Part shown: in pieces, positions 1 through 64,000 of the stretch | How the letters are laid out: each line of letters begins with the position of its first letter | Position numbering within the stretch: position 1 is the stretch's first letter | The notes under the pieces: model-generated | Seen by the model: the letters and a program-made list of their open reading frames with translations, nothing else | Databases searched by the model: none | Told to the model about the DNA's origin: nothing | Origin: an uncultured Eubacteriales bacterium | GTDB taxonomy: Bacteria; Bacillota; Clostridia; Acetivibrionales; CAVYEU01 | Assembly: GCA_963767415.1 (NCBI GenBank) | Contig: CAVYEU010000095.1 | Location: 2,959-66,958 of the forward strand | Reading direction: 5' to 3' | DNA length: 64,000 nucleotides | Translations under genes and position numbers: made by a program

Positions 1-578
1 TTGCTTACATTCTCCCTAACATTTTTAATCAGAAGACCATATTCATTTGGCATGGAATAGCCAACTGTATCCGGAATATTAACAACAGTTGCACCAGCTT
101 TTATTACTGCTTCAATCAACTTATATAAAAACTCTAGTCTGGATCTACTCGCATCTTCTGCTGAAAACTCTACGTCATTACAATACTTCTTGGCGTGTTT
201 TACCATTGCAACAGCTCTTTCAAAAACTTCATCTTCAGTCATTTTTAGTTTGTACTTCATATGGATATCTGAAGTCGCAAGAAAAGTATGTATTCTAGGA
301 CTATAAGCTCCTTTTACTGCTTCCCAGGCCCTATCAATATCCTTCTCAATAGCCCTGCTTAAGCTTGCAATAATTACATCATGTACATTCTCAGAAATTG
401 TCTTTATAGACTCAAAGTCACCAGGAGAAGCAATTGCAAACCCAGCTTCAATAACATCGACTCCAAGCTTTACTAGTTGTCTTGCAATCTCTAGCTTTTC
501 AGTTATGTTTAAATTAACTCCAGGAGTCTGTTCTCCATCTCTTAGTGTAGTATCAAATATTTTAACCCTCTTAGGCAT
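1..578 (-). CDS. leuA: 2-isopropylmalate synthase, N-terminal part (gene runs off the window start)
   Basis: Reverse translation from the ATG at 576-578 gives [24 protein letters not shown]...; the HMGL-like DRE-TIM motif [11 protein letters not shown] is present; gene is collinear with ilvC and ilvN on the minus strand. Confidence 0.88.
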
Positions 579-607
579 ATTATTTCAATTCCTTCCCACA
601 TAGAAAT

Positions 608-1609
608 CTATTTTTTTAGCCAGCTCATCATTTTTCTTAATTCAGTTCCTACAATCTCTACTTGATGCTCAGATTCATTTCTTCTCATAGCAAGGAAGTT
701 TGCTCTATTAGAGGCTTTGTTTTCAGCTATCCAATTTGATGCAAATATACCATCTTGAATCTCTTTTAATACCTTTTTCATTTCTTTCCTTGATTCTTCA
801 TTGATAATCCTCTTGCCAGTCATATAGTCTCCATACTCAGCAGTATCACTAATTGAATACCTCATATAAGAAAAACCGCCCTGATTAATCAGGTCAACAA
901 TTAATTTTAGTTCATGAACACATTCGAAGTAAGCAATCTCCGGTTGGTATCCAGCACCAACAAGGGTCTCAAAACCAGCTTTCATAAGCTCTGTAACTCC
1001 TCCACATAAAACTGTTTGCTCACCAAAAAGGTCTGTCTCAGTCTCTTCCCTAAATGTTGTCTGCAATATGCCAGCTCTTCCAGCCCCGATACCAGAAGCA
1101 TATGCAAGTGCGTAATCTTTTGCTTTTCCTGAAATGTCCTGATGAATAGCAATTAATGCAGGGACTCCACGTCCTTCCTTATACTGACTTCTTACAGTAT
1201 GTCCCGGCCCCTTTGGTGCAACCATTACAACATCAACAAACTCAGGTGCAATTATCTGGTTGAAATGAATATTAAATCCATGAGCAAACATTAAAACATT
1301 TCCAGATACCAAATAAGGCTTAATACTTTTATCATATGTGTCTGCCTGTGTTTGATCCGGCGTTAACATCATTATAATATCTGCTATTTGAGTAGCTTCA
1401 GAAGTCTCAAGAACTCGAAGTCCATCTTTTGATACCATTTCCCATCTTCGTGATGCTTTCTGTAACCCAACAACAACATCTATCCCACTATCATTTAAGT
1501 TCTGTGCATGTGCATGTCCCTGGCTACCATAACCTATAATTGCAACAGTTTTTCCCTTAAGTAAATCAAATTTACAATCACTGTCATAATACATTTTTGC
1601 CATTTCCAC
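608..1609 (-). CDS. ilvC: ketol-acid reductoisomerase
   Basis: 333-aa ORF beginning [38 protein letters not shown]..., the classic IlvC N-terminal Rossmann fold, with an IlvC-like C-terminal region. Confidence 0.95.
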
Positions 1610-1654
1610 TCACTCCTTATTTATTATAAATTTTTAATTCTAGCCCCTAGAATA

Positions 1655-2143
1655 TTACATCTGATCTTTGCCTCTTTCTATTGCAATTGTTCCTGTCCTA
1701 ACAATTCCTTTTATTCCGAACGGTCGAACCATGTCCTCTAAGGCAGCTACCTTTTCTGAAGATCCTGATATCTCAATAGTTAATATATCTTTAGACACAT
1801 CTACTATCTTAGCTCTAAAGATCTCAACAATCTGAATTATTTCTGTTCTTGAAGATGCTGTTGTACTTACTTTAATTAGTGCAAGCTCTCTTACAACTGA
1901 TTCTGTTTTTTTTAATTGTTTTATTTTTATAACGTCAATTAGCTTGTTTAATTGCTTATAAACCTGTTCTACAGTATAATCATCTCCATCAACTATAATA
2001 GTTATTCTAGAAACATCAGGATTTTCAGTAATACCGACAGCTAAGCTATCAATATTAAACCCTCTTCTACTAAATAGCCCTGATACTCTTGATAGTACAC
2101 CAGGTTGATTTTCGACTAAGACAGATAAAATATGTTTTGCCAT
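1655..2143 (-). CDS. ilvN: acetolactate synthase small (regulatory) subunit, ACT domain
   Basis: MAKHILSVLVENQPGVLSRVSGLFSRRGFNIDSLAVG matches the IlvN/IlvH ACT domain. The likely start is the ATG at 2143, preceded by an AGGAG RBS, not the longer ORF starting at 2194. No ilvB large-subunit gene lies upstream. Confidence 0.85.
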   Translation of the reverse strand: MAKHILSVLVENQPGVLSRVSGLFSRRGFNIDSLAVGITENPDVSRITIIVDGDDYTVEQVYKQLNKLIDVIKIKQLKKTESVVRELALIKVSTTASSRTEIIQIVEIFRAKIVDVSKDILTIEISGSSEKVAALEDMVRPFGIKGIVRTGTIAIERGKDQM

Positions 2144-2300
2144 AAACACTTCTCCTTTAAGCCTTTTAAGATATTGCAAAATCAATGTTACCATAGAACT
2201 ATTTATATTACTATAGCAACTTCTTTGAGTTTTCTGCGATGTTAAGTTTTTACCGATTCAGACTCCATAAGATATCATTAAATTCCATAATAATAAATAA

Positions 2301-2957
2301 TCACAAATTTACTTGTTTTTTAAAATATTTTTCTTTCAAAAACGTTATAACTGCTGGAAGTATTGAAATAAATATTATTGCAAATATCACTAATGTAAAG
2401 TTATGTTTTACAGTGGGAATATTTCCAAAAAAGTAGCCTCCACACAAAAATAGTAACACCCATGATATACCACCCGCTAAATTATAAACAACAAATTTTG
2501 AATATTCCATTGAACCAATACCTGCAACAAAGGGAGCAAATGTACGAATAATCGGGATAAACCTAGCAAATATTATCGTCTTCCCTCCATACTTTTCATA
2601 AAAATCATGAGTCTTCATTAAATATTCTTTATTTAAAAATCTGATTTTTCCCTGACCAAAAATTTTTGGTCCAATGAATTTACCAATATGGTAGTTTACT
2701 GTATCCCCTGCAAATGCCGCAAATATCAGTAGAAAAGCTAAAAATCGGAATTGTAAGCTAGCTATGGCAGCGAACGTTCCAGCAACAAAAATCAAAGAAT
2801 CCCCTGGTAGAATTGGCATAACAACAAGCCCAGTCTCACAAAAAACGATTGCAAACAGAATCAGGTATGTAAACGCCCCATAGTTTTGTAGAATTGCTTG
2901 TAAATGCTTATCTAAATGAATAATAAAATCAAATAAAAATATTATAAAATCTACCAT
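2301..2957 (-). CDS. DedA/SNARE-associated family membrane protein
   Basis: 218 aa, multi-TM, with typical DedA motifs (FCETGLVVMPILPGDSLIFVAG...). Confidence 0.75.
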   Translation of the reverse strand: MVDFIIFLFDFIIHLDKHLQAILQNYGAFTYLILFAIVFCETGLVVMPILPGDSLIFVAGTFAAIASLQFRFLAFLLIFAAFAGDTVNYHIGKFIGPKIFGQGKIRFLNKEYLMKTHDFYEKYGGKTIIFARFIPIIRTFAPFVAGIGSMEYSKFVVYNLAGGISWVLLFLCGGYFFGNIPTVKHNFTLVIFAIIFISILPAVITFLKEKYFKKQVNL

Positions 2958-3062
2958 AACCTTCGATTCCTCCTATTTTTTATAGTACAACAACCGTTAC
3001 TATTATATACTTAATTGTAATTAGGTATATAGCTTTTTATTTTTAGGCAGAGGACAAGATTA

Positions 3063-4115
3063 TTATTTTAATTCATTTAATTGCTTTACCAAGCTATATG
3101 GAATTATTTGATTTGGTATTGTGTCTTTATATGCTCTTTCCTTATGCATATAATCAATAATCTCCTTGGATTTATAATCCTTAAATTTTGTAGCAACTAC
3201 TTCAAGAACACTTAACTCATCCAAAGAAAAATCTGAAATATTAACTTCTTTATTTGATTGGATCCTATAGCTTATATCATCATAGATTAATTCTTCAACT
3301 ACTTTTATTGTTGGTAATGCAATTATTTCATCGTATGCAATTGGCAAAGCTCCAAACAGCATATGTTTATATATTAATCCTGTCATTGATTTACCATGTC
3401 TTCCAAAGAAGATAGAATCAGCATACCACAAAAGATTCATGAGTTTGACTTTATAGAGGTTATCAACAAATTGTGAAAAATAGCCCATAACATTTGCAAC
3501 CTTGTCAATGTTTAAAATCTTGTATCCATTAAGATCACTCTCTTCTTCAAAATTAACATATTGGCTACTAATCTCTTGCCTCTTTAAATAGAGATTTCCA
3601 ACCTCTTCAACCCTATTTGTAATATTTTTGCGAATTCTAGAATACTTTTCTTGAATAAATCTATTCTTATGCTTATCAATACACTCCAAAGCAAACATAG
3701 GATTTACACGAACCATTCTCATTAGATTATCATAAGTTTCATCTTGTATCGTTTTGCTCTCATACCTTGTAACTGTGACATCTCCCCAACCAAGTATTGC
3801 AGATAAATCACTTTGGGTTAATTGATAATAATCACGAATACCTGCAATTTCGTTAGAAGTTAATAATCCATTCTTTTGACGATAGAAATTCCTTGCTCGG
3901 AGCAAATTTTCATCCATCAAACTAGCTGGAACAAATTCATTCTCTTCTTCATCACTTAATGGACATAAAAAATAAATTTCTTCATAATCTACTGTTTCAT
4001 CTTTTACAATGGCTTGAGACAATCTTCTCCTTTGCTCTAATGAATGAGCTTTGTTACAAAAAGGGCAATCCATGGTAATCATGCTGATTAGATAATCATT
4101 ATTCATATTCATCAC
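3063..4115 (-). CDS. putative antitoxin: MqsA-like Zn-ribbon + XRE HTH N-terminus fused to a Panacea/DUF4065-like C-terminal domain
   Basis: N-terminus has CPFC...C and an XRE-type HTH (LTSNEIAGIRDYYQLTQSDLSAILGWGDVTVTRYESKT). C-terminal segment KVKLMNLLWYADSIFFGRHGKSMTGLIYKHMLFGALPIAYDEI resembles the DUF4065/Panacea core (KLQKLLYFAq...G.PL...Y.A...GPV). The gene sits 15 nt downstream of an MqsR-like ORF, and a GAGAGGAG RBS precedes its ATG. Confidence 0.5.
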   Translation of the reverse strand: MMNMNNDYLISMITMDCPFCNKAHSLEQRRRLSQAIVKDETVDYEEIYFLCPLSDEEENEFVPASLMDENLLRARNFYRQKNGLLTSNEIAGIRDYYQLTQSDLSAILGWGDVTVTRYESKTIQDETYDNLMRMVRVNPMFALECIDKHKNRFIQEKYSRIRKNITNRVEEVGNLYLKRQEISSQYVNFEEESDLNGYKILNIDKVANVMGYFSQFVDNLYKVKLMNLLWYADSIFFGRHGKSMTGLIYKHMLFGALPIAYDEIIALPTIKVVEELIYDDISYRIQSNKEVNISDFSLDELSVLEVVATKFKDYKSKEIIDYMHKERAYKDTIPNQIIPYSLVKQLNELK

Positions 4116-4130
4116 TCCTCTCTCACCAAT

Positions 4131-4544
4131 TTAGGTATATGGTCTTTGTGTAGTCAATAGATACCTTGCAAAATGGAACGAAACACAAAAAACTTTGCAG
4201 TTTTTTCTATCCCTTATCTTTGCTTTTATATATACCTCTCGATTTTTTATTGTTTTACCAAATGCAAAGAAGGTAGGTAAGCCATTATCTTTATTATCAA
4301 TAAAAGTTTCCATGTACTCTGAAATATCTAGTGATAAAAGTTGATTTTTAACATCATGCCTATCAAAATCAAGTGCCAGCATAGTATTAAAAGTTGTATA
4401 TGGATCAGTTGGTAATTCATTTTTCTTTTTAGGAAGTATATCCAAATCCCTCAAAATATCAAAATTCGGATTAATCAACACTTCCTTAAGCACTTTTAAA
4501 AATATTATTAAATCGCTTTCAGGTGAAATTATTTTCAAACTCAC
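4131..4544 (-). CDS. putative MqsR-family toxin (mRNA interferase-like)
   Basis: 137 aa. Its C-terminal half (LSLDISEYMETFIDNKDNG...FAFGKTIKNREVYIKAKI...VFCVSFHFA) aligns by eye with E. coli MqsR (GLSESDFYKSMTTYSDHT...DVYRPRLVTGQVYLKITV...VLIVSFKEK). Toxin-first gene order matches mqsRA. Confidence 0.45.
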   Translation of the reverse strand: MSLKIISPESDLIIFLKVLKEVLINPNFDILRDLDILPKKKNELPTDPYTTFNTMLALDFDRHDVKNQLLSLDISEYMETFIDNKDNGLPTFFAFGKTIKNREVYIKAKIRDRKNCKVFCVSFHFARYLLTTQRPYT

Positions 4545-4674
4545 ATTTTCACCTCCATAATAATATTATATGCTATCAATTGATAGTTTGCAAATAAAAT
4601 TATTATCTTTTGATAATAATTTTATGCATAATAATTTTTGAATTTAGGTTTTTATTTTTTTAATTACAGCTAAA

Positions 4675-4702
4675 TTGACTTTGTCTACAACTATGTTATA
4701 AT
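4675..4702 (+). promoter_or_regulatory. sigma-A-type promoter for pgsA (TTGACT-16-TATAAT)
   Basis: TTGACT at 4675-4680, 16-nt spacer, TATAAT at 4697-4702. Confidence 0.5.
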
Positions 4703-4757
4703 GAGTCTCGGTTATTAATTTATGTAGACAACTATGACTTAATAGGAGTTGTTAAGA

Positions 4758-5381
4758 ATGAATCTTCCAAATAAGATAACGTTATCAAGAATATTTTTGG
4801 TACCTATCTTTATGTTATTTATTATACCATTCCCACTTTGGGTATTGGAGTCAAGCTATTTACACATAGTTCATTCTCAGCTGGTAATGCTTAATAACTT
4901 TATTTTGAAAAATGGCAATTATATCGCGGCAATATTCTTTATAATAGCCGCAAGTACAGATGGTGTTGATGGATATATAGCAAGAAAAAGGAAGCAGGTA
5001 ACCCGATTTGGCAAATTCTTAGATCCAATAGCTGATAAACTTTTGGTAACAGCTGCGCTTATAGCCTTGGTTGAACGTAATGACGTAACAGGGTGGGCTG
5101 CCATGATAATAGTAGGTCGAGAGTTTATTGTAACAGGGCTTAGGCTTGTAGCTGCAGGTGAAGGCATAGTAATTGCAGCGAGTAACTGGGGTAAAATAAA
5201 AACTGTTACACAAATGGTTGCTATTGTTGTCGCATTAATTAAAAATTATCCATTATCGTTTTTGACAGATATACCATTTGATAGATATTTCATGTTTATA
5301 GCTGTTGTTGTAACAATATATTCAGGATATGATTATATTAAGAAGAATATAAAAATTATTGGAGTAGGGCAAATCAGCTAA
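4758..5381 (+). CDS. pgsA: CDP-diacylglycerol--glycerol-3-phosphate 3-phosphatidyltransferase
   Basis: CDP-alcohol phosphotransferase motif DGVDGYIARKRKQVTRFGKFLDPIADK. ATG at 4758 follows a TAGGAG RBS; the ORF track starts 9 nt earlier at a TTG. Confidence 0.85.
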   Translation: MNLPNKITLSRIFLVPIFMLFIIPFPLWVLESSYLHIVHSQLVMLNNFILKNGNYIAAIFFIIAASTDGVDGYIARKRKQVTRFGKFLDPIADKLLVTAALIALVERNDVTGWAAMIIVGREFIVTGLRLVAAGEGIVIAASNWGKIKTVTQMVAIVVALIKNYPLSFLTDIPFDRYFMFIAVVVTIYSGYDYIKKNIKIIGVGQIS

Positions 5382-5423
5382 TTTTTCTGTATTTAGAATT
5401 ATTAGAGATGAGGTGTGATTAAG

Positions 5424-5591
5424 ATGAGGGTTCAAGACAGATTGGTATCGAAATCTACTCTTGAAGTAGATAGCAATATTGAATATTATAGAATCATTGA
5501 TTTTTTAAATAAAAATTTGAAAGATAAAAAAATTATGTTTGGATTATCTAAGACAGAGAATAAAATGAAAATCTCGATATACGAAACCTAG
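5424..5591 (+). CDS. small hypothetical protein (55 aa)
   Basis: ATG preceded by a GAGGTG RBS; translates MRVQDRLVSKSTLEVDSNIEYYRIIDFLNKNLKDKKIMFGLSKTENKMKISIYET. Below the ORF-track size cutoff; no recognisable family. Confidence 0.2.
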   Translation: MRVQDRLVSKSTLEVDSNIEYYRIIDFLNKNLKDKKIMFGLSKTENKMKISIYET

Positions 5592-5607
5592 GTATTAAGT
5601 AGTACAT

Positions 5608-6849
5608 ATGGAGGAAGTAATGTCAAAGAAGGTAGTTGTAATAGGCGCTGGACCTGCAGGTATTATGGCAGCATGTGTAGCATCGCAAAAAGGTAACAAA
5701 GTATATTTACTTGAAAAAAATAATAAAATCGGGGAAAAAATTTTAATTTCAGGTAAAGGCAGATGCAACATAACTAATGATACTGATGTTGAAGGTCTGA
5801 TAGAAAACACTCCTGGAAATGGTAATTTTCTTTATTCTGCTTTTCATACTTTTTCAAACACTGACCTAATAAATTTCTTTAATGCCCATGGCTTAGAAAC
5901 AAAGGTTGAAAGAGGAGGACGGGTTTTCCCGGTATCTGATGATGCAAAAGATGTTGTAGACGTATTATTACGATATTTAGAGGAAAGCAATGCTAAGGTT
6001 CTACTAAATTCGAATGCTGAAAAAATTTTGGTAGAAAATAATACTATATCTAGTGTAATACTCAAAAGTGGAAAAGAGATTGTTTGTGATAATGTGGTGC
6101 TAGCAACTGGAGGTGCATCTTATCCATTAACAGGCTCAACCGGTGATGGATATAAAATTGCCAAGTCACTGGGACATACAATTAATGAATTAAAACCATC
6201 CTTAATACCCCTTATCACAAAAGAAAAATGGATTTCAGAGCTTCAAGGGGTATCTCTTAAAAATATTGAGATTACTTTAGTTCATAAAAACTCAAAGGTA
6301 TTGTATACAGATTTTGGTGAAATGATATTTACTCATTTTGGGGTATCCGGTCCTGTTATTCTAAGTGCTAGTAGACATATTTTAGACTATGGATATACCG
6401 GGATAAAACTTTTTATTGATTTAAAACCAGCGCTTAATGTGCAAAAGCTTGACGAACGATTTCAAAGAGATTTTACTAAATATTCAAGAAAACAGTTTAA
6501 AAACTCATTAGATGATTTATTGCCAAAAAAAATGATTCCTATAATGATTAGATTATCAGGCATCTCCCCTGAAAAACCGGTAAACCAAATAACTAAAGAT
6601 GAAAGAAAAATAATCCTTAATCTATTTAAGCAATTTGAACTAAATATCATTGGTTCAAGGCCAATTGATGAAGCTATTGTTACTTCTGGAGGCATATCCG
6701 TCAGCGAAATAAGCCCATCTACAATGGAATCAAAAATAATAAAGAATCTATATTTCGCAGGAGAAATAATTGATGTAGATGCCTACACTGGTGGATACAA
6801 TCTAACCATTGCCTTCTCGACCGGCTATTTGGCAGGGAAAAGTATATAA
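5608..6849 (+). CDS. NAD(P)/FAD-dependent oxidoreductase, HI0933/BaiN (aminoacetone oxidase-like) family
   Basis: VVVIGAGPAGIMAA dinucleotide-binding fold; 413 aa; HI0933-like layout. Confidence 0.75.
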   Translation: MEEVMSKKVVVIGAGPAGIMAACVASQKGNKVYLLEKNNKIGEKILISGKGRCNITNDTDVEGLIENTPGNGNFLYSAFHTFSNTDLINFFNAHGLETKVERGGRVFPVSDDAKDVVDVLLRYLEESNAKVLLNSNAEKILVENNTISSVILKSGKEIVCDNVVLATGGASYPLTGSTGDGYKIAKSLGHTINELKPSLIPLITKEKWISELQGVSLKNIEITLVHKNSKVLYTDFGEMIFTHFGVSGPVILSASRHILDYGYTGIKLFIDLKPALNVQKLDERFQRDFTKYSRKQFKNSLDDLLPKKMIPIMIRLSGISPEKPVNQITKDERKIILNLFKQFELNIIGSRPIDEAIVTSGGISVSEISPSTMESKIIKNLYFAGEIIDVDAYTGGYNLTIAFSTGYLAGKSI

Positions 6850-6853
6850 GATA

Positions 6854-8152
6854 CTATATTCCCTTTAAAATTCTATTTGAGATCTTATTTGCATTAAAAA
6901 TTACTTTTTCAAGGTCAATTGTCTTAAGTTCTCTATTTTCCATTAAGATATCTCCATCTACAATAACGGTATCAACATCTGAAGCCTGAGTTGAATAAAC
7001 GATGGCTGATTGCAAGTCAGTTATCGGATTCATATGGGGTGCTTTTGTATCAATAAGTATGATATCTGCTTTTGCACCTTCCTTTATTATTCCTAAATTA
7101 TTTTTAAATCCTAGTGCACATGCTCCATTCACTGTTGCTAGTCTAATTGATGTATCAGTATTTATTAACAAGGGATCCATATTTACTCCTTTATGTATCA
7201 GAGCAGCAAGGTTCATTTCTTCAAACATGTTTAGGTTATTATTACTTGCTGCACCATCCGTGCCAAGGCAAACGTTTATTCCTTTTTCTATCATTTTAGG
7301 TATATTTGCGATTCCACTGCCGAGCTTCAAATTGCTTGTTGGGTTATGCGAAACATTAACATTCTTACGTTTAAAAATCTCAATATCATTATCAGTAAGA
7401 TGAACACAATGAGCAGCAATAACAGGGACATCAAATATTCCAGTTTTTTCACATACCTCAGCAGAATTCATACCATACATCTCCAAGCTTCGTTCTTTTT
7501 CATTTGCTGTTTCTAATATATGAATGACTATACCGGTATTTAGCTCTTTTGCAAGAAGAGCGGCTTTCTGAAGCAATATTTCATTAAACAAGTATACTGA
7601 GTGAACTTCGATAAATACCTTTATTCTGCCGTTTGAAGAGTTATTCCATCTATTATAATAATCAATTGTTCCTTGAAATTCTTCTTTATATGTGCTTAAT
7701 CTTACTGGACTATTTGTCATTACTGCTCTTATTCCAGTTTCCGATGCTGCTTGCGCTACAATATCCATAAACAAATACATGTCTACAAAACTGGTTGTTC
7801 CACTTTTAATCATTTCCGCGATACCAAGTAATGTTCCCCAATACACATCATCAGGTGTAAGCCTTGCTTCAGCTTTAAAGATATAATTGAAAAGCCAGTC
7901 TTCTAGACATTTGTCTCCTGCAAAATTTCTCAAGAGGGTCATCGCACTATGGGTATGTGTATTAATAAGACCTGGCATTGCAATCTTATTTTTACCTTCA
8001 ATAACTTTATCTACTTTAAAATCTGTAAAATTATTATCCATGCAACTAAGAAACTCAATGATACCATCTCGAATTCCAATATTACAGTTTATGATAGTTC
8101 TTAAAATCGGGTCATTTGTGATAATATCAACGTTTTTTATAAGAATATTCAT
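6854..8152 (-). CDS. mtaD: amidohydrolase, 5-methylthioadenosine/S-adenosylhomocysteine deaminase-like
   Basis: 432 aa with the metal-binding HTH motif (GLINTHTHSAMTLLRNFAGD) and an amidohydrolase-1 fold. Confidence 0.75.
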   Translation of the reverse strand: MNILIKNVDIITNDPILRTIINCNIGIRDGIIEFLSCMDNNFTDFKVDKVIEGKNKIAMPGLINTHTHSAMTLLRNFAGDKCLEDWLFNYIFKAEARLTPDDVYWGTLLGIAEMIKSGTTSFVDMYLFMDIVAQAASETGIRAVMTNSPVRLSTYKEEFQGTIDYYNRWNNSSNGRIKVFIEVHSVYLFNEILLQKAALLAKELNTGIVIHILETANEKERSLEMYGMNSAEVCEKTGIFDVPVIAAHCVHLTDNDIEIFKRKNVNVSHNPTSNLKLGSGIANIPKMIEKGINVCLGTDGAASNNNLNMFEEMNLAALIHKGVNMDPLLINTDTSIRLATVNGACALGFKNNLGIIKEGAKADIILIDTKAPHMNPITDLQSAIVYSTQASDVDTVIVDGDILMENRELKTIDLEKVIFNANKISNRILKGI

Positions 8153-8183
8153 AACAATATGATCTCCTCCAAGAATGAATTAG

Positions 8184-8257
8184 TCGAGGCGACATGATTT
8201 GAACATGCGACTTCTGCGTCCCGAACGCAGCGCTCTACCAAGCTGAGCCACGCCTCG
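8184..8257 (-). tRNA. tRNA-Pro (anticodon CGG)
   Basis: Reverse complement folds as a cloverleaf: 7-bp acceptor CGAGGCG/CGCCTCG, D-arm GCTCAGCTTGGTAGAGC, anticodon stem CTGCG/CGCAG with loop TTCGGGA, T-arm GTTCAAATC. CCA is not encoded. Confidence 0.85.
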
Positions 8258-8289
8258 CATAAATTTAAACCTCTAAATAGATTATATAC

Positions 8290-8331
8290 TGTACTGACGG
8301 TTACAAAATAACATTTTTGTAACCGTCAGTA
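8290..8331. terminator. 18-bp-stem hairpin between tRNA-Pro and the IS remnant
   Basis: GTACTGACGGTTACAAAA-loop-TTTTGTAACCGTCAGTAC, a perfect inverted repeat. Confidence 0.5.
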
Positions 8332-8480
8332 CATGTTAATACTTGCCTCATTAAAAAAATTATTACCTCAGCAAGTATATGTTTTTTTAATTATCATTAA
8401 TATTTTTTCATGCTTTATGATATAATATTTTAATCTCGTATGCAATTAAATTCTTTATGATCTTCTTTAACACTAAAAAA

Positions 8481-8637
8481 AGCAGTACACCGTTATTCGT
8501 GGTAAGAAAACTGACAAAAAAGATGCTACATAGATTGCCGATCTCTTTAATCATGCCCTCGTAGCCGGAAGCTTTATGCCTCCTGTTTATATTAGGCAAC
8601 TTCGTGACCTAATAATGCGCTACAGGTTCACGGTTTG
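8481..8637 (+). pseudogene. IS110-family transposase remnant (internal fragment with an in-frame stop)
   Basis: Translates RGKKTDKKDAT*IADLFNHALVAGSFMPPVYIRQLRDLIMRYRFTV, matching the IS110-family block ..KTDriDAe.LA.l.....l..VpvP.....LR.L.R.R..LV. No intact ORF survives; it lies next to tRNA-Pro. Confidence 0.6.
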
Positions 8638-8664
8638 AAAATTTTTGTCCTTTAGCTGTTCCTA

Positions 8665-11600
8665 TCAGTTAATGTATATTTTCCCTGATTCAGATTCCTT
8701 ATTTGAGTTAAAATTATTAAATGTCACAGACAAGAAAAGTTTCAATCTATTTAATTGATTTACCTCGCTTGCGCCTGGATCATAGTCAATTGCAGTTATA
8801 TTTACGTTTGGATATTTTTCTTTTATCTTATTAAACATACCTCTTCCAGTTATATGATTTGGCATGCAAGAAAATGGCTGCATGCAGATTATATTATTTA
8901 TACCCTCTTCTAGAAATTCAACAACCTCAGCTGTTAGACACCATCCCTCTCCATAAGAATTGCATGTAGATAAGATATCAGATATATAGCCAGCCAAATC
9001 GGATATCTTATGGATATTGCGAAATCTTGAACTTCTGTTTAACTCTAGCATAATTGGTTTCATAAAATACTCTATGACTTTAATAATAGTATTTCCTAAA
9101 ATAAGATCCTTCTTTGCTCCACGAAGTTGCTTGAAATCTTGTATGCTAGAATAGGCACAATAGAGGAAAAAGTAAATGAACTCTGGCACCACAACTTCAA
9201 CACCTTCATTTTCTAAAAACTCAATTATTCTATTGTTTGCGGCAGTATTATATTTCAAATAAATCTCTCCAGTAACTCCAACTACAGGTTTTTTGATCTT
9301 TATGTACTCAAGAGCCTCAAAATCAAGGATTATTTGTTTTATATTCAGTTTAAAATATCTAAAACTTTCTTTACTTTCTAAATCATTACAGCATTTCTTT
9401 ATCCACTTATCCAAGAGTTCATTCGTAGATCCTTTTATTTTTTCATATGGACGAACAGCAAGTGATAAACGCATTAATAGATCCCCATATAGGAAAGCCA
9501 TGATACACCTAATCACAAGTTTAATGGTTATCTTAAATCCGGGGTTCTTTTCTAAACCTGAAAAACTGATTGGGAAGACAGGAACTTCGTCATAACCTGC
9601 ATCAAATAAAGCTTTTCTTACAGTTCCAGTATAATTTGTAAATCTGCACCCCCCGCCAGATTGATAAAACATAATTGAGGTATTATGTAAATCATATTTT
9701 TTTGATTTTAGTGCAGTTAATATTTGACCAACTATAATTATAGCTGGTAAGCAAAGATCATTATTAACATACTTTAAACCCTCATCCAAAACTTCTCTAT
9801 CTGTATTTTGCAATAGCTCAACATTATAATTAGAGTTCTTTAAAACTGAAGCCAAAAGCCTAAAATGTATTGGAGCCATTTCTGGAATCAGAATTGTATG
9901 CGATTTTTTCATTTCTTTTGTAAATCTTATTATCTTTCTTGGCTTTTTTGGGTCTTCTAATATATCTTCATTTCTATTTTTATCATTGATTACTGCCTTT
10001 AATGATCGTATTCGTATTTTGATAGCACCCAAGTTTTTTATCTCATCAATCTTTATAATAGTGTAAATCTTATTCTTGCTTGTTAAGATTTCTTTTGCCT
10101 GCTCAGAAGTAATCGCGTCAAGCCCACAACCAAAAGAGGTTAACTGAATAAGGTCAAGATCTTTCATATCTCTTACAAAGCTTGCTGCAGCATATAACCT
10201 GGAATGGTACATCCATTGGTCAATAAATAACGTTGGTCTATCAACCTTAGCTAAATGGCTTACCGAATCTTCGGTGAGAACCGCTGAACCCAATGATTTT
10301 ATGAGGCTTGGTATTCCTTGATGTATTTCAGGATCAAGGTGATACGGCCTGCCACTAAGCACAATCCCTGACTTTCCAGTAATTCGTAAGTAATCTAAAA
10401 CCCTTTCACCTTCTTGTCTTATTTCAGCTTTAAACCTGCTACTCTCTAAAAAAGCTGATTCTACTGCATTACTAACCTCTTTTTGAGACACTCCAAATCT
10501 ATTAAGTGTATTATAAAGATTTTCTATTAGCTTTTTAATATTAGTAAAGGAAAGAAACGGATTTAAATATAGAACCCCTTCTTGATTCATCAAATCTATA
10601 TTATTTTTTATAACCTCTGGATAACATGCTACCATTGAACAGTTATAATTGTTACTTGCTTCGTCGAACTCTTTTACTTCATAAGGTACGCACGGATAGA
10701 ATATAGTTTTAATTCCTTTTCTTACAAGGGAAATTATATGCCCATGGGCAAGTTTGACAGGGTAGCATACTGTATCTGATGGGATTGTCTCAATCCCTAG
10801 TTCATATATTTCTTTTGAAGAATCTGGCGAGAGTTCTACTCTAAATTTTAAGTATGTAAAAAAAGTATACCAAAACGGATAATTCTCATACATATTTAGA
10901 ACCCTTGGGATACCTATTATCCCTCTTATTCCCTCATCATTTGAAAGTGGTATATATGAAAAAAGTCTTTTTAATTTGTACTCATAAAGATTAGGAACCT
11001 CATTCGATTCTTTATTGATTGATTCTCCTCTTTCACACTTATTACCAAAAATTAATTTATTCTTGCCATGTAAGTTCATAATGGTAAGTAAACATCGATT
11101 GTTACATCTTGAACACCTTGTATTTTCAGTTGAATATGAAAAATTTGATAATTCATTCTTCGATATTAAAGTCGAGGGACACCCGTCCTTGTATTGTTCC
11201 TTAGCTAGTATGGCAGCTCCAAAGGCACCCATTAAACCTGATATATCTGGTCTGATCACATCTTTGCCTGATATAAGCTCAAAACACCTTAATACTGCAT
11301 TATTATAAAAAGTTCCTCCTTGAACGATAACTCGTTCGCCTATTTCATCAGAATTTCTTAGTCTTATTACCTTATTTAGTGCATTTTTAATAACAGAGTA
11401 CGATAGCCCTGCTGAAATATCTCCGATTGTTGCTCCATCTTTTTGAGCTTGTTTAACTTTAGAGTTCATAAAAACTGTGCACCTTGTCCCTAAGTCAATA
11501 GGACTTTTAGCAAATAATGATTTTTCAACAAATTCTTCCAAATCTATGTTTAATGAGTTTGAAAATGTCTGTAAGAATGAACCACAACCAGATGAGCATG

Positions 11601-12930
11601 CTTCATTAATTATAATATTTTGAATATGCCCGTTCTTTATTTTGATACACTTCATATCTTGTCCACCAATATCTAATATGAACTCAACATCTGGTAGAAA
11701 ATATTTGGCCGCCTTATAATGGGCTATTGTTTCAACTTCTCCTATATCAAAACCTAATGCTTTCTTTAAAAGATTTTCTCCATACCCAATAATTGCCGAG
11801 TGTACTATTTTTGTGCCATCTTTAATAGAGTCATAAACTTTTTTTAATATATTTACAGTTATCTCTAATGGTGTACCCTCGTTCACTTTATATATTGAAT
11901 AAAGAATGTTATTATTAGAATCAATGAGAATTGCCTTAGTTGTTGTCGATCCAGCATCTATACCTAAAAAGCAGTTGCCAGAATAGTCTTTTAGGTTCAC
12001 TCTTGGAGTTCTATGCTCATTATGCCTTAAGATGAACTTATCATATTCATTTTGATCCTTGAACAAGGGTGCAAGGTATACTTTAGGATCATCTTTATTA
12101 TTTTGTATTTTTGAAATATTTTTTAATATTAAATCTAGCGATACTGGGGAAAGCCCGACTGAAGATACTGCAGCCCCTATTGCTACAAACAGCTCAGAAG
12201 CACTGGGAATAATAACATTCTCTAGAGATAGATCAAGTGATTTAATAAATCTATTTCTAAGTTCTGATAAAAAGCTTAGTGGTCCTCCTAAAAAAGCGAC
12301 TTTACCTTTTATAGGCTTACCACAAGAAAGACCACCTAATATCTGGTTTACGACAGATTGAAAAATCGATGCTGCAATATTCTCTCTTGTTGCACCTTCA
12401 TTTATTAAAGCCTGAATATCTGTTTTTGCAAAGACACCACAACGGGCTGCGATTGGGTGTATTGTTGAAGAGTTCTTTGCAAGGAGGTTTAGCCCTCTTG
12501 CATCAGTTTTAAGTAGTGTTGCCATTTGATCAATAAAAGCTCCAGTGCCACCCGCACAAATACCATTCATTTTTAGGTCGATACTGTTTCCAAAGTAGAG
12601 TATTTTAGCATCTTCTCCCCCTAATTCAATTGCAACTTCAGTTTCAGGAATTCTCTTACTGATAGCAAGAGAACATGCGATTACCTCTTGTATATACTGA
12701 AGGTTTAATTCTTTTGAAATAGATATCCCACCTGAGCCTGTGACCGAGAAGCATATTGGAGAATCCTTGAATATAACTTTACATTCGCTTAGAATATCTA
12801 CTACAGTATTTCTTATATCAGAATAGTGACGTTTATATTTATGAAATAAAATATTAGAATTTTTATCCATTAACACGAATTTAACCGTTGTTGATCCGAT
12901 ATCTATACCACAGTACTTTAAATTACCCAT
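8665..12930 (-). CDS. large fused acyl-CoA dehydratase activase-related protein (two BadF/BadG/BcrA/BcrD-type ASKHA ATPase modules plus HgdB/DUF2229-like region)
   Basis: 1421 aa. Two actin-like ATPase starts (CGIDIGSTTVKFVLMD... and FLGIDAGSTTTKAILID...) and a Cys-rich HgdB-like C-terminal part, matching the ~1400-aa clostridial 'CoA-substrate-specific enzyme activase' fusions. Confidence 0.7.
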   Translation of the reverse strand: MGNLKYCGIDIGSTTVKFVLMDKNSNILFHKYKRHYSDIRNTVVDILSECKVIFKDSPICFSVTGSGGISISKELNLQYIQEVIACSLAISKRIPETEVAIELGGEDAKILYFGNSIDLKMNGICAGGTGAFIDQMATLLKTDARGLNLLAKNSSTIHPIAARCGVFAKTDIQALINEGATRENIAASIFQSVVNQILGGLSCGKPIKGKVAFLGGPLSFLSELRNRFIKSLDLSLENVIIPSASELFVAIGAAVSSVGLSPVSLDLILKNISKIQNNKDDPKVYLAPLFKDQNEYDKFILRHNEHRTPRVNLKDYSGNCFLGIDAGSTTTKAILIDSNNNILYSIYKVNEGTPLEITVNILKKVYDSIKDGTKIVHSAIIGYGENLLKKALGFDIGEVETIAHYKAAKYFLPDVEFILDIGGQDMKCIKIKNGHIQNIIINEACSSGCGSFLQTFSNSLNIDLEEFVEKSLFAKSPIDLGTRCTVFMNSKVKQAQKDGATIGDISAGLSYSVIKNALNKVIRLRNSDEIGERVIVQGGTFYNNAVLRCFELISGKDVIRPDISGLMGAFGAAILAKEQYKDGCPSTLISKNELSNFSYSTENTRCSRCNNRCLLTIMNLHGKNKLIFGNKCERGESINKESNEVPNLYEYKLKRLFSYIPLSNDEGIRGIIGIPRVLNMYENYPFWYTFFTYLKFRVELSPDSSKEIYELGIETIPSDTVCYPVKLAHGHIISLVRKGIKTIFYPCVPYEVKEFDEASNNYNCSMVACYPEVIKNNIDLMNQEGVLYLNPFLSFTNIKKLIENLYNTLNRFGVSQKEVSNAVESAFLESSRFKAEIRQEGERVLDYLRITGKSGIVLSGRPYHLDPEIHQGIPSLIKSLGSAVLTEDSVSHLAKVDRPTLFIDQWMYHSRLYAAASFVRDMKDLDLIQLTSFGCGLDAITSEQAKEILTSKNKIYTIIKIDEIKNLGAIKIRIRSLKAVINDKNRNEDILEDPKKPRKIIRFTKEMKKSHTILIPEMAPIHFRLLASVLKNSNYNVELLQNTDREVLDEGLKYVNNDLCLPAIIIVGQILTALKSKKYDLHNTSIMFYQSGGGCRFTNYTGTVRKALFDAGYDEVPVFPISFSGLEKNPGFKITIKLVIRCIMAFLYGDLLMRLSLAVRPYEKIKGSTNELLDKWIKKCCNDLESKESFRYFKLNIKQIILDFEALEYIKIKKPVVGVTGEIYLKYNTAANNRIIEFLENEGVEVVVPEFIYFFLYCAYSSIQDFKQLRGAKKDLILGNTIIKVIEYFMKPIMLELNRSSRFRNIHKISDLAGYISDILSTCNSYGEGWCLTAEVVEFLEEGINNIICMQPFSCMPNHITGRGMFNKIKEKYPNVNITAIDYDPGASEVNQLNRLKLFLSVTFNNFNSNKESESGKIYIN

Positions 12931-13014
12931 TAAAACAAAGCACCCTTCTATTTAATTTACTTGATGAAAGTATATCAAAAATAATTATATTTTGCAAAAG
13001 TACTTAGAAGTTGG

Positions 13015-13725
13015 CTATCTTAAAAAATAATGTTTGCCGATAACAGTTACAATGGATCTTGACCATATCCATCTATTTGTTGCAATATCTGGATTGAAAT
13101 AATATATACTACCGTATGTTGGATCCCACCCATTATAAGCATCCCTAGCTGCTCTTAATGACGTGCTATCAGGTTCTAGATCAATTTGTCCGTCTGACAC
13201 CGCTTCAAAAGCTCCAGGTTGGTATATGACCCCTGCGATTGTTTTCGGGAACCTGCTGTTACTAATCCTATTCATAACGACAGCGGCTATTGCAACTTGT
13301 CCAATAAATGGCTCGCCCCTTGCTTCGCCATGAACTAGATGAGCAAGCAAATTCATATTCCTTTCATATATTGAGCTACTTCTTGCTGTATATAAAGGCG
13401 AAGATGAGGATAACCCAAGAGCAGAAAAAGTCTCACTTCCAGCAACCCCATCGACTTTTAAACCATTTTGCCATTGAAACAGTCTGATCGCTTTAAATGT
13501 CTTATACCCGTAGTTACCATCGACTATACCGTTATAGTAGCCCCATTTATGCAGCTTATCTTGAATATCAATAACGTTCTGACCCCTAGAACCATAGTAC
13601 GAAAGTACAGATTTGCTAAAATTAAACAGATTTGTTGTTATATCATAAGCTTTTATATTTATTATAATAAATATAAAAGCTATAGCTAAAATTAAACAAG
13701 TTATTGCTATGAATCTTTTCTTCAT
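13015..13725 (-). CDS. sleB: spore cortex-lytic enzyme / cell-wall hydrolase (PG_binding_1 + SleB/CwlJ Hydrolase_2)
   Basis: Signal peptide, then a peptidoglycan-binding repeat (GNYGYKTFKAIRLFQWQNGLKVDGVAGSETF) and a SleB hydrolase domain (LLAHLVHGEARGEPFIGQVAIAAVVMNRI...YQPGAFE). Confidence 0.8.
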   Translation of the reverse strand: MKKRFIAITCLILAIAFIFIIINIKAYDITTNLFNFSKSVLSYYGSRGQNVIDIQDKLHKWGYYNGIVDGNYGYKTFKAIRLFQWQNGLKVDGVAGSETFSALGLSSSSPLYTARSSSIYERNMNLLAHLVHGEARGEPFIGQVAIAAVVMNRISNSRFPKTIAGVIYQPGAFEAVSDGQIDLEPDSTSLRAARDAYNGWDPTYGSIYYFNPDIATNRWIWSRSIVTVIGKHYFLR

Positions 13726-13809
13726 AATTTAAATCTCCTAATAAAAAAACATTATTATATTTTGTACGTTTTTTAATTTTTTATTAGGTATTAATAAAAA
13801 GATCAAAAT

Positions 13810-13841
13810 AAAAAGGACAGCTTTTTTAGACTGTCCTTTTT
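13810..13841 (-). terminator. rho-independent terminator downstream of the 13840..14229 gene
   Basis: AAAGGACAG-loop-CTGTCCTTT flanked by T/A runs. Confidence 0.6.
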
Positions 13842-14229
13842 ATTTTGTAAAAAACAATACTGCCAAAATGCCTAGTAAAACAATATCCATAGTGTCGCTC
13901 TCAAATAACAATATAACAATTAATATTAATAATATTATCTCTTCTATTGAAAAACTTTCGCCAAATAGTTTTTCTAATCCAAATAACTTCTCTCCTCCAA
14001 ATAGTTTCTCTAATCCAAATAAGTTCTCTAATCCAAATAGGTTAAGTGGTCTTGATGTCTGGTTTGCTTCTTTTCCTGCATAAAATATATCAGTGGTAGA
14101 TTCTATTTCATTTGGAAGCGGGATGTTACTTTTTGATTTACATACTTCAAAATTATTATTATAAAATCCTGATTTAGTATAATTCTTTTTGTAATCTTTA
14201 TTAAATTGCATATTTTTTTTATGATTCAT
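13840..14229 (-). CDS. small repeat protein with five LFGLE(K/N)LFG units and a C-terminal TM helix
   Basis: 129 aa. DNA carries a near-perfect 15-bp tandem repeat at about 13965-14045, encoding LFGLENLFGLEKLFGGEKLFGLEKLFGE. Hydrophobic C-terminus IILLILIVILLF. No known family. Confidence 0.4.
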   Translation of the reverse strand: MNHKKNMQFNKDYKKNYTKSGFYNNNFEVCKSKSNIPLPNEIESTTDIFYAGKEANQTSRPLNLFGLENLFGLEKLFGGEKLFGLEKLFGESFSIEEIILLILIVILLFESDTMDIVLLGILAVLFFTK

Positions 14230-14275
14230 CTATAATATCATCCTCCTAATTTAACAAAGTAAGTAGAACTTAATG

Positions 14276-14599
14276 TTACTTTTGAAGAAAATTTTTCAAT
14301 CTAGTTATGATCTCGCCTCCATTTTCTCCAAGCGCTTGAGCTAATTTATCAAAATCTGAACTGGTAAGTTTTCGACTCAGTTCTTCCTTATCAATTTTTA
14401 ATTCACCATCTTTGGAATTCTCTATTTCTGATATTTTACTTAATAGTTCATCTTTATCAATCTTGTTTATCTTTTTTGTGAGCTCATCAACATTACTTTT
14501 CTTTACCGTGTCTAACGCCTGTAATAATTTGGTTTTTATAACCTTATCATCCATTTTATCTAAAATTTCAGATAATTTTTTATTAAAAATATTACTCAT
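14276..14599 (-). CDS. hypothetical charged coiled-coil protein (107 aa)
   Basis: ORF with K/E/D-rich helical composition; no recognised domain. Confidence 0.35.
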   Translation of the reverse strand: MSNIFNKKLSEILDKMDDKVIKTKLLQALDTVKKSNVDELTKKINKIDKDELLSKISEIENSKDGELKIDKEELSRKLTSSDFDKLAQALGENGGEIITRLKNFLQK

Positions 14600-14733
14600 A
14601 AAATAATTTTCCTCTAAACTTTCATTTTTTTATTTGTAGCTATTTTTATTTAAAATAAATATTAAATATTACTATTATTATAAAATTTAGGATATAATCT
14701 CATAATGAAATTTGAAAAAGGAGATGGATTTTC

Positions 14734-15603
14734 ATGTTGTATGACGTAATCATTATTGGTAAAGGACCTGCAGGTATCTCTGCATCATTATACACATCAA
14801 GAGCAAAGCTTAATACTTTGATTTTAGCAAAAAACGACAGCGATTTAGTTAAAACTGATAAAATTGAGAATTACTATGGTTTTATTGAACCGATTAGTGG
14901 AAAGGATCTGCTAAATAGGGGTGCACAACAGGCTTTGAGACTTGGCGTTAGAATTAAGAACAGTGAAGTAATCTCGATTAAAAAAAATAATCATTTTGAA
15001 GTAAAAACTCCTGATTCCGAATATACTAGCAAATCAGTCTTGTTAGCAACAGGTCAACCACAATTAAAAGTAAAGATACCTAACATTAAGGATTACGAAG
15101 GCAAAGGAGTGTCTTACTGTTCTACCTGTGATGGCTTTTTCTATAACAACAAGAAAATCGGTGTCATTGGTTACAAAGACTATGCAATTCATGAAGCACT
15201 GGAATTAAAAACATTTTCACAAGATATTACAATACTTACTAACGGAAATGATCTTAAGATATCAGATAAATATAATGAAATAATTAAAGATTTTAAAATT
15301 AATACACATGCTATAGCAAATTTTGATGGAGATGAATTTTTAAGCGGAGTCAGATTTTTAGATGGTACTTATGAAACTTTAAATGGTGTTTTTATGGCAT
15401 ATGGTAGTGCTTCAAGCGCTGATTTCGCCAGAAAACTGGGTATTTTCACAAATGAGGACTCAATCATTATTGATAGCAAGCAAAGAACGAACTTTGAGGG
15501 TATATTTGCAGCGGGCGACTGTACTGGGGGCTTTAAGCAAATATCAGTATCTGTAGGTCAAGGAGCCATAGCCGGACGAGGTATAATAGAATATTTAAGG
15601 TGA
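14734..15603 (+). CDS. thioredoxin reductase-like flavoprotein (TrxB family; NADPH-binding GxGxxA motif not evident, possibly ferredoxin-dependent FFTR type)
   Basis: FAD-binding fold DVIIIGKGPAG and redox CxxC (YCSTCDGFF). The second dinucleotide motif reads VIGYKDYA instead of GGGNSA. Confidence 0.7.
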   Translation: MLYDVIIIGKGPAGISASLYTSRAKLNTLILAKNDSDLVKTDKIENYYGFIEPISGKDLLNRGAQQALRLGVRIKNSEVISIKKNNHFEVKTPDSEYTSKSVLLATGQPQLKVKIPNIKDYEGKGVSYCSTCDGFFYNNKKIGVIGYKDYAIHEALELKTFSQDITILTNGNDLKISDKYNEIIKDFKINTHAIANFDGDEFLSGVRFLDGTYETLNGVFMAYGSASSADFARKLGIFTNEDSIIIDSKQRTNFEGIFAAGDCTGGFKQISVSVGQGAIAGRGIIEYLR

Positions 15604-15717
15604 CATGACTAAAGAATTTATTTTTAGTTATATCTATAAATATTTTAAATTATATAGTATAATAGTGTTTAAGAAATATTGTAATATTGTATATAATTTT
15701 GGGAGGGATTTTAGAAA

Positions 15718-16689
15718 ATGGCACAAAGTAGTATTAGCAAAACAAGAGAAATGACCAACTATGAAGAAATATCTGAACGAGATTTAATTATGAAATTTAA
15801 TGAATTTGATTCTCAAAAAACAAATGAAAGTGATTTACTTGAAATGGTTAAGCTGTTATTTAGAGATGGAAAGCAGATAACTAATTCTATTCTTTTATCT
15901 CTAGCATGTAGGCATAATTATATAGAATTGGCTGAATTGTTATTTATTAGTATCAGTAATAACAAAGATTTTAACATTGACAAAATCTTATGGGATGCCT
16001 TACTCAAAAAGAATAAAACTTTGGCTGATTTTCTGATTGCACACGGAGCAAATTTTAATCTAGTAGATGTTGTTAACCCAAACTATTTGATTAGTGATAA
16101 TAATGGCATTGAATTTGATGAATCAGACCAACAGACTGAAATGAAACAGACTATATATAAAACAATAATGCGCTATGTAGATAATATCAATAGCTGTGAG
16201 CTGTTGACTGATGAAGAAACAAAAAGGGAATTTTTTTCTATTATTGAGAATAATATTATAAATCCTATTATGCAAATTGATAATTTAAAAGCTTTGGAGC
16301 AGAGATTAATTCTTGCTTCAATTATCCAAATCAATGACAAAGATTTATTTTATTGTCAATTAGATAATGAAATAAGAATAAGACCAGAACTGGATAGTCC
16401 ACTAAAATGTATTAGAAACCTAAATAATATTTTGGGAAATATGATCAATAAATATAAAAAATCTTCTAGCTTATATGGCGTATCCAATATTTATGAAAGA
16501 CCATCTAAAGTTTATACCCTACAAAATTTATCTGGTTCTTATGTACCAGTTTCTCCTTTATCACCTGTTACAGCAGATGTTCCCCTTACAAGGTCTCCAT
16601 CTACAATAGAACAAAATAGTCAATGGTTTATTCATAAGTCTAAATCGGGAAATCAAAGATTATTCATTCCTAAACAAAATAGTATATAA
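15718..16689 (+). CDS. hypothetical protein with ankyrin-like repeats and an S/P-rich C-terminus
   Basis: 323 aa; LLxxGAN-type repeats (ADFLIAHGANFNLVDV); no catalytic motif. Confidence 0.4.
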   Translation: MAQSSISKTREMTNYEEISERDLIMKFNEFDSQKTNESDLLEMVKLLFRDGKQITNSILLSLACRHNYIELAELLFISISNNKDFNIDKILWDALLKKNKTLADFLIAHGANFNLVDVVNPNYLISDNNGIEFDESDQQTEMKQTIYKTIMRYVDNINSCELLTDEETKREFFSIIENNIINPIMQIDNLKALEQRLILASIIQINDKDLFYCQLDNEIRIRPELDSPLKCIRNLNNILGNMINKYKKSSSLYGVSNIYERPSKVYTLQNLSGSYVPVSPLSPVTADVPLTRSPSTIEQNSQWFIHKSKSGNQRLFIPKQNSI

Positions 16690-16691
16690 AT

Positions 16692-16740
16692 AAAACACCT
16701 CGCATACAATATACAAATATTGTATGCGAGGTGTTTTATT
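16692..16740 (+). terminator. rho-independent terminator after the 15718..16689 gene
   Basis: AAAACACCTCGCATACAATAT-loop-ATTGTATGCGAGGTGTTTT followed by a T-run. The GAGGTG in the 3' arm may double as the RBS for the next gene. Confidence 0.65.
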
Positions 16741-17409
16741 TTGAAAAAAGACATTATGTTTTTATTGATATTTATTTTTGGAATAAATATTTTAAGCGGA
16801 TGTAGTTTAATAGAAAGCGTCAGTCTCAAAAAGAATGCTGAAACCCAAGCTTTCCCTGTAAGCAGTACGGCTTTGAGTGAGAGTGAAGCTCAAAAGCGAA
16901 CTGACAAAGTTCCTATACATCTTTATTTCGCAAATGGAGATAATTCAAAGTTAAAGCTTGAAATCCGGTATATTCCTGTTGAGGAGGCGAAAAAAAGTGT
17001 AAACAATCTTGCTTCCATTGTATTAAAGGAATTAATAAAAGGACCCAAGCCAGGTGGCGGATTAAGATCAACAATACCTGTAGATACCAAACTGATTTCT
17101 TCAATCTCAATAGATGGGGGAATATCTTCTGTTAATCTTTCAAACGATTTTATAAAAAACCATGCAGGAGGTAAAGCCGAAGAAGAATTAACCTTATATT
17201 CAATTGTAAATTCATTAACAGAACTAAAAGAAATTCAAAAAGTAAAATTTTTTATCGAGGGCAAACAACAAAGAGACTTTAAAGGGAATTTTAAATTCAA
17301 TGCATTGTTCCCTAGAAATAGCTCTCTAATAAGTAAAGAAATCGAATCACTAAGTCCAAACGAAAGATCTACTGTAGGCACAAGCAAAACTGAAGATTAT
17401 CTTGAATAA
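16741..17409 (+). CDS. GerMN-domain lipoprotein (sporulation/germination GerM-like)
   Basis: Lipoprotein signal with lipobox (MKKDIMFLLIFIFGINILSGC from a TTG start, or MFLL.. from the ATG at 16756), then a GerMN-like domain (VPIHLYFANGD...KFFIEGKQQRDFKG). Confidence 0.65.
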   Translation: MKKDIMFLLIFIFGINILSGCSLIESVSLKKNAETQAFPVSSTALSESEAQKRTDKVPIHLYFANGDNSKLKLEIRYIPVEEAKKSVNNLASIVLKELIKGPKPGGGLRSTIPVDTKLISSISIDGGISSVNLSNDFIKNHAGGKAEEELTLYSIVNSLTELKEIQKVKFFIEGKQQRDFKGNFKFNALFPRNSSLISKEIESLSPNERSTVGTSKTEDYLE

Positions 17410-17496
17410 TAATATACTAAGGGGACGAAAATATTGACAATATCTTCGTCCCCTTAGTATATTATTATCGTCTTATTATTTCAACGGCTTCTTAAT

Positions 17497-18120
17497 TTAC
17501 TCTTCTACAGATATATTAAATTCCTTTGTATCTCCAGCTGTTTGGGGTCCTTCCCAAGGACGATAATATTTAAATGTTATTTTAGTTGTTCCCGTTTTTA
17601 TTGGTTTAAAGTTCCATATATAATTCCGTGGTGATCCTACTAAATTTAAGTCTTGTGACTCAAAACTCTTTGAGTCTAATTCGATTACGTCTTGGTCTGA
17701 AATTGTATAGTTCCACGTATATCCTGTAGTTGCATTTCCTTTTAATTTAACTGTTCCGATACTATTTAGTTTTATCTTATTTTCTTCATCTCCGCTCTCT
17801 AAAATGGCTACATTTTCTTCATTGTTTTTAGAAGTAATATTAATAGTGCTTGTTTTATCATCCCAAGTAACAGCAAGTCCAAGCTTTTCACATAATGGAG
17901 CTAGCGGAACAAACGCTCGACCGCTGTACATTAAAGTAGGAATGTTATATCCTTCAGTAGTGTTAAATTTTGTCACAACACCATCAAATGCAAGCTTGAC
18001 ATCAGAATTAATGGCACAGCTCACTCCTTTAAGATTGGCTACTCCAACTACTGTAGCACAAGTAATGACAGTAATTATTACCAGAATTAGTATTAATGCA
18101 GTTTTCCCCTTAAGAATCAT
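17497..18120 (-). CDS. secreted protein with Cu-amine-oxidase-N-like stalk domain and chagasin-family (Inhibitor_I42) protease-inhibitor domain
   Basis: Signal peptide; stalk segment AFVPLAPLCEKLGLAVTWDDKTSTINI; Inhibitor_I42 signature GNATTGYTWNYT... Confidence 0.55.
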   Translation of the reverse strand: MILKGKTALILILVIITVITCATVVGVANLKGVSCAINSDVKLAFDGVVTKFNTTEGYNIPTLMYSGRAFVPLAPLCEKLGLAVTWDDKTSTINITSKNNEENVAILESGDEENKIKLNSIGTVKLKGNATTGYTWNYTISDQDVIELDSKSFESQDLNLVGSPRNYIWNFKPIKTGTTKITFKYYRPWEGPQTAGDTKEFNISVEE

Positions 18121-18226
18121 TTAACCCACCTTCCTTATCTTTTGAATTTTAATTAATTGCTTTTCTATTTTATTATACGAAAAATACTATCAATTAACAA
18201 ATTTATTGTTTAGCTGTTCCTAAGAC

Positions 18227-18859
18227 TTAAAGCATTATTGGTTGCGATTTTTCTTGATTTAAATCGTTCTGTAAACGTTGTTTTATAATACAAGTATCAC
18301 ACTGAATTACTATATGGCGATTTTTCTTTTCTGTACAAACACTAAATCCATTTATACCTATATTAATATTACATAAACTAAGAAAATGAATAATAGCTGT
18401 AAAAATATGTCCCAATAAGTTTACAAAATTTTTAGTACTAAACCTTTCCGTTTGAAAAAAAGTACAGCCTTCCTTTGTTTTACCAATTAATATGGTTCCA
18501 AATTTGAAATCTATACCATATTGATCATATTTACTATCTCTAAAATGGGTTGAAGTTCTCTTATAAGCTAAACCAGATCTTATTAATGTTTCATATATGA
18601 TTCCATCATCTTTTTGAAATACAAACATCGCACCCTTATAAAATGATGAAAGTGATTTTATTGGATCTAATTTTGATGCTAATTGTATAGATTTTTCAAA
18701 TTTATCTAAAATTTGTTTTTCATATAAGCTTGTTTTGATATTGAAATTTTTGGGTCTTATTTTGTTTTCTTTACATAAAATTTCTGGATTCGTGACTTTC
18801 TTATGCAAAATTTTTATAGGTATAATTTTTTCATTTAAGATTTTTTCATTTAAATACAT
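18227..18859 (-). CDS. hypothetical protein (210 aa, Cys-rich C-terminus)
   Basis: ORF only; no family recognised by eye. Confidence 0.4.
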   Translation of the reverse strand: MYLNEKILNEKIIPIKILHKKVTNPEILCKENKIRPKNFNIKTSLYEKQILDKFEKSIQLASKLDPIKSLSSFYKGAMFVFQKDDGIIYETLIRSGLAYKRTSTHFRDSKYDQYGIDFKFGTILIGKTKEGCTFFQTERFSTKNFVNLLGHIFTAIIHFLSLCNINIGINGFSVCTEKKNRHIVIQCDTCIIKQRLQNDLNQEKSQPIML

Positions 18860-18995
18860 TTTACATCGTGCTCCTTCTTACTTATCTTTGCTTTTTTAAT
18901 GAATAATTAATTTGAATATAATGTTAGACATATTACTTTTAAAGTCTAAATAAATTATATAATAGAATATAATAAGTGTCAACTTAATTTACAGT

Positions 18996-20498
18996 TTGAA
19001 TGTGATTTTACAAGGAGGAATTTTTATAAAAAAGATACGAGCTTTCTTTTCGGATGCTATGTCTGACATCTTACAAACAAGTATTACAGATTATTACGAA
19101 AGAAGTCTCATTCCAGATTATTCATCAAAGTTCTGTACATCAAGTTTTTGGATTTCCAATATATCTCAAGCAAATAAAATCATATTAAATAAAAATAAAA
19201 TATTTAAATTAAATAAAATAAACACATCAAATTCGAATACTAATGTTGTTGATTTAACTATATTTGAACCTGAGATTTCAAAGACTATATTACTAGACCT
19301 CATACATAAATTTTCGATCCCATCGCAAGATAGATATATAAACGGAAAAAAAGTAGATCAAACATATTATAATAATCTAATTCAAAAAATGCACTTTTAT
19401 AGTCTAAATGAACCCATTAAGGTTCTTTTTGGGATTACTGTGAAAAGAACAGATATAAGATCTTTTCCAACTCAAGATAAAGGATTTGACTCTCCAGACG
19501 ATATTGAATTTGATTATTTTCAAGAATCAGCCTTAGAAATTGCTGAACCTTTAATAATATTACATGCAACAGATGATAAAGCCTGGTACTTTATTCGTTC
19601 TTCGAATTATCACGGATGGGTTCGTGCAAGTAATGTTGGAGTTTTTGACAACAAGAAAGACTGGTTAAATTATCTTAATCCCTCCCAATTTTTAATTATA
19701 ACCGCAAATAAACTAAAATTAGAAGTCAATCCCTATTCGAAAAAATTATCAGAACTCGAATTTGGAATGGGGGTAAAGCTACCATTAATTCTAGATTCCA
19801 ATACCGGGCAGATTATTGACAATCAAACAGCAACGTGTAGTTATACTTGCCGAGGTAATAATTTTTTAATGAGGCAAGTATTAACATGCACTAGCGGTTT
19901 CAAAAATGTTATTTTGAAACCTAGTGCAGTATATAAGGTAAAGATCCCAACACTAAGTGCTGATGGGAGGGTTGCATTAAATACTGTCCTAATACCCATA
20001 TCATCCGATGTATCTATCGGACACTTGGAGTATACTAGAGAAAATATTTTATCACAAGCATTTAAGTTATTAGGAGATAGATATGGTTGGGGTGGGATGT
20101 TCAGAAGCCGAGACTGTTCAGGTATAATTTTAGATATATTTAAGTGCTTTGGAATTATTTTACCAAGAAACACTTCTCAACAAGAATTATCAGCAGGTAA
20201 AACATATTTATTTGAAAATTTAGACGTTTTAGCCCGTAAAAAGATTTTAGACAAATTGTCTCCTGGAGCAGCATTATATATGAAAAATCACGTTGTACTA
20301 TTCCTTGGGAAATACGAAGACCGATACTATTGTATTCAAGCAATTTATGCATATGCTGATAAGCTCAAGCCAAATTCTGATGGGTCATTTGAAAAAATTA
20401 TTTTAAACAGTACAATTGTTACCACCCTTGATCTACCGCTAAAAAGGAATGGAAAGAGTATACTCGAAAATCTTATACTAGCCAAAATGTTTGAATAG
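18996..20498 (+). CDS. SH3-domain-containing NlpC/P60 (C40) peptidoglycan endopeptidase, YkfC-like
   Basis: C-terminal C40 catalytic region GDRYGWGGMFRSRDCSGIILDIFKCFGIILPRNTSQQ...NHVVLFLG with Cys/His. Start codon uncertain. The CDS holds one copy of a 95-bp repeated element at 19836-19932. Confidence 0.8.
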   Translation: MNVILQGGIFIKKIRAFFSDAMSDILQTSITDYYERSLIPDYSSKFCTSSFWISNISQANKIILNKNKIFKLNKINTSNSNTNVVDLTIFEPEISKTILLDLIHKFSIPSQDRYINGKKVDQTYYNNLIQKMHFYSLNEPIKVLFGITVKRTDIRSFPTQDKGFDSPDDIEFDYFQESALEIAEPLIILHATDDKAWYFIRSSNYHGWVRASNVGVFDNKKDWLNYLNPSQFLIITANKLKLEVNPYSKKLSELEFGMGVKLPLILDSNTGQIIDNQTATCSYTCRGNNFLMRQVLTCTSGFKNVILKPSAVYKVKIPTLSADGRVALNTVLIPISSDVSIGHLEYTRENILSQAFKLLGDRYGWGGMFRSRDCSGIILDIFKCFGIILPRNTSQQELSAGKTYLFENLDVLARKKILDKLSPGAALYMKNHVVLFLGKYEDRYYCIQAIYAYADKLKPNSDGSFEKIILNSTIVTTLDLPLKRNGKSILENLILAKMFE

Positions 20499-20517
20499 TA
20501 ATTATTTTAAATAGGTC

Positions 20518-20548
20518 GAAAAAGTTTGCTTTTCTGGCAAACTTTTTT
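20518..20548 (+). terminator. terminator after the NlpC/P60 gene
   Basis: AAAGTTTGC-TTTTCTG-GCAAACTTT followed by TTTT. Confidence 0.6.
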
Positions 20549-20640
20549 ATATAATACATCTTAGTAGAAAAGGTTTAGCGAGAATTCTGTTTTCTTACAG
20601 TTTGCCCAGTATTATAATATATGAATTAAGGTGGAATAGT

Positions 20641-21288
20641 ATGAATAGTAATAAGAAGGTTTCAATGGCAGTTATTAAAAGGTTGCCAAGATATTGTAGA
20701 TATCTTGAGGATCTGTTAAAAATTGGAATAATGAGAATCTCATCAAGAGAGCTTAGTGAAAGAATGGGAATTACTGCATCACAAATTAGGCAAGATCTCA
20801 ATTGTTTTGGTGGATTTGGGCAGCAAGGATATGGATATAATGTAGAAAGCTTATACAATCAGATTGGCATAATATTAGGCTTGAATAATAATTATAAATT
20901 TATAATTATTGGTGCAGGAAACATAGGGCAAGCAGTTGCTCACTACACTAATTTTAAGAAGCGGAACTTTAGTTGTGTCGGAATCTTCGATGTAAAACTA
21001 GAACTAATAGGGAAAATAATTAATTCAATTCAGATTATGCACATTGATATGCTTGAAAGCTTTGTTAAAGATAATAAAGTTAATATCGCTATGCTGTGTG
21101 TTCCATACGCAGAAACCCGTAAGCTTGCAGATAAAGTAGCACGCTTAGGAATTAAGGGGCTTTGGAATTTTTCTCCTATGGATCTAGAATTACCTTATGA
21201 TGTAATAATAGAGAACGTTCATCTTGGTGATAGTCTTATGGTTTTAGGCTATAGGCTAAGTAAGATGTTAGAAGAACAGGCACGTTGA
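20641..21288 (+). CDS. rex: redox-sensing transcriptional repressor Rex
   Basis: AVIKRLPRYCRYLEDL (wHTH) and Rossmann GAGNIGQAV; aligns with B. subtilis Rex. ATG at 20641 follows an AAGGTGG RBS; the ORF track starts earlier. Confidence 0.85.
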   Translation: MNSNKKVSMAVIKRLPRYCRYLEDLLKIGIMRISSRELSERMGITASQIRQDLNCFGGFGQQGYGYNVESLYNQIGIILGLNNNYKFIIIGAGNIGQAVAHYTNFKKRNFSCVGIFDVKLELIGKIINSIQIMHIDMLESFVKDNKVNIAMLCVPYAETRKLADKVARLGIKGLWNFSPMDLELPYDVIIENVHLGDSLMVLGYRLSKMLEEQAR

Positions 21289-21300
21289 AAAAAATATTTT

Positions 21301-22047
21301 CTACACTCCTATTCTTTTTATCATTTTATTATGTGCTAAGAGTTCGAATTCATCGTTTAATGTTTCAAGCCTAATATCTTCATTATATTTTTGTTTCAAA
21401 GCTATAGCTATAAGATGGTCTGTAAGTAAAGGATTTTTGGGAAGTAAACTCCCATGAGAATATGAACAGTATACATTTTTGTATATTGCACCTTCGTAAC
21501 CATCCTCTCCATTATTTCCGTAACCCTTTAGTATCTTACCTAAAGGCTTTATACTATCACCTAAATAAGTCTTTCCAGAATGATTTTCAAATCCAACAAT
21601 TTTGTTATTCTCATTAGTGCAATCTAGGAACTCACATTCGAAAACGAAATTTCCTATCATCCTGTTACGGCTTCCAATCGTCCACAAATCTAAAACGCCT
21701 AAAAATTCAATCTCTTTCCCATCCCAAGTTTTATAGTACTTCCCAAGCATTTGATAACCACCACATATACATAGAAATACCTTATTGTTTTCAACTGCAT
21801 TCTTAATCTCATCAGCTTTTTTATTTAATATATCGTCCTGGATTATCTCTTGTTCAAAGTCTTGCCCTCCACCTAAGAAAACAATATCATAGTTCTCTGA
21901 CATAAAATCGTCTGAAAGACTTATATTAAATATATTTACATTAATTTCTCTCCACTCGCATCGTTTCTTTAAGGCAATAATATTTCCTCTATCACCATAT
22001 AAGTTCAATAGATCAGGGTACAAATGGCATATGTTTAGTTCATACAT
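21301..22047 (-). CDS. gatD: lipid II isoglutaminyl synthase glutaminase subunit (CobB/CobQ-like GATase)
   Basis: 248 aa GATase1-like with FLCICGGYQMLG; immediately downstream of murT. Confidence 0.75.
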   Translation of the reverse strand: MYELNICHLYPDLLNLYGDRGNIIALKKRCEWREINVNIFNISLSDDFMSENYDIVFLGGGQDFEQEIIQDDILNKKADEIKNAVENNKVFLCICGGYQMLGKYYKTWDGKEIEFLGVLDLWTIGSRNRMIGNFVFECEFLDCTNENNKIVGFENHSGKTYLGDSIKPLGKILKGYGNNGEDGYEGAIYKNVYCSYSHGSLLPKNPLLTDHLIAIALKQKYNEDIRLETLNDEFELLAHNKMIKRIGV

Positions 22048-23471
22048 TTATTCCCAAAACTCCTTTAGGTTGAATTTTTGTTGCAATATCTTTCTTATCT
22101 TTAACATTGCAGTATATGTTGGAAGAATAAATAAATTATATTTAGTATTTTCATTGTTTTTTATCGGATTCAATATAGTTTTTTGCAAAAGAATATTAAA
22201 ATTATCTTCAATTTCGATTTTCTTTGTTTGGATTCCGGAATATTTAAGTCTTACAGCCAAATCCTCACCCCTTGTTCCGCAAGTATAGGTATTATTTAAT
22301 GAATCCTCAATCTCAACAAGCTTTTCAAAATCTACATCCCAAAGCCAAGATATATCAGTACCATCTGCAAGGTTATCGTTTATAATAAATACAATATCAC
22401 ACTGAGCAGCCTTATTAATAAGATAACTAATAACTTGGTTAAATCCCGTCGGATTCTTAACAAGAATTATTTTTATCGTTCCATTGCCAACATTGATAGT
22501 CTCCATTCTACCAAAGCTACATTCAAAATTCATTAGCGCATTTATTATACTTTTAATATTAATGTCTAACATAACTCCAAGAGAAATAGCTGCAAGTGAA
22601 TTATAAACATTATAAAGACCTGGTAAATTTATCTTTGCCTCATATTCGCAAACCTCTTCATCAGCTAGCTTATTATCTATGGTAAACTTGATTCTAGAAG
22701 CTTCGTCAGATTCATCTAAAACACTTGTACAAGTGATATTTGCCTCTGGCCTTTCATACCCACAGTTATTGCAAATAAAATGTCCTAAATGGCCATAAGT
22801 CCGGTGGGTATAGTCATATTTATGCTTACAGTATATACAATAGGATGCATCTGCATTAACTATTTGTTCGGTATTATTAATTAAAATATCGGATAAACCA
22901 AAGTAAAATACTTCATCTGTATGATCTTTATTCAATGATACACACAAAGAATCATCAGCATTTAAAATAAGCTTAAGTGTATCACATTTTTTTATCCCTT
23001 CAAAAACACCATTTAGTGTCGTATATAGTTCTCCATATCGATCTAATTGATCTCTAAAAAAATTCGTAACCACCAGAATATCTGGTTTAATATAATTCGT
23101 AACTAAATTAAATGCTGCTTCATCTATCTCAATTAAAGCATGAGATTTTTTACTCTTTCCTAAATAATCTGTATCCTCAATAAAGGTCGAGATTATTCCT
23201 CCAAAAAGATTCGAACCTGATTTATTTGTTATAAAGCTGATACCAGCTTCTACTAAAATTTGGTTTATAATTTTTGTTGTAGTCGTCTTCCCGTTTGTTC
23301 CTGTAATCATAATTATTTTAATATCTCTTGAAATCTCTTGAATAATATTAGGATAGATCCTTCTTGCAATTTTTCCAGGGAAAGATGTTCCACCAAAATG
23401 AAAAACCCGGCATAATTTCATAATAATCTTTGCTGTTACTATCGAAAAACTTAATCTAACGTTGAAGTTCA
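22048..23471 (-). CDS. murT: lipid II isoglutaminyl synthase, Mur-ligase-like subunit MurT (Mur ligase + DUF1727)
   Basis: GGTSFPGKIARRI, P-loop ITGTNGKTTTTK and a C-terminal Cys cluster. Likely start at MNFNVRL (ATG at 23471) after an AAGGAAG RBS. Confidence 0.8.
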
Positions 23472-23666
23472 TAAACTGTTCTTCCTTATTAAATAAAAAT
23501 ATAAGCCACAATTGAGGGCTCTTCGAAAACGTGCATTGTTATTTTAAGAGTCCTAGATAGAATTATACCACACATTTTTTAATACATCCTCTAATATGAT
23601 TTTTTTAATAAATGACGATATATATTTATATATTTTACAAATAATGATTTAAGAGGATACTTTTTT

Positions 23667-23888
23667 ATGTTATCAAAAGTAAAAGTTTTATTTAGAGATG
23701 GTCATTCAGAAGACTTAATATTGTCTGAAAATGATTTAGTAAATTATATGAAAGAAAATAGACATATAGTCTCTGTGTCATATTCTGAAGTAGATGATTT
23801 TGGTGCATTTAATAAAAAACTGAATAAAATAGATATTGTCGATAATGGTGATGGAATACACATTAAATTAAAAAAACCACAGCAATAA
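23667..23888 (+). CDS. small hypothetical protein (73 aa)
   Basis: ORF with an AGAGGA RBS; no family recognised. Confidence 0.3.
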   Translation: MLSKVKVLFRDGHSEDLILSENDLVNYMKENRHIVSVSYSEVDDFGAFNKKLNKIDIVDNGDGIHIKLKKPQQ

Positions 23889-23946
23889 ATTAAAATATTT
23901 ACTTGCTATTTGCGGCATTCCTATTTTTATATCTTATAATAGACAT

Positions 23947-25812
23947 TTATTCTTTAATCGTGTTTAATGCAACTTCATCTCTTGACATCTGTAATGGCAT
24001 TGTAGCTATAACGATATGTTTATGCCTTAATAACTGTTTTTCTACATACGCCCTGGTATGATTGTGCAAGATCTTATGCCACCAAGATTTAACACCAAAT
24101 TCTGGAAGAATCACAGTTATCATGTCACCTTTTTTATAGTCATACTCTACAGATTCAATAAATTTGAGTAGTGGCTCAACGATTTTTCTAAATGGAGAAT
24201 ACTTTACAACTAAAGGTATATCTGTATTAATCTGTCTCCATGTACTTTCTATCCTGTCTCTACCTTCCTCATCTATTGATATATTAAATGCAACAACATT
24301 ATCTGAAATCGTTTTAGCATAGCGCAATGCTCTAATACTAGCTTTATTTACTCCTTGTATTGGGACAATAACACGATTCCTATAGTTTGTATTTGAAATA
24401 TCTACCTGAGATAATTCTTCGGGTTTTATCCTAAGTTGCTTTGATATAGCAGTATAATGATTCTTAACCTTTTTCATTATAATAACAAGTATTGGAATTA
24501 GGATTACTACGATCCATGCACCTTCATTAAATTTTGAAACAGCAATTATAGCTACTACAATAAAAGTAACCAATGATCCAAACCCATTAATAATTGCTTT
24601 TATTATCCAATTCTTTCCCTTATGTCTATTCCATTTTAAAAACATACCAAATTGAGATAGTGTGAAAGAAATAAAAACCCCAACAGCGTACAATCCAATC
24701 AACGATGTTACATTAGCCCTAAATAACGTAATTAACAGAGTCGCTATCGCTGATAAAATAATTATTCCATTTGAATAACTAAGTCTATCTCCTTTTATTG
24801 TTAACTGTCTTGGAGCGTATCCCTCATATGCCATAATAGATACAAGCAATGGGAACCCTGAATATGCAGTATTCGCAGCCATAATCAATATAATAAATGT
24901 TGTTGCTGTAACATAATAAAACATAAAATTATTTCCAAAAATTAGTTCTGCAATCTGAATAAGCACTGCCCCGTTTTCGGGTACCACATGATATATATTT
25001 GCAAGAATTGAAGTTCCACCAAACAATAACAGTACTACTAAGGAAAGTAAAATCAATACTGTTTTTGCATATTTTACTGAAGGACTTTTAAATGCTGGAA
25101 CAGCATTACTTACAGCCTCAACACCAGTAAGTGCAGTACATCCACTTGAAAAAGCCTTTAGAAGTAAAATCAAAGTAATAGGTTGTCCAATCGACCGTAT
25201 TGTTGGTTCAGGAGGAACAAAACCCATTTTATACTTTATTATCCCAAGTATTATCATACCAAGAATCCCAAAGATGAATGCATAAGCAGGAATTCCAAAC
25301 ATACGTGATGATTCACGTACTCCTCTTAAATTACCAACCATTAAAATCGAAACCATAAAGATACATATTAATACTGTATATGGACAAAGTGAAGTAAATG
25401 CAGAGGTTATTTGTTCTACCCCTGAGGACACACTAACTGCAACCGTTAATATATAATCAATTGATAATGCTGCACCTGCTATAATTCCAGCTGTTGCACC
25501 AATATTATCTTTCGCAACAATATATGCACCGCCACCATTAGGGTAATTGTCAATTGTTTGGGTATAAGACAAAGTCAACAAAATCAAAAGACCTATTATC
25601 GCTAATGATATATAGGTCAGTTGAGAATACGCTAAAAGCCCTATAGCTGGGATTAAAACCAGCAATATTTCTTGTCCTGCGTAGGCAACCGAAGAAATCG
25701 CATCGCTTGATAAAATCGGCAAGCCCCAAAGGACATTATATTTTTCATCATTCATTAATTCATTTTTTAAAGGTCTTCCAATCACAACTCTTTTTAGTTC
25801 CTTAACAGTCAT
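23947..25812 (-). CDS. kimA: KimA/YdaO-family K+ importer (APC superfamily, C-terminal cytoplasmic domain)
   Basis: 621 aa. Aligns along its whole length with B. subtilis KimA (GRPLKN...LSSDAISSVAYAGQEIL...YPNGGGAYIVAKDNIG...LLKAFSSGCTALTGVEAVSNAVPAFK...KNHYTAISKQLRI...WHKILHNH). Confidence 0.8.
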   Translation of the reverse strand: MTVKELKRVVIGRPLKNELMNDEKYNVLWGLPILSSDAISSVAYAGQEILLVLIPAIGLLAYSQLTYISLAIIGLLILLTLSYTQTIDNYPNGGGAYIVAKDNIGATAGIIAGAALSIDYILTVAVSVSSGVEQITSAFTSLCPYTVLICIFMVSILMVGNLRGVRESSRMFGIPAYAFIFGILGMIILGIIKYKMGFVPPEPTIRSIGQPITLILLLKAFSSGCTALTGVEAVSNAVPAFKSPSVKYAKTVLILLSLVVLLLFGGTSILANIYHVVPENGAVLIQIAELIFGNNFMFYYVTATTFIILIMAANTAYSGFPLLVSIMAYEGYAPRQLTIKGDRLSYSNGIIILSAIATLLITLFRANVTSLIGLYAVGVFISFTLSQFGMFLKWNRHKGKNWIIKAIINGFGSLVTFIVVAIIAVSKFNEGAWIVVILIPILVIIMKKVKNHYTAISKQLRIKPEELSQVDISNTNYRNRVIVPIQGVNKASIRALRYAKTISDNVVAFNISIDEEGRDRIESTWRQINTDIPLVVKYSPFRKIVEPLLKFIESVEYDYKKGDMITVILPEFGVKSWWHKILHNHTRAYVEKQLLRHKHIVIATMPLQMSRDEVALNTIKE

Positions 25813-25841
25813 ATTTACTTAATCCACCTTAATACTCTATT

Positions 25842-25904
25842 TAGGAACAGCTAAATAATAAATTTCTAGCTTTAAAAACCGGTTTTATTATTTAGCTGTT
25901 CCTA
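25842..25904 (-). promoter_or_regulatory. 21-bp perfect-stem hairpin in the kimA 5' leader (attenuator/terminator candidate)
   Basis: TAGGAACAGCTAAATAATAAA-21 nt loop-TTTATTATTTAGCTGTTCCTA. On the minus strand it lies between a TTGATA-16-TATTAT promoter and the kimA RBS (AAGGTGG). Confidence 0.5.
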
Positions 25905-25929
25905 GGGTATATTTTTAGTGCCTTTATCA

Positions 25930-25957
25930 ATAATACACTATACATAAAGTATATCAA
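25930..25957 (-). promoter_or_regulatory. sigma-A-type promoter for kimA (TTGATA-16-TATTAT on minus strand)
   Basis: Read on the minus strand: TTGATA, 16-nt spacer, TATTAT. Confidence 0.45.
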
Positions 25958-26185
25958 CAGTTAAAGTTAATAATGATATTTGCAATCTACCCTAAATATT
26001 GTACACTAATATCTTAAATAAACCATAAAAATTTTTATATAATTTGTGCAATTTTTACATATGATATTACTATTTAGAGATCGTAGGGGGATCTTTGAGG
26101 GAAGTCTTCAAGCTGTCGTAAGATCTATAACCCTGCTTGCCACCTTAGGTAACCGCAGGGTCTGAATAATGACTATAAAAATTAT

Positions 26186-26920
26186 CTATTTTTTAAAATA
26201 CTCCTTAATTCCTTCAAAAATTGCAGTAGCTACTTTGTCCTGGTACTCTCTTGTTACAAGCAATTTCTCTTCATTTGGGTTAGATAAAAACCCGCATTCA
26301 ACGATTGAGATTATTGCCTTATTATTATTCAAAATGATTATCGGTTCCTTTTTTTCTAAAGCAGTTCGTTTATTATTTGGATCAACTGATCTTTTTATCG
26401 AATCTTGTAAACATAAAGCGAGCCTTTGACTTTGTGGTGAATTTGAGGGATAAAACGTTTGAGCTCCACTATATTTACCTTCAGGAAATTTATTTAAATG
26501 TATACTTACAACAATATCAGTTGCTTCATCGTCCATCATTTTTTTCCTTCTCAATAGATCTTGTTTCCTTTTTTGAACTATTCCCTTTGTTTCTGACTGG
26601 TATTCTAATCTATCTTCTTCTCTAGTCATTAAAACTTTATAATTTTCAGTAGTTAATAAATCCCTTAGTCTTTTTGCAATATACAAGTTTACATCTTTCT
26701 CTTTAAGTCCACTAAAGTCACTCACTGCTCCCGGATCTTCCCCTCCATGTCCAGGATCAATTAACACTATTTTGGATTTAATTTCGGTATTTGTAGTTAC
26801 TGCTGATGAAACATCATGAATAAACTCTATTCCATACAGAACTAAAGATAATAAGATGATAAGTAACGTAAATATAACTCTATTCTTCTTAAAAATTAAG
26901 ATCATACTCTCATACCTCAT
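26186..26920 (-). CDS. cwlD: N-acetylmuramoyl-L-alanine amidase, CwlD-like (germination-specific)
   Basis: Signal/TM, then Amidase_3 motifs (IVLIDPGHGGEDPGA...ADIVVSIHLN...IIVECGFLSNPNE). Confidence 0.8.
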   Translation of the reverse strand: MRYESMILIFKKNRVIFTLLIILLSLVLYGIEFIHDVSSAVTTNTEIKSKIVLIDPGHGGEDPGAVSDFSGLKEKDVNLYIAKRLRDLLTTENYKVLMTREEDRLEYQSETKGIVQKRKQDLLRRKKMMDDEATDIVVSIHLNKFPEGKYSGAQTFYPSNSPQSQRLALCLQDSIKRSVDPNNKRTALEKKEPIIILNNNKAIISIVECGFLSNPNEEKLLVTREYQDKVATAIFEGIKEYFKK

Positions 26921-26993
26921 TTTAAATGTTTATTAATATAAATATTACTAGAGGTATGTTTTTATTACAAAAATCTTTTCTCTTTTTGAAATA

Positions 26994-27133
26994 GCAAAGC
27001 AATAGAGAGGCAAGACAAGACAAGGGAGGTGGAGTGACAGGGGACGGTTCTTTGACACACATGCATGTGTGTCAAAGAACCGTCCCCTGTCACTCCACCT
27101 CCCTTGTCTTGTCTTGCCTCTCTATTGCTTTGC
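26994..27133. repeat. perfect 140-bp palindrome (70-bp arms), GC-rich
   Basis: GCAAAGCAATAGAGAGGCAAGACAAGACAAGGGAGGTGGAGTGACAGGGGACGGTTCTTTGACACACATGCAT and its exact reverse complement, centred at 27063/27064; verified base by base. It overlaps the last codons of capD. Confidence 0.9.
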
Positions 27134-28957
27134 GCAAGTATAACTTGGAACAATAAGACTTATATACTCCATTGCCTGGTCGGAATTTGTCATAATTTTT
27201 TCTTTAAGTTCTTCTATTTCATGTCTTAAAAGCCCTAAATCTGTAAGTATTGGTTTTGCAACAAATATCTTATTATTCTTTGTTTTCCCTAAATCCTCTC
27301 CTTCAATCACTAATTCTTCATATAGCTTCTCTCCTGGTCTAAGTCCAGTAAACTGTATTTCAATATCATCCGTCTTAAATCCCGAGAGCCTAATCAAATT
27401 TTTCGCCAAATCATATATTTTAACTGGCTCGCCCATATCAAGTACAAAGATTTCTCCTCCTTTTGCCATTGCACCAGCTTGTACAACAAGTTGGACAGCC
27501 TCACATATAGTCATAAAAAATCTAGTTATATCTGGATGAGTTACTGTTACAGGACCACCATACTCAATCTGTTTTTTAAATAAGGGAATTACGCTTCCGC
27601 TACTTCCTAGAACATTGCCGAATCGGACCGCAACAAATTCGGTCTTGCTATGCCTATTTAGTGCTTGTATTATCATTTCTGCTACTCTTTTTGTAGCTCC
27701 CATGATATTGGTTGGATTAACAGCTTTGTCAGTTGATACTAAGACAAACTTTTTTACCCCATATTTATCAGAACACTCTGCTAAATTTTGTGTACCAAAG
27801 ACATTATTTCTTATAGCCTCTGTAGGGTTTAATTCCATTAATGGCACATGCTTATGCGCTGCAGCATGAAATACTACATCAGGATTCAATCTTTCAAATA
27901 TATCGTCAATCCTATGCTTTTCTCTAATATTAGCTATTTTCGCATCCAATTTCAAGTTTGGATACTTGCACAACAACTCGTTTTGTATTTCAAATACATT
28001 GTTCTCATTATTATCCAGAATGATTAGTTGCTTTGGGTTAAATGATGCTATTTGTCTACAAAGCTCAGAACCTATAGAGCCACCACCACCAGTCACCATT
28101 ACGACTTGATCTCTCAAATATGATGATATCTCATCAATATCTAAATCCACAGGCTCACGTAACAGGAGATCTTCAATGTCGACATCTCTTATTTTTTGTA
28201 TAACAACCGATTCGTCTATCAATTCTGACATAGACGGAAGAATCTTGACCTTGCAATACGTTTTTGAACATTCACTATAAATCTCATTTATATCCCGGTT
28301 GCTAGCTTTTGGCAATGCGATTATAACTTCACTTATCTTTAGATCTTCAATAACATGCAGTATATCATTACTGGTGCCAACAATTGGCACTCCATTTATT
28401 AGTTTTCCAACCTTGTATTTGTCATCATCAATGATCGCGATAGGTTTACTCATAAGCTCGTGATGCGCTTTTAATTCTTTAATTATTGCAGCTCCTGCAT
28501 CACTTCCTCCAATTATAAGTATCCTTTTATAATTACCAAAAGACCCTATCTGCTTAAGTCTAATTCTTCTAAACACTCTATAAGCAAATCTTACTCCTCC
28601 CACTAAAAAGATATCTACTAAAAAGGCTATTATAAATATACTTCTTGGTATATAAATTCTAGAAATGAAAATATAACTAATAACAATAGCATTACTAACA
28701 AAAGACACCAAAACTATTGTTACCAGTTCAAATATCCCTGCATATTGCCATAGACTGTTGTATAGTTTGAACGCTAAGAAACAAATTATTTTTATAACAG
28801 TTGCAATCAATAGTATTTCAAAAAATGAATTATGGAATTCCTCAGGGATACTCCAAAATGAGAAATCAAACCTTATTAAATATGATATACAAATTGAAAT
28901 ATTAATAAGCAGAATATCTAATAATATCAATAACTTTGTTCTTATCTTATGTCTCAA
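27122..28957 (-). CDS. membrane-anchored polysaccharide biosynthesis protein CapD/PglF-like (NDP-sugar 4,6-dehydratase)
   Basis: 611 aa; N-terminal TM helices; two Rossmann regions (ILIIGGSDAG.., VMVTGGGGSIGSEL); CapD-like length and layout. Confidence 0.85.
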   Translation of the reverse strand: MRHKIRTKLLILLDILLINISICISYLIRFDFSFWSIPEEFHNSFFEILLIATVIKIICFLAFKLYNSLWQYAGIFELVTIVLVSFVSNAIVISYIFISRIYIPRSIFIIAFLVDIFLVGGVRFAYRVFRRIRLKQIGSFGNYKRILIIGGSDAGAAIIKELKAHHELMSKPIAIIDDDKYKVGKLINGVPIVGTSNDILHVIEDLKISEVIIALPKASNRDINEIYSECSKTYCKVKILPSMSELIDESVVIQKIRDVDIEDLLLREPVDLDIDEISSYLRDQVVMVTGGGGSIGSELCRQIASFNPKQLIILDNNENNVFEIQNELLCKYPNLKLDAKIANIREKHRIDDIFERLNPDVVFHAAAHKHVPLMELNPTEAIRNNVFGTQNLAECSDKYGVKKFVLVSTDKAVNPTNIMGATKRVAEMIIQALNRHSKTEFVAVRFGNVLGSSGSVIPLFKKQIEYGGPVTVTHPDITRFFMTICEAVQLVVQAGAMAKGGEIFVLDMGEPVKIYDLAKNLIRLSGFKTDDIEIQFTGLRPGEKLYEELVIEGEDLGKTKNNKIFVAKPILTDLGLLRHEIEELKEKIMTNSDQAMEYISLIVPSYTCAKQ

Positions 28958-28995
28958 AGGATTTCACCTGCTTTTATTGTTATTATTATGCGTTT

Positions 28996-29586
28996 CTATA
29001 GGGAATGTTGTTTCCCCTCAACTACATCTTTAGCTTGTGCCACATGGAATATAGTAATTAATAGTATTTTCAAATCAAACGCAAATGAATAGTTTTTTAC
29101 ATAATATTTATCATACTCAACTTTTTGTTCTATTGGCAATTCATCTCGGCCGTTAACTTGAGCCCAACCAGTTATTCCGGGAATTACAATATTTACCCCT
29201 TCTATATCCCTCAGGTTTATCAAATCATATTGATTATATAATGCGGGACGTGGACCGACAAAGCTCATTTCTCCCTTTATGATATTTATTAGCTGCGGAA
29301 GCTCGTCCAAACTTGTTTTTCTTAAAAAATTTCCTATAGACGTAATGTAATCCTTAGAATTCTCAAATTTATGTGTCGGAATATCCCGCGGTGCTTCAAT
29401 ATACATTGTTCTAAATTTAATTATGGTAAACTTATTTTTATTTTTTCCAATCCTGTACTGCAAGAAGAAAATAGACCCTTTTGATGTCATTTTGATTGAA
29501 ATACCAATTATTATAAATACAGGTAGTAGAACAACTAACACAACTATACCTAATATTAGATCAAAACATCTTTTCATAATTGGCAC
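28996..29586 (-). CDS. undecaprenyl-phosphate sugar phosphotransferase (small PglC/WbaP-C-terminal 'Bac_transf' type)
   Basis: 196 aa, single N-terminal [11 protein letters not shown]...[21 protein letters not shown]. Confidence 0.8.
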
Positions 29587-29616
29587 CTCAATTGTCCTGA
29601 TTCTTATTCTTATTCT

Positions 29617-30792
29617 TTAAGATTCAGCAATAATTAAATTTTTAATCATATCTACTTGTCTTTTCAGAATTGGTTTTTGATCAAAACACTCTAAAACCAA
29701 TTCTCTAGCTTTTTTTCCCATTTGTTCACGAATACGTGGGTTTTCAATTAAATATTGTATTTTGCCTGCCAAGCTTAGATGGTCACGAACTGGAACTAAA
29801 AATCCTGTAATATTGTCAATTACTTCTTCTCTACATCCTCTAATATTAGTCGCAACTGTACACTTTGACATACTCATTGCTTCAAGCAAAGATAAGGGCA
29901 TACCTTCTCTATGAGACGGTAGTGTAAATATATCCATAGTAGCTAAAAGTTCAGGTATGTTCGATCTGTCTCCAGTAAAAATCACTTTATCTTGCAGGTT
30001 GTATTTTTGTATCAGTCTATCAATTTCAATTTTAACTCCATCGCGATCGGATTGTAAAGTGTCTCCTACAAATAAAAATATAACATTTGTGTATCTTTTT
30101 GTAATTTCATTTGCAGCTAATGCCAATTCAACAAATCCTTTTTCTCTAACCATCCTTCCTACAATCCCTACAACTACATTATCTAAAGGTATATTCAATT
30201 CTTTTTTTATTTGAGTCAAGCTCTTTTTTAAGAGGACAGTATCTATATTATACTTGTCAACATCTATACCGTTTCCGATAAATGTTATTTTTTCTTTGGG
30301 AATAATCTTCTCTTCAATTGCAGTTTTATAATCTTCAGAACTTACAGTAAAGACATAATTACAAATATATCCTCCGATTTTTTCAATCAACATAAATATT
30401 TTCTTTTTTAGATGACTCATTTCATCATGGAAATAGAATCCATGCGCAGTATAGACAACAACAGGCACTTTTGCAATAAAGGCTGCAATGCGACCTATAA
30501 TCGCTGCTACTGGTGTATGCAAATGAATACAGTCAAATTTTTCTTGTTTTAAGTATTTTGTTAGTCTCCAAATCGAAACAATATTTTTAATAGGAGAAAC
30601 TTTTCTTGCAATCTCAATATTTTTGATCTTATATCCTAATTTTTTCAGATTCTCTGACCTTTCATCGTGGCTGCAAAGTATTGTAACATCAAATTCGTAT
30701 TTTGTTAACTCATCTATCAACGGTAATAAAATATTTTGAACAGTAAACCCCACAGCACACATCTCTAATATCTTAATTTTATCTTTCTCCAT
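29617..30792 (-). CDS. glycosyltransferase family 4
   Basis: GT4 C-terminal EX7E-type region (PSHREGMPLSLLEAMSMSKCTVATNIRG); 391 aa. Confidence 0.8.
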   Translation of the reverse strand: MEKDKIKILEMCAVGFTVQNILLPLIDELTKYEFDVTILCSHDERSENLKKLGYKIKNIEIARKVSPIKNIVSIWRLTKYLKQEKFDCIHLHTPVAAIIGRIAAFIAKVPVVVYTAHGFYFHDEMSHLKKKIFMLIEKIGGYICNYVFTVSSEDYKTAIEEKIIPKEKITFIGNGIDVDKYNIDTVLLKKSLTQIKKELNIPLDNVVVGIVGRMVREKGFVELALAANEITKRYTNVIFLFVGDTLQSDRDGVKIEIDRLIQKYNLQDKVIFTGDRSNIPELLATMDIFTLPSHREGMPLSLLEAMSMSKCTVATNIRGCREEVIDNITGFLVPVRDHLSLAGKIQYLIENPRIREQMGKKARELVLECFDQKPILKRQVDMIKNLIIAES

Positions 30793-30804
30793 GTTAATCC
30801 CTAT

Positions 30805-30812
30805 CCCCCCCC
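30805..30812 (-). repeat. G8/C8 homopolymeric tract in the 5' UTR of the GT4 gene
   Basis: CCCCCCCC on the plus strand (GGGGGGGG in the mRNA) 13-20 nt upstream of the GT4 ATG, next to an AGGGA SD. G/C runs are otherwise rare in this AT-rich window. Confidence 0.8.
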
Positions 30813-30943
30813 TACAGCATTTTTTATTAATTCCATATCTCCTCCTTCCAATTTTGATTATACCTTAAAAAGTTGAAGGCATCAAAATTATATAATATAC
30901 TATAGAAACAGTAATATACTTAAAAATAAAAGGAGAATCATTT

Positions 30944-33058
30944 ATGTTACCTGACTATTTTGGGTTATTTTTTAAGATCATTGTCTTATTTTTTGGATTA
31001 GTTCTGGTATGGAAAACATTAGGTTTAAGAATCATATCTAATAATAAAATTGGTATCGTTGAAAAATGGTGGTCAGCAAAAGGATCACTTAAAGAGCAGA
31101 TAATAGCATTAAACGGTGAAGCCGGCTACCAACCTGAACTATTAAGAGGAGGTATCCACTTTCTTACTCCGCTAAAATATAAGGTTCATATCTGCCCTCT
31201 TGTTACAATACCTCAGGGTCAGATGGGGTATGTTTTTGCTAGAGATGGAAAACCTTTAGATGCTACTCAAACATTAGGTAAGGTTGTTCCTAAATGTAAT
31301 AATTTTCAAAATGTTCGTGAATTTTTAGAGAATGGCGGTCAAAGAGGCCCTCAAAGAGGTATTATTCGCGAGGGTACCTACGCATTTAATTTAGCCCAAT
31401 TTATCGTAATTACAGAGGATAAAGCACATTATTTACCTATGGGAACTCATGCAGAAGAAAGCACTATAAATAAAATGGTTGAAGTTCTAAGAGAAAGAGA
31501 AGGATTCACGCCAATTATTATAAAAGGTGCAGATGATAAGGTTGGAGTTGCTACAGTACATGATGGACCATCCTTAAATAAAGATGATATAATTGCTCCT
31601 ACTGTTGGAGATTCATCTTTAGATTTAGAAAAGTATCATAACAATTTTCAAGACCCTGAGAAATTTTTACTTGCAGGTGGGTTTAGAGGAAGACAGTATC
31701 AGGTATTAGTAGAAGGAACATACTTTATTAATAGACTTTTTGCTACCATCGAACTTATTGATAAAACGGTTATTGATGTAGGTTTCGTCGGGGTTGTTGT
31801 TTCTTATATTGGACCAAAGGGTCTAGATTCTACAGGGGATGAATATAAACATGGCGAGCTGGTTGATACAGGATGTAAGGGTGTATGGCAAAAACCATTA
31901 ATGCCTGGCAAATATGCATTTAATACCTATGCAGGTAAAATTGTCAGAGTTCCAACAACTAACATTATTCTTAAATGGATTAGTAATCAAAGTGGTAATC
32001 ATAAATATGATGAGAACTTAAAAGAGGTTAGCTTAATTACAAAGGATGCTTTTGAACCGTCCCTTCCATTATCAGTTGTAATGCATATAGACTATAAAAA
32101 AGCTCCCCTTGTTATTCAAAGGTTTGGTGATATTAAGATGTTAGTAGATCAAACGCTAGATCCTATGGTGTCAGCATATTTTAAAAACATTGGTCAAACT
32201 AAGACTTTGATACAACTACTACAAGAAAGAAACGAAATACAAGGTATCGCATCAAGAGAAATGAATGTAAAGTTTGGTCACTATAATCTTGAGTTTGAAG
32301 AGGTGTTAATCGGAACACCATCATCATCAGACGCAGATAAAAAAATAGAGCAGATTCTTGCTCAACTGCGTGACAGGCAAATTGCATTAGAGCAGGTAGA
32401 AACATACTCACAGCAACAAAAAGCTGCAGACAAAGAAAGAGAGCTAAAAGAATCTGAAGCAAAGGCTGCACAGCAAAGGCTTTTAACCGAATCAGATATC
32501 AATATTCAAATTCAAAGTAATCAGGGAAAAGCTGAATACCAAAGATCACTGCAAGAAGCAGCAAAGATCAAGACAATCGCTGAAGCAGAGGCTTCTAAGA
32601 TTAAGACTATTTCATTGGGAGAAGCTGCTAAGATCAAAGCCATAGCTGAATCAGAAGGCGAAAGAGAAGCAAGGGTTGGTATCGGTAAAGCAATCGCTAT
32701 TGAAGAACAAGTGAAGGCATATGGAGGTTCGAGATATCAGCTGGTTCAAGACATTATGAGCAAATTTACTGCTGCATTAGAAAAATCAAAGATTGATTTA
32801 GTGCCCAAAACAGTAATTAGTATGGGTTCTAACGAAAATGGAGGAAGCATTGTAAATGCATTTGAGATCCTTCTAGGACTTATTGTAAACGATAAATTAA
32901 ATATTCAGCTTGATTCTAATGAAGGGAAAAAGGAGAATGAGGAAATTAAGACCATTAAAAACTCAATTTTAGGATCAATTAATGCGAAGAAAGGTACGCT
33001 TCAAAAGCTTAGCACTGAGGAATCGTATCAGGAAGCAAGTACGTGTACTGAAAAATAG
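30944..33058 (+). CDS. flotillin-like SPFH/Band-7 domain membrane protein with EA-rich coiled coil
   Basis: N-terminal TM; C-terminal EAAKIKTIAEAEASKIKTISLGEAAKIKAIAESEGE...YGGSRYQLVQDIMSKF resembles the FloT/YuaG C-terminus. At 704 aa it is longer than typical FloT. Confidence 0.55.
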   Translation: MLPDYFGLFFKIIVLFFGLVLVWKTLGLRIISNNKIGIVEKWWSAKGSLKEQIIALNGEAGYQPELLRGGIHFLTPLKYKVHICPLVTIPQGQMGYVFARDGKPLDATQTLGKVVPKCNNFQNVREFLENGGQRGPQRGIIREGTYAFNLAQFIVITEDKAHYLPMGTHAEESTINKMVEVLREREGFTPIIIKGADDKVGVATVHDGPSLNKDDIIAPTVGDSSLDLEKYHNNFQDPEKFLLAGGFRGRQYQVLVEGTYFINRLFATIELIDKTVIDVGFVGVVVSYIGPKGLDSTGDEYKHGELVDTGCKGVWQKPLMPGKYAFNTYAGKIVRVPTTNIILKWISNQSGNHKYDENLKEVSLITKDAFEPSLPLSVVMHIDYKKAPLVIQRFGDIKMLVDQTLDPMVSAYFKNIGQTKTLIQLLQERNEIQGIASREMNVKFGHYNLEFEEVLIGTPSSSDADKKIEQILAQLRDRQIALEQVETYSQQQKAADKERELKESEAKAAQQRLLTESDINIQIQSNQGKAEYQRSLQEAAKIKTIAEAEASKIKTISLGEAAKIKAIAESEGEREARVGIGKAIAIEEQVKAYGGSRYQLVQDIMSKFTAALEKSKIDLVPKTVISMGSNENGGSIVNAFEILLGLIVNDKLNIQLDSNEGKKENEEIKTIKNSILGSINAKKGTLQKLSTEESYQEASTCTEK

Positions 33059-33059
33059 T

Positions 33060-33087
33060 AAAAAGGCCCATACGGCCTTTTTACTTG
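33060..33087 (+). terminator. terminator after the flotillin-like gene
   Basis: AAAAGGCC-CATA-CGGCCTTTTT. Confidence 0.65.
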
Positions 33088-33099
33088 TATAAAATATTA

Positions 33100-33545
33100 T
33101 ATTATACAACAACTTCATAAATATCTTTATTAATACACTTCTTCCACCCACTTATGTATTCTTTATTCTTATTAAAATTAAATAAGATCAAATACCCTGT
33201 ATCTTTTCGTTTGCTATACTTGCCGAGGTAATAATTTTTTTAATGAAGCAAGTATTAACATGCACTAACGGTTTCAAAAATGTTATTTTGAAACCTAGTT
33301 CAGTATATCAATATACTTCGCCAATTGTTCTAGTGCATTTTTCTCACAATTTTCTCCGTGCCATATCTTAAGCTCAATAATATGTTCTTCTCCACTATAA
33401 GTTATTATTATATCCATTCTGTTATCCATGCGTGTTTCTGGTTCAACATAATAAAATCCAGTTCCGTTAATAATCGGCTTAAAAAAACTATAGCCTTTAG
33501 CGTGGCAGCCCTCGTGCTTTTGCTCTGAAGTGTTAAATCACCCCT
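33100..33545 (-). pseudogene. degenerate remnant of a PD-(D/E)XK_9 (DUF1703-like) nuclease-domain gene, interrupted by a 95-bp repeat copy
   Basis: Minus-strand fragments translate as ...GFYYVEPETRMDNRMDIIITYSGEEHIIELKIWHGENCEKNALEQLAKYI... and ...RKDTGYLILFNFNKNKEYISGWKK... with no start and several stops. The 95-bp element sits at 33213-33309. Confidence 0.4.
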
Positions 33546-33586
33546 CTTGACAAAAAATACGTAAAATGTTATTTTATAATTAGAAA

Positions 33587-33613
33587 TTAGCACTCAATAT
33601 TGATGAGTGCTAA
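33587..33613 (+). promoter_or_regulatory. CIRCE operator (HrcA binding site) of the dnaK operon
   Basis: TTAGCACTC-N9-GAGTGCTAA, a perfect match to the CIRCE consensus, just downstream of TTGACA at 33547-33552. Confidence 0.9.
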
Positions 33614-33636
33614 CAATAAAAAGTGAGGTGAGGATT

Positions 33637-34707
33637 GTGGTATTAGATGATAGAAAAAGGCGTATTCTTCAGGCTATTATCGACGATTACATCGACACTG
33701 CAGAGCCAATTGGTTCAAGGTCAATTGCAAGAAAACATGAGTTAGGACTTAGTTCGGCGACAATTAGAAATGAAATGGCTGATTTAGAAGATCTAGGCTA
33801 TTTAGCTCAGCCACATACTTCAGCTGGGAGAATTCCGTCAGATAAAGGATATAGGTTGTATGTTGATCAATTGATGACTGCTTGTGAACCTTCTTTTCAA
33901 GAAATTGACAATATAAAAAAGGCCATGGAAATTAGCATTAATGAACTCGGTCAATTATTAAAACAAGCTTCTTGGATTACTTCACAAGTAACAAAATATC
34001 CTTCAGTTGCTATTACTCCACAAATTAGCAAGAGCCGTATTAGAACTTCGCAGTTAGTACCAATCGGGTGTGGGAAATTACTCATTGTAGTTGCGACAGA
34101 TACCGATATCGTTAAAAATACTTTAGTTCGTATTTCAGAAACGGTTTTATCTGATGACATTATAAAACTATTAAATATTTTTAACGAAAAGCTTGGAACT
34201 CTTGCATTAGAAGAAATTGATTCTAAGATATATGCAGAAATTGCAATTAATATTTTAAAAATAGACATTGGCTTATTGCCAGTATTAGATGGAATAATTG
34301 ATTGCATTAGCCATATGAACAATAAAGAAGTTTATTTAGAAGGAACAATAAACATCTTAAATTTCCCTGAATTTAGAGATATTGAAAAGGCCAAAGAACT
34401 TCTTAACTTAATGGATGCAAAAGAGCAAATATATAAATTGTTAGAAGAATTACAAGAGCATCAAAATAACAAGCAAATAAATGTTCAGATAGGGACAGAA
34501 AATCCTATCGATATTATCAAGCAATGTAGCTTGATAACCACGCCGGTTAACATTGGTGATATGATAGTAGGTTCAATCGGAGTTATTGGTCCTACTAGAA
34601 TGGAATACAGGAAAGTTATATCATTGATAAATACTATCGGGGAAATATTAAATGAAGAAATAAACAAATTATTTGGTAACAGTTTTGACAATGGTATAAG
34701 CAAATGA
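33637..34707 (+). CDS. hrcA: heat-inducible transcription repressor HrcA
   Basis: VLDDRKRRILQAIIDDYIDTAEPIGSRSIARK...; GTG at 33637 after a GAGGTGAGG RBS. The ORF track starts at a GTG inside CIRCE (33607). Confidence 0.9.
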   Translation: MVLDDRKRRILQAIIDDYIDTAEPIGSRSIARKHELGLSSATIRNEMADLEDLGYLAQPHTSAGRIPSDKGYRLYVDQLMTACEPSFQEIDNIKKAMEISINELGQLLKQASWITSQVTKYPSVAITPQISKSRIRTSQLVPIGCGKLLIVVATDTDIVKNTLVRISETVLSDDIIKLLNIFNEKLGTLALEEIDSKIYAEIAINILKIDIGLLPVLDGIIDCISHMNNKEVYLEGTINILNFPEFRDIEKAKELLNLMDAKEQIYKLLEELQEHQNNKQINVQIGTENPIDIIKQCSLITTPVNIGDMIVGSIGVIGPTRMEYRKVISLINTIGEILNEEINKLFGNSFDNGISK

Positions 34708-34729
34708 TTAATAAGGAGGTTAAAAAATA

Positions 34730-35341
34730 ATGAAAAAGCATGGTAAAGAACATGAAAATAATGTTGTGGAGAATCTTGAACTTGAGGAAAATGCAGTTGA
34801 TATTAAGATCGATAGCTTAAATGAACAATCAGAACATAATGAAGAACTGATTAATGAGGAAAGTAGTGAGAAAAGTAAATTAAAAGAACTTAAAGAAAAA
34901 TTAAAAGAAAAAACTAAGCAATGTGATGAATATATGAATTTGTTACAGAGAAAAACAGCAGAATTTGATAATTTTAGGAAGAGAACCATAAAAGAAAAAG
35001 AATGCATTTATTCAGACGCTGTATGTGAGGTGGTTCAAGCTTTTCTTCCTGTGGTCGACAATTTTGAAAGAGCAATTCAATCTTTAGCTAAGGATGATGA
35101 GGTGAAAAATCTTAAGGCTGGCATTGAATTGGTTTTTAAACAGCTTAAGGATGCAATAAAGAACCTTGGTGTTGAAGAAATAGTATGTGCTAATGAAAAA
35201 TTCAATCCTGATCTTCACAATGCAGTTATGCACGTTAAAGATGAGCAGTCTGGAGAAAATACAGTTTTAGAAGAGTTTCAAAAAGGCTATGTTTTGAAAG
35301 ATAAGGTTATAAGACATAGCATGGTTAAAGTTGCTAATTAA
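34730..35341 (+). CDS. grpE: nucleotide exchange factor GrpE
   Basis: AAGGAGG RBS; GrpE C-terminal motifs (FDNFRKR...NPDLHNAV..VLKDKVIRHSMVKV). Confidence 0.9.
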   Translation: MKKHGKEHENNVVENLELEENAVDIKIDSLNEQSEHNEELINEESSEKSKLKELKEKLKEKTKQCDEYMNLLQRKTAEFDNFRKRTIKEKECIYSDAVCEVVQAFLPVVDNFERAIQSLAKDDEVKNLKAGIELVFKQLKDAIKNLGVEEIVCANEKFNPDLHNAVMHVKDEQSGENTVLEEFQKGYVLKDKVIRHSMVKVAN

Positions 35342-35379
35342 GTTGCTTTATTACTGATTAAAGCACTTAAGTTTTTTAA

Positions 35380-37293
<1,914 letters not shown>

Positions 37294-37304
37294 GAGTAAG
37301 AATA

Positions 37305-38450
37305 ATGGCTAACAAGAGAGATTACTATGAAATATTAGGAGTCAATAAAGGTGATAGTGAAGTCAATTTAAAAAAAGCTTATAGAACACTAGCTAAACAA
37401 TATCATCCTGATATGAACCCAGGAGATAAAGTTTCAGAAGCTAAATTTAAAGAACTAAACGAAGCATATGAAGTTCTTAGTGATTCACAGAAAAGAGCAC
37501 GCTATGACCAATTCGGGCATGCAGGAACTGATCCTTCAAGTGGGTTTGGTGGATTTCAGGGAGGATTTAGTGACTTTGATTTTGGTGGTATTGGTGATAT
37601 TTTTGAAACCTTTTTTGGAGGGTCAGGTTTTAGCAGCAGGTCTAGCAAAACCAGAACTGGCTCACAAAAAGGTGCAGACCTAAAATATTCAATTGAAATT
37701 TCATTTGAAGAGGCTGCTTTTGGTATTGAAAAAGAAATCTCTATAAACAGGCTTGAAAGCTGTACAACATGTAATGGAACTGGTTCAAGATCCGGAACCA
37801 GTTCTAGCACATGTAAGCACTGTAATGGCTCAGGTCAGGTTCAATACAAGCAGAATACTCCTTTGGGACAGTTCGTAAACATTAAAACCTGTGATGTTTG
37901 TCGTGGTGAAGGGAAGATGATAGATAACCCATGTAGCACCTGTGATGGAAAAGGTAAAGTGCGTAAAATGGCTAAATTGAAAGTCAATATCCCTGCTGGT
38001 ATTGATGATGGGATGACAATTTCTTTGCGGCAGGAGGGAGAAAAAGGTTCAAAAGGAGGACCTAACGGTGATTTATTTATAACTATTAAAATGAAAAGTC
38101 ATACACTTTTTGAACGAAATGAATCAAATGTTATTTGTGAAATTCCAATAACATTCGTTCAAGCAGCACTAGGTGCTGAACTTGAAGTCCCAACAATCGA
38201 TGGCAAAGTTAAATATACTATTCCAGAAGGAACTCAAACGGGGGCGGTATTTAGACTTCGCAGTAAAGGCATTCCATACCTGCGTGGGAATGGCAGAGGA
38301 GATCAGTATGTAAAGATAATCGTTGATGTCCCCAAAAAACTAAACGAAAAGCAAAAACAACTACTGCGGGAATTCGCAGAAATAAGCAGTGATGATATGC
38401 ATGAGCAAAGAAAATCATTTTTTGATAAGATGAAAGATGCGTTTAGATAA
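37305..38450 (+). CDS. dnaJ: molecular chaperone DnaJ
   Basis: J-domain with HPD (YHPDMNP), G/F-rich linker and four CxxCxGxG zinc-finger repeats. Confidence 0.95.
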   Translation: MANKRDYYEILGVNKGDSEVNLKKAYRTLAKQYHPDMNPGDKVSEAKFKELNEAYEVLSDSQKRARYDQFGHAGTDPSSGFGGFQGGFSDFDFGGIGDIFETFFGGSGFSSRSSKTRTGSQKGADLKYSIEISFEEAAFGIEKEISINRLESCTTCNGTGSRSGTSSSTCKHCNGSGQVQYKQNTPLGQFVNIKTCDVCRGEGKMIDNPCSTCDGKGKVRKMAKLKVNIPAGIDDGMTISLRQEGEKGSKGGPNGDLFITIKMKSHTLFERNESNVICEIPITFVQAALGAELEVPTIDGKVKYTIPEGTQTGAVFRLRSKGIPYLRGNGRGDQYVKIIVDVPKKLNEKQKQLLREFAEISSDDMHEQRKSFFDKMKDAFR

Positions 38451-38470
38451 AGCAGATAACATAAAAATTA

Positions 38471-38504
38471 AAAGGAGAGAACATAGATCTATGTTCTCTC
38501 CTTT
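38471..38504. terminator. bidirectional terminator between dnaJ and the convergent mcp gene
   Basis: AAAGGAGAGAACATAGATCTATGTTCTCTCCTTT perfect hairpin with A/T flanks. Confidence 0.7.
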
Positions 38505-38532
38505 TAATTTCTTGCACTTGAAATTTAATGTT

Positions 38533-39375
38533 CTATAGTGTTTTGGCAATCCTCTCTATTTCAATAGATGTAGATGCAAACCGCTGCATCACAACAGATA
38601 CTTCTTCAGTAGCTGATGCCTGATGCGTTCCAAGCTGCGCAGTATTTAAAAGCGTAGTAACTATATTTGTCATACCAGTTTGAATAGACTCAAGAATTTT
38701 TCTTATGTCGTTTACTGATTCCGCACTGTTTTCAGCTAATTTTCTAATTTCCTCTGCAACTACGGCAAAACCGTGACCATTTTCGCCAACTCGTGCTGCT
38801 TCAATAGCAGCATTTAGTCCAAGAAGGTTTGATTGGGATGCAATAGTATTAACGAATTGCAGTATCTCAGATGTGCTTTGAATTTCCGTAAGTATATCTT
38901 CTCCTGCCTTTTTTAAATAACTCAAATCCCCTGCCAGTTTTACAGCTGTAGATGACAGCTCCTGAGTTGTTGCGGTTATTTCTTTTGCTGTCAAGGAGAT
39001 TGCTTGGGATGCTTTATACAGTGCCTGCTGGGTATCAATGCTTAAACCTGAGCTTAAAGCCCCTATTATTACACCTTTCTCATTTTTTATAGGAACAGTA
39101 CATGTTTTTGTGGGCATACCATAGACTTCCTTTGGAAGTATCAATGAGATTCTTTCTCCTGTTTGTTGACATTTAAACAATCCTGATTCAGGTGGAATTG
39201 GTTGTCCAATTTTTACATTGGCACTTATTTCTTTTCCTGGTAAGTAATACAAAAAATTTTCCTTATCAGATACAGAGAACATACAGTCAAAGTACAGGAC
39301 ATCTTGAATAAGAGGGAGTGCTTTCCCTAAAGAGTGAAGAATATTGTCCGTATAACTGTTTGAAGGATATTCCAT
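38533..39375 (-). CDS. soluble methyl-accepting chemotaxis protein (sensor + MCP signalling domain, no TM)
   Basis: MCP signalling motif ([37 protein letters not shown]) in the C-terminal half; N-terminal half is an unassigned ligand-binding-like region. Confidence 0.7.
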
Positions 39376-39526
39376 AGTATCAGCTCCTTATAAAAAATAT
39401 ATTTACGAAAGTATTATTATATATATTTTACCTTTTCATATTTTATTTTTCACCTATATTAAAATTTTATCATTATAAACAATTCATTTCAATATCTTCA
39501 ATGTAAAAATTAGCTCTAGGTAACAT

Positions 39527-39556
39527 TCTTGTTAATCCTCTCAATATCTGCTATAA
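39527..39556 (+). promoter_or_regulatory. sigma-A-type promoter upstream of prmA (TTGTTA-17-TATAAT)
   Basis: TTGTTAatcctctcaatatctgcTATAAT. Confidence 0.45.
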
Positions 39557-39663
39557 TCGGTAAAGTATCAAATTTGACACCAGATAAAAGAATTAATGCA
39601 ATAGTTGTGTAGATGATACATTTTATGGACGTTTAGGAAGATATTCTCTGTATTCGAAAGGTT

Positions 39664-40611
39664 GTGTTTTATTTGAAGTGGTATGAGGTTTGTGTCGCGA
39701 CTTGCGAAGAGGCTATTGATGCTGTGTCGAATATGTTTTTAGAGCTAGGGTCTAATGGAACTGTTATTGAAAACCCTAATGAGGTGTTTGATTGTGGTTT
39801 TTATGATTATATAGATGATTCGCTTATTAATAAAACTTCTGAAGATGTAATTGTTAAAGGTTACTTCAATATTGTTAATGTATCATCTTTGAATAGTATT
39901 AAAGCTTCAGTTTACAGCAAATTGAACGATATGAAAAAATTTTTGGATATCGGAAAAGGCAATGTTAGTATTGTTGAAATAGATGATGTTGACTTTGCTA
40001 ATTCTTGGAAGGAATACTATAAGCCCTTTCACATTTCATCTAATATAGTTATAAAGCCCTCTTGGGAAAATTATATGCAAAAAGACAACGAGATCGTGAT
40101 AGAATTAGATCCCGGCATGGCATTTGGTACTGGCACACATGAAACAACTAAAATGTGTGCATTATTTCTTGAAAAATATTTGAAGGAAAATGATTTTGTT
40201 ATTGATATAGGTTGCGGAAGCGGAATTCTATCAATAATCGCTATAAAGCTTGGTGCTAGAAGTATCAAGGCTTTAGATATTGATAAATCAGCTCTAAAAG
40301 TAGCACAGGAAAACTGTGAAATAAATAGTGTTGCTGATTCAATAGAATTTCTTAATTGTGAGCTTAAAGATAAACATTTTGAGAAATCTAATATTATTGT
40401 TGCAAATATTATTGCCGATGTAATAATTGGTATAGCTGATATTCTATCAGATTATCTACTTCCTGATGGGTTATTTATTGCATCCGGGGTCATAAAAGAT
40501 CGAAAAAATGATGTAATTGAAAAGTATGCTTCTTTAGGATATGTAGTCATTGATGCTTTAGAAATAGGCGAATGGGTTGCGATTGCTTTTTTGCAAAACT
40601 CTTGTTTCTAG
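39664..40611 (+). CDS. prmA: ribosomal protein L11 methyltransferase
   Basis: KWYEV... N-terminus and SAM-binding motif VIDIGCGSGILSI. Start may be the TTG at 39673. Confidence 0.85.
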   Translation: MFYLKWYEVCVATCEEAIDAVSNMFLELGSNGTVIENPNEVFDCGFYDYIDDSLINKTSEDVIVKGYFNIVNVSSLNSIKASVYSKLNDMKKFLDIGKGNVSIVEIDDVDFANSWKEYYKPFHISSNIVIKPSWENYMQKDNEIVIELDPGMAFGTGTHETTKMCALFLEKYLKENDFVIDIGCGSGILSIIAIKLGARSIKALDIDKSALKVAQENCEINSVADSIEFLNCELKDKHFEKSNIIVANIIADVIIGIADILSDYLLPDGLFIASGVIKDRKNDVIEKYASLGYVVIDALEIGEWVAIAFLQNSCF

Positions 40612-40696
40612 AATCCTGTCTTCGACATTTCAAAGGGCTCTTAATATTTGTCTATCACTTCTATCATTATACATCATTATACCAAATAAAAATATG

Positions 40697-40724
40697 TAAA
40701 TGTTTTTATAAATAAAACCGATAT
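40697..40724 (+). promoter_or_regulatory. sigma-D (sigma-28)-type promoter for the flaG-fliD-fliS cluster
   Basis: TAAA-N17-CCGATAT (ccgatat at 40718-40724), about 70 nt upstream of flaG. Confidence 0.5.
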
Positions 40725-40794
40725 AGTATGTAGGTAAATAAAATTGAATTAGTTACAAGATCATGGAAGATAAAATAAAAATGGAGGCGGTAAT

Positions 40795-41202
40795 ATGAAG
40801 ATCGATAGCAGGGATGCTCAAACGATGCCTTTACATCAGGCGCAAGAAACATTCAAATCAAAAGTCGATTTAAACAAAATTGAAAGGCTTGATTCAAAAA
40901 AAGTGAATATACAAAAAGACGTCGGGAAAAAAAATATTTCTCAAATAACAACTCAAGATAAAAATGAATTAACAATAGCAGATAAAACGATGCTTGAAGC
41001 AATATTAAAAGCCAATCGGGCACTTGAAGGCTCAAATAGAAAATTGGAGTATTCTGTGCATAAACCAACAAAGGAGGTTGTTGTGAAAGTAATAAATACC
41101 GATACTAATGAAGTGGTACGAGAAATACCTTCAGAAAAGATTTTGGACATGGTTGCGAAAATGTGGGAAAAGGCCGGACTTTTAATAGATGAAAGAAGGT
41201 GA
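40795..41202 (+). CDS. flaG: flagellar protein FlaG
   Basis: 135 aa; C-terminal region YSVHKPTKEVVVKVINTDTNEVVREIPSEKILDMVAKM is typical of FlaG; directly upstream of fliD. Confidence 0.7.
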   Translation: MKIDSRDAQTMPLHQAQETFKSKVDLNKIERLDSKKVNIQKDVGKKNISQITTQDKNELTIADKTMLEAILKANRALEGSNRKLEYSVHKPTKEVVVKVINTDTNEVVREIPSEKILDMVAKMWEKAGLLIDERR

Positions 41203-41208
41203 TTTTAG

Positions 41209-43746
41209 ATGTCTGCAGCTTCGGTAAGTACTACTGGTGATAGTGTGATTAGCGGCACTTATTCGAAAAAATTTAGAATCGGTGGCATGGGCAGTGGCAT
41301 GGATACGGATGCAATTGTAAAACAGTTAATGCAGGCTGAAAGTATACCATTAGACAAATTAAAACAAAAACTGCAACTCAATAAATGGAAGCAGGATGAT
41401 TACAGAGGTATAACCAGTTTACTACAAGGAGTGCAAAATACTTACTTTAATTCTTTAAACCCTGCAACTAATATGCTATCTCAATCAAGCTATATAGAAT
41501 ATACTTCTACAAGCACCGATCCATCAACTGTTACGATAACTGGAAGCTCTTATGCTGTTCCAGGGAGTCATACTATCCAAATAAATAATCTTGCAACGGC
41601 TGCGACAGATTCAAGTACAGCAACAATTACAAAGAATATTGTTGCGTCATCAAGTGCAAACTTTGCAAATGCTGTAAATCAAAACTTATACTTAGATCTC
41701 GACGGGGTACGGAAGCTAATAACAATTGATTCTAGTGTAATAGACATCCCTTCTTTTCAAACTGCAATAGATAATGCAGTTGGATATAATAAAGTTGTTG
41801 TTAGTGATGCGGGTGGTGGGATATTACAGTTTAATACAGTAAGTGGAAGTAATGTTAATAAAATTATCCTTTCGTCGGGAACTAATGATGCATTAATGAC
41901 AAATTTAGGATTTTCAGGTACTGATAATTTAAGTAATAGACTAAACACATTTAATTCTCTTGAAACTATAGCAAATAAAATGAGTAATCCCTTTTCATTT
42001 GATTCTAATGGGAATGTTGCTTTAAGCATAAATAATACAAATTTTACGTTTAACCAAGGTACGACATTAGTAAGTATGATTAATCAAATTAACAGTAGTA
42101 ATACAGCAGGTGTAGTACTTCAATATGATGATATTAATGATAAGTTTAATTTTATTTCAAAACAAATGGGAACAGGTATAAACATTCAATTAATTGAAAC
42201 TGGAAGTAATTTTTTACAGGGCGCAAATTTTAGTAATATTCAAGGTTTGGGTGTTGCTGATACTAAAGGATATTCCGGTGAAAGTTTTAGAGTAATAATT
42301 GATGGAGTTCAACAAAATATTCAGCTTATTTCGGGGGATTATGTTGATGCCGATGACCTTGTCACAGATTTGCAGACCAAAATTCAGAATGCATTTACTA
42401 ATAATACTGTTAATGTAAGTCAAACTAATGGCATAATAAATATTTCACTAGCGACTGGTGGTGGAAGCAATATAAGTATTGGAAATCCGATATCAGGAAC
42501 TTCTGCACTTTCAAAGTTGAAGCTCAGTGCAAATTATACAGCAGGAAAAGATGCATCGGTTGTTTTAGATGGGCAAACACTGGTTAGGAGTACAAATTCT
42601 TTTACTACAAGTGGAATAACATATAATTTACTTAAAGAAGGTCAGCCTTCTCAGACTGTTACTTTGACCCAGGATGTTGATTCGGTTTATAATAATATTA
42701 AAAGCTTTATTGATCAATATAATAGTATGATAGATACAATAAATAAAAAAATATCTGAAGATTACCACAGAGATTATCAGCCTCTTACAGATGCTCAAAG
42801 GGCAAGCATGAATCAGGAAGATGTAAAAAAATGGGAAGAAAAAGCTAATGAAGGATTACTTAGAAATGATCAACTATTATCAAATATAGTTACGAGTGTG
42901 AGAAATGCTATGTATGATCCAATATCAGGGTATAATGGCAATATATCAAATATCGGAATAACAACAGGGGCATATCAAGATAAAGGAAAACTAAATATAG
43001 ATGAACATAAGCTAAAGCGAGCTATTGAGAATGATCCTGATGGAGTAATGAATTTATTTGTAAAACAATCAGAGGATTATCCATACTATTTAAATTATTA
43101 TTCTGTTACTGGGATATCAACTGCACAGAATGCGCTAACTGACTATACTGCTTCTAATAAAAGCTTTAATGTAACTATAGATGGTAATGCTCAAATAATA
43201 ACATTGAATGGCAGTTATTCTACATATAGTGATCTCACTTCAGCTCTTCAAACTAAGATTCAAAGTGCATTTTCTAATACTCCAATATCAGTCACAGCTG
43301 ATTCTGAAGGGTTTTTAACTATTTCTTTAAGTACGACAGGAAGTGATATTAGTTTATCCGATCCTACAAGTGGGGCAAGTGCGTTGTCCGATTTAGGATT
43401 TCCTTCGTTATCAACCAGCGGAAGAATTGCAAGATATAATGAAGAAGGATTAGCATATAGGTTATCTGATATAATTAATGATGCGGTAAGAACTTCAAGA
43501 GACCGTGATGGTAATAAAGGCACATTAATTGAAAAAGCAGGTTTGGTAGGAGATGCAAGTGAAACTACAAACATATTTTATAAAATTATGTCGCATGAGA
43601 CACGAGATATATCAGAAATGAAAAAAAAATTAACAGCTAAAGAAGATTCGTATTATAAAAAATTTACAAATATGGAAGAAGTAATTTCTCGGATGAGTGC
43701 TCAGAGTAATTGGATTGCTCAACAACTTGGTGGAGGAACACATTAA
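41209..43746 (+). CDS. fliD: flagellar filament capping protein FliD (hook-associated protein 2), unusually long with a triplicated internal module
   Basis: N-terminal FliD motif (GMGSGMDTDAIVKQLMQAESIPLDKLKQK...WKQDDYRGI) and a FliD_C-like end. Three ~75-aa paralogous modules (...LQT(A/K)IQ.AF(T/S)N...IS(L/S)..G(S/G)(N/D)IS...SG.SALS.LGF) sit at roughly aa 160-235, 363-440 and 655-730. Confidence 0.85.
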   Translation: MSAASVSTTGDSVISGTYSKKFRIGGMGSGMDTDAIVKQLMQAESIPLDKLKQKLQLNKWKQDDYRGITSLLQGVQNTYFNSLNPATNMLSQSSYIEYTSTSTDPSTVTITGSSYAVPGSHTIQINNLATAATDSSTATITKNIVASSSANFANAVNQNLYLDLDGVRKLITIDSSVIDIPSFQTAIDNAVGYNKVVVSDAGGGILQFNTVSGSNVNKIILSSGTNDALMTNLGFSGTDNLSNRLNTFNSLETIANKMSNPFSFDSNGNVALSINNTNFTFNQGTTLVSMINQINSSNTAGVVLQYDDINDKFNFISKQMGTGINIQLIETGSNFLQGANFSNIQGLGVADTKGYSGESFRVIIDGVQQNIQLISGDYVDADDLVTDLQTKIQNAFTNNTVNVSQTNGIINISLATGGGSNISIGNPISGTSALSKLKLSANYTAGKDASVVLDGQTLVRSTNSFTTSGITYNLLKEGQPSQTVTLTQDVDSVYNNIKSFIDQYNSMIDTINKKISEDYHRDYQPLTDAQRASMNQEDVKKWEEKANEGLLRNDQLLSNIVTSVRNAMYDPISGYNGNISNIGITTGAYQDKGKLNIDEHKLKRAIENDPDGVMNLFVKQSEDYPYYLNYYSVTGISTAQNALTDYTASNKSFNVTIDGNAQIITLNGSYSTYSDLTSALQTKIQSAFSNTPISVTADSEGFLTISLSTTGSDISLSDPTSGASALSDLGFPSLSTSGRIARYNEEGLAYRLSDIINDAVRTSRDRDGNKGTLIEKAGLVGDASETTNIFYKIMSHETRDISEMKKKLTAKEDSYYKKFTNMEEVISRMSAQSNWIAQQLGGGTH

Positions 43747-43782
43747 TAGTAACCCAAAAAGAGCTAAGAAGGAGGGGGTTAA

Positions 43783-44211
43783 ATGGTTTCGCATAATGCA
43801 TATTTCCAATACCAAGAAAATATCATAAATACATCCCGCTCTGAAGAGCTGGTGCTTATGCTGTATAATGGACTTGTTAAGTTTATTATGCAGGCACAAA
43901 AACATTTAGAGGAAAAAGATATTCAAAGTGCACATGAAAAGATTCTAAAAGCACAAAATATTGTAAAGCATCTTAAGGATACATTAGATATGAAGTATGA
44001 AGTTTCAATAAATCTAGATTTAATGTATGAATATATGTATAATAGGTTGATAAAGGCTAATATTAAAAAAGATAAAAAGATATTAGACGAAATGCTTGGA
44101 TTTGCTAAAGAGTTTAGAGATACTTGGTCAAATGCTATGAAATTAGCAAGGATGAAACAAAGTCTTAACCAGAATATCCAACGTGAGCCCAGACTGGAGA
44201 TAAATAGGTGA
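43783..44211 (+). CDS. fliS: flagellar export chaperone FliS
   Basis: GGAGGGGG RBS; FliS-like four-helix pattern (LVLMLYNGLVKFIMQAQ...LMYEYMYNRLIKANIKKD...EFRDTW). Confidence 0.85.
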   Translation: MVSHNAYFQYQENIINTSRSEELVLMLYNGLVKFIMQAQKHLEEKDIQSAHEKILKAQNIVKHLKDTLDMKYEVSINLDLMYEYMYNRLIKANIKKDKKILDEMLGFAKEFRDTWSNAMKLARMKQSLNQNIQREPRLEINR

Positions 44212-44702
44212 ATAACGAATATAATCAAATATTTAAAAAATTGCTTAATATATCAAATGAAAAATATATCAACCTAAAAAAGATATATGAACAAACAGTT
44301 GATCAAAAACATTGTTTTGAAACAGAAAATATCAGTACTCTGCAAAAGATAATTAATAGTAAACAAGAAGCAATTCGCATTATTAATAGTCTTGACAATG
44401 ATTTTGAAACCGATTTTATACTACTTAAGCAGAAACTAGGAATTAGAAATATGAGCGATATAAAAGATACAAGTATACTTCAAATTAAAGAAGTAAAAGA
44501 ACTAAGAACTGTGATTAGCAATATTTTTAAATTATTAAATGAAATAAGTATAATTGAATCACAAATCGGTATTGCGGCAAAACAATTACTAAAAAATATA
44601 GGAAATCAAATAAAAATCATAAATCAAAGTAAAAAACTAATTTCATCTTACAATCCTTTTGCGAATAACACAAGCTCATATTATATAGACAAGAAAAAAT
44701 AA
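44208..44702 (+). CDS. hypothetical flagellar-cluster protein (FliT/FlgN-like chaperone candidate)
   Basis: 164 aa, helical, K/N/I-rich. GTG start overlaps the fliS stop. Called by position (fliD-fliS-fliT order in Bacillus) only. Confidence 0.35.
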   Translation: MNNEYNQIFKKLLNISNEKYINLKKIYEQTVDQKHCFETENISTLQKIINSKQEAIRIINSLDNDFETDFILLKQKLGIRNMSDIKDTSILQIKEVKELRTVISNIFKLLNEISIIESQIGIAAKQLLKNIGNQIKIINQSKKLISSYNPFANNTSSYYIDKKK

Positions 44703-44731
44703 AATTTATAAAAGAACTCATAAAAAAGAGC

Positions 44732-44758
44732 TAAACTAATTTTCTTAAAAACCGATAT
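44732..44758 (+). promoter_or_regulatory. sigma-D-type promoter upstream of the second fliS paralog
   Basis: TAAA-N16-CCGATAT. Confidence 0.5.
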
Positions 44759-44794
44759 TATATATAAGTAAACGAATGAATGGAGGCGCCTATA

Positions 44795-45214
44795 ATGTTT
44801 GAAGACAATACTTTTTTAAATCAAGAAAATATTTCACAAGAAGCTAACAAGGATGAAAAAACTGTGTTGACAGTAAGTCAGGAAGAAATTGTATCGTTTC
44901 TTTATCAAGGATTAGTTGAGTTTATATCAGAAGCTCGTGATAAAATGATTAAGGAAGAATTTGAAGAATCCAGAGAAAAGATTACAAAATCACAGAATAT
45001 AGTTGAAGAACTATATAACACACTTGATATGAACTATGAAATATCTAGCCAAATGGCAGTACTCTATGAATTCATTTACCTAAGACTAAACGTTGCTTCC
45101 GTCGAAAATAAAGTGGATGCGCTAGAAGAGGTTTTAGACTTAGCAATAGAGTTTCGCGACACTTGGTTAGAAGCTGTTGAGCTTATAAAGAAACAGTTTG
45201 CAGTAGTTTCTTAG
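44795..45214 (+). CDS. second FliS-family flagellar export chaperone paralog
   Basis: IVSFLYQGLVEFISEARD...MAVLYEFIYLRLNVASVENK...EFRDTWLEAV is the same architecture as fliS. ATG at 44795 follows a GGAGG RBS. Confidence 0.75.
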   Translation: MFEDNTFLNQENISQEANKDEKTVLTVSQEEIVSFLYQGLVEFISEARDKMIKEEFEESREKITKSQNIVEELYNTLDMNYEISSQMAVLYEFIYLRLNVASVENKVDALEEVLDLAIEFRDTWLEAVELIKKQFAVVS

Positions 45215-45409
45215 ATACTAAAAACCAAAGGAGAGTGTCTAAACAGGATAATAATGGGATTATTTTATAAAACTTTGCGTTTTTTAAAGGTAAAAACAGT
45301 ATTTGACGAAATAGGAAGAAAATTGAATATAGATCTCCTAAAAAATATTTGTTTGAATCTTGTTGTTGTTGAACTCTCCTTTTATATAGATTTAAAAAAA
45401 TCTAAATGA

Positions 45410-45450
45410 ATAAGCAAAAAGGTGCTTAAAAGCACCTTTTTGCTTATTCA
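45410..45450 (+). terminator. rho-independent terminator upstream of pseC
   Basis: AATAAGCAAAAAGGTGCTT-AAA-AGCACCTTTTTGCTTATT. Confidence 0.65.
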
Positions 45451-45477
45451 TTTAGCCGATGAGATGAGGAGGATTTT

Positions 45478-46620
45478 ATGAGAGACTATATACCATACGG
45501 GACACAATGGATTGATGAAGATGATGTAGAAGCGGTGATCGATGTCTTGAAAAGTGATTATTTGACACAAGGGCCTAAAATAGAAGAGTTCGAGGAACAG
45601 GTTGCTAACTACATCGGGGTAAGATATGCTGTAGCTGTATCAAGTGGTACAGCTGCATTGCATGCAGCGTGTTTTGCAGCAGGCTTGAGCCCAGGTGACG
45701 AGGTTATTACGTCCCCTACAACATTCGCAGCCTCAGCAAACTGTGTATTGTATATGGGAGCAAAACCTGTATTTGCAGATATTGATCCAAAAACGTACAA
45801 CATTGATCCTAATGAGATTAAGAAAAAAATTACAGCATTCACTAAAGCAATTATCCCTGTGCATTTCGCAGGTAACCCTTGCAATATGGATGAGATTTTA
45901 AGTATCGCAAAAGAACATAATTTAGCTGTTATAGAAGATGGAGCCCATTCGATTGGAGCGACATATAAGGGGAAGAAAATCGGAAGTATCTCGGGATTGA
46001 CAACACTTAGTTTTCACCCTGTTAAGCATATTACGACGGGTGAAGGCGGAATGATTTTAACTAATGAACAAAATTCTTATAAAAAGTTATCTCTGTTTAG
46101 GACTCATGGGATTACAAGGGATGAAGAATTTTTGCACAAAAATGATGGTCCATGGTATTACGAGCAGCATATCCTTGGGTATAACTATAGACTTACAGAC
46201 ATTCAAGCTGCTTTAGGTATAAGCCAACTAGCCAAACTCGGTAATTCTCTTGAAAGACGGAAAGTGTTGATCAGGATGTACAATGAAGGATTTAGAAGTC
46301 TTAAGAACATTATTTTGCCCACAGAAAACAATGATGGGTTATCCGCATGGCATTTATATGTCATTCAGTTAAGGCTAGAGAATTTGGAATCTTCAAGAAA
46401 ACAAATATTTGATAAGCTAAGGAGTAAAAATATTGGTGTAAATGTACATTATATTCCGGTATATTATCATCCGTACTATATGAAATTAGGCTTTAGTCGT
46501 GGCATTTGTCCAAATGCAGAAAAATACTATGAGCAGGCAATAACTCTACCATTGCATCCGAAGATGACAGATGATGATATTATGTATATAATTAATTGTG
46601 TAAAGGAAGTAGTAACCTAG
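45478..46620 (+). CDS. pseC: DegT/DnrJ/EryC1/StrS family PLP-dependent sugar aminotransferase, PseC-like (UDP-4-amino-4,6-dideoxy-N-acetyl-beta-L-altrosamine transaminase)
   Basis: YIPYGTQWIDEDDVEAVIDVLKSDYLTQGPKIEEFEE... N-terminus typical of PseC/DegT; Schiff-base lysine region SFHPVKHITTGEGG. Confidence 0.7.
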   Translation: MRDYIPYGTQWIDEDDVEAVIDVLKSDYLTQGPKIEEFEEQVANYIGVRYAVAVSSGTAALHAACFAAGLSPGDEVITSPTTFAASANCVLYMGAKPVFADIDPKTYNIDPNEIKKKITAFTKAIIPVHFAGNPCNMDEILSIAKEHNLAVIEDGAHSIGATYKGKKIGSISGLTTLSFHPVKHITTGEGGMILTNEQNSYKKLSLFRTHGITRDEEFLHKNDGPWYYEQHILGYNYRLTDIQAALGISQLAKLGNSLERRKVLIRMYNEGFRSLKNIILPTENNDGLSAWHLYVIQLRLENLESSRKQIFDKLRSKNIGVNVHYIPVYYHPYYMKLGFSRGICPNAEKYYEQAITLPLHPKMTDDDIMYIINCVKEVVT

Positions 46621-46647
46621 GAGGTATAACAACCCGGAGGAGTGCAT

Positions 46648-47571
46648 ATGAACATTCTAGTTACAGGTGGTGCTGGATTTATTGGCCGTTGGGTTGTAAA
46701 AAGACTATTGGATGATAGCCATATGGTATGTGTTCTTGATGATCTTTCAAACGGTAGCTTAGATAATATAAAAGAGTTTAAGGATAATATTAAATTTATT
46801 CATGGCGATATGAAAGACAAAAGTCTGCTGCAAACAATATTTCAAACAAAATATGACATATGCTATCATTTGGCTGCAAGTATAAATGTTCAAGACAGCA
46901 TCGATGACCCCTTAAAAATATTTGAAAATGATACTATTGGAACGGTGAATATTCTGAACTCATGTAAAGAATCAAACACAAAGATTGTTTTTATGAGTAC
47001 ATGCATGGTTTATGATCGTGCTTCTTTTGAGTCTGGGATTACAGAAAAACATCCAACAAAGCCAGCCTCACCATATGCTGGAAGCAAGCTAGCAGCTGAA
47101 AATATGGTATTATCATACTGGTATGCGTACAAGCTGCCAATTGTTGTAGTTCGCCCATTCAATACATATGGTCCTTTTCAAAAATCAAGTGGTGAAGGTG
47201 GAGTTGTTTCAATATTTATAAAAAGACATTTAGAAAATAAAAAACTCCTAATATATGGTGACGGGTTACAAACTCGAGATTTATTATATGTTGAAGACTG
47301 CGCAAGGTTTGTAATTCTAGCTGGATATTTAGACTCTGTTAATGGAGAAATAGTAAACGCAGGTCTTGGCAAGGATATAGCTATTAATGATCTAGCGATG
47401 ATGATTTGCAACAACACTGCCCAAATAGAGCATATAAAACACATTCACCCTCAAAGTGAGATACCAAAGTTACTGTGTGATTATAAAAAAGCCCAAAAAC
47501 TATTAAACTGGACTCCACAGGTTTCATTAGAAAAAGGAATCGAGCTTACAAAATCGTGGATTAAAGAGTAG
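46648..47571 (+). CDS. NAD-dependent epimerase/dehydratase family protein (short-chain NDP-sugar epimerase)
   Basis: ILVTGGAGFIG Rossmann fold and YxxxK (YAGSKLAAE); GGAGGAG RBS. Confidence 0.75.
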   Translation: MNILVTGGAGFIGRWVVKRLLDDSHMVCVLDDLSNGSLDNIKEFKDNIKFIHGDMKDKSLLQTIFQTKYDICYHLAASINVQDSIDDPLKIFENDTIGTVNILNSCKESNTKIVFMSTCMVYDRASFESGITEKHPTKPASPYAGSKLAAENMVLSYWYAYKLPIVVVRPFNTYGPFQKSSGEGGVVSIFIKRHLENKKLLIYGDGLQTRDLLYVEDCARFVILAGYLDSVNGEIVNAGLGKDIAINDLAMMICNNTAQIEHIKHIHPQSEIPKLLCDYKKAQKLLNWTPQVSLEKGIELTKSWIKE

Positions 47572-47636
47572 AATTATATGCCATGTCTTGCATGATGGAT
47601 AAATGTATGGGCTTTACTTAGATCAGCCACCCGAAT

Positions 47637-48321
47637 CTATCCAAATGCTATAAGAGGAGTCTCTCCTAGAGAACTTATTAGGTTTATATTTGCTCCATAT
47701 AATAAAAGTAAATTGACTAATTCGGAACGGTTTTGCTCTATTGCATACATCAATGCATTTTTACCATCATTATCAAATGCATCTAAAAAAGCACCGCTTT
47801 TTATTAAAACTTTAGCAATATCATATTTTTCAAAATTTATTGAATAAATCAAAGCAGTTTTGCGTGTACGCCTGGAAGTTACATCTAAATCAGCATCTTT
47901 TTTTATAAGAGTATCAACTAAGATGAGTTGTCCACGACTGGCTGCTGCAAGTAACCCTGTGTTTTGGTTGAATTCGTCGATACTGAAATTCTTATCTTTA
48001 TCTAAAATCAATTTACCTATCTCAGGTAAATCATATAATATAGCATAAATTAAAGCAGTCTTACCATTTGTATCTTTATAGTCAAAAAACAGTGCTGTAT
48101 GAAATTATTAATCTTGCTATATCAGGGTTATTGGTTTCAAGAGCATTCATTAGTCCAGTTTTCCCATCTGAATCAGTCATATTTAGAACTTGCGAATATT
48201 GATTTATGAGTAATTCGACATCATTAGGGTTTTTACTTTCTATCATAGTAAATAACCTGACTAGTATGTCTCCTTGACTGCTTGAAGTAATGTTTGTTGA
48301 TTGCATAAAATTCCCCTCCAA
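47637..48321 (-). pseudogene. ankyrin-repeat protein gene split by a -1/+1 frameshift in an A6/T6 homopolymer
   Basis: ORFs 48082..48321 and 47637..48011 both carry ANK repeats (DGKTGLMNALETNNPDIARLII; DGKNALMYAIEQNRSELVNLLLLYGANIN). Deleting one T from the T6 run (plus-strand A6 at 48088-48093) joins them in frame (..TVFDYKDTNGKTALIYAILYDLPEIGKLILDKDKNF..). Confidence 0.6.
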
Positions 48322-48451
48322 AAAACTTTAGATAACATTTTAGTAAGAATATTGAGATTTTGAACATTACTTAAGTAAATATTTTCATTAAAGATATACA
48401 AATAAATAAGCGTTTAATTATAAAAGGTTCAAAATAAATTCACTCTAATAT

Positions 48452-48487
48452 AGATTAGCATATTTTTGTAAAATTTGCTAATCTATA
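48452..48487. promoter_or_regulatory. 13-bp perfect inverted repeat (operator candidate) in the divergent ankyrin/metH intergenic region
   Basis: ATATAGATTAGCA-N(~10)-TGCTAATCTATAT. Confidence 0.3.
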
Positions 48488-48703
48488 TTAAAAATAATTT
48501 TTCATGAAAAATTATAGGGATAGGTGGTATTGACTGATTGTCTAGCATTAAACGAGAATTGTTTAAACAAAGATAAGATTACGTGATTGAAAACACACTT
48601 ATTTGTGATTGAAAAGACAACCTGAATTAGTGATTTTGACCTACCTTTACCCTTCATTCTACTTGACTAGACTAAGCCTATCAAGTAGAATTTCCTCAAG
48701 GGG

Positions 48704-51124
48704 GTGAGGATTATTAACAAACGTGAGCTTTTAAATCATCTCGAAGATAATATTATTATATTAGATGGTGCTACTGGCACTGAGCTTCAAGAAAGGGGTA
48801 TGCCTAAAGATGTCTGCCCTGAACAGTGGGTTCTTCAAAATCCCGAAACAATCATTGATATTCAAAGAAAGTATATTCTAGCCGGATCGAATGCTGTTTA
48901 TACATGCACCTTTGGTGCTAATAGAATCAAGCTCAGTGAATTTGGTCTTCAGGAAAATGTCAGACAAATTAATAAAGACTTGGCTATGCTTTCGAGGAGA
49001 ACTGCTAAAGAGAAAGTTTTTGTAGTCGGTTCTGTAGCGCCGACTGGAAGATTCATCAAACCCTTTGGGGATATTGCTTTTGAAGAGGTTGTCAATATTT
49101 ATAAAGAACAGGTTCAAGGGCTCTTAGAGGGTGGTGTTGACTTTTTTGTCATAGAGACAATGATTGATTTGCAAGAGACCAGAGCAGCATTGTTAGCTGT
49201 TTTAGAAAGTTGTGATCTCCCTGTGTGTGTTAGTTTGACATTTGAAGTAAATGGTAGGACACTCACTGGAACTGATCCTAAGACAGCGGTCATTACACTC
49301 CAAAGTCTCGGGGCAGATGCAGTTGGGTGTAATTGTTCAACTGGACCAAGTGATATGTTAAAGATAATTGAACAAATGTCTAAGGTTGCTAAAGTTCCCC
49401 TTATCGCAAAGCCTAATGCAGGTATTCCTAAGCTTATAGATAATAAAACTGTTTTTGATATGCAGCCTCAAGATTTTGCGTCATATACAAAATCTTTCAT
49501 GGATCTTGGAGTTAGATTGATCGGAGGATGCTGTGGTACAACGCCTAGACATATAGAGGCTTTAAAAAATAATTTGACTAAACCTTCTTTATTCAAAATT
49601 CCACAAAAGGATTTTAGCATATTGACTTCATCGAGAAAATCAGTTCATATAGGTGCTGATACTCCTTTAGTCATTGTTGGTGAAAGAATCAATCCAACTG
49701 GCAAAAAGAAACTTCAGGAAGATCTTAAAGAAGGTAAAACCTTGGAGGTTCGAAGACTTGCAATAGAACAAATAAGTAGTGGTGCTAGCATTCTTGATGT
49801 CAATGTCGGTATGCCTGGAATTAATGAAAAAGAAACTATGGTAAGCACTGTTGAATTTTTAAGTTCCATCGTTGATTCTCCACTGTGTATTGATTCATCC
49901 TCCCCCGACGTTATTGAAAATGCATTACGTGTATATCCTGGCAGAGCTTTAATTAACTCTATTTCTTTTGAAAAATCCAAAATAGAAAGGCTTATACCCA
50001 TTGCAAAGAAATATGGCGCTATGTTTATTATACTTCCATTAGACGATAATGGTATTCCATCAACCTTTGAAGCAAGGATTGATATTATCCAGAAAATTTT
50101 TAGGTTTGCAAATAAATTTGGTATTTGTAAATCAGATATAGTAGTTGATGGGCTAGCAATGACTGCCTCATCTGATCAGAATGCTGCTAAATTGACGCTC
50201 GAGACTATTGACTGGTGTTCTAATGTTTTAAAGTGCAACACTATTGTTGGATTATCAAATATTTCGTTTGGATTGCCTAATAGAAGTTGGATAAACGCTG
50301 CATTCCTGGTTATGGCTATGGGAAGGGGTCTATCTATGGCCATTGCTAATCCGCTTGCTGAAATTTTAATAAACTTAAAATATGCATCTGATGCTTTGGT
50401 CAATCGAGATAGAAATTGTAAATATTACGTAGAGCATTTTACTAAAAATGAGCATACTACTGATGATAGAAATGCAAATAAGGATAAGGATCTAAGACCA
50501 GTTGAAAGACTCTATAATACTATCTTGCAAGGTGACAAAGATAATGTCATAGGTATTATTGATGCTGTATTAAAAGAAAATATTGAGCCTAAGGTAATTG
50601 TAGATGAATACCTAATACCTGCTATTAATCATGTCGGAGAGCTATATGAAACAAAAAAATATTTTCTTCCTCAGCTTATTAATAGTGCGGAAACTATGAA
50701 AAAAGCGTTTGAGTTTTTGGAGCCGATGCTTAAGACTGATGAAACTAATAAGACCTCAACCACTATAGTTCTTGCTACTGTAAAAGGAGATATTCACGAT
50801 ATTGGGAAAAATATTGTTGCTTTAATGCTTAAAAACTATGGATTTACCGTAATTGACCTTGGAAAAAATGTTCCTACTTTGACGATCATCAATAAAGCAA
50901 AAGAATTGAATGCAAAAATAATCGGGTTGTCAGCTCTTATGACAACTACAATGGTCGAGATGAAAGAAGTTATTCGTCTTGCAAAAGAATCTGATCAAGA
51001 TTTCAAAATAATCGTTGGGGGTGCAGTTGTTACTTCTCAGTACGCAGATGAAATCGGTGCAGATGGTTATTCCCGTGATGCATATGAGGCAGTTCATTTA
51101 GCTCGGAAATTATTATATAATTGA
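48704..51124 (+). CDS. metH: B12-dependent methionine synthase, short form (Hcy-methyltransferase + pterin-binding + B12 cap/B12-binding; no AdoMet reactivation domain)
   Basis: ILDGATGTEL... Hcy domain with GGCCGTTP; pterin-binding region; B12 cap; B12-binding DxHxxG (GDIHDIGKNIV) with LSALMTTT. 806 aa aligns along its length with Thermotoga-type short MetH. GTG start. Confidence 0.85.
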   Translation: MRIINKRELLNHLEDNIIILDGATGTELQERGMPKDVCPEQWVLQNPETIIDIQRKYILAGSNAVYTCTFGANRIKLSEFGLQENVRQINKDLAMLSRRTAKEKVFVVGSVAPTGRFIKPFGDIAFEEVVNIYKEQVQGLLEGGVDFFVIETMIDLQETRAALLAVLESCDLPVCVSLTFEVNGRTLTGTDPKTAVITLQSLGADAVGCNCSTGPSDMLKIIEQMSKVAKVPLIAKPNAGIPKLIDNKTVFDMQPQDFASYTKSFMDLGVRLIGGCCGTTPRHIEALKNNLTKPSLFKIPQKDFSILTSSRKSVHIGADTPLVIVGERINPTGKKKLQEDLKEGKTLEVRRLAIEQISSGASILDVNVGMPGINEKETMVSTVEFLSSIVDSPLCIDSSSPDVIENALRVYPGRALINSISFEKSKIERLIPIAKKYGAMFIILPLDDNGIPSTFEARIDIIQKIFRFANKFGICKSDIVVDGLAMTASSDQNAAKLTLETIDWCSNVLKCNTIVGLSNISFGLPNRSWINAAFLVMAMGRGLSMAIANPLAEILINLKYASDALVNRDRNCKYYVEHFTKNEHTTDDRNANKDKDLRPVERLYNTILQGDKDNVIGIIDAVLKENIEPKVIVDEYLIPAINHVGELYETKKYFLPQLINSAETMKKAFEFLEPMLKTDETNKTSTTIVLATVKGDIHDIGKNIVALMLKNYGFTVIDLGKNVPTLTIINKAKELNAKIIGLSALMTTTMVEMKEVIRLAKESDQDFKIIVGGAVVTSQYADEIGADGYSRDAYEAVHLARKLLYN

Positions 51125-51152
51125 TAATTAAAGGAACATTACAATAAACAAT

Positions 51153-51797
51153 ATGGACAAAGACTATAAAACAATAATTAATTTATTAAAAAATGAATAT
51201 CCAAATTCAAAATGTGGTTTGGAGTACAAAACACCTTTTGAATTATTAGTAGCTGCAATACTTTCAGCTCAAACAACAGATATTAAGGTTAATCAAATAA
51301 CTAAAGGCTTATTTTTCAAATACCCTACTTACCGTGATTTTTTGTCACTTAAGCAAGAAGACCTTGAAGCTGAAATTAAGATGCTTGGGTTGTACAAGAA
51401 TAAGGCAAAAAATATACTAGCCATGTGTAAGCAGTTGGATGAAAAATACAGGGGTATTATACCAAATACACTTGAAGAACTTACTATTTTTTCCGGGGTA
51501 GGAAGAAAAACAGCTAATGTTATTTTGAGTAATATCTTTGGAATACCAGCAATTGCAGTTGATACTCATGTATTTAGAGTAGCAAACAGAATTGGACTTA
51601 TTAAAGCGAAAAACGCTTTTGAAGCTGAAATACAGCTTCAAAAAGCGTTGGATACTAAATATTGGATTCTGGCGCATAACCTATTAGTATGGCATGGAAG
51701 AAAATGTTGTACTGCAAGAAAGCCAAGATGTGAGGATTGTGTAATCTCAGGTTATTGTATTACTTATGAAAAGTGCTATAATATGATTAATGTGTGA
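51153..51797 (+). CDS. nth: endonuclease III (DNA glycosylase/AP lyase)
   Basis: HhH-GPD (LPGVGRKTANVIL-like FSGVGRKTANVIL) and a C-terminal 4Fe-4S cluster, Cx6Cx2Cx5C (CTARKPRCEDCVISGYC). Confidence 0.9.
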   Translation: MDKDYKTIINLLKNEYPNSKCGLEYKTPFELLVAAILSAQTTDIKVNQITKGLFFKYPTYRDFLSLKQEDLEAEIKMLGLYKNKAKNILAMCKQLDEKYRGIIPNTLEELTIFSGVGRKTANVILSNIFGIPAIAVDTHVFRVANRIGLIKAKNAFEAEIQLQKALDTKYWILAHNLLVWHGRKCCTARKPRCEDCVISGYCITYEKCYNMINV

Positions 51798-51907
51798 AAC
51801 AATTGTTAAGTTAAAGAAAGGCGATGTATTAATATGATCATAAAAAAATACAACATAAAACCAAAAAATTAACCTTAAAGTTAATTGGATACTCAAACAA
51901 TAGATAA

Positions 51908-51947
51908 ATATAGCGATAAAGCCTCAAATGAGGCTTTATCGCTATAT
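51908..51947. terminator. bidirectional terminator between nth and the convergent hsp20
   Basis: ATATAGCGATAAAGCCTCA-AAT-GAGGCTTTATCGCTATAT. Confidence 0.7.
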
Positions 51948-51968
51948 TTTATAAAAATTAGATATTAT

Positions 51969-52433
51969 TTATGAAATATCAATTTTCTTTTCTATTTGAC
52001 ATGTTTCTTCTTTTTTTGGCAGTACCAGTATTAGAATACCATTATCAAACTTAGCAGTAATTTTGTCGCTATGAACATTGTCAATAGAAAACGATCTTGT
52101 CATTGAACTTGTTCTTCTTTCTTTTCTTAAATATCGCTCATTTTTTTCTTCTTTTTCTTCATCTTTTTCTACGCTTATTGTTAATTTGTTATCATTAACT
52201 TTTAGATTTATTTCTTCTTTTTTAATCCCCGGCAATTCAGCTTCAAGTATATATTCTTTTTCATTTTCTTTTATATCTACTTTTAATTGACCACTGTTAC
52301 TAAAGTGTGACGGTAAAATCGAGTCATTAAAAAAGTTTTCAAAACCATCATTTACATTAAGTAGATCGAACAAGCTATTATATTTCCTTTGAATTTCATT
52401 ATTTTCTCTATTAAATGGTATTAAGTTTAACAT
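51969..52433 (-). CDS. Hsp20/alpha-crystallin family small heat-shock protein
   Basis: ACD motifs (ILEAELPGIKKEEINLKV...AKFDNGILILVLPK). Likely start at MLNLIPF (ATG at 52433) after a GGAGGTGA RBS. Confidence 0.85.
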   Translation of the reverse strand: MLNLIPFNRENNEIQRKYNSLFDLLNVNDGFENFFNDSILPSHFSNSGQLKVDIKENEKEYILEAELPGIKKEEINLKVNDNKLTISVEKDEEKEEKNERYLRKERRTSSMTRSFSIDNVHSDKITAKFDNGILILVLPKKEETCQIEKKIDIS

Positions 52434-52861
52434 ACATGTCACCTCCATAATTGATTTAGATTTATTTTTTGGATTACATACCTCAAATTAAATGGTTCCA
52501 AATTCACTAGTCTTAACCTTCTATTGCTATACCATAATTGACACCTCCGTTTCTATCTGTGGCTTTTATTTCCTTCTTATACTCTTATTTATATAATTTT
52601 TCTATGTTATTATCAAATCTTGTCTTTGCCTTTCTTTGACCTTTATAAGCTATTATTTTTATATATTTGAATTTATCTTTATAAATCTCAAATTTTCTTC
52701 GTTTTTTGGAGTATTTCTAATTAGTTGTTACTCAATCCCCAAAATCCAAATATTGCAAATAAATAGAGCTTCTGATTATTATAAAATTTTATTTAGAGAT
52801 TATTACTGATACGGAGCATAGCTCCGTACTGGATCTACTGAGGCGAAATAATCATCTGTTA

Positions 52862-53633
52862 TTATATTCTGTCGATTACACTTTTAGAAATACCAATGAT
52901 CCTTGATAATTGACGTATTGATATGCCTTCAATTAATTTTAGTTTACAGATATATTCATTTCGCATTTGAATGTTCATATTATGTAATTCATTTACGTTC
53001 TCAAGACCAATTTGTACTATGATTTCTAGAACATCATTGTCATCTAGCCTTTTGGGGTCATAATAATCTAAACATTGATCTTTATTACTTTCATTATTAA
53101 ATTTTATAAATAATTCAATAGCCTTTTTATGGTCAGATGAATACAATAGCAAAGCAACTTTGGTATTTACCATATCAAAGTTTTCTATATATTCATTGTA
53201 ACTACTCCATTTATAATCTTGAATATTGCGTGTAATATTTGCTTTGACTGGGTTTTGATGAATATATCTTAAAACCCGTCAAGAAATATGAATCATCTAA
53301 TACTACTTCACTTTTAAATCTTTCTTGAAATAAGTGCCCACATCTTCCATACTTTTTATTGTACCAAAAAACATAGCTACTACTAATTCTTTTTATTATA
53401 TTAGATATGGACTCGTTGCTTTCTTTTAAAAGTAAATGGATATGGTTGCTCATCAAACAATAACTATAAATTTCATATTTACAAATTTCCTTATACCTTA
53501 CAACAGTTTCAAGAAACCTCTGTTTGTCTTCATCGTCTTCAAAAATTATTTGTTTGTTTATTCCACGCATAATAACATGAAATATACCACTATCACTTTC
53601 TATACGACTATGTCTAGACATACAAGCCTCCAT
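52862..53633 (-). pseudogene. Y1 HUH transposase (IS200/IS605 TnpA / REP-associated tyrosine transposase-like) with C-terminal HTH, disrupted by a +1 frameshift in a G-run
   Basis: N-terminal part carries the HuH motif (CLMSNHIHLLL) and YGRCGHLFQERFKSEVV. Removing one G from GGG (plus-strand CCC at about 53280) restores ...DDSYFLTVLRYIHQNPVKANITRNIQDYKWSSYNEY..., which continues in frame into ORF 52862..53173 with an HTH (ISIRQLSRIIGISKSVIDRI). A subterminal hairpin TACGGAGCATAGCTCCGTA sits at 52812-52832. Confidence 0.65.
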
Positions 53634-53717
53634 TTTGTTTATTTTAATTCAATTATTGATAAAAATAATGTTTCTGTAATAAAAGTACCTTTTTTAAATT
53701 TTATCATAACTTCAAAA

Positions 53718-53748
53718 GAGGGACAAGGTACCTGTCCCCTTGTCCCTC
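53718..53748. repeat. REP-like GC-rich palindromic element, copy 1
   Basis: GAGGGACAAGGTACCTGTCCCCTTGTCCCTC; nested palindromes GGGACAAGG/CCTTGTCCC and GGACA..TGTCC. Confidence 0.8.
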
Positions 53749-53768
53749 CAATATAATTAGGAGCATTA

Positions 53769-54743
53769 TCAATCCTTTTCTCTTAATTCCAGTATTTCGG
53801 CTTCAGATATATTTAATATATTTATAATTTCATCTATAGATCTACCTAAGTTTATTAACTTTTTTGCGATTTCATATACCGTTTGTTTTTTCCCTTCTTC
53901 TATACCAAACCTCTTTCCTTCTTCTATACCAAACTTCTTTCCTTCTTCTATACCAAGCTTCTTTCCTTCTTCTATACCAGACTTCTTTCCTTCTTCTATA
54001 CCATCTTTTTTCCCAACTACATAAGTAGACTCATGCATACTTGCCTGATAATGCATATTTTCTATATAACGTTTATAATCAAGTAAATCTTCTTTAGGTA
54101 GCTTCATTTTATTTAATTTCTCTCGTGCCTCGCTTAGCCCTTTTGCACTAAATTCTTCCTTTATCTCTTCATTTTTCAAAAAATAGATCCATTCATCTAA
54201 CGAATCTTTTGCTATATCGTTAAACCTGTTTACCTTTATAAGATAATATTCTGGATATATTTGATAAACAAAATCTTTTGAGTATAACTCTTGCTGTCTT
54301 GCATTTAATTCCAATTCATCATCAAAGTGCAATCCTTTGAATTTTGTTGTACCATGATATACATAATCAAGTCCATGCCCTAGGTCAAAAAATACTACAC
54401 TTATTGAGTATATTTTTTTTACACTTGAATAGGGATCGCTTTCCCTCATGTACTCTGTTATTGACTTGGAAACTCCAAATAGAATCCTTGATAAAAAATC
54501 AAATTCGTTATCTACTTGAATTTCTACAATTATTAACTCCTTGTCTTCGTTTTCTACCATTATATCAACTCTATTGTATTTATCGTCCTTATCTTCTTTA
54601 TTACTTTCACTCTCTATTATATTCACAATTTTTAGATTTTGACGTAATACAACACTTAAGAACCCTTCCAGAACCCCAAAATTCGCTTTACTTCTTAATA
54701 GTTTTTTTATTGCCCAGTCAAACCGTACCAGCTCTCTCTCCAT
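53769..54743 (-). CDS. Rpn/YhgA-like PD-(D/E)XK nuclease-family putative transposase (TIGR01784-like), paralog 1
   Basis: N-terminal PD-(D/E)XK core (RVDIMVEN..ELIIVEIQ) and a C-terminal G(I)EEGKK decapeptide repeat encoded by 30-bp tandem DNA repeats (53880-54010). Confidence 0.65.
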   Translation of the reverse strand: MERELVRFDWAIKKLLRSKANFGVLEGFLSVVLRQNLKIVNIIESESNKEDKDDKYNRVDIMVENEDKELIIVEIQVDNEFDFLSRILFGVSKSITEYMRESDPYSSVKKIYSISVVFFDLGHGLDYVYHGTTKFKGLHFDDELELNARQQELYSKDFVYQIYPEYYLIKVNRFNDIAKDSLDEWIYFLKNEEIKEEFSAKGLSEAREKLNKMKLPKEDLLDYKRYIENMHYQASMHESTYVVGKKDGIEEGKKSGIEEGKKLGIEEGKKFGIEEGKRFGIEEGKKQTVYEIAKKLINLGRSIDEIINILNISEAEILELREKD

Positions 54744-55003
54744 GACCTCTCTCCTACATTTATATTTTATTTAGTATTATATTTAAGTAAGTATAATTGC
54801 TATCTGATAGTATTATACTATAATTATTTTAAGATACGTTATAGTTATTTTTTTTTAATTGTTTTTTCTCAAACTCGTCCAGCCTAATTCAGTCTCTAAT
54901 ATGGTTTATGTACCTACAATTGCTTATCAATAGTAAAAACGCACCCCTTTGTTCTCCTTATTTTTTTTCAATTGCTGGGACAAAAGTGGGAGCAGGGGAA
55001 AAA

Positions 55004-55034
55004 GAGGGACAAGGTACCTGTCCCCTTGTCCCTC
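55004..55034. repeat. REP-like palindromic element, copy 2
   Basis: Identical GAGGGACAAGGTACCTGTCCCCTTGTCCCTC. Confidence 0.8.
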
Positions 55035-55256
55035 TCCACTGATGAAATAGGTAAAAGCCTAAGCAATTTTATACTATTGAAAAACATAGTGATGACATTG
55101 TTTTTAAAGTTGCTGATAAAAGAAATAAAACACTCAAAAGTCTCGATAAATTCAAACTACTAAAACACTTTGAAGCATCTAGAAAGTGGAATAAAAAGAA
55201 TAGTTAAATCAACCGCAACTGATAAAAATAGCCCATACTGTGGCATTCATTTCAAG

Positions 55257-55281
55257 AGAGGGACAGGTACCTTGTCCCTTC
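55257..55281. repeat. REP-like palindromic element, degenerate copy 3
   Basis: GAGAGGGACAGGTACCTTGTCCCTT; one base missing relative to the full element. Confidence 0.6.
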
Positions 55282-55293
55282 CTTCTGTCATTT

Positions 55294-56316
55294 TCAATCA
55301 TGTAATACTTTTTTTATATCATCAATACTTTCAATTTGGAAAATACTTTCAATTAGCGTATCTACCAACACCAAATTATTTTTAAGTTTGATTTGATCTA
55401 ATAATTCTTTTGTTAAATCAATCTTTTTAATACTAAGTAGTTTAACTAAGCAATCTATTTTAGCTTCTATCATACCTTTTTCAATACCTTTTTCAATACC
55501 TTCCTCTTTACCCTTTGCAAGACCATCTTTATAAATTGCTTTTGCTATATTTGATTTATAACATGCTAATCCCATACTATTCACATCTCCTTCCTCTAAA
55601 TTAATTAATTCATTATCAAGCTGGATTTCCATCTCATCTGATAAACTAATTATTGCATTTATAAATATAAAAATCTTCTCTATTTTTTCTCTTGTATAAT
55701 TATTTCTCAATAATTGCCTAATCAATCGTAATTTAAAAATGTATTTCTCTTCATCGGTATTATTATTAATTGAATATAATACTGCTAATACTATAAGTGC
55801 AAATGAATTATTATTTGCCTCTAATGTTTCTATTCTTTGATCAATTATTTTATATATATTAAATTTATATGATACTGATGTATTCAAAAAATTATACTTA
55901 AACTCATTAGGCTTATATTTTATATTTGAATCTGTAAATATAGTTAATGCTACTATTTCTTTTGCATATTTATCATATATTCTATAAAAATACTTAAACA
56001 TCCTTTCTAAAAACAATGTGTCTTGATACCCTTGAATTTCAATATGGATCAAAACCCACTTTTCTTCACCTGTTTTTAAATACACTTTGACCAATTTATC
56101 AGGTATTTTCTTTCCTATCTTTGCTTTTATTGATATTTTTGAAAGTTCTTTATCTAAAAATTCATATGGTTTTGTAAAATCAATTATTTCATAAAGTTCT
56201 GGTAAAAAGAATAAAACAAAATCTTCAAATAAATCCTCTATTATTCCCTTCCAAAGCTCATCATGGCTTACTTTAACAATATTATCAACATCTTTATTCT
56301 CATATATCAATTCCAT
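55294..56316 (-). CDS. Rpn/YhgA-like PD-(D/E)XK nuclease-family putative transposase, divergent paralog
   Basis: PELYEIIDFTKPYEFLDKEL...DKLVKVYLKTGEEKWVLIHIEIQ core and a C-terminal EGIEKGIEKG repeat typical of the family. Confidence 0.65.
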   Translation of the reverse strand: MELIYENKDVDNIVKVSHDELWKGIIEDLFEDFVLFFLPELYEIIDFTKPYEFLDKELSKISIKAKIGKKIPDKLVKVYLKTGEEKWVLIHIEIQGYQDTLFLERMFKYFYRIYDKYAKEIVALTIFTDSNIKYKPNEFKYNFLNTSVSYKFNIYKIIDQRIETLEANNNSFALIVLAVLYSINNNTDEEKYIFKLRLIRQLLRNNYTREKIEKIFIFINAIISLSDEMEIQLDNELINLEEGDVNSMGLACYKSNIAKAIYKDGLAKGKEEGIEKGIEKGMIEAKIDCLVKLLSIKKIDLTKELLDQIKLKNNLVLVDTLIESIFQIESIDDIKKVLHD

Positions 56317-56437
56317 TGTTATTTTATCAACCCAATCTTTTGTCTATTTATTTTGATTATATTTCTTTTGATTTAAAAAAACAATACTAATTGGTAAATA
56401 TGGGCATATTCTACCTTTATAGTGTTATTGATAGAAT

Positions 56438-56467
56438 TTAAGGGAAAGGGACAAGGAACCTGTCCCC
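56438..56467. repeat. REP-like palindromic element, copy 4 (one mismatch)
   Basis: GGGACAAGGAACCTGTCCCCTTGTCCCTCC. Confidence 0.75.
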
Positions 56468-56599
56468 TTGTCCCTCCAATATAATTAGGAGCATTATCAA
56501 TCCTTTTCTCTTAATTCCAGTATTTCGGCTTCAGATATATTTAATATATTTATAATTTCATCTATAGATCTACCTAAGTTTATTAACTTTTTTGCGATT

Positions 56600-57454
56600 T
56601 CATATACCGTTTGTTTTTTCTTCCCCTCCTTCTTCTATACCAAACTTCTTTCCTTCTTCTATACCAAGCTTCTTTCCTTCTTCTATACCAGACTTCTTTC
56701 CTTCTTCTATACCATCTTTTTTCCCAACTACATAAGTAGACTCATGCATACTTGCCTGATAATGCATATTTTCTATATAACGTTTATAATCAAGTAAATC
56801 TTCTTTAGGTAGCTTCATTTTATTTAATTTCTCTCGTGCCTCGCTTAGCCCTTTTGCACTAAATTCTTCCTTTATCTCTTCATTTTTCAAAAAATAGATC
56901 CATTCATCTAACGAATCTTTTGCTATATCGTTAAACCTGTTTACCTTTATAAGATAATATTCTGGATATATTTGATAAACAAAATCTTTTGAGTATAACT
57001 CTTGCTGTCTTGCATTTAATTCCAATTCATCATCAAAGTGCAATCCTTTGAATTTTGTTGTACCATGATATACATAATCAAGTCCATGCCCTAGGTCAAA
57101 AAATACTACACTTATTGAGTATATTTTTTTTACACTTGAATAGGGATCGCTTTCCCTCATGTACTCTGTTATTGACTTGGAAACTCCAAATAGAATCCTT
57201 GATAAAAAATCAAATTCGTTATCTACTTGAATTTCTACAATTATTAACTCCTTGTCTTCGTTTTCTACCATTATATCAACTCTATTGTATTTATCGTCCT
57301 TATCTTCTTTATTACTTTCACTCTCTATTATATTCACAATTTTTAGATTTTGACGTAATACAACACTTAAGAATCCTTCCAGGACCCCAAAATTCGCTTT
57401 ACTTCTTAATAGTTTTTTTATTGCCCAGTCAAACCGTACCAGCTCTCTCTCCAT
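56600..57454 (-). CDS. Rpn/YhgA-like PD-(D/E)XK nuclease-family putative transposase, paralog 2 (near-identical to 53769..54743 but with fewer 30-bp repeat units and an altered C-terminal end)
   Basis: Protein identical to paralog 1 over about 270 aa; the GIEEGKK repeat is shorter and the C-terminus reads GIEEGGEEKTNGI. Confidence 0.6.
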   Translation of the reverse strand: MERELVRFDWAIKKLLRSKANFGVLEGFLSVVLRQNLKIVNIIESESNKEDKDDKYNRVDIMVENEDKELIIVEIQVDNEFDFLSRILFGVSKSITEYMRESDPYSSVKKIYSISVVFFDLGHGLDYVYHGTTKFKGLHFDDELELNARQQELYSKDFVYQIYPEYYLIKVNRFNDIAKDSLDEWIYFLKNEEIKEEFSAKGLSEAREKLNKMKLPKEDLLDYKRYIENMHYQASMHESTYVVGKKDGIEEGKKSGIEEGKKLGIEEGKKFGIEEGGEEKTNGI

Positions 57455-57713
57455 GACCTCTCTCCTACATTTATATTTTATTTAGTATTATATTTAAGTA
57501 AGTATAATTGCTATTTGATAGTATTATACTATAATTATTTTAAGATACGTTATAGTTATTTTTTTTTAATTGTTTTTTCTCAAACTCGTCCAGCCTAATT
57601 CAGTCTCTAATATGGTTTATGTACCTACAATTGCTTATCAATAGTAAAAACGCACCCCTTTGTTCTCCTTATTTTTTTTCAATTGCTGGGACAAAAGTGG
57701 GAGCAGGGGAAAA

Positions 57714-57744
57714 GAGGGACAAGGTACCTGTCCCCTTGTCCCTC
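57714..57744. repeat. REP-like palindromic element, copy 5
   Basis: GAGGGACAAGGTACCTGTCCCCTTGTCCCTC. Confidence 0.8.
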
Positions 57745-57799
57745 TCTAAATAGTAACAAGAAAAAGAAACAAAGAAAAAACAGCTGACAAAGCCTCTGT

Positions 57800-60700
57800 T
57801 TTTTTTTAATAATTACTTTTATACACGAGTACTGCTATGGGAAAGTTATACTTACTGGTGTAGCTAAGGTATTGCATCCATTAAAGTCAAGAGTCTTAGT
57901 TGCTGAACCAAAGAGCAACTGTTCCCCACCTGTAAGTTTACTAGTTTTTATATCAACCTTGAATGAAAAATGTAATTGAGCTCATCTCACCTTACCTAAC
58001 TAATATCACTATTACCTTGAAGTTACTGGTATTAGAAACAGCTACACCAACTGCTTGAACATTATTTGATGGATCTTTAATCGTCGCAGCTTTTCCAGTA
58101 ATTGTTGAAAGCATTAGTAATCTTATTTGTTAGCGTATTTGATAACAAGTATTATTGTTATATCTCTTGATGGACTTGAAACTAAATCAATTGATGGACT
58201 ACTTGATAGTGTAGCAGCATCGCTAGTTGCAAATGGTCCCACAGAGAATGTAAATGCATTGCTAACTTGAGCTACTGTTGGTGCAGCATCTGTCCAGCCA
58301 CTTGGAGGAGCATAAACAGCTTCACTATATCTAATTGTTAGAGCATCCCCTACTCCTGCAGTACCTGCATCTGTACCAACATCAAGAATTCCACCATTCT
58401 TTGATAAACCAGCTGCAGATATTATTACTGGAGCTACTGTGTCAGCTATTGTAAGAGCTGCAGTACTTGCATCCATATTTATCGGATATGCTAAGTTACC
58501 AGATGCATCTATAACATAATTCGATGTATCTGCATTTACAAAGTCAGCTTTTACTTGACCAGTTCCTGCTACGGTACCATCAAGTGTTATTGTCAGTATA
58601 TCTGAGTTAGTACCAGTTACAGCATATGATACAGGTACCAATGTAACATCATTTATACCATTATTTACAGTTAATACGCTGAATGTCTTTGATGCACTTA
58701 ATGTGTTGCTTAGTGTTCCTATTATTGCTATTGGTTTATTAAACTTAAATGATACTGTATCCAATTTACCATCTGCATTAGTATCCGCTGCTTTTGTATT
58801 TCCATCAGCTACCATTACTATTGGTGCAGACTTATCAGCAACCACTGTGCTATTGGTTGATGAATTAAATGTTGCACTTGCCAATGCATTTCCTGCTAGA
58901 TCTGTGAACTCACCTGTTGAAGCTCCTGGAGCAGTGAACTTCCAAGCAAGTTTAGTAGTGCTACTCGGCATAGTACTTGGTAAAATAATTGTTACAAAGT
59001 TGCCATTCAAAACATTTGGATCTATTGTACCACTCATGTCATTAGAGTCATTAGAACCTCCAACGCCAACTGGAAGTGCAAGTGTTGCTCCTGTTAGTAC
59101 TCCTGTATAATCAGCAGCATTTGCATCAGTATAATTTGCACAATACGTAAGCTGCGTTGCTATTGCCGCTGCAGTTATTGATGAACTCATCATTGGTTCA
59201 GAGAACTGAATTGTTAATTTGTTAATCTTTCCAGCATCAACTGTATCATACTGATACATATTAACTATTGTTGGTGGTACTGTTTCTGTTGTATAATTCA
59301 ACGTCGTAATATTAATTGCTGCTTCCTGTCCTGCTGAATTTAGATTATTATTTACACAATTTCCCGATGCATCTCTAATCTTAACTGTTCCATTTGTAGA
59401 TACATCAATTTGTCCATTTAGCCTTGTGTCATTAGCAAGCGCTGCATAGATTATTTCAGCGTTACTGCCTTGGCTATATGTTGCACTTCCCAATGTTCCA
59501 CTTTGATTTGTGAAACAGAATTGATTTTGTGATAATGTTCCATATATCTGCACTGGTTTTGAGAATGTCAATACCAATGTGTCCCCTGCACAGTTGTCTT
59601 GCCCTGGTACGTAGTTTATTGCCTGTGCTGACACCAATAACGGCCTTGTTGTATCATTTGACGTAATTGTAACTGGTGTATCGTTTGCTCCTGCTCCTGG
59701 TACTCCCCATGTGCTTAAAACGTGTGTAGGAGCATTTGCATCCCTTGCTTGCACACCATTTAAGAATAAACCAGTTCCGTCTTTATCAAATTTAGGTGTT
59801 CCTGATGCTATCATTACCTGTAACTGATTTCCATTTCCATTTATATCAGGATTTAATATTGTTGGATTTGAAAATGTTACTGATCCCCAATTTACAATAC
59901 CACCTGCTACAGTTGGTGATAATACTATGTCACTTGGTGATAAGTTTGGATCCGCTATTACATCTACACCATACGTGAATACTAAGTGATCTCCTTGACC
60001 AATTTTTCCAGTACCTGAATCATTTGAGTATGTCACTGATACAATCGCTGGTACTGTAGTAGCTGCTGGTTCAATTGTATTAGCAGTAGAACTAGGATTC
60101 TGATAAGCTGCTGCCGGCTGTGCTGCATTTGGTGCTGTTCCTGATGTTGGTGCAGTTGTTGTAGCTTTCATAAATATATTTTGTTCCAACTGATGCTACA
60201 TCTACATATTTATTAAGAACTGCCTGTAACCATGCTTCTTGTGTTGCATATGCTGATGTTCTTGTACCAAATACGATTTCAACATCTGCTGATGTTGGTC
60301 CGGTTGTTATTGTATATCCGGATCCAAAGAAGTTTGTTGCACCATTTGCATCAAATTAGTTCCATTTATTGCAAATGCTGTACCATCAATACTTGTAGTA
60401 TTAATTGTTATATTTTTGTTGAATGTCAGAATAATATAGTCTCCTGCTGACAATGTTCCATTATTATCTGCATCAACTAACTGATTATTAGTATTAGCAA
60501 CAAGCTCTAAACCTGTACTAACTGCTCCTAAGATTGTTTTACTGTTTGTTGAACCATTTGCCACTATAACATTTCCTGTCGTATCTTGAACATTTGTTAC
60601 TGTTACATTCCAATATACTGCTGACTGCAATGAAGTGGTAAGCAATACTCTTAAGCAATCATTTGATAATGCAGCACTTGAAATTATAAGTTGCTGCGTT

Positions 60701-61400
60701 GGATTTGATTTATTGGCTACTGTATAGTTTGCAATATTTGTTGCTGTTGCTGCTGATACTTTTTTGCTAAATATTACTTGTACTAATGTTGCTGAAAGTG
60801 AAGTTGCTGATGCTACTGTTGGTGGCAGTAAATCAGTATAGGTAATCGGAACACCTGTTGTGTTTGCAAGGCAGTTATTTTGTGATTCATCTACTACTGC
60901 ATTTGCACTGTACTCTACTAATAGATTAACTGTTGAAGCCTGATACCCTGATGTTCCTTCTATTGCATGAAGCATGCGCACTATTTCCAAGTTTGCAGGT
61001 ACCCCAACATATTAGTATTAATCCAGTAAGTCAAATTTAATACCGATGAATCATATGGTGTAGCTGCTGATGTTTCTTCTGCTGTTTCTGATAAGTTAAA
61101 TAACTTATTTGCTCCGTTGAATACACTGAAATCACCTACAGTTACTTGATCATATACTACTTTTTTGTTAAATGTTAATTTTAGCTTATGAGTATAATCG
61201 TTATAAGAAGACGATATTAACTGAGGTGCATTCGTGCTTCTTACATATGTCATTGAAATTCCTGAGCCTGTTGTAGCGTTATTTTGCAATGCATTTGATG
61301 TAGTATCTGTAAATGCATCTGCTAAATAACTTATATAGGTATTGCTTGGTGTTGTTGTATTCCATGTGGATATATGCTGTGTTGATAAAGCTAGTACCAA
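57800..61400 (-). pseudogene. downstream portion of a large T/S/N/A-rich S-layer/cell-surface protein gene, broken into at least 3 ORFs (58123..60189, 60307..60990, 60981..61400) plus a degraded tail
   Basis: Same composition and strand as the SLH-bearing ORF upstream. The ORFs abut or overlap (gaps 61400/61442 and 60189/60307; overlap 60981-60990), none has its own signal peptide or RBS, and translation continues across the breaks in alternative frames. Confidence 0.5.
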
Positions 61401-61441
61401 TTCTGGTCCATTTGCTGATGTTAATATTGTATCAGTTGAGT

Positions 61442-63748
61442 CTAATGCAAATGATGCACCTGCTCTTGATATCTGTTTACTGCTATGTTTAGCTGTGTTG
61501 AATTGATTTCAATAGCTTTATTGAAATCCAGTGTCAATCTTCCAGTTTCTTCATCATAGCTTGCTGCTGTGATAGATGGAGGATTGTTAACTGTTAATGC
61601 CATGGTAGTCTGTGGAATTAGGTTTAATGCTGTGTCTTTAATTGAACCTGCTCCCAATGTGATTGTCCATGGAGATGCTAAAGCTGCTATAGCTTGTGAA
61701 CTTGCTGTACTTAGATCCATTGTAATCTGCGTTCCATCTACTCCAAGACCTTGGAAATCACTTGCTGTTAAAGTTACTGTTCCATTTCCATTTGCCCCTG
61801 TTACTGTGAACTGTGTTGGCTTTACATTTAAAGGATCTCTTTTTATATTTTCATTAAAGTTCAATGTCAATTCACATAACTGAGTATTATAATAAGCTTG
61901 TGTAAGAACTGGAGGTGTAGTATCTGGTGTTGCTAATCCAGTAAATGTTGCTGATGAATTTTGTAAAACTGTATTTAAAGCTAGGTCTTCTACTTCATTC
62001 GATGATGCTTGGGTAATATAAACTATATATTGCTTTGGTATTAAACCGTTTACTGTAAATGGTGAAAATGTAGTATTTGATACATCTGTTCCAGCTAAAG
62101 TAATCATTACAGTTGTCTGATCAGCAGAAAGAGTAATTACTGATTGTGTTGTAAGATCTCTGTAATATCCGGTTGAAACGTCCATTATTCTGTAGTTTGT
62201 AATATCAAGCGTTCCTGTAGTTGACATTGCTTTGCTAAATGTCAATGCGATTTGTGTTGCATTCATTGCCTGTGTACTTACTAATGTTGGTCTTGTTAAA
62301 TCTGGTGAAAATGTTCCTGTCAATGCAGTACCGGTTGCTGGAGTATAAGTCCATGTTACTGATGATACTGTATTGTCTATTGTATCAGTTGTTAGATCTA
62401 CTTCTGTTGTGCTTACTAATACAGGAGCTGAAACTGCATATGTTGTTCCTGGTGTTACAGTATTCTTTAATGCAAATCTGCTTAGTAAGTCTGCTATTGT
62501 TGCTGTTGTAAATCCAGTTCCTGTTAACTTGATTTCTTGTCCAGAAATCGCTGACACTGCTGAAATATTAAATGTTGCTGATACTGTAAAAGCTGCTGCT
62601 GATACTGGTGCAGTTGTCTGGTATGCAACCGAGTATACAACTGATTGATCAACTGTTCCTGCTGTTACTGGTGCAACAGTTAATACTGCAGTATTAGTTG
62701 TTGCATCAAAACCATATACTGTCGCTGCAACTGATGTAGCTGCTGTTGTTCCAATTGCTTGTGATACTGTGAAATCAGTTGTTGCTGGAGCTGTTGCTGG
62801 TGCTTGATTTAATAATACTGCAACCTGTCCATTTGTTGCAGTTGCTGATACAGCATATACTGATGAAGCAACTGGTGCTGGTGTAGCTGAAGTCTGAGTA
62901 GTTTGGCTTCCTGATGCCCCTGGTACTGGTGTAGCTTGTCCAGGTGCTCCTGAAGATTGTCCTGCTGGTTCTGATGATCCTGTCAAACCTGCTACATCAT
63001 TTGCTATACCTGTTTTATCTACTGCATCTTGAGTTACTTTTCCATCTGATGTTAATTTAGCAAATATTGTCTGCGGTGTTTCTATGTCACCATTAGCTTG
63101 TTTATAAGGTGCTGCTAATAATGCATAATAAGCGAATCCTACGAAATCATCTTTTGTTAAGTCTTTATTTTCCAATACTGCCATATTACTTGCATATGCT
63201 GCAAAATTTGGATTGGCTGCTGCATTACTGATCTCTACTATTTTCTCTACAGCTTGATCATAACTAAAATCTCCTGCTGTTGAATCATACCCTAACTGTT
63301 TCAAAACTAGAGTACATAAATCTTTTCCTTTCAATGGGCCTTGAGGATTAAAAGTTCCATCAGGATTTCCTGCAATCATCGCAGCATAATCTGTACTTGT
63401 TGCATATGCGATTTGGTTTACTGCCCATGAATCTATTTGGCCTGAATCTTTAAATTGCGACACTATTTGTTGTGCGTCTGTAGGGTCTATTGCTTTAGCA
63501 TCGTCTTCTAAGCCAAATAATCTTAGAACTAGTATTGCTCCTGCTTCTCTTGTTAGAGAATCCTGTAATGCTGGAACAAATGTGGTAGCTGATGTACCGT
63601 AGTAAAGTCCAAGATCGTGTAACTTCCCTGCCTCTTGCGAGAAGCCAAACTGTTGTGAACTTGCGGGTGCTGCCCACACAGGTACAATAGCTGTCAAAAG
63701 CATTGCCATAACTACTAGTACCGCTAAATTCTTTTTGAGACTTCGCAT
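61442..63748 (-). CDS. S-layer / cell-surface protein N-terminal portion with signal peptide and SLH domains
   Basis: Signal peptide (MRSLKKNLAVLVVMAMLLTAIVPVWA), GGAGGA RBS, SLH-like repeats (..FKDSGQIDSWAVNQIAYA..GNPDGTFNPQGPLKGKDL..), then a long T/S/A/V-rich Ig-like repeat region. Ends at a frameshift-type stop. Confidence 0.65.
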   Translation of the reverse strand: MRSLKKNLAVLVVMAMLLTAIVPVWAAPASSQQFGFSQEAGKLHDLGLYYGTSATTFVPALQDSLTREAGAILVLRLFGLEDDAKAIDPTDAQQIVSQFKDSGQIDSWAVNQIAYATSTDYAAMIAGNPDGTFNPQGPLKGKDLCTLVLKQLGYDSTAGDFSYDQAVEKIVEISNAAANPNFAAYASNMAVLENKDLTKDDFVGFAYYALLAAPYKQANGDIETPQTIFAKLTSDGKVTQDAVDKTGIANDVAGLTGSSEPAGQSSGAPGQATPVPGASGSQTTQTSATPAPVASSVYAVSATATNGQVAVLLNQAPATAPATTDFTVSQAIGTTAATSVAATVYGFDATTNTAVLTVAPVTAGTVDQSVVYSVAYQTTAPVSAAAFTVSATFNISAVSAISGQEIKLTGTGFTTATIADLLSRFALKNTVTPGTTYAVSAPVLVSTTEVDLTTDTIDNTVSSVTWTYTPATGTALTGTFSPDLTRPTLVSTQAMNATQIALTFSKAMSTTGTLDITNYRIMDVSTGYYRDLTTQSVITLSADQTTVMITLAGTDVSNTTFSPFTVNGLIPKQYIVYITQASSNEVEDLALNTVLQNSSATFTGLATPDTTPPVLTQAYYNTQLCELTLNFNENIKRDPLNVKPTQFTVTGANGNGTVTLTASDFQGLGVDGTQITMDLSTASSQAIAALASPWTITLGAGSIKDTALNLIPQTTMALTVNNPPSITAASYDEETGRLTLDFNKAIEINSTQLNIAVNRYQEQVHHLH

Positions 63749-64000
63749 ACTCTCAAATCCTCCTTGTGTTTTGTATTTTGGAAGTAGTGAATAATAATAA
63801 AGCCAGGCTAAACCTACTCCCGATAGTTCAATAACCTGACTTTCAATAAACCTTAGGATAGTACCTTACCATTCGTATCCTTTGGATTCTAGTTTATTAT
63901 AACAAAGTGATTTTTTGACGTCAATGAATTGATCTCAGATGTAAAGAAATTGTAATAGAATTGAAATAATCACGGGGCAAGTCTTTGACTCAAATCGGAT

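Follow-up and report, generated by a model that had tools for sequence, protein, structure and literature searches.

The window analysed is a 64-kb stretch of DNA whose GC content, 32.5%, agrees with the roughly 30% initially given for the genome. It carries a RAYT-like/TIRYT gene for a Y1 (HUH) tyrosine transposase (52862–53633, minus strand; about 252 aa when read through, with a likely ATG start at 53621) and three Rpn-type genes, also on the minus strand, with copies of a short palindromic module lying downstream of, or between, them. RpnA (53769–54743) is a full-length gene for an Rpn-family PD-(D/E)XK nuclease of 324 aa, with five in-frame 24-bp repeats (GIEEGKKx) at 53887–54014, and passes both PF12784 (75.2 bits, cut-off 27.4) and TIGR01784 (83.6 bits, cut-off 52.1). 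RpnA′ (56600–57454) is a copy cut short to 284 aa by the loss of 17 bp from the array of 24-bp repeats, with the C-terminal HTH part out of frame; it still passes TIGR01784 (58.7 bits) and PF12784 (75.8 bits). Both share the repeat-rich C-terminus of the Rpn/YhgA nucleases. The ORF between them (55294–56316, 340 aa), by contrast, reaches neither curated threshold (TIGR01784, 30.3 vs 52.1; PF04754, 20.2 vs 21) and has in common with RpnA only the G-I/L-E-x-G-K repeat region; the third, divergent Rpn paralog proposed in the initial annotation is an Rpn/YhgA-like ORF that stays under the family thresholds.

Five copies of a 31-bp palindrome had been counted. The 31-mer GAGGGACAAGGTACCTGTCCCCTTGTCCCTC occurs exactly, on the plus strand, at 53718–53748 (P1), 55004–55034 (P2) and 57714–57744 (P5), where none is expected by chance. 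A fourth copy, P4 (56446–56476, plus strand), starts at 56446 rather than 56438 and has two mismatches, including a T to A change in the loop, whereas what had been listed as a fifth copy, at 55257, is no 31-mer but just an inverted 19-nt core that lacks the TGTCCC extension (p3, 55260–55278, minus strand) and is a 100% complement of the cores of P1, P2 and P5. The module of about 28 nt can be written as GGGACAAGGTACCTGTCCC-cn-TGTCCC; in it, GGGACA and TGTCCC pair as a 6-bp stem around a 7-nt loop, and TGTCCC then occurs a second time. The bases just before the copies in the window are GA or AA. P1 (−11.6 kcal/mol on folding, z = −5.3) lies 84–96 nt 5′ of the Y1 start codon and 20 nt past the stop codon of RpnA; P2 is found about 260 nt upstream of RpnA, p3 follows the middle ORF at 15 nt from its stop codon, and P5 abuts the end of an S-layer-like gene region. 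Outside this 4-kb cluster, no module was found in the 64-kb window, which we counted against our preferred reading; activity of the element in this genome is, accordingly, putative.

The two near-identical 1.3-kb units described initially were confirmed, each with a PDDEXK_2/Rpn gene. Unit 1 (53719–55036) runs from within P1, at its left edge, to 2 nt past P2, at its right edge, and its local alignment partner, unit 2 (56447–57746), is bordered in the same way by P4 and P5, so that the end points of the duplication fall exactly within modules. The units are identical at 1296 of 1300 aligned bases (99.7%), and unit 2 has, in addition, a 1-bp indel and a net loss of 17 bp within the 24-bp coding repeats.

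That this duplication and the frameshift in the Y1 gene are both artefacts of a metagenome-assembled contig is improbable, even if it is the alternative that survives best. The window comes from a single contig of 69.6 kb, its proteins are singletons, and none of the three Rpn ORFs is in the Logan assembly; moreover, the nearby S-layer-like gene is full of frame breaks absent from the Logan record. On the other hand, the four substitutions and two indels between the units, and the 1.4 kb of unique sequence separating them, are unlike a collapsed or duplicated repeat artefact, and only one base differs between the two assemblies over 6 kb. That base is the one at issue in the transposase gene. 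An extra base at 53275–53277 (CCC) splits the gene of the window into ORFs 53211–53633 and 52862–53173, as had been reported for a single-G insertion, but the Logan contig of run ERR11523654, which equals positions 47421–53445 exactly minus one base at the break, holds an uninterrupted Y1 ORF. Because an independent assembly of this locus does without the extra base, the frameshift taken to inactivate the gene may be a mistake of assembly, and the term "inactivated" is doubtful. As for the S-layer-like gene, its breaks (at least five ORFs) are spread along the whole 6 kb and not limited to the 3′ end that had been described as decayed, and the island lies beyond the gene's end.

The module is not confined to this locus. 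The exact 19-nt core occurs in at least 120 genome-collection tiles from many Bacillota genera, against about 4 expected by chance (an arithmetic estimate), and, with up to 3 mismatches, the module was matched 289 times in 868 kb of tiles and 0 times in the shuffled tiles. In the sequence logo the TGTCCC extension is conserved and the remaining flanks are random. The variants change in the loop only, the stems being invariant, and the T10A change seen in P4 is the commonest of them in other genomes (15 occurrences). Neighbouring modules are paired in the "−+" arrangement 42 times and in the "+−" one only 2 times, and long open frames contain 25% of modules but 77% of random positions. The best-sampled assemblies hold at least 10–19 modules per genome. 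Most modules are solo or in doublets, away from Y1 genes, and a Y1 gene is present in 10 of the 120 module-bearing tiles. Where the Y1 homologs do occur, inverted modules stand on both sides and the stop codon TAG overlaps the 3′ module; the module was present at 8 of the 11 closest relatives, whose loci had been found by protein and not by motif, and at none of the 80 gene-interior controls. In Sporomusa silvacetica two 854-bp copies, 98% identical, are located at distant sites, and their homology begins and stops exactly at the outer GGGACA/GTCCC, with target-site duplication not evident. Since both adjoin paralogous toxin cassettes, a segmental origin of these copies keeps some probability. 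The inverted gene flanks, the solo copies and the oriented doublets support, at the level of sequence, a real repeat family tied to a family of Y1 transposases, in agreement with the initial proposal of REP-like repeats with their transposase, here flanking the homologs in inverted orientation and scattered, for the most part extragenically, in many Bacillota.

This distribution bears on whether the palindromes are simply intrinsic terminators of a duplicated Rpn cassette, with the Y1 gene an unrelated neighbour. The hairpin is stable, a module stands 15–20 nt past the stop codon of each Rpn ORF, and P2 gives the region's only terminator-like match (55025–55005, minus strand, the strand of the Rpn genes, followed by CTTTTTCCCC). 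However, a proper T-tract accompanies just one of the five modules, and, in unrelated genomes, Y1 homologs are flanked by the module, which occurs at more than 100 loci beside heterogeneous genes and is absent from the nearest RpnA homolog loci, so that we regard this explanation as very improbable. Within our preferred reading, given below, the modules probably serve the Rpn genes too as 3′-end hairpins, either as terminators or as mRNA stabilisers.

Just as little probability remains for a mobile module–Rpn–module unit, driven by the Rpn protein and having the palindromes as its ends, despite a duplicated segment of exactly this composition and a family annotation that reads "recombination-promoting nuclease/putative transposase". 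Not one of the 120 tiles with a module yielded an Rpn homolog, and the two distinct nearest RpnA homolog loci (three contigs, L205–L207) gave no module; RpnA homologs, at 53–67% identity, span many phyla, with Desulfobacterota, Chlorobi and Gammaproteobacteria among them, and around RpnA the modules are direct and not inverted. We know of no link between Rpn genes and the module outside the window, and observed none. As Rpn genes elsewhere have no module, the link appears to be local and coincidental, and the Rpn genes appear to be neighbours or passengers outside the transposase–module system. These data do not support the Rpn genes as components of the system, nor a "mobile island" acting as one unit.

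As for the transposase itself, the ORF pair at 52862–53633 matches Pfam Y1_Tnp (E = 1.2e-14) and two motifs are present, namely HUH, as HIH in "SNHIHLL", and the catalytic Tyr in "RYIHQNP", which are invariant in 34 homologs. On the frameshift-corrected protein, the comparison of RAYT and IS200 models proposed initially gave the following: NCBIfam REP_Tyr_transpos (NF047646) is the best-scoring family by far (71.1 bits over profile positions 2–146 of 146), even if below the equivalog cut-off of 80 bits, which we counted against our preferred reading, and the IS200 model (NF033573) reaches 18.2 bits with a cut-off of 55. TnpA_REP of E. coli (4er8) was the sole match in a sequence search against the PDB and, with the model of a 65%-identical homolog, the top match in Foldseek (4er8_A, E = 6.6e-8, TMt 0.77). 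The protein, which has 6037 homologs of about 252 aa, also carries a C-terminal extension that is helical by prediction and probably of HTH type: Pfam gave only HTH_3 (E = 0.18) and Foldseek no significant match, the best geometry being that of the DnaA DNA-binding domain (3pvp, TM 0.39–0.42, E = 5), which likewise weighs against our preferred reading. Sequence and structural models, thus, support a RAYT-like protein closest to TnpA_REP rather than an ordinary IS200 transposase. About 30 nt past the Y1 stop codon, at the site of the 3′ module of the relatives, we confirmed the annotated perfect hairpin (52812–52832; 8-bp stem, 3-nt loop, −8.0 kcal/mol, z = −4.9), which is unrelated to the module.

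Least probable of all, and already largely refuted, is an ordinary IS200/IS605 insertion sequence with a standard TnpA and the palindromes as subterminal ends: Pfam does label its only hit "Transposase IS200 like", P1 is truly an end repeat of the gene, the Sporomusa copies act like discrete insertion sequences, and the HUH/Y1 catalytic fold, the hairpin-containing ends and the lack of an evident target-site duplication are shared with this group, but the profile scores and the best fold and sequence matches point away from the TnpA of IS608 and ISDra2, the protein is longer by about 100 aa and has a C-terminal extension, the ends are one module inverted and not distinct left-end and right-end hairpins on the same strand, and the majority of modules are solo or in doublets, away from Y1 genes.

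The Y1 gene and the module match, instead, by sequence, the TIRtron/TIRYT class of Di Nocera 2013 (PMC3733652), in which a RAYT-like Y1 gene lies between terminal inverted repeats with the GGGGWSAS motif, the repeats being found as singles, dimers and groups. On the gene strand P1 reads GAGGGACAAGGGGACAGGTACCTTGTCCCTC and contains GGGGACAG, in which this motif is present. In both cases the repeats are partly self-complementary and make up a family of moderate abundance, and the 3′ repeat extends into the end of the gene, here in the relatives; the bracketing by inverted repeats is likewise found in relatives, as in the 854-bp Sporomusa unit, while the window keeps one of the two repeats. Different here are the full hairpin with the second TGTCCC, the 19-nt core identical across many Bacillota genera, and the missing 3′ repeat in the window. 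What is accessible of the main text and supplements of that paper (PMC3733652) does not name Firmicutes. The protein probably belongs to TnpA_Y1 subclass 2.1 of Quentin et al. 2018, which has an HTH C-terminus similar to Bac_DnaA_C, HTH_23 or HTH_28 (PMC6006769). With this subclass and with RAYT Group 1, already reported in Clostridia (PMC5581495), it shares the long Y1 protein with a C-terminal extension (of HTH type there, putatively so here), the low repeat counts (about 12 per replicon), the patchy taxonomy and the IS-like duplication. In the vicinity of subclass 2.1 genes Quentin et al. detected no REP-like sequences (PMC6006769); here, by contrast, a hairpin module flanks the Y1 genes and is dispersed. 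Given these precedents, a clostridial Y1/REP-like arrangement is not as unusual as it had been considered.

The label "REP/RAYT-like" holds for the protein and for the dispersed inverted repeats, but not in the sense of a classical REP, whose hairpin has the tetranucleotide GT[AG]G at its 5′ foot (PMC6006769): GTAG/GTGG is absent from the module logo, which has only a T preference at −1. The E. coli REPtron (TnpA_REP, with REP/BIME/REPIN) provides the closest solved structure and has, as here, inverted hairpins flanking the gene (on both sides in relatives, only 5′ in the window), extragenic solo copies and inverted doublets. It differs in the GT[AG]G foot, in having a longer stem than the 6 bp of the module and no extra C-terminal domain, and in copy number (tens here, at least 10–19 per genome, against hundreds; REP criterion >100); the Y1 protein of the window also scores under the NCBIfam equivalog cut-off.

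Our preferred reading, to which we give a probability of about 75%, is that a single TIRtron-type element, retaining P1 only, is present at the locus, together with four solo modules and a module-to-module duplication of RpnA, with the Rpn genes as neighbours or passengers. By sequence comparison P1 belongs to the Y1 gene as its 5′ terminal inverted repeat, since its position and orientation match those of the upstream module of intact relatives; P2, p3, P4 and P5 are solo copies. The absence from the window of the 3′ module of the Y1 gene and of the canonical "−+" doublet was counted against this reading. By analogy with TnpA_REP and IS608, the Y1 enzyme would bind the hairpin that the module forms in single-stranded DNA and would cut and rejoin beside it, by which the whole element, empty doublets and single modules could be copied into new intergenic sites. 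In the RpnA duplication, the segment between two direct modules would have been copied into a third module, with the joint 3′ of the module loop, because P4 retains its own loop variant. For this step we put the chance at about even that the 31-bp repeats recombined by an ordinary or short-homology route, and at roughly one in three that the Y1 enzyme was the catalyst, the rest being left to other causes.

The locus is, then, a Gram-positive example of a known, little-studied mobile element and not a new type of system. To our knowledge, RAYT-like genes whose ends carry inverted repeats are known from catalogues and not from biochemical assays, and repeat families of the TIRtron type are scarcely documented in Gram-positive bacteria. 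It is possible, though unlikely, that the module represents an undescribed Gram-positive REP/REPIN-like family served by a TIRYT-type transposase, and that the RpnA duplication is the footprint of this enzyme, in a cassette-like transfer of passengers. The 19-nt core is identical across Bacillota classes and is, therefore, more conserved than the enzyme (45–65% identity). From the locus came a sharply defined, predicted DNA partner of a large clade with more than 6000 homologs; in binding and cleavage assays the module could serve directly as substrate, and it provides a marker for following the mobility of these elements in Bacillota. At the local scale, it indicates that modules can delimit a gene duplication.

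The tyrosine transposase gene beside the island (the Y1 gene, 52862-53633 on the minus strand) is RAYT-like and not a member of the IS200 type. The frameshift-corrected protein scored 71.1 bits across the whole NCBIfam profile for REP-associated tyrosine transposases, below its cut-off of 80, and 18.2 bits with the IS200 model (cut-off 55), so that the comparison of the two profiles proposed in the initial annotation came out on the RAYT side. A sequence search of the PDB returned TnpA_REP 4er8 as the sole match (E = 0.01) and, when the AlphaFold structure of a homolog with 65% identity (pLDDT 87.5) was compared with the PDB by Foldseek, 4er8 was again at the top (E = 6.6e-8, TMt 0.77), with the TnpA proteins of IS608 and ISDra2 behind. 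The family includes 6037 proteins at E ≤ 1e-10, almost all of about 252 aa, whose members are labelled by JGI "REP element-mobilizing transposase RayT". The C-terminal 100 residues of Y1 are helical, with a weak Pfam match to HTH_3 (E = 0.18); a fold search with this domain gave no significant match, the best geometry being that of the DnaA DNA-binding domain.

The 252-aa protein is obtained from two minus-strand ORFs (53211-53633 and 52862-53173) by dropping one base from the CCC at 53275-53277, and the gene had been described as inactivated by a single-base insertion. The window derives from one 69.6-kb NCBI/ENA contig, the proteins of which are singletons. An independent Logan contig (L121, run ERR11523654) matches window 47421-53445 exactly, bar one missing base: CC, in the region of L121 5855-5856, in place of CCC is the sole difference over 6 kb. 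Since the extra base is absent there, the Y1 ORF is open in the Logan contig and the inactivation was not reproduced; the insertion thus reflects either a difference between strains or an error in a homopolymer, and the frameshift may not be real. The Logan contig itself stops within the Y1 gene, at window 53445.

Intact Y1 copies in other genomes are flanked by a hairpin repeat of about 28 nt, here called the module. Its reverse complement lies 40-135 nt 5' of the start codon, and a forward copy starts at the stop codon, the G of TAG being module base 1; because of this arrangement, "-+" module doublets resemble empty elements. The same inverted flanks were present at three loci that were picked via the protein, not the motif (two in Sporomusa silvacetica, one in Anaerosalibacter). 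In S. silvacetica CP155573 an 854-bp unit occurs twice, 1.7 Mb apart (L122 and L123, positions 2935-3788 in each), with 98% identity and with the homology bounded exactly by the outer GGGACA and GTCCC. Both of these elements lie just 3' of paralogous polymorphic-toxin cassettes, made up of a Fil_haemagg_2 protein and a small ORF, and of a 5904-aa protein and a YezG-like gene. Among 80 metagenomic loci found via the protein, the module was present in 8 of the 11 closest relatives, against 0 of 80 gene-interior controls. In remoter relatives the inverted repeats are related but not palindromic, for example GGGACGGTTCT.../...AGAACCGTCCC; in metagenome loci at 45-52% identity (L138, L146, L148, L149, L160, L181 and others) the inverted ends are likewise non-palindromic and fall into two types that recur, GGGACGGTTCTTTTGTGTT and GGGACGGGGTTGTTGACAA. 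Every one begins with GGGAC, and given this common start the palindromic module looks like the derived state of one subclade.

In the window, the module copy P1 (53718) matches the 5' module exactly, both in where it lies and in its orientation. The window Y1 gene lacks the 3' module: the stop is TAA, followed by unrelated sequence that includes, 30 nt past the stop, a perfect hairpin at 52812-52832 (8-bp stem, 3-nt loop, TACGGAGC-ATA-GCTCCGTA), which occupies the site of the relatives' 3' module and has no T-tract on either strand. An inverted core at 55260 (p3) was considered as the displaced 3' end of the element and rejected, its flanks being unlike the 3' end of the Y1 gene. In a MAG labelled Actinomycetota (L095 1584-2830), the last 36 Y1 codons and the 3' module recur about 400 nt 3' of a complete gene, which points to copying that was one-ended or aberrant at the module.

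The module is also a dispersed repeat family in its own right. A search of the species-representative genome collection located its exact 19-nt core in at least 120 stretches; by our own arithmetic, about 4 would be expected by chance in 596 Gb. The matches listed come from many genera of Bacillota, among them Pelotomaculum, Pontibacillus, Lysinibacillus, Virgibacillus, Mesobacillus, Desulforamulus, Syntrophomonas, Ruminiclostridium and Pelosinus; a few are from Dehalococcoidia MAGs and one is from a MAG labelled Actinomycetota. Comparison of the flanks of the copies defined the module as T + 19-mer + C-n-T-G-T-C-C-C, with random sequence beyond. In 129 variant copies the changes are concentrated at loop positions 7, 8 and 10, T10A being the commonest, as in P4 (56446), and the GGGAC/GTCCC stem is essentially invariant; for this reason stem covariation was uninformative, A6->G alone retaining a G.T pair. 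Within the core-bearing stretches we counted 289 copies with up to 3 mismatches (0 in shuffled sequence), their neighbours being oriented "-+" in 42 cases and "+-" in 2, with 29 tandem pairs. Long open frames contain 25% of the copies as compared with 77% of random positions, and the highest-count genomes hold at least 10-19 copies. A Y1 homolog (44-60% identity) is encoded in 10 of the 120 stretches listed. Viral contigs, scanned for the core, held 0 matches, so that no phage vehicle is indicated, and a full-text literature search for the motif string returned three unrelated papers only.

RAYT-like genes with terminal inverted repeats in place of GTAG REPs have been described as "TIRtrons" or "TIRYT" (Di Nocera et al. 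2013, PMC3733652). GGGGWSAS is common to many TIRtron repeats, and some of the repeats are self-complementary; their families are of moderate abundance and occur as singles, dimers and groups (PMC3733652). P1 read on the gene strand contains GGGGACAG. Quentin et al. 2018 (PMC6006769) equate TIRYT with their subclass 2.1, which is patchily distributed over the taxonomy and whose proteins have a Bac_DnaA_C or HTH domain at the C-terminus; close to its genes those authors found no REP-like sequences. RAYT Group 1 occurs in Clostridia too, with about 12 copies of the flanking 16-mer per replicon (Bertels et al. 2017, PMC5581495). From these descriptions, the kind of element is already known. The initial annotation is largely right, subject to corrections. 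Its "REP/RAYT-like" reading is kept for the RAYT-like gene and for a real dispersed repeat family, and the element is assigned to the TIRtron/TIRYT class, not to the classical GTAG REPs. The Bacillota clade, the hairpin-plus-TGTCCC module, the cross-genus core identity and the doublet orientation rule seem undocumented in the literature searched.

Five copies of a 31-bp palindrome had been reported in the window. Exact matches to the 31-mer GAGGGACAAGGTACCTGTCCCCTTGTCCCTC lie at 53718, 55004 and 57714 (P1, P2 and P5), with none expected by chance; the copy at 56446 has 2 mismatches, and 55260-55278 holds the reverse-oriented 19-nt core GGGACAAGGTACCTGTCCC only. No further copies were seen in the 64 kb. 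The 31-mer folds with about -12 kcal/mol, P2 is the single terminator-like site of the region, and all three Rpn-type ORFs have a module 15-20 nt past their end; a putative REP-like role at transcript 3' ends is plausible. An Rfam scan of 52000-58500 found no relevant family (a single weak match, E = 0.42). GGGACAAAAGTGGGAGCAGGGG occurs directly upstream of P2 and P5 (54977-55003 and 57688-57713) and may be what decay has left of an inverted partner module, i.e., of a former doublet. The GC profile (island 22-31%, neighbours 32-39%, window 32.5%) is not decisive.

The near-identical 1.3-kb segments were confirmed, with coordinates corrected to 53719-55036 and 56447-57746 (1296 of 1300 aligned bases identical). 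Each unit carries one Rpn-family gene above the cut-offs of both PF12784 and TIGR01784. RpnA (53769-54743, minus strand) has five in-frame 24-bp repeats encoding GIEEGKKx (53887-54014); unit 2 has lost 17 bp from this array (56622-56725), as well as one A, and the 17-bp loss shifts the frame of RpnA' (56600-57454, minus strand) and removes the C-terminal HTH_Rpn_C part, leaving a truncated protein of 284 aa. The third proposed Rpn gene, the middle ORF (55294-56316, minus strand), has a weak YhgA/Rpn likeness under both cut-offs, and shares with RpnA only the Gly/Glu-rich repeat region.

The elements are arranged as P1-RpnA-P2-(220 nt)-p3'-RpnB-like-P4-RpnA'-P5; the duplicated block begins inside one module and extends to the end of the following one. 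P4 has retained a 5' base and a loop variant of its own and is identical to P1 3' of the loop, and P5 equals P2 in sequence; from this, a module already in place would have received an "RpnA + module" segment, joined to it 3' of the loop, by way either of an excised circle or of two unequal exchanges. General or short-homology recombination has about an even chance of being responsible, and catalysis by the Y1 enzyme is a somewhat less likely alternative. An assembly artefact is argued against by the 4 substitutions and two indels between the units and by the unique sequence separating them.

The Rpn genes, presented earlier as part of the island, are bystanders or passengers. No Rpn homolog was found in the 120 core-bearing stretches listed, and no module at the loci of the nearest RpnA homologs examined (L205-L207, two distinct loci); the nearest relatives, at 53-67% identity, belong to Desulfobacterota, Chlorobi, Gammaproteobacteria and others. 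No recurrent cargo was found between direct modules of other genomes, where the genes are heterogeneous (Macro/DarT-like, sigma/anti-sigma, biotin synthase, cytochromes), and together with the module-free homolog loci this makes the Rpn-module association local. Exact look-ups of the Rpn proteins for sister loci or strains retrieved the source contig only, and neither RpnA nor the middle ORF nor the Y1 homolog matched a defence system in PADLOC. In the Dehalococcoidia MAG UBA2247 (L013 1304-5852), a Macro-domain gene and an adjoining DarT-like gene lie amid three direct modules, two of which adjoin the ends of paralogous genes, with the encoded sequence '...IDWLVYELYGLTLEEI', as if inserted into or beside a methyltransferase-type C-terminus.

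Beyond P5, window 57800-63750 (minus strand) holds a very large S-layer-like gene split by frame breaks into at least 5 ORFs (768, 139, 227, 688 and 40 aa, together with some shorter ones), which could be a pseudogene or the product of assembly indel errors; the only records of the 139- and 768-aa fragments come from the source contig, not from the Logan assembly. The island edge had been said to coincide with the decayed 3' end of this gene, which is instead broken throughout and not clipped by the island.
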